DNA of 41,432 nt, from the NCBI GenBank assembly GCA_050008835.1, contig JBEKLV010000003.1, forward strand, positions 1 to 41,432, in the 5' to 3' direction. This DNA is from Bacteroidota bacterium. GTDB taxonomy: Bacteria; Bacteroidota; Ignavibacteria; UBA10030. Below are positions 1-41,432 of the stretch, piece by piece. A program made the translations under genes and the position numbers. Numbering within the stretch: the stretch's first letter is position 1; each line of letters opens with the position of its first letter. The notes below the pieces were generated by a model. That model searched no databases and had not been told where the DNA came from. It worked only from the letters and a program-made list of their open reading frames with translations.

Positions 1-819
1 TTCGTGTCAAAATACAAGAAGGCATCAAAGGGTCTGGGCGCATATGATGATTATGCCGCAAAGGGGAATCCGGAGAACACGGTGTTCGGAATATCGGGCA
101 TAGCAGGACATTTCGACCAGTATCTGGCAGCACTCGTAAACACATACGCATCGAGCTACTATTCTTATTTCATGTCCGACCTTGCAAGCACCAATGTGGA
201 TGCTGTGGGAAAGACTGTGCAGAAAAGACTGATGATGTACACTCCACTTTACTATCTCATCGATAATAGTACATATTATAGCGGCGGAGGCAGGGGTGGC
301 AGCGACGTTGCACCCTACTGGCGAATACGTACCGGCATAGATCAGAGCGACGCTCCGCTCAATACCGAAATGGACATCGCTCTTGCTCTTCAGAACTACA
401 GCGGCGTGAAGAGCGTTGACTTTGAGACTATATGGGGACAGGGACACACACAGGCCGAAGACAGCGGAAATGCAAACACTAACTTCATTGCATGGGTAAA
501 GAAGTGCGTGGCTGCGGCAACAACCGGCGTACAGCAGGTATCGGCAGCAGTTCCATCATCTTTTCAATTATCTCAAAACTATCCTAACCCGTTCAACCCA
601 ACAACAACGATTTCTTTTGAATTGCCGAAAGAGAGCTTTGTAAATTTAGAAGTATTCAACATGCTTGGAGAGCATATTGCAACACTCGTTCGGGAACGGC
701 GGAGTGCTGGGCGGTATTCAGTAACATTCAATGCCACGTCTCTTTCCAGTGGAGTTTATTTTTGCAAAATGACAGCTGATAATTTTACAGCAATAAAAAA
801 AGTGGTTTTGATGAAATAA
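1..819 (+). CDS. 5'-truncated secreted alpha/beta hydrolase, subtype-B tannase-like, with C-terminal T9SS sorting domain
   Basis: Frame is open from base 1. WRIRTGIDQSD...VDFETIWGQGH resembles the Asp/His end of subtype-B tannase-like hydrolases. Ends FQLSQNYPNPFNP...SSGVYFCKM...KKVVLMK*. Confidence 0.65.
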   Translation, partial: FVSKYKKASKGLGAYDDYAAKGNPENTVFGISGIAGHFDQYLAALVNTYASSYYSYFMSDLASTNVDAVGKTVQKRLMMYTPLYYLIDNSTYYSGGGRGGSDVAPYWRIRTGIDQSDAPLNTEMDIALALQNYSGVKSVDFETIWGQGHTQAEDSGNANTNFIAWVKKCVAAATTGVQQVSAAVPSSFQLSQNYPNPFNPTTTISFELPKESFVNLEVFNMLGEHIATLVRERRSAGRYSVTFNATSLSSGVYFCKMTADNFTAIKKVVLMK

Positions 820-842
820 GGAATCATCTTAGTAGAGTAATA

Positions 843-908
843 GGCACAGGGTAGAACACGTTTCTTTTCTGGTGGAAGAAAGCAATGTGGTTTACCTTAC
901 CCTGTGCC
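843..908. repeat. Long inverted repeat/hairpin after the hydrolase gene (possible terminator or mRNA stabiliser)
   Basis: GGCACAGGGTA (843-853) and TACCCTGTGCC (898-908) form a perfect 11-bp inverted repeat. Inner TTTCTTTT/GGAAGAAA can also pair. Confidence 0.55.
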
Positions 909-929
909 AATAATTTTAAAATGTATAGT

Positions 930-1038
930 TAGGAAGTTACTGGCGGAGATTTGCGTTACTTGGCATCGGATAATCAAATACAAACAAGCAATCAATCCCC
1001 TCCTTCTTGAGTTGCTTGTTTATCCGCCATACTTCCTA
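930..1038. other. Nested inverted repeats, candidate structured RNA element
   Basis: TAGGAAGT/ACTTCCTA (930-937/1031-1038), TGGCGGA/TCCGCCA (941-947/1023-1029), and inner AAACAAGCAA-TCAA/TTGA-G-TTGCTTGTTT (982-1021). Confidence 0.4.
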
Positions 1039-1198
1039 TATGATGTAACGTGTAATCTAAGTTTCTACAACAAACGATGACACACAATGTTATTGGTCAG
1101 CGATTTTCCAATCTCAATTAAATAACCTTCTGTACAATTTCGTATATTATCATTGCAATTGCACAATTCTGAATCAGAGTTAAATATTTTAAAATGAG

Positions 1199-1855
1199 AT
1201 GGATTATCATAAACCGCGAGTAAAAATCTGTTGTATCAGCAGCATTGAAGAAGCACAAACAGCAATTCGCTTTGGCGCATCGGCGATCGGCTTAGTATCC
1301 GAAATGCCAAGTGGCCCGGGCGTGATTTCGGAAAAACTCATAGGAGAGATTGCACGTAATGTTCCAGCCGGTATAGACACCTTTCTTCTTACCTGTAAGC
1401 AAAATCCGGAAGCTGTTATCGCGCAGCAGCAAAAAACATTTGTCAATACAATTCAATTAGTAGACACCTTTTCACTCTCTGGCTACGCAATACTTCGGCA
1501 GGCGTTGTCAGGTATTCGTATTGTTCAGGTAATTCATGTAAGCGGAGATAAATCAATACAAGAGGCCGCTGCAATTGCTCCACATGTAGATGCAATCCTT
1601 TTAGATTCTGGCAATCCTTTGCTGGCGACTAAAGAACTTGGAGGTACCGGTCGCACACATGATTGGTCTGTAAGCAGGCGTATTTGCGAAGATGTTCATA
1701 TTCCGATTTACCTTGCCGGTGGATTAAAACCAGAAAATGTGCATGAAGCGGTCGAGCAAGTTCATCCTTATGCTCTCGATGTATGCAGCGGTGTTCGTAC
1801 CAATGGCCATCTCGATACGCAAAAGCTCGCTGCTTTTTTCTCAAACATTAAATGA
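1199..1855 (+). CDS. trpF: Phosphoribosylanthranilate isomerase
   Basis: VKICCI, LLDSG, GGTGRTHDW, LAGGLKPENV and DVCSGV motifs; 218 aa. Confidence 0.9.
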   Translation: MDYHKPRVKICCISSIEEAQTAIRFGASAIGLVSEMPSGPGVISEKLIGEIARNVPAGIDTFLLTCKQNPEAVIAQQQKTFVNTIQLVDTFSLSGYAILRQALSGIRIVQVIHVSGDKSIQEAAAIAPHVDAILLDSGNPLLATKELGGTGRTHDWSVSRRICEDVHIPIYLAGGLKPENVHEAVEQVHPYALDVCSGVRTNGHLDTQKLAAFFSNIK

Positions 1856-1862
1856 AAACATT

Positions 1863-3536
1863 ATGAGTGACAACAAAATCATTTTTTCTATGATCGGCGT
1901 CGGTAAAGTTGTTAAACCTAATCGCCAGATTCTTAAAGATATCTACCTTTCGTTTTTTTATGGTGCTAAAATTGGTGTACTGGGTTTAAACGGTGCCGGC
2001 AAAAGCACGCTCCTGCGCATCATTGCTGGAATCGATAAGGACTATCTTGGAAAGATAACCGCGCAAAAAGGAATTACATTTGGTTTTCTTTCACAAGAGC
2101 CGAAACTTGATCCAACAAAAACCGTGAAAGACATCGTCGAAGAAGGCGTTCAGGAAATAGTAAATCTTGTAAAAGAGTACGAAGCTGTAAATCTTCAGCT
2201 TGCAGAACCGGATGCTGATTATGATACTTTACTGGAAAAACAAAGCAAGCTTCAAGAAAATATTGATCATCTCAATGCATGGGATTTGGACAGCAAACTG
2301 GAACAAGCAATGGATGCATTACGCTGCCCACCGCCCGAAACACCTGTAAATATTCTTTCCGGTGGCGAACGCCGCCGTGTTGCACTTTGCCGACTGTTAT
2401 TGCAGGAACCGGATGTATTGTTGCTCGACGAACCAACTAACCACCTTGACGCTGAATCTGTTGCATGGTTGGAACATCATTTGGGTTTGTACAAAGGAAC
2501 TGTTATCGCGGTTACACACGATCGCTACTTCCTAGATAATGTAGCAGGATGGATATTAGAACTCGATCGCGGTGAAGGTATTCCCTTTGAAGGAAACTAC
2601 TCTTCATGGCTAGATCAAAAGAAACGCCGGTTGGAAGTGGAAGAGAAGCAGGAATCCAAGCGTCAGCGAGTTCTGCAGCGCGAATTAGATTGGGTACGGT
2701 TGAATCCGAAAGGTCGCCATGCCAAGAGCAAAGCACGCATTACGTCTTACGAAAAGATGTTCGCTGAACAAACCGATAGACATGATGAAGAAATGGAAAT
2801 TTATATTCCACCTGGCCCACGCTTGGGCAATATAGTTATCGAAGCGCAAGATGTATCGAAAGCATTTGGCGAGAGGTTACTGTTTGAAAACATGGAATTT
2901 GCTCTTCCACCCGGCGGCATTATTGGCGTCATTGGTCCGAACGGTGCCGGCAAGACTACGCTTTTCAAACTTATTACCAGCCAGGAAAAGTCGGACAGCG
3001 GCAATATCAAGATTGGTGATACAGTAAAGCTTGCTTACGTTGATCAAATGCGACCGCTCGATCCCGATAAAACGATCTGGCAGGAAATCTCTGGTGGAGA
3101 AGATCTTATCATGCTCGGTAACCGTGAGGTGAATTCGCGTGGCTATGTGGCACGATTCAATTTCAGCGGCACCGATCAACAAAAACTTGTCGGAAAACTC
3201 TCAGGTGGAGAACGTAATCGCGTACATCTTGCTAAAGTGCTTAAGGAAGGGGCAAACGTGCTTTTGCTTGACGAACCAACTAACGATCTTGATGTGAACA
3301 CATTACGTGCATTGGAAGAAGCGCTTGGTGATTTCGCCGGATGTGCTGTAATTATTTCGCACGACCGCTGGTTCCTCGATCGTGTAGCAACACACATTCT
3401 CGCATTTGAAGGTGATAGCAGTGTAGTATGGTTTGACGGAAATTATTCTGAGTATGAAGAGTACCGTAAAAAACAACTCGGTATAGCCGCCGACCAGCCG
3501 CACAGGATTAAATACAAGAGATTATTGAGAAACTGA
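1863..3536 (+). CDS. ettA: Energy-dependent translational throttle protein EttA (ABC-F)
   Basis: Two ABC domains (GLNGAGKST, GPNGAGKTT, LSGGE, LLDEPTN) plus EttA-typical SFFYGAKIGVLG and QPHRIKYK. Start taken at ATG 1863 (MSDNK), just after trpF. Confidence 0.95.
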   Translation: MSDNKIIFSMIGVGKVVKPNRQILKDIYLSFFYGAKIGVLGLNGAGKSTLLRIIAGIDKDYLGKITAQKGITFGFLSQEPKLDPTKTVKDIVEEGVQEIVNLVKEYEAVNLQLAEPDADYDTLLEKQSKLQENIDHLNAWDLDSKLEQAMDALRCPPPETPVNILSGGERRRVALCRLLLQEPDVLLLDEPTNHLDAESVAWLEHHLGLYKGTVIAVTHDRYFLDNVAGWILELDRGEGIPFEGNYSSWLDQKKRRLEVEEKQESKRQRVLQRELDWVRLNPKGRHAKSKARITSYEKMFAEQTDRHDEEMEIYIPPGPRLGNIVIEAQDVSKAFGERLLFENMEFALPPGGIIGVIGPNGAGKTTLFKLITSQEKSDSGNIKIGDTVKLAYVDQMRPLDPDKTIWQEISGGEDLIMLGNREVNSRGYVARFNFSGTDQQKLVGKLSGGERNRVHLAKVLKEGANVLLLDEPTNDLDVNTLRALEEALGDFAGCAVIISHDRWFLDRVATHILAFEGDSSVVWFDGNYSEYEEYRKKQLGIAADQPHRIKYKRLLRN

Positions 3537-3552
3537 GAACTATTCCGCTTGA

Positions 3553-4836
3553 TTATGAACGCTCGCGAAACGGTGTATAATGAGACAACGTTGGCCCTGT
3601 ATAAATCTGACGCGGTCGATAAATACGGCCATCCTTTACTTCATGGATTTCCTTAAAGTTGGCAATCCATCCCGGCATACGCCCGATGGCAAACATAACG
3701 GTATACATACTCAGTGGAATTCCTATTGCCCGCATAATAATACCGCTATAGAAATCAACATTAGGATATAATTTTCGTTCAATAAAATAGGGATCACTGA
3801 GTGCAGTTTCTTCCAAATGTTTGGCAATGTTGAGCAGTGGATCGTTTCTTTTTAATACAGCCAATAACTCGTCACATTTCTTTTTAATAATTCGTGCACG
3901 TGGATCGTAATTCTTATATACCCGGTGACCAAATCCCATCAAACGTTTTCCAGATGTTTTGTCTTTTGCAGCTTTAATAAATCTCGATCCATCGTCACCT
4001 GATTTATGAATATCCTCAAGCATTTCGAGAACAGCTTGATTCGCACCACCATGGAGATGCCCCCAGAGTGCGCATACACCGGCTGCTGCACTTGCAAATA
4101 AGTTTGCTCGACTTGATGCTACCATCCGTACAGTTGAAGTAGAGCAATTCTGCTCGTGATCAGCATGTAATAGAAAAATAAGATCAAGTGCATTCACAAC
4201 TTCTGGTTGCAGTTCATAATCTACATATGGTTCAGAGAACATCATATGTAAAAAGTTTGCGGTATATTTATAAATAGGTTTTGGATAAATAATGGGTAGT
4301 CCCAAAGATTTTCGATAAGAAAATGCAGCGATAGTTCGTACTTGAGAAATAAGACGAGCAGCCTGCGTCAGAAAAACCTCGTCGGGATTTAATACCTCGG
4401 GAAGAAAACAACCTGCAGCATTAATCATGGACGAAAGGATCGCCATCGGATGAGCATGTGTAGGAAATCCCTCGAACTGAAATTTCATGTCCTCATGAAG
4501 CATCTCATTTTTTGTGAGAAGGTTGGAGAATGTTTTCATCTCCTGCGAATTTGGCAGCTTTCCATAGATGAGCAGGTATGCTGTCTCCACAAATGTTGAC
4601 TTTTCTGCCAGTTCTTCGATAGGAATGCCGCGATAGCGGAGAATTCCTTTTTCGCCGTCAATGAAGGTGATATTGCTAATGCATGATCCGGTGTTTCCAT
4701 ATCCTTCGTCAAGAGTAATGTACCCGGTCTTACTTCGAAGTGATGAGATATCAAGAGATTGTTCACCCTCCGAGCCCACAACAATCGGAAATTCGTATAC
4801 CCTGTTATCCAATTCGAGTTTTGCAGTTTTACCCAT
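3553..4836 (-). CDS. gltA: Citrate synthase
   Basis: [42 protein letters not shown]. Confidence 0.96.
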
Positions 4837-4845
4837 ACCAATTCC

Positions 4846-5244
4846 TCACTTCTCTAATTTCACCAACACACCTTCTAAAAATTCTTTTACCTCTGACATT
4901 TCTTTCCTAATTTCTTCATCTTGAATTTTTTTCTTTTGTGGAATATTGAGAAGTTCTAGTTGCTCTCCGCTATCCGGCTCCGGCGTAAATTCTTTCATCA
5001 CCTGCTTGGCACCTTCGATTGTGTACTTTTCATCCCGCAACAATTGCTTGATGTGCATGATAAGCTTAATGTCTTTGTTTGTGTAAATGCGGTTGCCTGC
5101 GCGATTCTTAGCTGGCTTCAGTTCAGGAAATTCAGTTTCCCAGTAGCGCAAAACATATTGCTCTAATCCTGTAATCCTGCTGACTTCGCTAATAGAATAG
5201 TAAAGTTTTTTGATGCTAGTATTCTTCATTGGCGCCTCATTCAT
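4846..5244 (-). CDS. MerR-family HTH transcriptional regulator
   Basis: YSISEVS...VLRYWETEF..LKP.KNRAGNRIYT. Start at ATG 5244 or 5229; 9 nt upstream of gltA. Confidence 0.85.
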   Translation of the reverse strand: MNEAPMKNTSIKKLYYSISEVSRITGLEQYVLRYWETEFPELKPAKNRAGNRIYTNKDIKLIMHIKQLLRDEKYTIEGAKQVMKEFTPEPDSGEQLELLNIPQKKKIQDEEIRKEMSEVKEFLEGVLVKLEK

Positions 5245-5360
5245 AGATAGTTTGATCGATAGAAAAGTAGTAAATGTTGCACTGATTTGCAATCTTGAAA
5301 CCCTACAGAAGTCATCTTGAAACTAAACTGAGGAAACTTTCGAAATGTTCTCATTTCTGC

Positions 5361-6245
5361 TTACGCAGGCAATTCCGTATGAACATAACGGTGAAAGTTT
5401 TTTGGAAACTTTTTCCGTAATTGCAGAACCATCGCTACTAGAATCTTTAGCGGTGACGATAAGCGAATACGTTTGGAAAAAACATCATATTGTGCGCGCT
5501 CAATCCTGAGTAGAAGTAAATAATATATATTCCCCATTGTACGAGCAGCAGTAAAAAGCGGTTTGTCTTCTTCAGAAAGGCATGCCTTAGCGCGGCGAAA
5601 ATATTCATGGGTACGTTTACATTCGAACTTCATTAGTTCGACAAATCGTTCGTTGTATGTAAAGCTCAACAAATCATCTTCAGAATAATTGAACTTTTGC
5701 AAATCTTCTGACGGCAAATAAATGCGTCCGCGTTTAGCGTCAGATTTAATATCTCTCAATATATTTGTCAATTGTAAGGCAACGCCGAGGTTGATGGCAT
5801 ATTGCTTTGTCTTTTCATTAGTATAACCGAATACTTCTGCGCAAATCAATCCTACCGTGGAAGCAGCGCGATAGCAATATTGTTCTAATTCAGAAAATGT
5901 AGTGTAGCGCTTATTTAGCAAATCCATTTCCATTCCCTTAATCAACTCATAAAAAAGTTCAATAGGAATATGAAAGCGTTTGATAATAGCAGAAAGTTTG
6001 TTTAATAGTGAATAATGCGATATTCCGTAGAGCGAGCGCCGCAACTCTTCTGTCCATTGCAAGAGCAGCGCATACTTTTCTTTCTCGTCTCCGGCCTCAT
6101 CTACAATGTCATCGGTGAAGCGGCAAAAGGCGTAAATGGTTTCAATGGCGTCGCGTTTCGGGCGCGGCAAAATAAGAAATGAGTAATAGAAACTGCTCTT
6201 CCGATTCTGCGAGAAATCCGGTATGATCGATGTTGCTGTTTGCAT
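5361..6245 (-). CDS. hpnD: Presqualene diphosphate synthase HpnD (squalene/phytoene synthase family)
   Basis: SSFYYSF, YAFCRFTDDIVDE, LQLTNILRDIKSDAKRGRIYLP; follows an hpnC-like gene. Confidence 0.8.
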   Translation of the reverse strand: MQTATSIIPDFSQNRKSSFYYSFLILPRPKRDAIETIYAFCRFTDDIVDEAGDEKEKYALLLQWTEELRRSLYGISHYSLLNKLSAIIKRFHIPIELFYELIKGMEMDLLNKRYTTFSELEQYCYRAASTVGLICAEVFGYTNEKTKQYAINLGVALQLTNILRDIKSDAKRGRIYLPSEDLQKFNYSEDDLLSFTYNERFVELMKFECKRTHEYFRRAKACLSEEDKPLFTAARTMGNIYYLLLLRIERAQYDVFSKRIRLSSPLKILVAMVLQLRKKFPKNFHRYVHTELPA

Positions 6246-6254
6246 GCTTGTAAG

Positions 6255-7157
6255 TTACAATAAAAATGAACGAAAGAGAAGTCCCAGCTTGTCCAACTTC
6301 GAAAGTGCCGGGCGTTTCGTCAGCACGTCATAATTCTGCTCATGAATCTTTTGTAAAATCCTTGTCCCGCCATTCCAGGTAAGTTTTAATTCCATCGACA
6401 GATCTCTGCCAACCATAGTCAAAAGTGGCTTTCCTTCTGCAAAAAGTTCCGCAGTGCGCCGTACTTGAAACGCCATCAAATCGCAAAAGCGATTATTAAC
6501 TTTTTGATTAAACAAATCCTGTTCGGAATAACCGAATTCTTCCAATTCTTCTAATGGAAGATAGACACGATCCTTCTGCAAGTCTATCGAAACATCCTGC
6601 CAAAAGTTCGTTAATTGCAAAGCTGTGCAGATTGAATCCGAAAACTGCATCATTGTTTCACTGCGATAATTAAGCAGTAGCAGGACTAATCTTCCGATTG
6701 GATTAGCTGAGTTGCGGCAGTACGCAAGCATATCTTCATACGTTTCGTAACGTTTAACTGTTATATCCGCTCGGAAGGCAGAAAGAAGATTCTGGAATAG
6801 TTCGATTGGAATTTGAAATCGTTCAACCGTTTCAGCAAGTGCAGCAAACACGCGATGCGTAGGATTGCCGTTATAGCATTCATCAAGGTACTGTTCCCAT
6901 TGATTCATGTTATCCATTCGTTCAGCGAGTGTAAAACCCGGTTCATCGGCATAATCATCTGCGATACGAGCGAATGCATAAATTGTCCAGACATATTTTC
7001 GTATTTCTTTTGGAAGAAAGCTGGAGGCAACAGGAAAATTTTCGTAGTGATTGCGAGCGATTGTCTCACAGTAACGGAATCCATCTTCCGCTGACCAGTA
7101 TTTGCCCTTGATATGAAGTTTTGGATTGTTCATTTTAAGAAGATTAGTGAAACGCAT
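6255..7157 (-). CDS. hpnC: Squalene synthesis protein HpnC
   Basis: HYENFPVAS, YAFARIADDYADE and LQLTNFWQD are HpnC-typical. Alternative start at ATG 7133. Confidence 0.85.
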   Translation of the reverse strand: MRFTNLLKMNNPKLHIKGKYWSAEDGFRYCETIARNHYENFPVASSFLPKEIRKYVWTIYAFARIADDYADEPGFTLAERMDNMNQWEQYLDECYNGNPTHRVFAALAETVERFQIPIELFQNLLSAFRADITVKRYETYEDMLAYCRNSANPIGRLVLLLLNYRSETMMQFSDSICTALQLTNFWQDVSIDLQKDRVYLPLEELEEFGYSEQDLFNQKVNNRFCDLMAFQVRRTAELFAEGKPLLTMVGRDLSMELKLTWNGGTRILQKIHEQNYDVLTKRPALSKLDKLGLLFRSFLL

Positions 7158-7205
7158 AGAGCGCCCACTTCTACTGAATCAATATGAAGAATGGCAGTGG
7201 AAAAA

Positions 7206-9167
7206 TCAAGCGTTTGATGGAACAACATCATCCACTGGAACTGTGTATACTTCAATTGGTGTATTAAGTCCTTTAACAAGAACAGGTTCATGTGGAAGAG
7301 TGGGAATTTCGTCTTTGATCAAATCATAAGTCCGGCGGGAAATCATAATACCCTCTACCGGTGCATTTGATTCAAGACGGTTAGCAAGATTGACATCGGA
7401 GCCAAGAACGGTGTATGCAAGTTTCTTCCGCGTACCCATATTTCCCACTACAACCTCGCCGGTGTTAATGCCGATACGAATTTTTAAGGGGAACAACCCT
7501 TCCTTAACCCATTTTTCTTTTAGCTCACGACATTTCTTCTGCATCTCGATACCAGCGTTCACACACCTGACGGCATGATCCGGTTGCGGTTCTGGGGCGC
7601 CAAAGAATACCATTAGCCCGTCGCCAATGTACTTATCGACGGTTCCTTCGTACTTAAAAACTATCTGTACCATTGCATCGAAATACTCAGCCAGGAAGTT
7701 TTGGATTTGATCCGGTGTCATCGTAGAAGAATAAGTTGTGAAACTCTTGATATCTGTAAACATAATTGTCAGTTCTTTTTTCTGAACTTCGAAAATCGAC
7801 TCAGGATGTGCAAGCTGACGTTTGACTACCGACGGCGGTAAATATGCCTCGAATGATCTTTGCGTTGCCTCCTTTTCTCGCTCCTCATTAATGAACCGAT
7901 ACACAAGAACAGCAAACACCGCCGTTGCAGTGATGAGAATAGGCCGCAGAAGATTAACGATGAGATTGCCATAAAGGAAAATGCTAATGGTGAAGATAAT
8001 ATATCCGACCAAAAGCGCAAGAGCACCAACCCATAATCCGCGGGAAGAAAATTTGATAGCAAACATAGCAACAATAAGTAGTAAAATAATTTCGATACCG
8101 ATTTTTTCCACCCCGCTGGCTTCTTTTAAGAAATTCTCGGTCAGGATTGTGTTCAGGACATTTGCATGTAATCCGCCAAGCGGGTACCATGTATCCGTTG
8201 GCACAGATTGAACATCCGACGCTCCGGTTGAGGCTTCGTTCACAACAACGATCTTGTCTTTGAACAATGGTTTCCAATCAAATTCCATCGCATCATGATC
8301 ATCGGAAACTTTGTAGACCTGATCCATTTTGTAATCCACCATCCGCCCCCAAGGGCCAACAAAGTTCACAATAAGATTACATCGTTCATCGACCGGAATG
8401 CTAATAGTGTGGGGCTGCTGTCCGGAGCGATACGCACCGATCAAGGTAATACTTTTTCCTGGGTGAAGGATGATCTGTTCCGGTTTCACATGCAGATAAT
8501 CACAAATTGTTCTGAAGGGGAAACTTGGATAGAATGCATCGTCATATCGGATCAAGAGAGGAGCGCGGCGGAAAATACCATCACGGTCTGCTTTTAAATT
8601 AAGATAACCCAAACCTCGAGTTGCAGATGCCATTTCCGGAAATGTAATAGTCGGAATCCCGCCCACATACATCTTGCTGGTATCCCCCTCAACCTGAACA
8701 TGCCATTTGGTTTTTGAAAGATATTCCCAATGTGATGCAGGGCGCAGTGGTTTTTGAAGAAGCGGTTTGTCTTGAAGATCAAGCGACATTCCATAATAAA
8801 CATTTCCAGCTGCTTGATGATTACAAGCTATAAAAAAAGAGTCTTCCGCTGCGATCAATGGCGCACGGAAAATATAGTCCCAGATTTGAGCAGCCACCTG
8901 CATTTCGCCAAGATTCCGGACAATCTGTCCATATTGACGACGGGTAATATAGGTTCCTTCCGATAACACATCTATACTTCTGTCTGTTTCGCTGACATGA
9001 ATAATAGTGCTGTCGTAGGGAATTCGGGAAGGAAAATATTGAGACCGGAGAACAAAAATTTGGTCGAATGCCTGCGTGTTCCATGTTTCAAACACGTTCG
9101 GCAGCAGCCAAAAAAGGAGATGTCCAAACAAGAGAGAGGACACGATGATGATCATCGTGTCCCTCAA
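7206..9167 (-). CDS. CHASE2-domain membrane class III adenylyl cyclase
   Basis: N-terminal TM, CHASE2 motifs (NLKADRDGIFRRAPL, GGLHANVLNTIL) and three TMs. Cyclase motifs MFTDIKSFT, DKYIGDGLM, GINTGEVVVGNMG, YTVLGSDVNLANRLE; Lys/Thr fit ATP specificity. Start uncertain (TTG 9167 or ATG 9155); the track start at 9266 overlaps the upstream gene. Confidence 0.88.
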   Translation of the reverse strand: MRDTMIIIVSSLLFGHLLFWLLPNVFETWNTQAFDQIFVLRSQYFPSRIPYDSTIIHVSETDRSIDVLSEGTYITRRQYGQIVRNLGEMQVAAQIWDYIFRAPLIAAEDSFFIACNHQAAGNVYYGMSLDLQDKPLLQKPLRPASHWEYLSKTKWHVQVEGDTSKMYVGGIPTITFPEMASATRGLGYLNLKADRDGIFRRAPLLIRYDDAFYPSFPFRTICDYLHVKPEQIILHPGKSITLIGAYRSGQQPHTISIPVDERCNLIVNFVGPWGRMVDYKMDQVYKVSDDHDAMEFDWKPLFKDKIVVVNEASTGASDVQSVPTDTWYPLGGLHANVLNTILTENFLKEASGVEKIGIEIILLLIVAMFAIKFSSRGLWVGALALLVGYIIFTISIFLYGNLIVNLLRPILITATAVFAVLVYRFINEEREKEATQRSFEAYLPPSVVKRQLAHPESIFEVQKKELTIMFTDIKSFTTYSSTMTPDQIQNFLAEYFDAMVQIVFKYEGTVDKYIGDGLMVFFGAPEPQPDHAVRCVNAGIEMQKKCRELKEKWVKEGLFPLKIRIGINTGEVVVGNMGTRKKLAYTVLGSDVNLANRLESNAPVEGIMISRRTYDLIKDEIPTLPHEPVLVKGLNTPIEVYTVPVDDVVPSNA

Positions 9168-9177
9168 TGTTCGTTTT

Positions 9178-9876
9178 TTACTGGTGGTCAATAGTAATGG
9201 TTTTGCTATAGAAGTTATTGGCGCTGATCTGCGTGGCAATTGTAGCGACATCCGGGCGTCGCGCACCTTCCACCTTCTCTGTTCCGCGTATGTTACCTCC
9301 TATGGTTAGCGGTTTCTCGGCAATTGTTGCATAGGTTGAGTAACGCTTCCTCACACTGCGAATTAGTGATACAATATCATCGGCCATGGACTGCCTCTTC
9401 GACGTATCGGCAGAAAAATAATTGCCAAGTTTTACTTCCAGATCAAGCAAACGTTCGGTAGAGGCGAGGAGGAAGAAAACTTCCTTACCCGTATTTTTAT
9501 CAAACGCCCTCCAACTGCGACCTTTGGGAACATAGTAATTTTTGTCGGCGGTGTAGTCGGCTTGAAACTGACGTACCTCATAAGGGAAGAGCAAATTTAT
9601 TTCACCCTTTGAATCCTGGTGAACAACATAAACAAAACAATCCTTTCTCAGCTTCACCATCATTTTTATTTCTTCTCCGCTTATCAGCGTGGTATCATGC
9701 GTGATGGAGACCATTGTCTTGCTTTTACCGATAAGAGCGCCAAATGCCCAATCAAATCCGATGTTTGCCTCGCTTTGTTGAACTATCGGATCGGCTGGCG
9801 CCTGTGATTGTTCGCCGGATCGAAATCCGACTGCGAAACAACCCAAAAAAACCACAAAAAGAATGAAGTAACGCAT
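9178..9876 (-). CDS. Secreted DUF4384-like protein
   Basis: Signal peptide (possible lipobox FLGC). DCFVYVVHQDSKGEINLLFP...GKEVFFLLAS matches the DUF4384 pattern. Confidence 0.72.
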   Translation of the reverse strand: MRYFILFVVFLGCFAVGFRSGEQSQAPADPIVQQSEANIGFDWAFGALIGKSKTMVSITHDTTLISGEEIKMMVKLRKDCFVYVVHQDSKGEINLLFPYEVRQFQADYTADKNYYVPKGRSWRAFDKNTGKEVFFLLASTERLLDLEVKLGNYFSADTSKRQSMADDIVSLIRSVRKRYSTYATIAEKPLTIGGNIRGTEKVEGARRPDVATIATQISANNFYSKTITIDHQ

Positions 9877-9900
9877 ACTTAGGATCCTTTCTTCATTTAT

Positions 9901-12306
9901 TCAATGAGGGACAGTTGCAATAGTCATTTCTTTATCGTATTCCGTCTGACTCCGTGTTGGATTTTGAGCACCGTGCGTCTTGCGTTTAACCTGTTCTTCT
10001 ACGTACCGCATTAATTCATTGATTGTCACAGTATAGTCATTATCGTAATCCGCCTTGCCTTCTAAACCTTCTAGCATATAATAGGTGAATACGCCATGAC
10101 CCATGTCCGGGAATTCCTGCGACACTTCACCTGCAGCACTCGCAGTAAATACTACAATACCTTCTTTTGTTTTCGACAAGTCTGCGAGGTATTGATTTAC
10201 TAAATTGGGTTCTGAGCTTCCCAAGCCGCGTGTGGCAAAGTTGACACTGATGCCGCCACTGTGGCAAGCATCGGTAAACACAATAACACGCTTGGCGCTG
10301 ATGTACCGCGCTAACACCGTTTGAATATCCCACATAGGAAATGCTGAAGTTCCCAATGATGTTGGATCGCTGTCATATGTTAACAAGTACATATTCTGAG
10401 GACGTGCCGGCTCTGGTGCACCATGACCTGCGAAGTATATAATAACAAGATCCATATCAATTGCTTGGTTGAGAAAATTGATCAAATTAGCTCTTACATT
10501 TGCAAGCGTAGCATCTTTGTTTAACAATAAATGCAAGTGGTCAGAATCGTAACCGCCACCTTCTGGCCGGCGCAGAAAATTTGCGAAGGCTTCAGCATCT
10601 TTATCAGCAAATTTTAAGCTGGGAATGCCTGGATTTTGATATTCTGAAACACCGACTATTACTGCCCATGCTTGCGGACCAGAACCCTGAATACGCTCTT
10701 TCTTTGCACCGCTTGAAATGAGAGGGGCATTTCCAAGAATCGATGCTTTTCTATTAATGCCGATCGTTTTGGAAAATTTTTCTCCGCTTTTACTAGTGAT
10801 AGAAAGTTGAATCTGATTATATCCAGCAACCAGCGGCACTTCATCTGTAATTACATCGCCTGCTACTTTGAATTCTGGTACTTGACTATTCACAATATCA
10901 ACCATGTTCACGGAAATCGAATATGAGGCGACATCAAACCATGTCCGGAATTTTACGGGAGCAGACATCAATTCTGTTTCTGAATTAACGAGCGGATATT
11001 CTACTTCTACTGCCTGATCATTTGAAAGGCGCTGAACAAACCCCCTTTGGCTGACAGAATGTTTCGCATTGTCTGCAACCTTGATTTCAAATGGAATCAG
11101 ACCAACCGAATCCAATTTCAATACTGTGCTAAAACGCTTGATGGCTTTCATTCCCGCCGGAACTTTGACAGTATCTTTTGCGGTAAACGCTGACAGCATA
11201 AGCGGCTTTCCGTTGAATGTCGCTTCTTTCAATCCTGAATCGTCAAATACTACGCCGTGGATTTCATACTCTCCACCAAATACCTTGGCTATAGTCGTAC
11301 TATCAGCGGTATTCTCTAAAACAATTCCAGGATTTGTCGTATCAGGCGGGGCTAGGGCGATTTTCCAACTTTTCAGTTTACCCCCGCTTGTGCTTGTAAG
11401 AAGTGTTTCATCATTCAAGAAAGCCGCATAAGTGGTACGGCCATCGCGCTCAATCATTGTCTTGACGGTAGATAGCGTTATTAAATCATAGAACTTAAGC
11501 GAACTGTCAGCAGCAGCGGAAACAAGCCAGCGCGATTTCGGATCAAATGACACAGAGGCAATCATACCTCTCTGACTGTACTTTAATTTTAAGGCGCCTG
11601 TTTGAGTATCCCATAGATATACACTTCCATCAACAGCGCCGGCGGCAAGAAATTTTCCATCAGCACTATAAGTAATTGTTGAAATTTTATCTTTGCTATC
11701 GATGAAAGTCTTTTGAAGTTCTAATTTTGTAATAGCATAAACTTGAATCTTGCCTGTAGATAATCCAACTGCAAAATACTTAGCGTTTGGATGAACGGCC
11801 ATCGCTGTTGCCTCTTCCTGAAAATCTGGTAACGATCCTATCTCATCACCATTACTAGTTTCTGTAATGATTACCCTTTTATCAAAACCGGCAGAAAACA
11901 CCCAATTTTCTCCCTGAAATGCTATCGATGTGATTCCAAGTGAGTGAGGGGATAGTTTTTTAAGATCGTTTGGAGCATTTATGTTGAACAAGTATGCATT
12001 TCCATCTGCGGCTCCGAGTGCCAGTGTTTGTCCTGATGCGGAAAAAGATAACGTATTCACGTGTGTCGGTACGGAGACAAGTATCGATTTCTCTTTGAGT
12101 GCTGGAATATCATAAAGTTTGACTTTACCTTCCGAAGTGAGAATTCCGAGCAAGTTAGCTTTCAATGAAACTGCACAGAAATCAATAGAATTTTTAACGG
12201 CATCTATAGATTGAAGCTGCTCTATATACAATTCCTGCTGCGAGTAGGAAACTGATGTGGCTATAATTAATACTAGCCACACGCAGAGAACAATTCTTCG
12301 TTCCAT
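9901..12306 (-). CDS. Secreted WD40-repeat, Ig-like, caspase-family (peptidase C14) protein
   Basis: AAGGAG RBS before ATG 12306 and a signal peptide. WD40 repeats (e.g. YSADGKFLAAGAVDGSVYLWD). C14 domain with WAVIVGVSEY, YFAGHG, FTDACHSG, HGVFTYYMLEGL and QNP. Confidence 0.9.
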   Translation of the reverse strand: MERRIVLCVWLVLIIATSVSYSQQELYIEQLQSIDAVKNSIDFCAVSLKANLLGILTSEGKVKLYDIPALKEKSILVSVPTHVNTLSFSASGQTLALGAADGNAYLFNINAPNDLKKLSPHSLGITSIAFQGENWVFSAGFDKRVIITETSNGDEIGSLPDFQEEATAMAVHPNAKYFAVGLSTGKIQVYAITKLELQKTFIDSKDKISTITYSADGKFLAAGAVDGSVYLWDTQTGALKLKYSQRGMIASVSFDPKSRWLVSAAADSSLKFYDLITLSTVKTMIERDGRTTYAAFLNDETLLTSTSGGKLKSWKIALAPPDTTNPGIVLENTADSTTIAKVFGGEYEIHGVVFDDSGLKEATFNGKPLMLSAFTAKDTVKVPAGMKAIKRFSTVLKLDSVGLIPFEIKVADNAKHSVSQRGFVQRLSNDQAVEVEYPLVNSETELMSAPVKFRTWFDVASYSISVNMVDIVNSQVPEFKVAGDVITDEVPLVAGYNQIQLSITSKSGEKFSKTIGINRKASILGNAPLISSGAKKERIQGSGPQAWAVIVGVSEYQNPGIPSLKFADKDAEAFANFLRRPEGGGYDSDHLHLLLNKDATLANVRANLINFLNQAIDMDLVIIYFAGHGAPEPARPQNMYLLTYDSDPTSLGTSAFPMWDIQTVLARYISAKRVIVFTDACHSGGISVNFATRGLGSSEPNLVNQYLADLSKTKEGIVVFTASAAGEVSQEFPDMGHGVFTYYMLEGLEGKADYDNDYTVTINELMRYVEEQVKRKTHGAQNPTRSQTEYDKEMTIATVPH

Positions 12307-12348
12307 GATAAACTCCTTATTCATTTATGACACGCTATAATAACGATT

Positions 12349-12378
12349 ATCATAGAAACATTCTGTGTTGCGTGTCAA
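12349..12378 (-). promoter_or_regulatory. Putative sigma70-type promoter of the caspase operon
   Basis: Minus strand TTGACA-N18-TATGAT, about 43 nt upstream of ATG 12306. Confidence 0.45.
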
Positions 12379-12590
12379 GAGCCAAGATTACCACCCCTCA
12401 TAAACCGATCAGATGACCAATATGCAATTTCAACAAACGAATTCTTGCATGCAATGGAAATATTATAGGATTTTTCTGATAGGTTGCACTATTTTTCTAA
12501 ACGAATGTTCGATATTTTTCGGATGAATGTCAAGCAACCTTCGGTTCCCAATGAACCTCGTCTTTTTAAAAATTTTTGTAATTATTGTGA

Positions 12591-12854
12591 TTATAACTTC
12601 ATAAAAAGATTGAGCAAACGTGCGCGAATGCTTTTATCATGAAGAGTTACCCCTGGATCGGATTCAAGTCCATAGATGATGTCGTCGATTGAGGAGATTG
12701 GAATTTGTGCTTTTAAACTATGATGAAGAAAATCCCGCAAGCGATTAAGAAATAAAAGCAGTTCATCTGCATGCGCTAGGACTTCAGAATCATCTGCGTT
12801 CGATAATATTGTTCTAAATTTTGAAGCCTGACGAATAAGTTCGCTTGCCGGCAT
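12591..12854 (-). CDS. Small hypothetical protein
   Basis: 87 aa, helical-looking, starts 4 nt after the rarA stop on the same strand. Confidence 0.55.
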   Translation of the reverse strand: MPASELIRQASKFRTILSNADDSEVLAHADELLLFLNRLRDFLHHSLKAQIPISSIDDIIYGLESDPGVTLHDKSIRARLLNLFMKL

Positions 12855-12858
12855 TTCT

Positions 12859-14184
12859 CTATCTCTGTTTTTTCTTCCACCATCTATTCAAACGTTCGCG
12901 AATATCTTTCTCTCTGCCTATATCGGTAGGTTTGTAATAGAGTTTGTCTTTCAAATTGTCCGGAAGAAATTGCTGCTCAACGAAGTGACCCGGAAAATCA
13001 TGACTGTACTTATATTCTTTTCCATAACCGAGTTCATCCATTAATTTCGTTGGTGCGTTACGGATAGGAAGAGGCACGGGAAGATTGGGAAGATTCCGCA
13101 CATCAGCTAAAGCTTGGTCAATAGCAAGATATGATGCATTGCTCTTTGGCGCCGAAGCAAGGTATGCCGCCGTTTGTGCCAGAACAATCCGCGCTTCCGG
13201 CATGCCAATATAGTCGATGGCTGTAAAACAGGATGTTGCCAACGTGATGGCGTACGAATCAGCATTGCCAATATCTTCCGAGGCCAGCACAATCATTCGG
13301 CGAGCAATGAATTTTGGATCCTCGCCTCCATCGAGCATTCGAGCCATCCAGTATATTGCGGCATCTGGATCGCTGCCGCGCACACTTTTAATAAATGCCG
13401 AGATAATATCATAGTGCTGTTCGCCTTCCTTATCGTAGAGCATAAATTTTCGCTGGAACGCCTCTTCAATTTTTGTTTTTGTGATGGTAACAGAACCGTC
13501 AGAGTTTGGTTTTGTTAAACGAATAGAGTTTTCCAATCCGTTTAATAATTTACGCGCATCGCCCCCGGAAAGAAGCATGAAAAATTCACGATCAACAATT
13601 TCAATTTTTCGCCTTGATAAAACCAAATCATTTGTTAATGCATGATCGAGAATTTTATTCAGAGCATCTCTGCCGAGCGATTCCAGCACATACACTTGAC
13701 AACGGGAAAGCAATGGAGATATCACTTCAAACGATGGATTCTCAGTCGTCGCGCCAATGAGTGTGATGGTTCCATCTTCTACGGAATGCAGTAGTGCATC
13801 CTGTTGAGCTTTATTGAATCGGTGAATTTCATCGATAAAAAGAATAGTACGTTTATCGAATCGGCTTAAATTTTTCTCAGCACGAGATATAATTTCACGG
13901 ACATCTTTAACGCCGGCGGCGACAGCATTGAGTTGATGAAACTCAGCTTCTACATGATTGGCAATAAGCCGCGCAAGCGTCGTCTTACCAACTCCCGGCG
14001 GTCCCCACAAAATCATTGAATTAACTTCGCCGTGCTCTAACATTAACCGAAGCGGTTTGCCTGATTGAGTTAAGTGATCCTGCCCGACATATTCTTCCAG
14101 CGTCTTTGGACGAATACGTTCTGCTAAAGGCGCCGCTGGCGAACGCACATTACGAGATTCTTCTTTGGAGAATAAATCAGACAT
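12859..14184 (-). CDS. rarA: Replication-associated recombination protein A (MgsA/RarA AAA+ ATPase)
   Basis: PLAERIRP, GPPGVGKTT, FIDEIHRFNKAQQD, ATTENPSF, SAFIKSVRGSDPDAA. Confidence 0.95.
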   Translation of the reverse strand: MSDLFSKEESRNVRSPAAPLAERIRPKTLEEYVGQDHLTQSGKPLRLMLEHGEVNSMILWGPPGVGKTTLARLIANHVEAEFHQLNAVAAGVKDVREIISRAEKNLSRFDKRTILFIDEIHRFNKAQQDALLHSVEDGTITLIGATTENPSFEVISPLLSRCQVYVLESLGRDALNKILDHALTNDLVLSRRKIEIVDREFFMLLSGGDARKLLNGLENSIRLTKPNSDGSVTITKTKIEEAFQRKFMLYDKEGEQHYDIISAFIKSVRGSDPDAAIYWMARMLDGGEDPKFIARRMIVLASEDIGNADSYAITLATSCFTAIDYIGMPEARIVLAQTAAYLASAPKSNASYLAIDQALADVRNLPNLPVPLPIRNAPTKLMDELGYGKEYKYSHDFPGHFVEQQFLPDNLKDKLYYKPTDIGREKDIRERLNRWWKKKQR

Positions 14185-14284
14185 GGGAATATCTTAGAAT
14201 ACGAATTGTGAAAAGTGGATTACCATTAAATCGAAAGAATTTCATCATTTAATATTTGAATTATGTATTAATGGCCGCCAATAT

Positions 14285-14629
14285 TCATTTTTCTTTCTTC
14301 ACTTGATATACGGTTTCACCTTCGCGTGCCATGCCATACTTTTCGCGGGCGGTTTTTTCTATTGTCTTCTTATCATCCTCTAACGCCTTGATCTGTTCCT
14401 GCAATCGCGCGGTTTCTATGCTGTCAGCCTTCACTTTCTCAATCCATTCGCGATGCTGCGATTCGAGACGGATTCGAGTAACAATGCCTTTATTGTTAAA
14501 GAGAAGATAGAGAAAGAACAGGAATACAATGACGAGGAAAATCGTACGTTTCTTGTTCTTTGCAGCACTCTTGGCAATTTTTTTTAGGAATCGTTCAGGC
14601 TGGAGATTTCTATAAAATTGATTTTCCAT
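14285..14629 (-). CDS. ftsB: Septum formation initiator (FtsB/DivIC family)
   Basis: TM, coiled coil and IEKTAREKYGMAREGE. Start at ATG 14629. Confidence 0.8.
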   Translation of the reverse strand: MENQFYRNLQPERFLKKIAKSAAKNKKRTIFLVIVFLFFLYLLFNNKGIVTRIRLESQHREWIEKVKADSIETARLQEQIKALEDDKKTIEKTAREKYGMAREGETVYQVKKEK

Positions 14630-14640
14630 CAAATCAATGC

Positions 14641-15804
14641 TTATTTGTACCACTCATTTTTGGGTTGGTATGTCGTCTTGAGTTTTACCTTTGCGTTGTG
14701 ACGTTCAATTGCAAGTTGAATTAATTTATCCAATAACGCAGCATACGATAATCCTGATGCCTGCCAGAGTTTTGGGTACATACTAATGGAAGTAAAGCCG
14801 GGGATGGTGTTGATCTCATTCAAAAAAATCCTATTTGTTTTTTTTGTGAATAGAAAATCAACGCGTGCCATACCTGCACAATCCAAAGCACGAAATGCTG
14901 TGAGCGCATAATGTTTAATCTTTTTCACAACGGCACTTGGCAATTTTGCAGGAATGATAGAATTCGATTTTTCATCCACATACTTGGCATCATAATCATA
15001 GAATTCATTTGAAGGAACAATTTCGCCCGGCACAGAAGCGACAGGTTGGTCGTTGCCGAGAATACCGCATTCAATCTCGCGTGCATTTTTAATTCCCTGT
15101 TCCACTAAAATCTTTCTATCAAATTGCGCGGCGGTATCAATAAATACAAGTAGTTCTTTGCGATTATGCGCTTTGTTAATACCGATGCTTGAACCTGAGT
15201 TCGATGGTTTAACAAAAAGCGGATACCTCAACTTTCGTTCAATTTCCGCAACTATTTTTTTATGTTGCAATTCATACTCTTCAACAGTAAACCAAATACT
15301 TGGCGCAGTTGGAATCTTTGCCTGAACTAGTAATTCTTTTTGAATCACTTTATCCATTCCAACGGCAGAGCCCAGCACTCCGGGACCAACATACGGAAGA
15401 TCTGTAAGTTCTAACAATCCCTGCAGTGTTCCATCTTCGCCGTATCTGCCGTGAACAACTGGAAAGATGACATCTATTACTTTTCCAATATCGCCGCCAT
15501 CATTGATGGCAACCAAAGATTGCTTGCGAGGATCTGGAACGAGTAATTGTTCATGTTCAAATTCAATCGATTGTTTTTCTTTTAGCAAGCGTAGTGTTTC
15601 GTTGGAGCTGAGCCATTGCCCTGTTGATGCAATACCGATGGGAACGACATCATACTTTTCTTTATCAAGAGCATTGATTATTGAAGCGGCAGAGACGAGC
15701 GAAACCTCATGCTCTACTGATCGCCCACCGAAAATTACACCGACACGAATTCGTTTAGGAATTAGTGATTGGTGATTAGTGTTTGGTAATTTGTGATCAG
15801 TCAT
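14641..15804 (-). CDS. ddl: D-alanine--D-alanine ligase
   Basis: FGGRSVEHEVS, HGRYGEDG, GSSIG, FYDYDAKY, NEINTIPGFT. Start probably ATG 15804. Confidence 0.95.
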   Translation of the reverse strand: MTDHKLPNTNHQSLIPKRIRVGVIFGGRSVEHEVSLVSAASIINALDKEKYDVVPIGIASTGQWLSSNETLRLLKEKQSIEFEHEQLLVPDPRKQSLVAINDGGDIGKVIDVIFPVVHGRYGEDGTLQGLLELTDLPYVGPGVLGSAVGMDKVIQKELLVQAKIPTAPSIWFTVEEYELQHKKIVAEIERKLRYPLFVKPSNSGSSIGINKAHNRKELLVFIDTAAQFDRKILVEQGIKNAREIECGILGNDQPVASVPGEIVPSNEFYDYDAKYVDEKSNSIIPAKLPSAVVKKIKHYALTAFRALDCAGMARVDFLFTKKTNRIFLNEINTIPGFTSISMYPKLWQASGLSYAALLDKLIQLAIERHNAKVKLKTTYQPKNEWYK

Positions 15805-15817
15805 TAGTATTTTGTTA
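15755..15817. repeat. Nine degenerate tandem heptamers overlapping the ddl start
   Basis: + strand ttaggaa ttagtga ttggtga ttagtgt ttggtaa tttgtga tcagtca ttagtat tttgtta (consensus TTNGTGA). Confidence 0.7.
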
Positions 15818-16043
15818 CTCGCAATTCGGAATGGATTATGTTCATGTTCTTCATGGAATATGATATGGAAAAGAGTGGAGAGGTGCAACGAACCAGATAA
15901 CTATCCTCGTGTGGCTTTTATATTGCGTTTCGATGGAAAAGTGAGTAGGTTTTCTGCAATTATATTGTCACTCATAAGTCAATAATAAAAGTATAATCAA
16001 GCTGTTGAATCAATAACATTCCCTGCTATCGGAGAACAATTTC

Positions 16044-17564
16044 ATGGGCAATCCATTCTTTGCCAAAAAACCATTGTCACTCCTCCTCGAAGAAATGAAA
16101 GGAGAAAATCGCCTACGCCGCGTGCTTGGTCCGGTAACACTGACAAGTCTAGGTGTTGGAGCTATTATCGGCACGGGCATTTTCGTTCTGACCGGTGTTG
16201 GCGCTCATGATAAAGCCGGGCCTGCACTGATTCTTTCATTTGCAGCATCCGGCGTGGCATGTGTCTTTGCAGCGCTTTGTTATGCGGAATTTGCTTCGAT
16301 GGCTCCCGTTGCCGGTTCGGCATATACATATGCTTATGCGACGCTTGGTGAATTATTTGCATGGATCATCGGTTGGGATCTTGTACTGGAATATGCAGTA
16401 GCTTCGGCTGCCGTCGCTCATGGTTGGTCTGCCCACTTTCAAGATCTTCTTAAAAGTTTCGGCATTTATATCTCGCATTCATTTTCTACTGCACCGATCG
16501 ATTTTGATTTGCATGCTGGACACTTCTTTGCCACTGGATCATTCCTCGATCTTCCTGCTATCATTATTACAGCAATTATCACACTCATTTTAGTGAAAGG
16601 AATCAGAGAAAGTGCTGTGTTTAATACAACAATGGTCGCAGTTAAATTAGTTATTGTGCTATTTGTGATTGTTGTTGGTGTATTCTATATCGATCCAAAT
16701 AATTGGAAGCCGTTTGCTCCATACGGTTACACAGGAATCAGTTTCTTCGGCCACACACTATTCGGACAAACCAGCGCAGATGGCGTTCCACTCGGAATGC
16801 TCGCCGGCGCGGCAATTATATTTTTTGCATACATCGGTTTCGATTCGGTTTCCACGCACGCAGAAGAAGCGCGCAATCCACAGCGCGATGTTCCGATCGG
16901 TATAATTGCCTCGCTCCTTATTTGCACTGTATTGTATATTGCAGTCTCTGCAGTCCTGACTGGAATGGTTCCTTACGACAAGATAGACATAAACGCACCG
17001 GTCTCTAACGCATTTGCACAAAAAGGATTGCCAATGGCACAGCGCCTCATTGATATTGGTGCGATCACAGGTATAACATCTGTCTTGTTAGTGATGATGC
17101 TCAGTCAGCCGAGGGTCCTCTTGGCAATGGCACGTGACGGTATGGTGCCTGAAAGTTTTTTTGGGGCTGTCCATCCGAAGTTTCGGACTCCATGGAAATC
17201 TACAATTCTTACCGGACTCTTTGTCGGTGCAATGGCGACATTACTTCCACTCCGTATACTTGCTGAATTAACTAACATTGGGACGTTGCTTGCATTTGTT
17301 ATAGTCTGTACCGCCGTCCTCATTATGCGAAAAACAAATCCCAATGCAGAACGTCCGTTCCGTGCCCCGTTCGTGCCTTTCACACCGATTGCCGGTATTG
17401 TCTGCTGTTTAATCTTGATGTTTTCTTTGCCGGTAGAAAACTGGTGGCGTTTGTTTATATGGCTGGGGATAGGTTTCATCATTTATTTTAGCTATGGACG
17501 AAGGCATTGCGTTACGGCAAGGATTCGACGCGGTGAAGTTATCGTACCGATATCAGAAAAATAG
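16044..17564 (+). CDS. APC-family amino acid permease (cationic amino acid transporter-like)
   Basis: GAIIGTGIF, GSAYTYAY, FAYIGFD, AEEARNPQRD; many TMs; GGAG RBS. Confidence 0.92.
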   Translation: MGNPFFAKKPLSLLLEEMKGENRLRRVLGPVTLTSLGVGAIIGTGIFVLTGVGAHDKAGPALILSFAASGVACVFAALCYAEFASMAPVAGSAYTYAYATLGELFAWIIGWDLVLEYAVASAAVAHGWSAHFQDLLKSFGIYISHSFSTAPIDFDLHAGHFFATGSFLDLPAIIITAIITLILVKGIRESAVFNTTMVAVKLVIVLFVIVVGVFYIDPNNWKPFAPYGYTGISFFGHTLFGQTSADGVPLGMLAGAAIIFFAYIGFDSVSTHAEEARNPQRDVPIGIIASLLICTVLYIAVSAVLTGMVPYDKIDINAPVSNAFAQKGLPMAQRLIDIGAITGITSVLLVMMLSQPRVLLAMARDGMVPESFFGAVHPKFRTPWKSTILTGLFVGAMATLLPLRILAELTNIGTLLAFVIVCTAVLIMRKTNPNAERPFRAPFVPFTPIAGIVCCLILMFSLPVENWWRLFIWLGIGFIIYFSYGRRHCVTARIRRGEVIVPISEK

Positions 17565-17641
17565 GAAGCAGTTGCATCGAACGCGCTCCAGAAGAAGATG
17601 TTGAAATTTTCTATGGATGAATTGGAATAAGGTTTTTGATT

Positions 17642-18619
17642 ATGAATAGAGCCAGATGGGGTATTATTGGCTGCGGTGATGTCACTGAAGTTAAAAGCGG
17701 TCCCGGATTTCAAAAGGCAAATAACTCTGCACTTGTTGCCGTAATGCGTCGGAATGGGGAGCTCGCCAAAGATTATGCTCGTCGTCATAATGTTCCCAAA
17801 TGGTATGATGACGCCGAAATGCTAATTAATGATCCTGAAGTAGATGCCGTGTACATTGCGACTCCGCCCTTGTTCCATAAGGATTACGCACTTCGTGCTG
17901 TGCATGCCGGTAAACCCGTATACGTAGAAAAACCTATGGCAATGAACTTTGAAGAATGTCAAAAGATGATCGACGTGTGTAAAAGAACCGGTGTTCCGCT
18001 TTTTGTTGCTTATTACCGCAGAGCATTAGAACGATTCCTGAAAATCAAAGAATTAATCGATTCCGGAATAATAGGTGATATCCAATTTGTAAACATCCTG
18101 TTCTTTCAACCAAATCCGATTGATCCAGAAAAAGAACTTCCATGGAGAGTACGCCCGGAAATTGCCGGGGGTGGACTATTCCTTGATCTTGCCTCGCATA
18201 TGTTGGATATTCTTGATTACATTTTAGGCCCGATTACATCTGTTCAAGGGCTTGCATCGAACCGATTAAAACTTTATCCTGCAGAGGATATTGTAAGCGG
18301 AGTGTTTGGATTTCAATCGGGAGTTCAGGGAATCGGGACTTGGTGTTTTTCCAGCTTTCAGAAAAATGATAACACAGAAATCATCGGCAGTAAAGGGAAA
18401 CTCTCCTTCTCGACATTTGATGCCCAACCCATAAAGCTTATAACATTGAATGGAGAAACCGAGTACGCTATCGGCTATCCACAACATATTCAGCAACCTC
18501 TGATACAACATATTGTAAATGATCTCATCGGTATCGGACATTGTCCGAGTACAGGCGAAACGGCTATCCGAACAACTTGGGTCATGGACCAGCTGCTAAA
18601 ACAATATTACAAAAAGTGA
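17642..18619 (+). CDS. Gfo/Idh/MocA-family oxidoreductase
   Basis: WGIIGCG, DAVYIATPP, VYVEKP, GGLFLDLASHMLD. Confidence 0.92.
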   Translation: MNRARWGIIGCGDVTEVKSGPGFQKANNSALVAVMRRNGELAKDYARRHNVPKWYDDAEMLINDPEVDAVYIATPPLFHKDYALRAVHAGKPVYVEKPMAMNFEECQKMIDVCKRTGVPLFVAYYRRALERFLKIKELIDSGIIGDIQFVNILFFQPNPIDPEKELPWRVRPEIAGGGLFLDLASHMLDILDYILGPITSVQGLASNRLKLYPAEDIVSGVFGFQSGVQGIGTWCFSSFQKNDNTEIIGSKGKLSFSTFDAQPIKLITLNGETEYAIGYPQHIQQPLIQHIVNDLIGIGHCPSTGETAIRTTWVMDQLLKQYYKK

Positions 18620-18666
18620 TTCCACTACCGAAAGAATCCACGAAATCTTTTAAATGGAATTTATAA

Positions 18667-20133
18667 ATGATTGCTGCCAAATCTCAATACCAATTCAAAC
18701 GTGGACTTGGATTGCTCGATTCGACAATGATAGTCATTGGTTCGATGATCGGCTCCGGAATTTTTATTGTCAGTGCTGATATTGGACGAGTAGTCGGAGC
18801 ACCGGGCTATCTTTTGTTAGTCTGGTTAATCACAGGCGTGATGACAATAATTGCAGCGCTTAGTTATGGCGAGCTTGCAGGCATGATGCCGCACGTTGGC
18901 GGACAGTATGCCTATCTTCGCGAGGCTTATAATCCCTTTATCGCATTTCTGTACGGTTGGACATTGTTTCTCGTCATCCAAACTGGCACCATTGCGGCTG
19001 TTGCCGTTGCATTCGCAAAGTTCACTGGTGTTCTTATTCCGTGGTTCAGTGAACAACATATTCTTCTCTCTATCGGTACATTCCACATTACAGCTGCACA
19101 AATTCTTGCTATTGCGAGTGTGGCATTATTGACATATGTAAATATGTGCGGTTTGCAAGAAGGGAAGATTGTACAGAATATTTTCACTACTACAAAAATC
19201 GTAGCGCTTTTCGGATTCATTCTTCTTGCACTTTTTGTCGGGCGAAATACTTCTGCACTTGCAGCAAATCTTGGCAGCATCTGGAATGCAACCTGGACGC
19301 AGGTTGCTGAAGGTAAGATTATTTCAATAACACAAATTTCCGGTTGGATGTTGTTATCGGCCATCGGAGTTGCGATGGTTGGTTCACTTTTTTCTGCTGA
19401 TGCATGGAACAATATTACATTCGCTGCTGCTGAGGTTACCAACCCGAAGAAAAATATCCCGATCAGTCTTGCTTTAGGAACAGGAACAGTGATTCTTATT
19501 TATCTTCTTGCAAATATAGGATACTTGCTGGTCCTGCCGTTGAATGGTTCACCCGAAGCACTTGATGCAACAGGTCGAGGAATTCAATTTGCTTCAAGCG
19601 ATCGTGTGGGTACAGCTGCTGCTTCGGTTATCTTCGGAGATAGTGCTGCGATCATAATGGCAATTATGATTATGATCTCAACATTTGGGTGTAATAACGG
19701 ATTAATACTCGCTGGTGCACGTGTGTATTATGCAATGGCGAAGGATGGATTGTTTTTTAAAAGCGCGGCGATGCTAAATAACAAATCTGTTCCCGGTACA
19801 GCATTGATAGTTCAGGGTGTGTGGACATGTCTCCTGTGTCTCTCCGGCACTTACAGTGATTTGCTCGATTATGTTGTCTTCGCGGTGTTGCTGTTTTACA
19901 TTTTAACGGTTATCGGAATATTTGTTCTAAGAAAGAAACAACCAAATGCAGAACGGCCGTATAAAGCGTTCGGTTATCCAGTTATTCCAGCCTTGTACAT
20001 TCTTCTTGCAACTGCTATATCGATAGATCTTTTGATATTCAAACCCAATTATACTTGGCCGGGACTAATTATCGTCCTGCTGGGAATTCCTGTGTATTTT
20101 ATATGGAAGAAGGTTGGTTTTAAAGCGGACTGA
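18667..20133 (+). CDS. APC-family amino acid permease (LAT-like)
   Basis: GSMIGSGIF, GGQYAYLREAY, ADAWNN, RPYKAFGYP. Confidence 0.92.
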   Translation: MIAAKSQYQFKRGLGLLDSTMIVIGSMIGSGIFIVSADIGRVVGAPGYLLLVWLITGVMTIIAALSYGELAGMMPHVGGQYAYLREAYNPFIAFLYGWTLFLVIQTGTIAAVAVAFAKFTGVLIPWFSEQHILLSIGTFHITAAQILAIASVALLTYVNMCGLQEGKIVQNIFTTTKIVALFGFILLALFVGRNTSALAANLGSIWNATWTQVAEGKIISITQISGWMLLSAIGVAMVGSLFSADAWNNITFAAAEVTNPKKNIPISLALGTGTVILIYLLANIGYLLVLPLNGSPEALDATGRGIQFASSDRVGTAAASVIFGDSAAIIMAIMIMISTFGCNNGLILAGARVYYAMAKDGLFFKSAAMLNNKSVPGTALIVQGVWTCLLCLSGTYSDLLDYVVFAVLLFYILTVIGIFVLRKKQPNAERPYKAFGYPVIPALYILLATAISIDLLIFKPNYTWPGLIIVLLGIPVYFIWKKVGFKAD

Positions 20134-20153
20134 AAAACAAACGTTTCATTCCT

Positions 20154-20210
20154 CGGGCTTAGATAATTCTGATTGAGCCGATAATTTGACGACAGAATTT
20201 TTTGATTATT
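20154..20210 (-). pseudogene. Frameshifted relic of the start of a T9SS sorting domain
   Basis: The +1 frame across the LamG stop reads NNQKILSSNYRLNQNYLSP; compare NGLNQVPSSFELFQNYPNP in the 22545-24257 protein. Confidence 0.55.
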
Positions 20211-20946
20211 TGACTTCTTGTAGTGTGTTTACATTTAAAAATTTAGATGGAATCAGTACGCGTGGCGTCGATTTAATTAATTTGATTGTCCCTTTAAACC
20301 ATGACCTCGGATCTTGTCGCGCTCCGATTGACGTTTGGGCGTTCACAAGCGCCTGAAACGACACAGTATCGCTCAATTCTTTTGCTCCATCGATATAAGT
20401 CGTCACCCTTGGATTTTTATAAACGACAGCAACGTAATGCCATTGATTCGATGTATGTAATGTTGCATCGTGGATAGTATCTAAGAGCACCAAATTACTT
20501 TTGCCATTAGCAAGATATAGATCCAAAGCCCATTTCTGGTTTTTGAGAAGACGAATTTCAAGCAGTAATCTTGCTGAAGCGGCTGAATTTTGAGCAATGT
20601 GAAGAAATCGCTGTTCGAGGTTATTAGGATTTGATGAAGAATCAGGTCTAAAAATTACCTCGAGTGTCCATGTAACCGCATTGCCAAGCGGATTGCCCTT
20701 GACCAGAAATCCATCGTTTATTCCATTAAAGTAAGCCGCTTTTCCGTGGTTGGTACTTATTATTATAGGAAGCTCAGATGCCGCTCCACTTGTTTTGTTG
20801 GGGAGAATAGTTGTTAAACATCCGCCGATGCTATCTAATCGGTCAAGATTCCAAATAGTAGCAGAAGAATCAGTTTGAGCTTGAACTTTGGACTGAAGAA
20901 AAATAATACTCACAAGAAATAGAAGTAGAGACTGTTTCTTTAACAT
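20206..20946 (-). CDS. Secreted LamG/concanavalin A-like domain protein
   Basis: Signal peptide (VQA-Q). AAYFNGIND, WTLEVIFRP, WHYVAVVY, YIDG, IGARQ, FKGTI. Confidence 0.8.
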   Translation of the reverse strand: MLKKQSLLLFLVSIIFLQSKVQAQTDSSATIWNLDRLDSIGGCLTTILPNKTSGAASELPIIISTNHGKAAYFNGINDGFLVKGNPLGNAVTWTLEVIFRPDSSSNPNNLEQRFLHIAQNSAASARLLLEIRLLKNQKWALDLYLANGKSNLVLLDTIHDATLHTSNQWHYVAVVYKNPRVTTYIDGAKELSDTVSFQALVNAQTSIGARQDPRSWFKGTIKLIKSTPRVLIPSKFLNVNTLQEVK

Positions 20947-21016
20947 GTTTTTGAAGTTGTTGTTAAATTATTTTTTGTACGGTTAAGTAATCTAAATATA
21001 TAGGATGACTGAAAAT

Positions 21017-22414
21017 TTACACTCTTCGTTTGCTCAGCACACGAGTCCAAGAAGCAAGTTGCTTCTTCACTTCATGCGGGTTTGTACTTCCTGCCGATTG
21101 TTTTTGATTCACGCTGTTCTGCGGCAGAATAAAGTCAAATACATCAGCGTCGAATTTAGCAGAGAATTGTTTCAACGTTTCGACATCAAGATTGCCAAAG
21201 TACATTTTGCGGCTGATGCAGTATGCCACTACTTTGCCGGTAATCTCATGCGCTTCTCGAAAGGGTATCCCTTTGCGCACCAAATAATCTGCCATATCTG
21301 TGGCTGAAAGGAAATCTGTACGGAGTTCTTCCTCTAAATGCACCTTGTTGAATGTTGTATGCACAAGCATATGCGCAAAGATTAGGAGGCATTGCCGCAC
21401 GGTGCTAACGACATCAAACGTCGGCATCTTGTCTTCTTGCATATCGCGGTTGTAAGCAAGCGGCAGTCCCTTCATCGTTGTAAGAAGACTGATAAGCGCG
21501 CCATAAATACGGCCGGTTTTCCCGCGCACGAGTTCTGCCATATCAGGATTCTTTTTCTGCGGCATAATACTACTGCCCGTTGTATAGGAATCGCTGATTT
21601 GAGCGAAGCTAAATTCTTTCGTTGTCCACAGAACTAATTCTTCTGCAAACCGGCTCAAATGCATAATGAGAATACTGCATGCAGCAGTAAATTCAATTAA
21701 ATAATCTCTATCACTAACGGCGTCTATGCTGTTTTCAACGATCCCATCGAAATGCAGCTTCTTTGCCACCATTGAACGATCAATTGGAAACGATGTTCCG
21801 GCAAAAGCAGCCGCACCAAGCGGAGATTTATTTAAACGCCTGCTGCAATCCTGTAAGCGCTCGAAGTCGCGCTCCAGCATGGAAATATATGCCAAGAAAT
21901 GATGAGAGAGCAAAATCGGCTGCGCGCGCTGTGTGTGTGTGTAACCAGGCATCATTATACCAAATGCTTTTTCGGATTTATAGAGCAGTATGCGTTGGAG
22001 ATTAATAACAAGTCTGCTAATCTCGCGTATTGCGTTGCGGAGGAATAGCCGCTCGTCAAGTGCAATCTGATCGTTGCGGCTTCGTGCAGTGTGCAGTTTT
22101 CCGCCAAGCGCACCGATTTTTTGTGTCAGCCGTTGTTCGATCGCCATGTGTACATCTTCGTACTCGTCAGTTAATTCAAACTCACCTGTTTCGATTTCTT
22201 TCTGGATTGATTTCAGCGCTGTGCGGATGCGCCGCATCTCAGACGCAGTCAGTACTTTGCACGCGGCAAGCATTTCAACGTGTGCAATGCTTCCGGCAAT
22301 ATCTTCCGCGTAGAGTATTTTGTCAAACTCTATGGAAGAAGAAAAATTCAATGCGATTTCAGCAAGAGGTTCTTTGAACCTACCGCCCCAAAGCGTTTGA
22401 GTTGGCATGACCAA
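21017..22414 (-). CDS. argH: Argininosuccinate lyase
   Basis: LWGGRF, LHTARSRNDQ, MPGYTH, GSSIMPQKKNPD, AYNRDMQEDK. Confidence 0.96.
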   Translation of the reverse strand: MVMPTQTLWGGRFKEPLAEIALNFSSSIEFDKILYAEDIAGSIAHVEMLAACKVLTASEMRRIRTALKSIQKEIETGEFELTDEYEDVHMAIEQRLTQKIGALGGKLHTARSRNDQIALDERLFLRNAIREISRLVINLQRILLYKSEKAFGIMMPGYTHTQRAQPILLSHHFLAYISMLERDFERLQDCSRRLNKSPLGAAAFAGTSFPIDRSMVAKKLHFDGIVENSIDAVSDRDYLIEFTAACSILIMHLSRFAEELVLWTTKEFSFAQISDSYTTGSSIMPQKKNPDMAELVRGKTGRIYGALISLLTTMKGLPLAYNRDMQEDKMPTFDVVSTVRQCLLIFAHMLVHTTFNKVHLEEELRTDFLSATDMADYLVRKGIPFREAHEITGKVVAYCISRKMYFGNLDVETLKQFSAKFDADVFDFILPQNSVNQKQSAGSTNPHEVKKQLASWTRVLSKRRV

Positions 22415-22544
22415 TGTCCGAGAAATAATGATTGATATAAGATAATTGCTTAATTCAATTTACCTAAAAATTGTGGAGAGAACAACGAAAGAAAAATGGC
22501 CGTTATATAACAGCTCTCTTAGAGTTGCCATCTTAAATAGCGTA

Positions 22545-24257
22545 TCATTTCAACAGTAACATCTTCTTTGTTTGTGAAAAACTTCCCGCCTGCAGTTGAT
22601 AAAAATACACTCCATTCGGGACTCCTTCTGTGTTCCACTGTACATAATAAGGACCAGCGGGTTTCTTTTCATTCACGAGAATTGCAACTTCGCGCCCGAG
22701 CACATCAAATACTCGCAGTGATGTATAGCTATCCATTCCTATCAAGAAACGAATAACCGTTGATGGATTAAATGGATTCGGATAATTTTGAAACAACTCA
22801 AATGAAGACGGCACCTGGTTCAATCCGTTTTCTACAGATGTTGGATATTTTTCTATATAGTTTCCCGGGAAAAGCGTTCTCCCGGTAAACGCTGCATATG
22901 TCACAGGATATTTATAGAGTCTGAATACTGAATTCAAGTATTCACCCGGATGTGTAGGGTCAGGTGGTAATGTGTCTCCCTGGGTCATAATACCGGTCGA
23001 ATTCACAGGACAAATGTATTTCCAGACGAGCACGCCAGATGATGTAACCTCCAAGAAAGTTCCTCTCGTTCCGTACGTAATTATGGTATTCCCATTAGGC
23101 AAACGCTGTGCACCGGAGATATCTTCTGCATACATCGATGTTGGAGGATTTGCAACATATGTCCAGGTAAGATTTTGAGGACCGAATGCTGTTCCGGCTA
23201 CGAGTGAATAATTTCCACTCGTATCAACCGGAGGTGTTATTTCGTCTATGGTAGAATAATTACGGCCTATACCGTTATTAAAGCACATGATGTCCCCGGC
23301 ACCAGGGCAGCCAGATTTAATCCATTCCGCATCATGCTGCTGATAATATTTCTCATCATTCATCGTCCCTGCTCCGTAGGTAATAGGATTTCCCCATCGG
23401 TACAGAAGGTCGCCTCCTTTTCCTCTTTTACCACCTGTATGACCCGCTGACTCTGTCGTTGTGGTGCTATGATCAATAATCCACACCTCGCTGTTTCCCC
23501 TTACGCTCACAGCTATCTGATTAAAAGCAGGATTGTAATCAATGCAGTTCATGTGATTCCAGAATATTGGCAGATTCTTATGATCACCTGCGGCATCTAT
23601 TAATTCCGGATGAGCACTTGGGACGCCGTAATTTAGTTTTGAAGCATCGAAATTTTGAATGAGATGATCCCACACATGCCATTCCCACACAACGTTCCCG
23701 CCAGTGGGATATGTTGGCTGTATTTCAATAACACAATCTGGAAGCAACATTTGTTTTTGCCAAAAATCCGGTTCCTGTATTTTACTCGTATCGAATCCAG
23801 CAGCGAGAATTTGTGGCGTCGTTTTTTTTTCGACTACCAGCATGATAATATTTCCATTTGGCAATCGCTTGATGTCATGGTGTTGCATATAGGTGCTCGT
23901 CGAATAATTGAGATACCAGACAAGACTGTCGTTCCAAGTATATTCTTCAACTCTTCCTCCCTCACCGCCACCGGTGCCGAGATTCCCCTGTGTCATACAT
24001 GTGCGGAGTAAATCTCCATTTTCAAGAAGATACACCGTTTGCCCAGGTGTATACTGGCTCTTTGTCCATTGATGTACAATGCGCCCATCATTATTAATCA
24101 AATAGGTCATCGTATTTTGTTTGGGGACGAACAGCGTGTACCCTGTAAATACTTTTGTCGTGTCATTTAAAAATAATCCAACTGTCCTTGTCTGTCCAGT
24201 ACCTAAAGATGATGCAAAAACAATCAATGCAACGATATGTAATTTTAATTTAATCAT
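22545..24257 (-). CDS. Aryl-sulfate sulfotransferase-family protein with T9SS CTD
   Basis: Signal peptide; QHHD, WNHMNCID, GDLLYRWGNP, QQHDAEW, SGAQRLPNGN; CTD ending KKMLLLK*. Confidence 0.8.
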   Translation of the reverse strand: MIKLKLHIVALIVFASSLGTGQTRTVGLFLNDTTKVFTGYTLFVPKQNTMTYLINNDGRIVHQWTKSQYTPGQTVYLLENGDLLRTCMTQGNLGTGGGEGGRVEEYTWNDSLVWYLNYSTSTYMQHHDIKRLPNGNIIMLVVEKKTTPQILAAGFDTSKIQEPDFWQKQMLLPDCVIEIQPTYPTGGNVVWEWHVWDHLIQNFDASKLNYGVPSAHPELIDAAGDHKNLPIFWNHMNCIDYNPAFNQIAVSVRGNSEVWIIDHSTTTTESAGHTGGKRGKGGDLLYRWGNPITYGAGTMNDEKYYQQHDAEWIKSGCPGAGDIMCFNNGIGRNYSTIDEITPPVDTSGNYSLVAGTAFGPQNLTWTYVANPPTSMYAEDISGAQRLPNGNTIITYGTRGTFLEVTSSGVLVWKYICPVNSTGIMTQGDTLPPDPTHPGEYLNSVFRLYKYPVTYAAFTGRTLFPGNYIEKYPTSVENGLNQVPSSFELFQNYPNPFNPSTVIRFLIGMDSYTSLRVFDVLGREVAILVNEKKPAGPYYVQWNTEGVPNGVYFYQLQAGSFSQTKKMLLLK

Positions 24258-24281
24258 ATCTCTCGAATTTCCAAGCTTCTG

Positions 24282-26564
24282 TTATTTTGTCAAGACCATC
24301 TTCTTCGTGGTCGTGTACGAGCCAGCTTGTATTTTGTAAAAGTAAATACCGCTGCTGAATCTTGTTGCATCCAAGGTGACTGAATACCCGCCCGGTGGTT
24401 TTACTTCATTCACCAGAACGGCAACTTCGCGTCCAAGCACATCATATAATTTCAACGTTATCAAACCGACCGCTGAAAGCTGATACCTGATGACTGTCGT
24501 GGGATTGAACGGATTTGGATAGTTCTGGTATAACCGAAATCCATCCGGATGATTTTCGCCTGATTCATTGATCCCTGTTGCAGTTCCGATATATTTTCGC
24601 GTGACACGGAACCCCACTTCACTCCACGAATCTTTCTCAGCGATCGGTCCACGATAGTACGCAGGATCACGGTTCGATACTCGTGAATGTCCGTCGTTCA
24701 CGGAGTTTATTATATCACCATTGTACCAATTTCCTCCTCGCATGCCTCGATACCGCTTGCCATCAGGCATCAGCGATGCGGAATCGAGAACAGGACCTTT
24801 TGGATTATCGTACGGACTCACACTGTAGTAGTTTGTCTCGTACCAATCATTTACAGCTTGCCATACATTACCGGCCATATCATAAAGACCAAAAGCATTT
24901 GCACCGTTGGAGGTTTGATAACTTGTTACACTTCCAGGCCAATTGTATTCAGATTTTAAATGAAGCGCCCCATTATAAAAAACCACCGGTGTTGTCCATG
25001 GATACGTTGTGGAATCTAAGCTCTCATAAGGATCCTTTGAATCGGGCCAATTGGCCTTTGTTATATCTAAATCATTTCCCCAAGGATAATTATAGTAAGG
25101 ATTTTTTTGACCGCCGCGCGCAGAATATTCCCATTCCGCTTCTGTTGGTAGGCGATAACCGGTCTTTGTAAAATCGCAGCTCTGTGTTTTGAGGGTGTAA
25201 CATTCCTGCAGCCCATTTTGCAAACTCAACCAGTTGCAGTAAGCAAGAATGCCGTACCACATAATTCCTACCACCGGGTGATTTGCCCTGAAATCAGTGA
25301 TATAGAATACTTTCCCGTCATACGATATACTGTATGAGGAAGCGTACTGGTGCGTGTAACAATAGATGTTGGTGTCTCCCACAGCGTAAACGATGTTACT
25401 TCGTACCTCTATTGATCCTTGTAACAACGATGAATTCAAAAATGCAAGATATTGTTGATTGGTTATGTCAGTTCTTGTCATAAAGAGAGAGTCGATTTTT
25501 ACTGTATGGATCGGTAGCTCATCGCTGGGATGACTTGGATCTCCAAAACCATAGTGATCGCCCATATCAAAGTTGCCACCGGGAATCAGCACTTCAACGA
25601 TATTTAAATCTTTATTATCCATTCCTCCCCGTACAAGTAAAACATTTTGTTTGGCGGTTTTATCATTGTAGGAAACAATCCCGTAATCAACATTAATATC
25701 CCATGCTATTGACGGCGTTAAATACATAGTGGTCGAAGACCAATAATTTCCTGAAAGAACATTCGGGAAATAGTGTTTATTGAATGAGGGCATAAGCAGC
25801 GTTTCGTCGTTCAATGATTGCAGTTCCTTCACACTTGGTAATCTCCAATCTGTTTTTCCAGCGAGTGAAACACTTTTACTATACACGAGGCCTTGTTCCC
25901 ACGTCATCGTATCTGGTGATTGAATTTTTTGCCAGGTCAATCCAGTATAATTATCTTTGATTGTTCCGTCAGCATTGTCGGTAAAGTGAGAGACAGAAAA
26001 TGTAGTTGAAAATGGATTCCTGACAGCCCTTACATGAAATAATTTCGTTCCGCCTGCGCTTACTGTTTCTGTCTTTGGATGAGGTCCAATTCCACCTCCG
26101 GAGTTGACGACCCACACTCTGGTAGAATCATCCGCCCGCTTTTCATTCGTCCACCAATATTGTGCCTGAGTTTTTGTAAAGAAGAGAGTATCCAACGCCG
26201 GATTGAGATGGTCGTAATTATTAATACTGAACAACTCAATGCTTGTCGGAAGGCGCCAATCAGCAAATCCCCCCAGAGTCAAATTAGTACAGTAGATGGT
26301 GGCATTCTCAATAGTCGTTTCTCCGCCATCGGTCTTCTGCCACATTAATCCAGTATTGTTATCTGTAATTGTTCCATTTCTGTTGTCGGTAAAAGACATA
26401 GGATTTATGATGAAATCCGCGTCCTCTCCCGGCGTTGAGATATAACTCGTTGATTGTCCTGTATCGGGCAGTTTGAATGGAAGAAGTTTTTGTGCCCCCA
26501 CTTGGGAAAACAACAAAACAATTATACCGGTGATGAAAGATATTCTTTGTGTTAAAGAGAACAT
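24282..26564 (-). CDS. Secreted 2xDUF1566 + FGE-sulfatase(SUMF1)-like domain protein with T9SS CTD
   Basis: Two DNxxGTIxDNxTGLxWQ...DWRLP repeats; FDMGD, YRLPTEAEWEYSARGG, NAFGLYDMAGNVW, GFR; CTD. Confidence 0.85.
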   Translation of the reverse strand: MFSLTQRISFITGIIVLLFSQVGAQKLLPFKLPDTGQSTSYISTPGEDADFIINPMSFTDNRNGTITDNNTGLMWQKTDGGETTIENATIYCTNLTLGGFADWRLPTSIELFSINNYDHLNPALDTLFFTKTQAQYWWTNEKRADDSTRVWVVNSGGGIGPHPKTETVSAGGTKLFHVRAVRNPFSTTFSVSHFTDNADGTIKDNYTGLTWQKIQSPDTMTWEQGLVYSKSVSLAGKTDWRLPSVKELQSLNDETLLMPSFNKHYFPNVLSGNYWSSTTMYLTPSIAWDINVDYGIVSYNDKTAKQNVLLVRGGMDNKDLNIVEVLIPGGNFDMGDHYGFGDPSHPSDELPIHTVKIDSLFMTRTDITNQQYLAFLNSSLLQGSIEVRSNIVYAVGDTNIYCYTHQYASSYSISYDGKVFYITDFRANHPVVGIMWYGILAYCNWLSLQNGLQECYTLKTQSCDFTKTGYRLPTEAEWEYSARGGQKNPYYNYPWGNDLDITKANWPDSKDPYESLDSTTYPWTTPVVFYNGALHLKSEYNWPGSVTSYQTSNGANAFGLYDMAGNVWQAVNDWYETNYYSVSPYDNPKGPVLDSASLMPDGKRYRGMRGGNWYNGDIINSVNDGHSRVSNRDPAYYRGPIAEKDSWSEVGFRVTRKYIGTATGINESGENHPDGFRLYQNYPNPFNPTTVIRYQLSAVGLITLKLYDVLGREVAVLVNEVKPPGGYSVTLDATRFSSGIYFYKIQAGSYTTTKKMVLTK

Positions 26565-26703
26565 AGCGTTCCCCGATTATCATTTATTTCAAGCACATCG
26601 TTTTCATACTTTTCGAATAATTACCAGCAGTAATTTTATAAAAATAAATTCTGCTGCCAAACAATAATTTTCGCGAATTGAATGATATCATATAAATTCC
26701 AGA
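26551..26703. repeat. Diverged direct repeat, copy A (partner 28170-28323)
   Basis: gagaacatagcgttccccgattatcatttatttcaagcacatc... versus gagaacatagcgctccccaattgtcatttatttcaaacatatc...; offset 1620 bp. Confidence 0.8.
26584..26703 (-). pseudogene. Orphan 39-codon 3' half of a T9SS CTD
   Basis: SGIYMISFNSRKLLFGSRIYFYKITAGNYSKSMKTMCLK* is 22/39 identical, ungapped, to the C-terminus of the 28204-30060 protein. It is preceded by an in-frame TAG. Confidence 0.8.
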
Positions 26704-26709
26704 CTAGAA

Positions 26710-28092
26710 TTATAATAACTGATCCATAACAACAGTAAATTTTGCATTTAGAAAAGGAAGATCACGGCCTCCATCAAGAACATCCATAGGGCAGACTGCA
26801 GTGACCGAAGGTATAAAAACAAACCGGCCAAATCGTATGCTAACAGGAAGCGATAGTTCATAATCTAAAATTGAAAATATATCCTTTGGACTGTTTTTCA
26901 TCTTAGTCGTAACAGTTTTTGTAACAATTTTACCTTTTTTATTTTGCTTTTGAACAAGCTCCTGCTGTCTTTCAAGAATCACCTGATTCTGTTCTCCCCA
27001 CACGCCAAGAATAGCAGGAGCAACTGTTATTGTTCTTCCGATATGCCAAGTATGTGTCGTGGTAAATTGAAAATAATATTCCGATTTATCGCTGAAATCT
27101 ATTCCAGCATTGAAGGATACATCGGCAACTGAAATTGATAGATCTAATCCAGCACCGATATTATTGTTGAAGACCGATCTGACTTGAGCGCTGCTGCTGT
27201 CAAACCAGAGATGTGTATAGCCAATTGAGCCGCCAAGGACCTGCGAAAACATAAATTCATATCCCGCACCCAAAGCAATTGCATCCCAATGTTTTTCCTG
27301 ATCTTCCATCCATGAAACACCTAATGCAAGTTTGATGCCTGTAGCATGTCGGTATGTGATTAGTGGGCTTACCGACGACTGACTTATTCCTCCATCACGG
27401 CCATGGTAGGAAGCATAACTATTGGCATCTATTGAGGCGATGAAATGGGAAGAATGATGCTCGATGGAATCTAATTGTGTATCGCGGTTCTCAATGAGCG
27501 TTTCAATATATATTTCAAGGGAATCCCTAAGTGCGGCAGCTGAATCGGTGATGGTACCGGGTATTTCACTCCATAAGTCGGATATAGAATCATGAAATGT
27601 CTGTGATGAATTGTCGGCGTCATCAAGAAAAGTGGAAAGACCGCTTTCATAATCTTCCGAACCACTGCAGCCCGAACAAGTTTGATGTGCGATCATAAGA
27701 TCTTTCATCAAACGTTGAAAACCGTCCAATTGTCTATCGAGAACCTGTTTTTGCATCTTCCCATAGTTCTTTAGCTTTCCTGAGAATTCTTTATGAAGCT
27801 GATATGCTGAATCGATTCGTGATGAATCAAGGAATTCCTTGGATGAAAGGATAAGCGAGTCACAGAATGCCTGAATTGAAGTAGTGTTAGTCGCGATTGC
27901 CGTTGATAGTAAATTAGATAATGAATCGATAAAATATTGCTGCGTGATAAGAGTTAAAACATTTGCCTTGCTAAGCGCCTGAGAATATTTCTTGCGAACG
28001 AGAGATGAATCTTCTGAAAAACGATTCTGTGCTACGAGGAACGAAATTGAAAAAAGAAATCCAAGAAATGTCGTATAAAACAATCGCTTCAT
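26710..28092 (-). CDS. Secreted hypothetical protein: helical N-terminal half, probable beta-barrel C-terminal half
   Basis: Signal peptide (LVA-Q), Ser/Asp-rich helical region with CSGC, then alternating beta strands (YHGRD, IGYTHLWF, DYELSLPV). No CTD. Confidence 0.65.
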   Translation of the reverse strand: MKRLFYTTFLGFLFSISFLVAQNRFSEDSSLVRKKYSQALSKANVLTLITQQYFIDSLSNLLSTAIATNTTSIQAFCDSLILSSKEFLDSSRIDSAYQLHKEFSGKLKNYGKMQKQVLDRQLDGFQRLMKDLMIAHQTCSGCSGSEDYESGLSTFLDDADNSSQTFHDSISDLWSEIPGTITDSAAALRDSLEIYIETLIENRDTQLDSIEHHSSHFIASIDANSYASYHGRDGGISQSSVSPLITYRHATGIKLALGVSWMEDQEKHWDAIALGAGYEFMFSQVLGGSIGYTHLWFDSSSAQVRSVFNNNIGAGLDLSISVADVSFNAGIDFSDKSEYYFQFTTTHTWHIGRTITVAPAILGVWGEQNQVILERQQELVQKQNKKGKIVTKTVTTKMKNSPKDIFSILDYELSLPVSIRFGRFVFIPSVTAVCPMDVLDGGRDLPFLNAKFTVVMDQLL

Positions 28093-28169
28093 AGTATTCC
28101 CATGCTTTCGTAAATAGCAATTCCTTTACATAGGAGAATTTAATCCCTTAGTTCTATTCAATCAAGACA

Positions 28170-28323
28170 GTTAAAGGAGAACATAGCGCTCCCCAATTGT
28201 CATTTATTTCAAACATATCATTTTCATTAGTTTTGAATAATTACCTGCAGCGAGCCGATAAAAATATATTCCACTGGACAGAGAATACTTCTGGGAATCA
28301 AATGAAACGGTATACATGCCCGG
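28170..28323. repeat. Diverged direct repeat, copy B
   Basis: 3' end of the ASST gene plus GGGGAG RBS and ATG TTC TCC (ATG at 28184), mirroring the start of the DUF1566 gene at 26564. Confidence 0.8.
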
Positions 28324-30060
28324 CTTCTGGTATTGATCAACAAGTGCCACAATTTCTCTGCCGAGTACATCATAAACTTTCAGTTGTACCATACTGCTTA
28401 CTGTTAACTCATAACTGATAATTGTCGTTGGATTAAATGGATTGGGATAGTTCTGATGAAGCACTAATTCTTTTGGGATTTCTGAATTTGCAGTACTAAT
28501 TCCACTGATAAGATTTGATGGTTTTAAGTATTGTGGAGTTTTTCCTGTAATGGTGGCCTTTCTTACTAAACTTTTTCCCTGTAGTGCCGACTCTGTCGTA
28601 ATATATCGATAAGCTCTGAACACGGAATTATACATGGGATATTGATCAGTAATGATCTGTTTTATTCCGTCGGTTGTGACAGGATTGATATATTCCCACA
28701 CAAGCTGAGGTGAATTTACCGTATCGCCGTATGTCACCTCAAAGAAGTGTCCCTGCGTATCAGAACAGATCAATGTATTTTTGTTAAGAAATCTCTGCTC
28801 GCTGCCACCGATCGTGCTAAAAAAGCTCTGGTCATTCTCGGAGCAGTAAATCCACACAACTTGATTGGAGATCAGTTTGTTTTGCTTCATTGCGTCGTTG
28901 TTTGGATAAATCCAGGTATAATATCCTGCCTGTGGTGGATTCACATATACGCCCGTGCTCATTTTTTGTGAATTGTAATACGGATTGACCTCAAAGATAT
29001 ACGACTGTGATGTTCTTTCGAAAAGGTATTCTCCATTATTAAATATCTGAATATTGCCTGCACCCGGCAATCCGGGTTTTATCCAGTGAACATCATGACT
29101 TCCACCAATCTGCTTGTTTCCGGTTGTTGATGTCGTCCAGTTCGCACCAATAGAAGGCGGGTTGCCTTGGTCGTATCGCGCTGGATCGCCAAAGCGGTAC
29201 AAAAAATCGCCCGCACTTGTTGCTGCCACTGCAATGCTTGCTGTTGGATTGCCTGCGATAAATGTATTGCCATGATCGATAATATAAAATTCGCCTGCAA
29301 CACAGTTGATCGCAACCTGATCGAGTGAATCATTGTAATCGATCGAGTTGCAATGCAGCCAGTCTTTCCGTAAGGGGACACCGGCAAGATTGATATTAAT
29401 TTTTCCTGGATAATCTGAAATCTTTTTTCCTTTTCCAACATAATTCGCTTTTGTTGAATCGTAATCCTGAATTACATGATCAAAGAACCACCACTCCCAG
29501 ACAACATTGCCGCTCATATCAATTTCTACGATGGCATCCATCTGAGCAATGGTATCTGCGATATTTGCAGGATTCGCGCCGGCGGCAAGTGCCTGTACAT
29601 TCGACAAGTTCTTGTTTGCTATATATAGTGTTGTATATGCCTTCAGCTTTTTGTTGTATATCCTCGTAAAGTCATGGTGCGGAAAATAGGTGGTCTTACG
29701 CTGTTCAGTATAGGACCATACCGTATTTCCATTCCAATCGAGCTCAGCAAATCCGGTAAAATTGCTAGGATCTGATTTGGTTGCATCCAATAAATCTCCA
29801 TTATCAAGCAATCGCGGATTGGTCCCGAGCTTCCATTGATTGATAATGTATCCTTCCATATCTATCAAATAAGTCCTTCCTGATGCTGCGAAAAGGGTGT
29901 ATCCATTATATGCTTTTGTCGAATCCCAATATCTCACTTCTGTTGCACCGATCATTCCCTCATCAGTCGTTTTCCGAAGCGATGTCGTGCTTTTTTGAGC
30001 GCATAGCGTTAGGGTGATAATCATTGATAAAACAAGAAGTGGGGATATTCTGAATTTCAT
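28204..30060 (-). CDS. Second aryl-sulfate sulfotransferase-family protein with T9SS CTD
   Basis: GGAG RBS before ATG 30060; signal peptide; PHHD, WLHCNSID, GDFLYRFG, SHDVHW; CTD. Confidence 0.78.
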   Translation of the reverse strand: MKFRISPLLVLSMIITLTLCAQKSTTSLRKTTDEGMIGATEVRYWDSTKAYNGYTLFAASGRTYLIDMEGYIINQWKLGTNPRLLDNGDLLDATKSDPSNFTGFAELDWNGNTVWSYTEQRKTTYFPHHDFTRIYNKKLKAYTTLYIANKNLSNVQALAAGANPANIADTIAQMDAIVEIDMSGNVVWEWWFFDHVIQDYDSTKANYVGKGKKISDYPGKININLAGVPLRKDWLHCNSIDYNDSLDQVAINCVAGEFYIIDHGNTFIAGNPTASIAVAATSAGDFLYRFGDPARYDQGNPPSIGANWTTSTTGNKQIGGSHDVHWIKPGLPGAGNIQIFNNGEYLFERTSQSYIFEVNPYYNSQKMSTGVYVNPPQAGYYTWIYPNNDAMKQNKLISNQVVWIYCSENDQSFFSTIGGSEQRFLNKNTLICSDTQGHFFEVTYGDTVNSPQLVWEYINPVTTDGIKQIITDQYPMYNSVFRAYRYITTESALQGKSLVRKATITGKTPQYLKPSNLISGISTANSEIPKELVLHQNYPNPFNPTTIISYELTVSSMVQLKVYDVLGREIVALVDQYQKPGMYTVSFDSQKYSLSSGIYFYRLAAGNYSKLMKMICLK

Positions 30061-30097
30061 TATATCATCTCCATTATAATGATAAGTTCCTAACATT

Positions 30098-31765
30098 TTA
30101 TTTTATGAGCATCATTTTCATTGTTGACCGATACGATCCGGTCGAGAGTGTACAGAAATATAAACCGCTTCCTGCAGTGTGAGCGTCCCATGTGGCAGCG
30201 TACGTTCCCGGACTTTTTATTCCATCAACCAGTCTTGCCACTTCCTGACCAAGGGTACTATAGATCGTGATAGTAACCCGCGAAGATTGTGGTACTGTAT
30301 ATCGAATTGTTGTAGTTGGATTAAACGGATTGGGATAGTTCTGGCTTAAAGTAAATTTATTCGGGACTGGATTGAGATCAATGACATCTGTCGTGCTAGC
30401 TGTTTTAACGATAGTATAAGAATGACTGATGTCCCGGTTATGGATCTGAGTATTCTCTTCGCTCGGAAGATACGTTCTGATATACTTTATTGCTGTGCTG
30501 GTGTCTGTCACGTTTACTAACAGGTAACCTCGGCTCGGAATGATGACGCCGTTGACATACCCGTATTGAGCAGCGGAATTACTAGTGTAACTTCTTGCGG
30601 AAGGTTGTGGTACTTCCTGATACACAATTCCATCTTTATCCTGTTTTCCGTAAAAATGGTCATGCCCGTGAAAGAAAATGGTTACATTATTTTCGAGCAT
30701 CAACGTATGAATCAGTTTCTGCCAGCCGGTGCGATATATATCAAATCCCCACGTGGAATCAGCATTTCTTCCCCCATGTTCAAAGAAAGGTGCAAATTCA
30801 ATTCCTCCTCTTCCATCGTTGCCGTTTCCACCGATCAATTGATGACAGAAGACAAATTTGAATTTTGCCTTGCTTGCAGACAAGACAGTTTTGAGCCAAT
30901 TATACTGATCGACCCCGAGCGTCCAACCCCAATCCGGTTTAGATTTTGTATACCAAAACGGATCGAGCACAATGAATAATGCGCTTCCCCATTCCCATGA
31001 ATAATAATTTTGACGTAGGCCGACAAATGCTTCATTCGTAGAATTTCCCGAGTAAAAATTATCCGGCACCGGGTTAGGATAATATTTTATTCGTGTATTC
31101 GAAGCCATCACAGGAAGATTGTTTGCTGTTCCATCCAGAAGCCAACCGAGCTCGCCTTCGTGATTGCCGATGACTAAATACAGTGGAATGCTATGACAGA
31201 TTAAATCATAATAAGAACGGAGAAGCAAATGACGAATGGTAATGCTGTCCTGCGTTGGATTTTGAAGCTTTTCCGACATAAATGTGTCGCCTAAGTCGAT
31301 GAGAAAATCAGGACTTTCCAAAAGGATATTTTGAAGTGTGAGCGCATACACAGCAGGATTTGAGTTTTCATCGAGATGTGGATCTGCTTCAATGGCAAAT
31401 ACAAACGTGCTTCCTGATGGCCGTTGTGTGTGAAAGCTATGACTGGTTCGGGTAAGAAAATTTATCGTTCCGCCCTGCCGGTATCTCATTCTATAATAAT
31501 ATTTTGTATCAGGATTTAAATTACTGATAACAAAAACAAAAGGGAGACTATCGATACAGCTTTTTACACTCGTCTGATTGAGGTAATTGAGAGAATCGGT
31601 TCCATATTCATAGTACACATCCAAATCTTTATTTGCACAAGCGTGAATTGTCACCGAGGTGTTAGTCGGTCTTCCCAACAATTCATTACAAATAAACTGA
31701 ACTTGCGCACTGCATAGTGCCAGATGCAAAATAATTATCAATGCAGTAGTTACAATTATTCTCAT
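30098..31765 (-). CDS. Purple-acid-phosphatase-like metallophosphoesterase (FN3 + calcineurin-like) with T9SS CTD
   Basis: NLNPDTKYYY FN3 motif; ADPH, LGD, GNHE and GHDH metal ligands; CTD. Confidence 0.85.
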   Translation of the reverse strand: MRIIVTTALIIILHLALCSAQVQFICNELLGRPTNTSVTIHACANKDLDVYYEYGTDSLNYLNQTSVKSCIDSLPFVFVISNLNPDTKYYYRMRYRQGGTINFLTRTSHSFHTQRPSGSTFVFAIEADPHLDENSNPAVYALTLQNILLESPDFLIDLGDTFMSEKLQNPTQDSITIRHLLLRSYYDLICHSIPLYLVIGNHEGELGWLLDGTANNLPVMASNTRIKYYPNPVPDNFYSGNSTNEAFVGLRQNYYSWEWGSALFIVLDPFWYTKSKPDWGWTLGVDQYNWLKTVLSASKAKFKFVFCHQLIGGNGNDGRGGIEFAPFFEHGGRNADSTWGFDIYRTGWQKLIHTLMLENNVTIFFHGHDHFYGKQDKDGIVYQEVPQPSARSYTSNSAAQYGYVNGVIIPSRGYLLVNVTDTSTAIKYIRTYLPSEENTQIHNRDISHSYTIVKTASTTDVIDLNPVPNKFTLSQNYPNPFNPTTTIRYTVPQSSRVTITIYSTLGQEVARLVDGIKSPGTYAATWDAHTAGSGLYFCTLSTGSYRSTMKMMLIK

Positions 31766-31784
31766 GATTTCACTTTAGCGTAAA

Positions 31785-31877
31785 TTACTTTATAAGAATT
31801 GCTTTCTTCAAAATCATGCCAGGAATTTGGCAATAAACCCTAATTGATGTGCGTTCAGCACTAGGCCTCGTTCGCAT
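31785..31877 (-). pseudogene. 30-aa micro-ORF ending like a T9SS CTD (probable deletion relic)
   Basis: MRTRPSAERTSIRVYCQIPGMILKKAILIK*, with AAAGG upstream of the ATG. Confidence 0.4.
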
Positions 31878-31923
31878 TCAAGCGCCTTTCATGAAATATA
31901 AAAAGTTATTCTACTTCAGGTTT

Positions 31924-31950
31924 GACGACGTTTCTAAGAATAGCTTGCGG
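31924..31950 (-). promoter_or_regulatory. Putative ECF-sigma promoter of the T9SS cargo operon
   Basis: Minus strand CCGCAAG-N16-CGTC; same spacing as the motif before the sigma gene. Confidence 0.65.
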
Positions 31951-32039
31951 GGAGAAGCAGGTGTTTATTGGGAATGTGACATGGATCAAAACCACTTTTG
32001 TTCATCTGCTTGATGAATGGAAGATTGTTTTTGAAATGT

Positions 32040-32891
32040 TTAATGGGGGATGTGTTTTTCTCGATTTTTGATCATATTCTCAAATTCTTTTTTCTGATCC
32101 GGATTTAAAATTCGCATAATACAATCATCTTCTTCTTTATGAATCTTGTCTTTCTCGAGTTCAAATTCAGAAGGAGATGGCCGGGATTTCATTTTAAAAG
32201 CTTCCTCCTTTGTCCGCGTGGAAATGAAAATATCGTTAACTTTCTTTATCTGATCAGAAGTAAGAGATAATCGTTCCGTATATCGATGGAGTTTTTCATC
32301 CTTCGAGGGAGGCGTGTTTCTCTCCTCCGGTCGCGGGGGCCTATTTTCTTCAACACCAGGCTTCATCTTTGGTTTTTCACCTATTCGTTGTTCAGGAGGT
32401 CTTCGTTCCGGATTTTCAACAGGTACCTTTTTGCCGAATACCTCTCTTAAAATCGGCTGCAATTTTTCTCTCTGCTCGGGATTGCAAATTTGGACCAGAG
32501 CCTTAAAATGTTCAAAGCGCATTTTTTCAACCTGGGATTGAAGAATCCCAATTTGCACTGCGATCGAATCGGCGAGTTTCTGATCTGACTGCGGATCAAA
32601 TATTTTGTCTACCAAGCGGAGTTTTAAATCATCAAGTTCATCGTTAATCTTTTTTGTTTTTTTCATATGGTCGCTGCGCATTTGCTGGAACTTGTTGACC
32701 TGCTCATCGGAAAGACCGATTTCGCGCTGCAGAAGTTGCACAGAGCCAGACGGCGAGCCGTCTGATTCTTTCGGGTAAGATGTGACTGTTCGTTCCTTTT
32801 GCAACCAGACCATCGTGAGTGATAGAAGGTTCAATACAATTAAAATTGAGATGACCCAACCGATAAATTTGTTCTGCTTTATCATATCCAT
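32040..32891 (-). CDS. Membrane-anchored Spy/CpxP/ZraP-like periplasmic heavy-metal-sensor protein
   Basis: TM with LIVLNL; LSDEQ/CNPEQ and LTSDQ/LNPDQ LTxxQ-type motifs; Pro-rich linker. Confidence 0.75.
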   Translation of the reverse strand: MDMIKQNKFIGWVISILIVLNLLSLTMVWLQKERTVTSYPKESDGSPSGSVQLLQREIGLSDEQVNKFQQMRSDHMKKTKKINDELDDLKLRLVDKIFDPQSDQKLADSIAVQIGILQSQVEKMRFEHFKALVQICNPEQREKLQPILREVFGKKVPVENPERRPPEQRIGEKPKMKPGVEENRPPRPEERNTPPSKDEKLHRYTERLSLTSDQIKKVNDIFISTRTKEEAFKMKSRPSPSEFELEKDKIHKEEDDCIMRILNPDQKKEFENMIKNREKHIPH

Positions 32892-32892
32892 T

Positions 32893-33210
32893 TTAGTTTT
32901 CCAGTAAGGTATCGTTTTGTGTAGAGTTATAATCCTGACTCAACGAGAAAACCAGTTGATCCTTTAAAGATTTTTCTTTTTCTGCAAAGACATACACTGC
33001 CGAGAGGATATTAAGAATGATGATGATAGACAATACAAGGGGTTTGAGGTCTATATTTTTTAGCATGTGAATAAAACCGGGAGCTTGTTTCGAAGTAAGT
33101 ATTGCCTGTAGCCGCGTGAAGAGATATGGATTCGGTTCGAGCTTCGGCAGTTGATCGTATGTCTGCATTGTTTTTTCAACTTGATCCAGGATCAATTTTT
33201 CTTTTCCCAT
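32893..33210 (-). CDS. Putative single-pass anti-sigma factor
   Basis: Small protein with PNPYLFTRL and one TM, immediately after the ECF sigma. Confidence 0.6.
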   Translation of the reverse strand: MGKEKLILDQVEKTMQTYDQLPKLEPNPYLFTRLQAILTSKQAPGFIHMLKNIDLKPLVLSIIIILNILSAVYVFAEKEKSLKDQLVFSLSQDYNSTQNDTLLEN

Positions 33211-33228
33211 GAAGTTTACGGTGCGTTG

Positions 33229-33807
33229 TTATAGATGTTCATTATAAAACTGGTATAACTTTTTCTTCAAATTAAATTTTGCCCGAAAAATTAATGACTC
33301 AATCGATGGAATCGTTGTATCCAGTATATCTGCAATTTCTTGATAACTTAATTCATCATATTTACTTAACGTAAATGCTACTTTCTGGTTTTCCGGTAAA
33401 GATTCAATGGCCCATGAGAGCACTTTTATTCTTTCTTCGTTTTCCAGCATCTGCTGCGGATTAGGAAGAGTGGAGGTCAAAACAACTTCTTCATGCTCAT
33501 CATCAGAATAAATACTTTTCAGAAAACCGAATCTTTTTTTTCTCTTGAGGCTCTTGATATGATCCAATGATTTTGTTATCGCAATTCTATACAGCCACGT
33601 TGAGAAACTCGATAGCAGTTTGAAACTTTTAATAGATCTGTGAACTTCAATAAAAACTTCTTGAGTCAAGTCTTCGGCGATTTCTCTGTTTCTCACGAAC
33701 CTGAAACAGCAATTTAAAACAAGTGTTTGATATTGATCAACTATCAAACGATAAGCACCCTCGTCTCCATTCCTTAATGAACGTACGAGATCAATTTCTT
33801 CCATCAA
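33229..33807 (-). CDS. ECF RNA polymerase sigma factor
   Basis: AEDLTQEVF, FSTWLYRIA, LPENQK, LSYQEIA, SLIFRAK. Start TTG 33807 or ATG 33804. Confidence 0.95.
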   Translation of the reverse strand: MMEEIDLVRSLRNGDEGAYRLIVDQYQTLVLNCCFRFVRNREIAEDLTQEVFIEVHRSIKSFKLLSSFSTWLYRIAITKSLDHIKSLKRKKRFGFLKSIYSDDEHEEVVLTSTLPNPQQMLENEERIKVLSWAIESLPENQKVAFTLSKYDELSYQEIADILDTTIPSIESLIFRAKFNLKKKLYQFYNEHL

Positions 33808-33828
33808 TTCGCTGTTCTAATGTTATTG

Positions 33829-33855
33829 GACGATATTAATATAGAAAACCTGCGG
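33829..33855 (-). promoter_or_regulatory. Putative autoregulatory ECF promoter
   Basis: Minus strand CCGCAGG-N16-CGTC, about 22 nt before the sigma start. CGTC is a common ECF -10 core. Confidence 0.65.
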
Positions 33856-34126
33856 TTATAAGAAAATAATTTGAGAGTTGCCGTTAATTCATATGATAAT
33901 TTGATGAATCCGTTTATCTAACGGTTTAAGTATTTGCTCAGAGAAAACATAATTTAGAAGACCTTTGACCGCATCAACAGAGGAATATCGAGTTATTATT
34001 CTTAATAAATGCATGGTTTCGCGGTACAATACTTTATACGTTATCTTGGATATATGAAGTGACACCAAGATGTAAATATGGATTTGCCTTGAATAAAGCG
34101 AAATGATTGGAAAATCGCGGTGGTTA

Positions 34127-35968
34127 TTATTCCCCATGAGCCGATATTTTTACAAATTCTTCCAACCCCCTTACAATTTGTTCTGCCACTTTATTCCTAA
34201 ATCCATTGTCTAATAAAAGCATTTCATCTTCTGGATTAGAAAGAAAAGCAGTTTCCACTAATACATTTGGAAGTTGCGTAAGCGAGTTGAGTGTAAAGTT
34301 GAAACTGCCCACCTCGCCAAAGGGTTTTAGTCCGATAACGAGCATCTTATCATACATAATATCGGCAAGTGGTTTGAATCCAATTGATCGGTAGTAAGTG
34401 CTGACTCCTCGGAGTGCAATTGGATCGGATGCATCGCCGGCAGAATTGCAGTGAATGCTTACCAGGAGACGCGCATTGGAACGAATGATTTTATCAATAC
34501 GCTCAGACATTGCCGGAACGTCATTCTCCGTCCGCGTGAGAACAACATGAGCACACTTGGAAGTGAGAATGGTCTCAACATGACGCGCCATCGAAATAGT
34601 CATATCTTTTTCAAGTACACCGGTTGCGCCAATAGCACCATGGTTTTCGCCGCCATGTCCTGCATCAACAGCAATAATGAGCCCAGAAAGAACTGAATCG
34701 GGCGAAGCAATCACAGGCGGTCTGCGAATTTTTATTTGCAGCGAGTTGCCAGCATAATCAATATCGTATCCCCAATGCGAATGAAGCAGATCGATAATAA
34801 TGCGGTACTGATCGACGGCAACTTGCTTCCACGTGATGCTTTCTATTCCTTTTACGAAACGTGATTGCGAAATCCAATTTGTGTTTGATGTTGCGCCATA
34901 GACATCTACAGCGATTGCGCTGGGATTAACCAACGCTTCACTGCTGTATGGAAGTTTTTCGGAAAGCGTAAGCGTGACAATGTCTTCTGAGCCGTTGCTT
35001 GTTGCAGAGATGGCTCCGGCGAGCGCTCGCGGCAGCGGCGTATCTGGCGGTAAAAGTTTTGCGAATTCTTCTGGCAGCCATGCTTCCATAGACGCAGAAA
35101 GCTTAATGCGATATTGCGAGCCGACCTTACCGGTGATCTCAACTCGAATTCCTTCTTGGATAAATCCCAGCTTCGATCCACCAAGACGATCTTCGCCAAG
35201 TCCGGCATTGAGATAGGGACGCTTGCCCACAACTTCTGCAACGCACGGCAGTTCTTTTGGAAAAATAGATATTTTTGCTTTAGACGAAACCTTTTCACTG
35301 CTCCAGAAACTTTTCTTAAGGCGGAACTTGATTTGCACATCTCGTGCTTCATCTGTCGGCTTCACTATGTAGCGGCCAGTGTAGATGCCTGTAAATCCGC
35401 CGCCTTCGCTCGGTGAAAGTTCGCGCATTGGAATACCTGATTCGACGTCCGGTATATCAAATGAAGCTTCCCACCCGGGGCTTCCTTTAAACTTCACTTC
35501 CAATACATCACCGGATGTAAGCCACATGTCTTCTGCCGGTGCCATCATCGCTTGTTCGATAACGAGCGTATCGTGCGGTGAGTTCTTCATCGGCTCCGGA
35601 CGGATGATGACGAATTCTTTCCACAATGAATCTCCTGCTATAGCCTTTACAGTGAAACGAAAAGTATTGGTATCGACGTTTATATATAAAAGGTCAACAA
35701 ACGCACCGCTTGCATAAACTTTTGTCTGCTTGCCATTGATGAATGCCTTCGCATCCGGTCGTGTGCAAGCGGCAATCCGATAATGAGAAGCAAATGTCCG
35801 CACAGTATCCTTTTCTGGTCGCTGCACCTGCAAGAAAAGCGTATCTTTCTTCATGTTGACTTGTATTTGCGGCGGCAGTTGGGCTGTGTCAACTTTGCTT
35901 TGAGCCAAGAGACTTGATGTAAAGAATAATGTTGTGATGATTAAACGAAGCACGAAGTTACCCGACAT
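34127..35968 (-). CDS. N-acetylmuramoyl-L-alanine amidase (Amidase_3) with N-terminal accessory domains
   Basis: Signal peptide; VDAGHGG, EKD, VSIHCN, VLVETAFLSN. Confidence 0.88.
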   Translation of the reverse strand: MSGNFVLRLIITTLFFTSSLLAQSKVDTAQLPPQIQVNMKKDTLFLQVQRPEKDTVRTFASHYRIAACTRPDAKAFINGKQTKVYASGAFVDLLYINVDTNTFRFTVKAIAGDSLWKEFVIIRPEPMKNSPHDTLVIEQAMMAPAEDMWLTSGDVLEVKFKGSPGWEASFDIPDVESGIPMRELSPSEGGGFTGIYTGRYIVKPTDEARDVQIKFRLKKSFWSSEKVSSKAKISIFPKELPCVAEVVGKRPYLNAGLGEDRLGGSKLGFIQEGIRVEITGKVGSQYRIKLSASMEAWLPEEFAKLLPPDTPLPRALAGAISATSNGSEDIVTLTLSEKLPYSSEALVNPSAIAVDVYGATSNTNWISQSRFVKGIESITWKQVAVDQYRIIIDLLHSHWGYDIDYAGNSLQIKIRRPPVIASPDSVLSGLIIAVDAGHGGENHGAIGATGVLEKDMTISMARHVETILTSKCAHVVLTRTENDVPAMSERIDKIIRSNARLLVSIHCNSAGDASDPIALRGVSTYYRSIGFKPLADIMYDKMLVIGLKPFGEVGSFNFTLNSLTQLPNVLVETAFLSNPEDEMLLLDNGFRNKVAEQIVRGLEEFVKISAHGE

Positions 35969-36031
35969 TGATATGAATACTTAGTATTAATCAATCAAGA
36001 AATGGGATGAAATTCAAGTTCTTCTTGCAAC

Positions 36032-36060
36032 AAAAAAGCCGATGGCAATAGCTATCGACT
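36032..36060 (-). terminator. Rho-independent terminator after argG
   Basis: Minus strand AGTCGATAGC-TATT-GCCATCGGCT followed by a T-run. Confidence 0.6.
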
Positions 36061-36087
36061 TAAATTAGTACAAATGTAATCTTTCTA

Positions 36088-37305
36088 CTATTTTTTCTTC
36101 TTCAGTAAGCCCCTGTTCACCTGGTAAAATGTTTTTATCGGTAAGCCATAGATTTTTATGAAGCCAACACTTGCTTTGTGGTCGAACGAATCTTCTTCTG
36201 TGTATGTTGCCAGCTTCGTATCGTAAAGCGAAGACGACGACTTGCGTCCTGCAATATCGAGATTGCCTTTATATAGTTTCACTTTCACTAGCCCGGAAAC
36301 TACCTTTTGAGTTTCATTTACAAACGCATCCATTGCAACACGGAGAGGCGTGAACCACAAGCCATTGTAAATCATATCGGCGTAATCGTTGGCAAGTTTG
36401 GCTTTGAAGTGTGCGGTGTCTTTGTCAAGCACGAGACGTTCAAGTTCGCGGTGGGCAAAGTGAAGAACTGTCGCCGCTGGTGCTTCATACACCTCGCGGG
36501 ATTTAATACCGACAAGGCGATTCTCAACAAGATCAAGTCTTCCTACACCATTTGCTCCGGCAATTTCATTGAGTCGGTCAATTAGTTCAACACCGCTCAT
36601 TTTCTTGCCGTTCAATGCAACCGGAACACCGAGCTTAAATTCAATTGTGACGTATGTTGGTTTATCTGGCGCTAAATTTGCAGGCACAGTACGTTGATAA
36701 GCATCGGCAGGCGGCTCGACCATCGGATCTTCTAATACACCGCATTCAATTGCGGTGCCCCAAAGATTTTCATCGATAGAATATGGATTCTTCTTTGTTG
36801 CGGAAACGGGAATGCCATGTTTCTCGCAGTACGCAATTTCTTCTTCACGCGATTTGAATTCCCATTCACGCACAGGCGCCAGCACTTTTAATTCCGGGGC
36901 GAGTGCAGCAACAGAAACTTCAAAACGAACCTGATCGTTTCCTTTTCCAGTGCAGCCATGCGCAACCGCAGTGCATCCTTCTTTTAATGCAACTTCAACT
37001 AAGGATTTTGCTAACAGCGGGCGGCCTATTGCTGTTGCCATCGGATAATTGTATTCGTAGAGTGCGCCGGCTTTGAGCGATGGCCAAATATATTCTTCCA
37101 CAAATTCCTTCCGTAGATCTTGAACGTAGGCTTTCTTTGCACCGGTCTTGAGCGCTTTTTCTTTTACGCCTACTATTTCTTTCTTCTGCCCTAAATTTCC
37201 GGTAACAGTGATAATCTCCGCATTGTATTTTTCTTGCAGCCATTTCACAATGACCGATGTATCAAGTCCGCCGGAATATGCAACAGCGATTCGTTCTTTT
37301 TTCAA
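36088..37305 (-). CDS. argG: Argininosuccinate synthase
   Basis: [33 protein letters not shown]; TTG start with AGGAG RBS. Confidence 0.96.
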
Positions 37306-37332
37306 TGTAATTCTCCTATTTTTCTTTCATAT

Positions 37333-37346
37333 CGCATGAATATTCA
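37333..37346 (-). promoter_or_regulatory. Putative internal ARG box before argG
   Basis: TGAATATTCATGCG matches the TGMAT-N4-ATKCA core. Confidence 0.5.
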
Positions 37347-37402
37347 ATCGTGTTTAAATTCAACAACCTATATACTTATATTTTCAAGGAGCACGTTTGT
37401 AT

Positions 37403-37858
37403 TTATACTTGTTTTGTTTTTTCAAGAACGCTGCGGATTGCACTGATGGTTTCTTTAATCTTCTTGATCGAACGTGGAAGAACGAACACTGTGTTGTCGC
37501 CCGCAAGCGTACCAAGCACCGATGGGAGATGAAGATGGTCTATGATTTCTGCAACACCCTGCGCTCGTCCGGGTAGAGTTTTAATTACCACCATGCTTTC
37601 GTTTGATTCAATCTGTTCAATTTCAAAACCGATGAGTGTTGTTAGGCGTTCTTCTTCCTGTTCCGGGCTGAGCATATATTTTGCGCCGTTTGGTGTATAA
37701 ACCCATGCAATGCCAAGCTCTTTCATATCTCGCGAGAGAGTCGCCTGTGTGGTTTTATAACCTTCTTTCCGCATTGCCGATGCTAATTCACTTTGCGTGG
37801 TTATTGCACGGCTGGCGAGAATTTGTTTGATTGCTAAATGACGTTGTTGTTTTTCCAT
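37403..37858 (-). CDS. argR: Arginine repressor
   Basis: TQATLSRD, KTLPG, GTLAGDNT. Confidence 0.94.
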   Translation of the reverse strand: MEKQQRHLAIKQILASRAITTQSELASAMRKEGYKTTQATLSRDMKELGIAWVYTPNGAKYMLSPEQEEERLTTLIGFEIEQIESNESMVVIKTLPGRAQGVAEIIDHLHLPSVLGTLAGDNTVFVLPRSIKKIKETISAIRSVLEKTKQV

Positions 37859-37869
37859 ATTTGTATCCC

Positions 37870-38718
37870 CTATGGTGGATGTATCATTTGGGTTCCAATT
37901 CCTTCGTCGGTGAATATTTCCAGTAGAAGTGAATGCTTAATGCGCCCGTCGATAATGTGAACTTTGTTGACACCGGCATCGAGCGTGGTAAACGCTGAGC
38001 GTACTTTCGGAATCATTCCGCTATGAATTGCGCCGTGTTCTATGAGCGATTCTGCTTCCGCATTCGTTAGCGAAGAAACTAACTGCTTGTCCACGAGCAC
38101 GCCCTCTATGTCGCTGAGATAGACGAGTTTTTCTGCTTTCAGTGCGGTTGCAATAGCACCAGCCGCCAGATCGGCGTTGACGTTCAGAATTTTATTATCT
38201 TCGCCTACTGCAAGCGGAGCAATGACCGGCATCATTCCATTATTAAGAAGTAAATTTAAAAAACCCGTATTTACAAAACTCACATTACCAACCAAGCCGA
38301 GATCTTTTTCTGTAGTTCGTTGTGCCCTTAGCAACCCATTATCTATACCACAAAGTCCAACAGCGTTGCCGCCGTTGGTATTGATGAGATTAACAATCTC
38401 TTTGTTCAACTTTCCAGCCAGTACCATCAGCACCACATCAACCATTTTTTCGTCAGTGTAACGCTGTCCGTCGACAAAACGATTTGGGATGTTTAGCGTG
38501 GAAGCAAGATCGGTAATGTCTTTTCCACCACCATGCACAATGATGATGTTAATGCCGATCTTGCGGAGAATTGTCACATCCTGCGCAAAAGAAGCTTTGA
38601 GGCGTTCATCTCTCATTGCCGCACCGCCATATTTGATGACGAATGTTTTGCTTTCATACGTTTGAATGTACGGCAGCGCTTCTATAAGTACCTCTTCTTT
38701 GGTTTGAGTGTTTGTCAT
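37870..38718 (-). CDS. argB: Acetylglutamate kinase
   Basis: VIKYGG, VHGGG, NVNAD, GMIPKV. Confidence 0.95.
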   Translation of the reverse strand: MTNTQTKEEVLIEALPYIQTYESKTFVIKYGGAAMRDERLKASFAQDVTILRKIGINIIIVHGGGKDITDLASTLNIPNRFVDGQRYTDEKMVDVVLMVLAGKLNKEIVNLINTNGGNAVGLCGIDNGLLRAQRTTEKDLGLVGNVSFVNTGFLNLLLNNGMMPVIAPLAVGEDNKILNVNADLAAGAIATALKAEKLVYLSDIEGVLVDKQLVSSLTNAEAESLIEHGAIHSGMIPKVRSAFTTLDAGVNKVHIIDGRIKHSLLLEIFTDEGIGTQMIHPP

Positions 38719-38774
38719 ATTAATTCTCGGTGTTCAGCATTCGGTTGCCCGACTTAATTTTAACCCGTTTCTAT

Positions 38775-39992
38775 TTATGTACGATAACTTGCATTGATAT
38801 GAATATATTCTTTTGTCAAGTCACATGTCCAGAAACGCGCTTCCGCAGAACCTTGATTCAGATTAATCTGTACTGTGATGTTATCCTGTGATAGTGTCGC
38901 CTTCGCTTTCTCTTCATCAAGAACAATTTCGTAGTTCGGCTTAAGCACTGGCAAATCGTTGAAGCCAATTGACACTTTTGCCGGATCGAAATCAATGCCG
39001 GAGTAACCAACGGCGCAAAGTATACGCCCCCAATTTGCATCGGCACCGTGAAGCGCGGTCTTAACTAGATTTGAATTTGCCACAGCGCGCGCCGCTTGCG
39101 TAGCTTCATCTTCTGTTCGTGCACCGCTCACAACAATTTCTACGAACTTTGTTGCACCTTCACCATCGCGTGCAATCATCTTTGCAAGCTTGATGAGGAT
39201 GTATTCGAGTGCGGCAAGAAAATGCCGGAATGCAGAAGTGTTTTCTCGAATTTCTTCGTTTTTTGCTAATCCATTTGCTAGCACGAGCAGCATATCATTC
39301 GTGCTCATATCTCCATCAACGGTAATGCGATTGAAAGAATGATTGTTTGCAATGCGCAACGCTGATTGTAATGCCGATTGCGCGATGACAGCGTCAGTTG
39401 TAACAAACGCAAGCATTGTTGCCATATTAGGCGCAATCATACCGGAACCTTTAGCCATTCCGCCAATTGTGATAACAGAAGAACCGATAGAAAACCGCAA
39501 AGCACATTCCTTGGGAAAAATATCCGTTGTCATGATCGCTTCCGCGGCATCTTTGTTTCCATCTACAGAAAGTTTTGTTGAAAGATCGTGGACGCCGTTT
39601 AAAACATTTTCCATTGGAAGATATTGTCCGATGATACCGGTAGAAGAGACAAGCACTTGCTCACGCGGCACATGAAGAGCGTTGGCAGTTTCATCAACCA
39701 TTGTCCATGCGTCTTTCATTCCTTGCTCACCCGTGCATGCATTGGCATTGCCGCTGTTAATGACGACAGCTGAACATACCTTCGAATTCTTAAGTTGTAT
39801 TTTATCAACCAGTAAAGGCGCTGCAACAACTTTATTCAGTGTAAAGACACCTGCAACAACCGCAGGTTTCGCCGACTGCACAATGGCGATATCCTTTTTT
39901 GCTTTGCGGATACCGCAATAAATTCCGCCGGCAGTAAATCCTTGTGCAGCTGTTACACCGCCGGCGCATTCCCGAGATGCATCAATTTCCAT
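38775..39992 (-). CDS. argJ: Ornithine acetyltransferase / N-acetylglutamate synthase
   Basis: NSGNANACTG, KGSGMIAPNMATML (autoproteolysis site), RDGEGA, NASYRT. One-nt TAATG overlap with argC. Confidence 0.96.
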   Translation of the reverse strand: MEIDASRECAGGVTAAQGFTAGGIYCGIRKAKKDIAIVQSAKPAVVAGVFTLNKVVAAPLLVDKIQLKNSKVCSAVVINSGNANACTGEQGMKDAWTMVDETANALHVPREQVLVSSTGIIGQYLPMENVLNGVHDLSTKLSVDGNKDAAEAIMTTDIFPKECALRFSIGSSVITIGGMAKGSGMIAPNMATMLAFVTTDAVIAQSALQSALRIANNHSFNRITVDGDMSTNDMLLVLANGLAKNEEIRENTSAFRHFLAALEYILIKLAKMIARDGEGATKFVEIVVSGARTEDEATQAARAVANSNLVKTALHGADANWGRILCAVGYSGIDFDPAKVSIGFNDLPVLKPNYEIVLDEEKAKATLSQDNITVQINLNQGSAEARFWTCDLTKEYIHINASYRT

Positions 39993-41008
39993 TATTGCAA
40001 TCCTTCTGTTTCGTTTATTCCAAACATAATGTTCATATTTTGTACTGCTTGTCCCGCAGCGCCCTTTATTAGATTATCGATCGTAGAAAGAACAATGAGC
40101 TGTCCGTATTCTTGATTGATGCGGAAACCGATGTCGATAAAATTTGTGAATGCAACGTTTTTAATTTCAGGGATTACTGTCGCCGAGTATCGGACAAACG
40201 GTGCAGACTCGTAATATTTTTCATAGACGGCAAGAATTGTCTGCTCGGTCACCGGCTTTTTCAGAGTTGCATACGTCGAAGTATAAATACCACGCGTGAT
40301 TGGAAGGAGATGAGGCACAAACGAGAACATAACTGGCGTATCGGAAAGCGACTCCAATGTCGTTTTAATTTCCGGAATATGCTGATGGGTGCCAACTTTA
40401 TATGCCCGAACTGATTCATTCACTTCTGCAAATGACATATCAGCTGAAGCACTTCGTCCGGCACCGGAAACACCGGAGAGCGAACTAACAGCTATACCGT
40501 TCGATTCTATGAGGCCATCTTTCAGGAGGGGTGCAAGGGGAAGAATGGCGCTTGTCGGATAACAACCTGGATTTGCAACAAGAAACGCTGATTTGATCTG
40601 CGGAGAATTCCATTCCGGCAAACCATAGACAGATTGTTTTAATATTGCACTTGCCGTATGAGTTCGTTTGTAGTATCGTTCGTACAGCGATGTATCCTGT
40701 AGGCGAAAATCGCCGCCAAGGTCAATCACACGTTTTCCCCCTGAGAGCATTGCCGGCACAATATTCATCGCTTCTCCAGATGGAAGAGCAATAAAAATCA
40801 GATCGCTTTTAATGATTTTATCGATGGAATACGGCTCAAGCATAATGTCTAATGTTTTATGGAACAATGGTGCAACATCAGCAAGATGCTTACCTGCGGA
40901 AGAATTTGCGAAGAGCTTATCTATGCGCACGCTGGGATGCCGAACGAGGATCTTTAAAAGTTCGATGCCCGAATAACCTGACGCGCCAACAACGGAAACA
41001 GAAATCAT
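39992..41008 (-). CDS. argC: N-acetyl-gamma-glutamyl-phosphate reductase
   Basis: GASGYSG, ANPGCYPT, SGVSGAGR, DNLIKGAAGQA. Start at ATG 41008 after AAGGAG. Confidence 0.95.
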   Translation of the reverse strand: MISVSVVGASGYSGIELLKILVRHPSVRIDKLFANSSAGKHLADVAPLFHKTLDIMLEPYSIDKIIKSDLIFIALPSGEAMNIVPAMLSGGKRVIDLGGDFRLQDTSLYERYYKRTHTASAILKQSVYGLPEWNSPQIKSAFLVANPGCYPTSAILPLAPLLKDGLIESNGIAVSSLSGVSGAGRSASADMSFAEVNESVRAYKVGTHQHIPEIKTTLESLSDTPVMFSFVPHLLPITRGIYTSTYATLKKPVTEQTILAVYEKYYESAPFVRYSATVIPEIKNVAFTNFIDIGFRINQEYGQLIVLSTIDNLIKGAAGQAVQNMNIMFGINETEGLQ

Positions 41009-41037
41009 ATTGTCAACATTCTCCTTTTCATTTGATA

Positions 41038-41075
41038 ACTGTATTAATATACTATAATGTGGATAATTATGCAAA
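41038..41075. promoter_or_regulatory. Tandem ARG boxes (ArgR operator) upstream of argC
   Basis: Cores TGTATTAATATACT (41040-41053) and TGGATAATTATGCA (41060-41073), equivalent to two 18-bp boxes 2 bp apart. Confidence 0.7.
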
Positions 41076-41168
41076 TGAAAATTTATCGGAAGTATATACT
41101 TCGCAAACGCAAATTATACAAGAATTATGCAGAAGATTATAGAGAGGAAAAACGTTAGTTCACAGTAT

Positions 41169-41432
41169 TTATGAGGTGGGCGTTAAAGGTGGATTAGTTG
41201 CGATGCTTGACAATTTCCATTCAACAGGACATCGGAGAATAGAACCATCTTTAAATGTCAACACTTCATCAAATAGGCACTTTGCTAAAACTCGTTCTCT
41301 AATTCTGAGGTAGAAATCTGATTCTACCTTTAATTCTGCTGCTTCCCGGCCAATGGGCAAAAGAACACCTAATTTCAATCCCGGAAAACATTTATGTACT
41401 TCTTTAAGTGTTGGCAATTGATCGCTGTCTCC
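41169..41432 (-). CDS. 3' part of a NYN (LabA/DUF88, PIN-like) domain protein
   Basis: Frame runs to the window edge: GDSDQLPTL...FPGLKLGVLLP..R.A.EL....DF...P.EW, typical of a NYN C-terminus. Confidence 0.65.
   Translation of the reverse strand, partial: GDSDQLPTLKEVHKCFPGLKLGVLLPIGREAAELKVESDFYLRIRERVLAKCLFDEVLTFKDGSILRCPVEWKLSSIATNPPLTPTS

Follow-up and report, generated by a model that had tools for sequence, protein, structure and literature searches.

An exported caspase, a DUF4384 protein and a CHASE2 adenylate cyclase encoded as a recurrent gene trio in Ignavibacteria: a candidate envelope signalling module

In DegS-RseA of E. coli and in Easter/Spaetzle/Toll of insects, an extracytoplasmic protease passes a signal across the membrane by cutting a protein dedicated to this role. 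For receptors with a CHASE2 domain, the excerpted text of PMC3501461 gives a topology of one transmembrane (TM) segment before CHASE2 and three after it. In S. meliloti, the CHASE2 cyclases depend on an additional envelope protein, and the signal to which they respond is a proteinaceous one (PMC13001267, PMC7529298). CHASE2 clusters with FecR and TPR proteins are covered, in the accessible sections, by bioinformatic descriptions together with the phenotype of a response-regulator gene mutant (PMC9239204, PMC5192318). On the protease side, the orthocaspase MaOC1 cleaves a protein encoded beside its own gene, according to an extract of PMC7935541. A preprint available in part (bioRxiv 10.1101/2022.08.17.504292) reports that DUF4384 is often fused to proteases, that some Csx30 proteins, the substrates of Csx29, carry a DUF4384 C-terminal domain, and that a flexible linker joining the N- and C-terminal domains of Csx30 is the proposed Csx29 cut site.

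Here we analyse a locus in which a caspase, a DUF4384 protein (the partner) and a CHASE2 cyclase are encoded side by side, a trio on which our literature search found no paper. It lies in a 41,432-nucleotide stretch of contig JBEKLV010000003.1 (assembly GCA_050008835.1), hereafter the window, from an uncultured peat bacterium. We see an even chance that the trio is a conserved envelope-to-cytoplasm signalling module in which the protease cuts the partner and thereby alters the CHASE2 cyclase.

Gene layout and predicted products

The three genes are co-oriented on the minus strand, in the order WD40 plus Peptidase_C14 protease, DUF4384 protein and CHASE2 class III adenylate cyclase (Table 1). 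The longest open reading frames span 9901..12324 (807 aa), 9178..9876 (232 aa) and 7206..9266 (686 aa). Most orthologues of the caspase align from its Met7, at 12306, and orthologues of the cyclase favour the TTG at 9191, which is conserved and overlaps the partner stop. The caspase and partner genes are 24 nt apart, and the partner and cyclase genes overlap by 14 nt if this TTG is used or are separated by 22 nt if translation starts at the ATG at 9155. The promoter-like sequence lies in the 266-nt spacer that precedes the caspase gene; since the region holds 12 such sites against 13.2 +/- 3.8 in shuffles, hence no excess, we regard it as a consensus match only.

Table 1. Coordinates of the features of the trio in the window
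Feature	Position	Strand	Basis or remark
Sigma-70-like promoter match TTGACA-18-TATGAT, 11/12	12349..12378	-	Consensus match; host lineage may use another promoter type
Exported WD40 + Peptidase_C14 protease gene	9901..12306	-	801 aa from ATG 12306; alternative ATG 12324 gives 807 aa
Caspase, N-terminal hydrophobic signal-peptide-like segment	12241..12306	-	About the first 22 residues from Met7; Kyte-Doolittle scan
WD40 beta-propeller region, about residues 41-322 (807-aa numbering)	11359..12204	-	Pfam WD40 models
Caspase middle region, residues 331-544	10693..11334	-	Conserved among surveyed orthologues
Peptidase_C14 (caspase/metacaspase-like) catalytic domain	9931..10668	-	Pfam, residues 553-798
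Exported DUF4384 partner, 232 aa	9178..9876	-	N-terminal hydrophobic segment (Kyte-Doolittle)
DUF4384 domain, residues 66-141, part of Ig-like beta-sandwich	9454..9681	-	Pfam and AF2 model
Partner flexible loop, residues 193-204 (GGNIRGTEKVEG)	9265..9300	-	Sole model segment with pLDDT <50
Partner conserved C-terminal hairpin, ending ...NFYSKTITIDHQ	9181..9264	-	Specific to CHASE2-linked subfamily
CHASE2 receptor adenylate cyclase gene	7206..9191	-	661 aa from TTG 9191; alternative ATG 9155 gives 649 aa
Perfect 12-bp hairpin over internal GAGGGA/ATG (9155)	9137..9163	-	Within first 20 cyclase codons from TTG
Periplasmic CHASE2 domain, between TM1 and C-terminal TM block	8121..9089	-	Pfam, Kyte-Doolittle, AF2
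Hydrophobic block of about 79 residues following CHASE2; would fit three TM helices	7884..8120	-	Kyte-Doolittle
Class III nucleotide cyclase catalytic domain	7242..7781	-	Pfam and motif alignment to a solved cyclase chain

The protease scores well above the Pfam cut-offs for WD40_WDHD1_1st (150.3 bits against 109.9), WD40 (81.9 against 27) and Peptidase_C14 (71 against 21.4). Its YFAGHG (His634, 10423-10425) and TDACHSGG (Cys687, 10264-10266) motifs are invariant in 19/19 and, in a second set, 28/28 aligned orthologues, and identity to orthologues averages about 0.75 over the C14 domain and about 0.4 over the WD40 region. The nearest solved relatives of the catalytic domain are metacaspases, AtMC4 (1.4e-9) followed by Yca1, AtMC9 and GSU0716, to which the Asp of ADKD (10582-10617 region) and the Asp of DACHS align as candidate S1 residues. 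We take these two positions to be the S1-pocket residues that set basic P1 specificity in metacaspases. From its sequence, the caspase thus looks catalytically competent and is probably specific for Arg/Lys. The middle region, residues 331-544, has no Pfam match, and a profile HMM built from it matches 69 of the 80 related loci described below. In two Desulfobacterota-type loci (L102 and L109), TPR or Ig-like modules replace WD40, and the region equivalent to the middle one matches Glucodextran_B or Big_7 Ig-like models; the N-terminal module of the caspase is replaceable and the catalytic domain constant.

The partner matches DUF4384 with 57.2 bits (cut-off 27), and its AF2 model (pLDDT 88, pTM 0.84) retrieved only generic Ig-like folds in structure comparison (best Z 7.2). 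Within the flexible loop, R197 (9286-9288) is kept in 139/140 sequences and G194 in 132/140, position 198 holds G, S or A in 125/140, and a linker of variable length follows. Because R197 is nearly invariant in a low-confidence loop and the caspase retains its dyad and acidic pocket residues, we consider this arginine a candidate protease cut site or binding epitope. The same genome has two paralogous DUF4384 proteins, encoded next to caspases and not next to CHASE2, and neither has the C-terminal tail. The partner family comprises 243 clusters (50% identity) at E <= 1e-30, and each of the best-scoring 150 is a short stand-alone protein.

In the cyclase, CHASE2 (108.6 bits, cut-off 26.3) and Guanylate_cyc (112.9, cut-off 21.9) are both matched, and a Kyte-Doolittle scan places one hydrophobic segment before CHASE2 and the long block after it. 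The CHASE2 model (pLDDT 92.7, pTM 0.91) has no clear relative among solved structures. The catalytic motifs FTDI (7749-7760), KYIGDG (7617-7634), RIGINTG (7458-7478), YTVLGS (7398-7415) and NLANRLES (7368-7391) all align residue-for-residue with CyaB 3r5g, the best-scoring solved adenylate cyclase chain (E 1.2e-44), and the protein looks like an ATP-using class III enzyme.

These data agree with the initial annotation, which had described closely spaced co-oriented genes, a caspase with intact His (AGHG) and Cys (DACHSG), signal peptides on the caspase and the DUF4384 protein (predicted here as hydrophobic segments), a cyclase with class III ATP-type residues, and a CHASE2 domain between TM segments such that all three proteins have extracytoplasmic parts. 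Its single putative promoter holds as an 11/12 match in the upstream spacer and loses weight against the shuffles.

Recurrence of the trio and its genomic setting

The trio occurs within 3 kb, in the same order and on the same strand, in 28 of the 61 genomes of the host's taxonomic order; 24 of the 37 genomes of the window's own family carry it, and it is found in three other families. With the partner alignment as query we collected 80 loci, six of which are labelled as Desulfobacterales, Desulfobacteraceae, Thermodesulfobacteriota or "delta proteobacterium" MAGs. CHASE2 lies directly downstream of the partner at 78/78 loci with at least 600 nt of room, and a C14 gene lies upstream at 68/72 loci with at least 2.6 kb of room, 66 of them with WD40. 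An adjacent caspase persists even where sequence identity has fallen to about 30-40%. Partner and cyclase thus make up the invariable core, and the caspase is a third part that is nearly always present. Each of the three families has only three copies in the 3.37-Mb genome, so that direct adjacency by chance is negligible.

Caspase and DUF4384 genes, in this order, also form a general pair that precedes genes other than the cyclase. All three C14 genes of the host genome are followed by a DUF4384 gene, and the gene that comes third differs each time: one encodes the CHASE2 cyclase, one a product of >1738 aa with FG-GAP/BNR/fn3 domains, and one a 493-aa protein without a Pfam match. Conversely, DUF4384 is missing from the vicinity of 113 of the 145 CHASE2 matches in the order, so that most CHASE2 receptors function without such a module.

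The genes around the trio are of a housekeeping kind and do not form a defence island; synteny with squalene-synthase-like genes is conserved at 32/57 loci, and the flanks are less conserved than the caspase, the upstream MgsA gene being present at 11/80 loci only. No cNMP-binding effector gene is adjacent, and the genome encodes six cNMP_binding ORFs as potential cAMP readers. Each of the three genes is covered in part by contigs from three RNA libraries (95-99% alike, from relatives), and a single contig spans the caspase/partner junction, a weak hint of expression in view of possible DNA carry-over.

The initial annotation had expected C14, DUF4384 and CHASE2 to recur together and had preferred signalling over defence, and this survey bears out the first and, through the housekeeping setting, supports the second. 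It had also treated the trio as one module: the unit is indeed recurrent, and its obligate part is the partner-cyclase pair, the caspase missing at 4/72 loci. Its observations on genes, domains and linkage are thus confirmed, and its interpretation is supported in part.

A possible proteolytic switch and its alternatives

The conserved linkage is suggestive evidence, short of proof, that a poorly understood CHASE2 receptor is switched by the extracytoplasmic cleavage of a protein. The gene linkage, the domain content, the topology, the conserved catalytic residues and the conserved flexible loop are observed; contact between partner and CHASE2, a cut at R197, the sign of the cAMP effect and the nature of the cue are inferred. 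The module, which would range over Ignavibacteria and some Desulfobacterota-type MAGs, would have two proteins at its core: an adenylate cyclase in the membrane that senses through a periplasmic CHASE2 domain, and a dedicated co-receptor, an exported Ig-like DUF4384 protein with a subfamily-specific tail and a gene that may be translationally coupled to that of the cyclase. Its third component would be a periplasmic caspase-type cysteine protease with a constant catalytic domain and a variable N-terminal module, WD40 in this case. With its N-terminal propeller and Ig-like part, the protease would bind a periplasmic cue or scaffold, and in its active form it would cut the exposed loop of the partner after Arg197 (G-x-[VIL]-R, then G/S/A). 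This cut would separate or unlatch the conserved C-terminal hairpin and change the engagement of the partner with CHASE2, and cyclase activity and cAMP would change in turn, to be read by the cNMP-binding proteins of the genome.

The partner could instead serve the protease, as an inhibitor, a chaperone or a substrate-recruiting subunit, and the cyclase be a substrate of the protease or a sensor of peptides, which the protease would release from envelope or foreign proteins. Among the 64 DUF4384 matches in the 61 genomes, C14 within 3 kb is commoner than CHASE2 (42 against 33), so DUF4384 may primarily serve the protease, and the three C14-DUF4384 pairs of the host, each with a different third gene, point the same way. 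A fused DUF4384-C14 protein (L029, 5844-7634), of a kind that the available parts of published papers also describe, and the response of S. meliloti CHASE2 cyclases to a peptidic signal, as given in the extracts cited above, are consistent with this arrangement as well. However, the tail of the CHASE2-linked partner is missing from the other caspase-linked DUF4384 proteins of the genome, the partner accompanies CHASE2 at every scorable locus, including those without an adjacent caspase, and its gene overlaps that of the cyclase and not that of the caspase, all of which argues for a closer tie with the receptor than with the protease. We consider this account doubtful, if worth keeping in mind.

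The four loci without an adjacent caspase (L077, L087, L089 and L091) retain R197 and the tail, so the motif may serve CHASE2 binding and not cleavage. They thus favour a partner that is a non-proteolytic co-receptor or ligand-binding subunit of CHASE2, with a FecR-like role, beside a caspase that is co-regulated and takes no part in switching the cyclase. Such a caspase could have envelope substrates of its own, for instance in quality control or nutrient acquisition. In the clusters described in PMC9239204 and PMC5192318, CHASE2 receptors are accompanied by secreted proteins with FecR or TPR domains and by no protease. All four genomes encode C14 proteins elsewhere, whose relatedness varies: they score 333, 263, about 115 and 29 bits with the C14 model of the trio (median 494). 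Against an uninvolved caspase stand its adjacency at nearly all loci, even between distant homologues, its retention of the catalytic domain in a second phylum in which the N-terminal module is swapped, and the weaker conservation of the flanking genes, MgsA included. On balance we judge this separation of roles unlikely. A conflict, defence or programmed-death system with a caspase effector and a cyclic-nucleotide signal (Pycsar-like or EACC-type) is very improbable. PADLOC returns generic matches ("caspase", 5.2e-15; PycC cyclase models, up to 2.1e-30), and the best NCBIfam model of the caspase is "caspase, EACC1-associated type"; but the PycC matches span only the shared class III catalytic domain, which has its motifs in common with its top-scoring solved relatives, all adenylate cyclases, and the EACC1 score of 113.2 bits is below the cut-off of 140. 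The lack of an adjacent cNMP-binding effector gene and the housekeeping setting, with its squalene-synthase-like synteny and no variable island, also argue against it, as does the predicted export of the caspase, which would leave it unable to dismantle the cytoplasm.

Relation to known systems

Like CyaD1, CyaD2 and CyaK of S. meliloti with NsrA, the trio comprises an inner-membrane CHASE2 class III cyclase, and there a separate envelope protein is needed for activation, the signal is a protein or peptide, and cAMP is read by a CRP-type regulator, according to the available text of PMC13001267 and PMC7529298. NsrA is a large outer-membrane beta-barrel with no protease known from these excerpts, whereas here a 232-aa DUF4384 protein and an exported caspase are encoded, and the trio cluster contains no NsrA-like gene. 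The Campylobacterota adenylate-cyclase cluster and the BiofilmReg operon of Burkholderia contaminans likewise place a CHASE2 receptor beside a small exported partner, which is presumed to work together with it in the periplasm; as far as their partial descriptions go, that partner is FecR (with or without LysM) and no caspase is present, and the output of BiofilmReg is a histidine kinase instead of a cyclase. The three trio proteins have no Pfam match to FecR.

The caspase shares the His/Cys dyad and aligned acidic residues with C14B metacaspases and orthocaspases (AtMC4, Yca1, AtMC9, Geobacter GSU0716, Microcystis MaOC1); the characterised members are cytoplasmic or eukaryotic, whereas this one combines a predicted signal peptide with a WD40 propeller and is encoded beside a receptor cyclase. 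In caspase-CHASE2 fusions (the Trichodesmium metacaspase-CHASE2 protein and EACC2 caspases with a C-terminal CHASE2) the same two families are linked, but the accessible parts of PMC2853523, PMC3501461 and PMC8195603 indicate a caspase that is predicted to be cytoplasmic and to be the output of CHASE2, while here it would lie on the same, outer side of the membrane as CHASE2 and the output would be the cyclase. The type III-E CRISPR Craspase offers a parallel in that, by the extracts available, the caspase-fold Csx29 cuts the dedicated, neighbour-encoded Csx30 and releases a signal; that system is cytoplasmic and RNA-guided, with a CHAT-type protease and a sigma-factor output, and the trio is not homologous to it as a system.

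With DegS-RseA and Easter/Spaetzle/Toll, the likeness is a functional analogy only, between unrelated protein families and outputs.

Recurrence and layout of the gene trio

The genes for a WD40-caspase, a DUF4384 protein (hereafter the partner) and a CHASE2 class III cyclase constitute a real, recurrent three-gene module. The initial annotation had proposed a neighbourhood survey of these families, and the trio recurs in each of the two surveys that were run. When the coordinates of matches to three Pfam models were compared across 61 genomes of the same order, C14, DUF4384 and CHASE2 were found within 3 kb, in identical order and on the same strand, in 28 genomes. The window's family contributes 24 of its 37 genomes, three other families contribute two, one and one of three genomes each, and five families, also with three genomes each, contribute none. 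The matched domain segments are set apart by near-constant distances of about 240 nt and 338 nt. One genome (G052) holds the three domains in a different order, and two (G027 and G036) have DUF4384 and CHASE2 with no C14 within 3 kb. In this 61-genome survey, only 32 of 145 CHASE2 matches have DUF4384 nearby, and DUF4384 matches are accompanied by CHASE2 in only 33 of 64 cases and by C14 in 42 of 64; the CHASE2-DUF4384 counts oppose a simple one-to-one link between these two domains.

The second survey was anchored on the partner, using an alignment of 20 orthologues (A1) against contigs from one genome per species, and the best 80 of 145 relatives were scanned with HMMs built from orthologue alignments. 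Among these 80 loci, CHASE2 lies directly downstream of the partner in all 78 that have at least 600 nt of room, and C14 lies directly upstream in 68 of the 72 that have at least 2.6 kb, the WD40 part being present in 66 of those. Since the loci were picked by their likeness to the partner, the counts describe the neighbours of that family and not those of all CHASE2 or C14 genes. The four loci lacking an upstream C14 (L077, L087, L089 and L091) have unrelated genes in its place (TPR protein, trigger factor, EamA); all four genomes encode C14 genes elsewhere, and the trio C14 model, for which the median score is 494 bits, gives these 333 and 263, about 115, about 115, and 29 bits. Among the 80 loci, six are labelled Desulfobacterales, Desulfobacteraceae, Thermodesulfobacteriota or "delta proteobacterium", and in two of these with enough flank (L102 and L109) the N-terminal modules of the caspase are TPR or Ig-like, not WD40. 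The survey counts and these two loci together define the partner and the CHASE2 cyclase as the constant core; the catalytic domain of the caspase is a third, near-constant part with an exchangeable N-terminal module.

Some loci depart from this arrangement. In two genomes of one family of the order (L029 716-7634 in G044 and L031 2529-9448 in G060), caspase/DUF4384 units stand on both flanks of the CHASE2 cyclase, the downstream unit being a fused 596-aa DUF4384-C14 protein in the former and two separate genes in the latter. Elsewhere the CHASE2 part is split over at least two ORFs (L034, L038, L099, L108, G002:C3 266323-267376 and G008), which could reflect frameshifts, decayed genes or assembly errors.

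In the window, the initial annotation had described three packed, co-oriented genes behind one putative promoter, and the packing stands. Orthologues of the caspase align from Met7, hence the likelier of the two starts listed in the table, and 24 nt separate this gene from that of the partner. The ATG start assumed for the cyclase, which would leave a 22-nt gap, is the less likely one: orthologues favour the upstream TTG, the first possible start in several of them. This start makes the cyclase gene overlap the partner gene by 14 nt and gives the cyclase a positively charged cytoplasmic tip ahead of TM1. The partner and cyclase genes are thus coupled. A perfect 12-bp hairpin, located within the first 20 codons counted from the TTG, might modulate translation of the cyclase. 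The promoter-like site was recovered upstream of the caspase, but such matches show no excess in the region (12, against 13.2 +/- 3.8 in shuffles).

Trio genes and other features of the window
Feature	Position	Strand	Basis or content
Gene 1, caspase	9901..12324 (12306 likelier start)	minus	ORF, Pfam, orthologue alignment
Gene 2, partner, 232 aa	9178..9876	minus	Hydrophobic leader; DUF4384 at residues 66-141 (Pfam)
Gene 3, CHASE2 + class III cyclase protein	start TTG 9191	minus	Pfam; conserved N-terminus MTTSKKR...
Promoter-like site	12378..12349		TTGACA-18-TATGAT
Perfect 12-bp hairpin	9137-9163	minus	Over GAGGGA/ATG at 9155
Lipobox-like FLGC	9838-9849		Partner residues 10-13, Cys at 13
Two SQS_PSY genes	5361-7157	minus	48 nt past the cyclase
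Type IX C-terminal sorting domain genes	22545-31765	minus	Run of genes
Type IX C-terminal sorting domain genes	4-819	plus	Counted with the run
460-aa ORF of the run	26710-28092		No Pfam match
ECF-type sigma factor gene	33229-33807	minus	Upstream of the next feature
Metal_resist/LTXXQ periplasmic protein gene	32040-32891	minus	

Contigs from three RNA libraries (X22-X24, labelled peat metagenome) match pieces of all three genes at 95-99%. One of 131 nt bridges the caspase/partner junction, reaching 53 and 54 nt into the two sides, and one of 197 nt runs from the 3' end of the partner gene into the cyclase ORF, of which it covers the first 39 nt from the TTG. These libraries leave most of the 5.35-kb stretch without contigs, which is uninformative on expression. 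We take the contigs as a weak hint that the trio is expressed, given that they come from close relatives, that DNA carry-over is possible and that a two-gene contig is no proof of a single transcript.

Predicted properties of the three proteins

The claim that all three products meet outside the cytoplasm agrees with the hydrophobic segments, from which each is predicted to have an extracytoplasmic part. In the caspase, an N-terminal hydrophobic leader precedes the WD40 propeller, and a middle region of 214 residues that Pfam does not match separates the propeller from a Peptidase_C14 domain at residues 553-798 (PF00656, 71 bits, cut-off 21.4). As no type IX sorting domain was matched by Pfam in this protein, we read it as periplasmic and not surface-exported. 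The caspase motifs and the class III catalytic residues of the cyclase noted in the initial annotation were all found. The putative catalytic dyad, His634 in YFAGHG and Cys687 in DACHSGG, is invariant in 28 of 28 orthologues, and identity to the window protein is about 0.75 in the catalytic domain versus about 0.4 in the propeller. Metacaspases rank first in a profile search of solved structures (AtMC4 at 1.4e-9, Yca1, GSU0716, AtMC9). Two invariant Asp residues, one in ADKD and one in DACHS, line up with Asp residues of AtMC4 that we take to be the S1-pocket residues that give metacaspases their Arg/Lys specificity; from this alignment the caspase is expected to cut after a basic P1 residue. 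An Arg-Gly pair 12 residues past the catalytic Cys (R155 in at least 90% of alignment A4, G156 invariant) is a possible autoprocessing site.

The partner matches PF14326 with 57.2 bits against a cut-off of 27. Its lipobox-like motif was considered as a mark of a lipoprotein, and only the closest relatives retain its Cys; we therefore read the N-terminus as a Sec signal or anchor, and lipidation, if any, appears to be no family trait. The AF2 model of the mature partner (pLDDT 88, pTM 0.84) predicts a beta-sandwich and two helices, followed by a strand, a loop and a C-terminal hairpin packed back onto the domain. Its only stretch with pLDDT below 50 comprises residues 193-204 of the full protein. 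Structure comparisons gave generic Ig-like sandwiches and no functional lead, with a best Foldseek E value of 8.4e-3; VIA ranked an S-layer protein first (Z 7.2, rmsd 4.3, 124 aligned), then filamin, macroglobulin-type and other domains. Among 1.84 billion proteins, 3881 matched at E <= 1e-3, 1053 at <= 1e-10 and 243 at <= 1e-30. The best 150 representatives are all 136-293 aa long, and none of 1658 candidates for longer (fused) forms matched at E <= 0.001, which is weak evidence.

The loop of low confidence holds a near-invariant Arg. In an alignment of 140 sequences (the window partner and 139 full-length cluster representatives out of the best 150), R197 is conserved in 139, and nearby G194 in 132, P189 in 130 and E187 in 126; a small residue (G, S or A) occupies position 198 in 125, and the next ten positions vary in sequence and length. 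A near-invariant Arg followed by a small residue, at the start of a predicted exposed and variable linker and next to a presumptive Arg-type protease, resembles a processing site; the loop could equally be a binding epitope that becomes ordered upon contact. The C-terminal tail of the partner is missing from the two other DUF4384 proteins of the genome.

The third protein matches CHASE2 (PF05226, 108.6 bits against a cut-off of 26.3) and the class III catalytic domain (PF00211, 112.9 bits). Its hydrophobic segments, residues 1-22 and 346-424 in ATG-start numbering, place one TM before CHASE2 and a TM block after it. The motifs FTDI, KYIGDG, RIGINTG, YTVLGS and NLANRLES match those of CyaB (3r5g), the best solved relative (E 1.2e-44), and contain what are presumably the metal-binding Asp, the substrate Lys/Thr and the transition-state Asn/Arg; from these kept catalytic residues, the protein is predicted to be an adenylate cyclase. 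The CHASE2 periplasmic domain yields a confident AF2 model (pLDDT 92.7) and no clear solved relative, with no Foldseek match in the PDB at E <= 0.001 and, in VIA, the C-terminal domain of a Mur ligase at the top (Z 5.1, rmsd 3.0, 109 aligned). The idea that CHASE2 is a pseudo-caspase that pairs with the protease was set aside as unsupported: hhalign gave 0.4% probability for CHASE2 against the C14 profile, and the VIA list contains no caspase. Complex prediction with the CHASE2 periplasmic domain and the mature partner scored 0.00, a value that counts neither for nor against contact.

Genomic setting and possible mechanism

The genome encodes three C14, three DUF4384 and three CHASE2-cyclase genes. 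Each C14 gene is followed by a DUF4384 gene, and CHASE2 comes next only for the pair in the window. On contig C82 (L010 3-6738), caspase and DUF4384 genes precede that of a surface protein that is open-ended, exceeds 1738 aa and carries FG-GAP/BNR/TIG/fn3 domains; on C381 (L011 210-4051), they precede that of a 493-aa protein without a Pfam match. Such pairs suggest a modular caspase-DUF4384 unit acting on different envelope proteins. Neither of the remaining two CHASE2 cyclases has a DUF4384 or C14 gene beside it: one lies 51 nt after the gene of an 895-aa protein (C112, L013 3234-8219), and the other is near an IS1/DDE transposase-like ORF (C357, L012 61-4653). A Pfam search relaxed to E <= 1 gave nothing usable for the proteins beside them, of 895 aa on C112 and of 104 and 198 aa on C357.

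Around the trio, two squalene/phytoene-synthase-like genes, a MerR regulator and citrate synthase lie downstream, and MgsA, DivIC and D-Ala-D-Ala ligase upstream; farther out in the window are permeases, arginine biosynthesis genes and several type IX sorting domain proteins. The surroundings in the window bear no mark of a mobile or defence island. The squalene/phytoene synthase (SQS_PSY) pair shares the strand of the cyclase. Of the 57 related loci that offer at least 1.5 kb of room, 32 have homologues starting no more than 600 nt past the cyclase gene. The pair is missing from the more distant loci, and the upstream MgsA is common to only 11 of 80; the transcript may reach into these lipid genes, or the block may merely be co-inherited. 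The type IX run includes two arylsulfotransferase-like proteins, an Lcl_C + FGE-sulfatase protein and a metallophosphoesterase. The ECF-type sigma factor and Metal_resist/LTXXQ genes are a possible envelope-stress pair.

Our working scheme, to which we give an even chance, is that the partner would serve as a co-receptor of CHASE2 and that the caspase, positioned or activated via its propeller and Ig-like part, would cleave it after R197. The cut would alter how CHASE2 is engaged by the partner or by its released C-terminal hairpin and would thereby reset cyclase activity, and cAMP would then be read by some of the six cNMP-binding proteins of the genome. We put forward only tentatively the specific version in which a periplasmic Arg-specific caspase cuts a DUF4384 pro-ligand or co-receptor after the Arg of G-x-[VIL]-R, ahead of G/S/A, so that a freed or unlatched hairpin switches CHASE2.

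Beside this scheme, the DUF4384 protein might chiefly serve the protease, CHASE2 being a sensor of protease products or its substrate; we find this doubtful, the two caspase-DUF4384 pairs of the genome that have other neighbours speaking for it and the constancy of the partner-cyclase core among relatives against it. It is unlikely that the partner is a non-proteolytic co-receptor and the caspase merely co-regulated, a reading that the four caspase-less loci would suit and that the 68 of 72 loci with an upstream C14 speak against. A defence or death system, for which a caspase fold and a nucleotide cyclase might be invoked, is very improbable: the caspase is predicted to be exported, the setting is one of housekeeping genes, the score against the EACC1-associated caspase model NF047832 (113.2 bits) is below the NCBIfam cut-off of 140, and no effector is adjacent. 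These points favour the initial view of the trio as signalling rather than cell-death defence.

Bacterial caspase homologues have been discussed mainly for cell death, and few of their substrates are known. The module offers a defined three-protein set with a specific candidate cut site, R197, and an easy cAMP read-out. If the proposed link holds, it would provide a mechanism for one CHASE2 subfamily, a function for a DUF4384 subfamily of at least 243 clusters at 50% identity, and a signalling role for an exported caspase; a cut-and-switch at R197, if true, would be the first defined CHASE2 switching mechanism and would give a bacterial caspase homologue a role in signalling other than cell death. 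Should the link fail, DUF4384 would still be a CHASE2 co-receptor candidate because of the strict partner-cyclase pairing (78/78 loci among the best 80 of 145 relatives).

Relation to known systems

CHASE2 occurs widely in bacteria as a sensor domain, and its signals are still described as unknown (PMC5192318); the reports on the only CHASE2 cyclases known to have been studied indicate protein signals and accessory envelope proteins (PMC13001267, PMC7529298). In S. meliloti, these cyclases depend on NsrA, an envelope protein, and react to a signal of protein nature (same sources), whereas no cognate CyaK/NsrA-type outer-membrane beta-barrel receptor gene was found beside the window's cyclase, in the cluster or its immediate flanks. 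Campylobacterota CHASE2 cyclases and a Burkholderia CHASE2 kinase are reported to cluster with secreted FecR-type and TPR proteins (PMC9239204, PMC5192318); here, the exported partner is instead a DUF4384 protein, FecR has no match at E <= 0.01 in the three proteins, and the flanks are MgsA and SQS_PSY. Pycsar PycC models match the cyclase in the catalytic domain only, and, unlike in Pycsar, its motifs are those of adenylate cyclases and no cNMP-binding effector gene is adjacent to the trio. Known caspase-CHASE2 fusions are described with a cytoplasmic caspase (PMC2853523, PMC3501461, PMC8195603), whereas the caspase of the trio is predicted to be exported. Fusions of DUF4384 to proteases are described as frequent, and some Csx30 proteins, which the caspase-like Csx29 has as substrates, are described as carrying it as their C-terminal domain (bioRxiv 10.1101/2022.08.17.504292); a review names CHASE2 and DUF4384 both as caspase-associated domains. 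The literature passages and listings examined yielded no description of a unit of exported caspase, DUF4384 protein and CHASE2 cyclase. The known theme is a CHASE2 receptor with an exported accessory protein, to which the trio adds the caspase-type protease and the candidate cut site; a cut-and-switch at R197 would make the trio a bacterial protease-activated receptor in the manner of Spaetzle/Toll.
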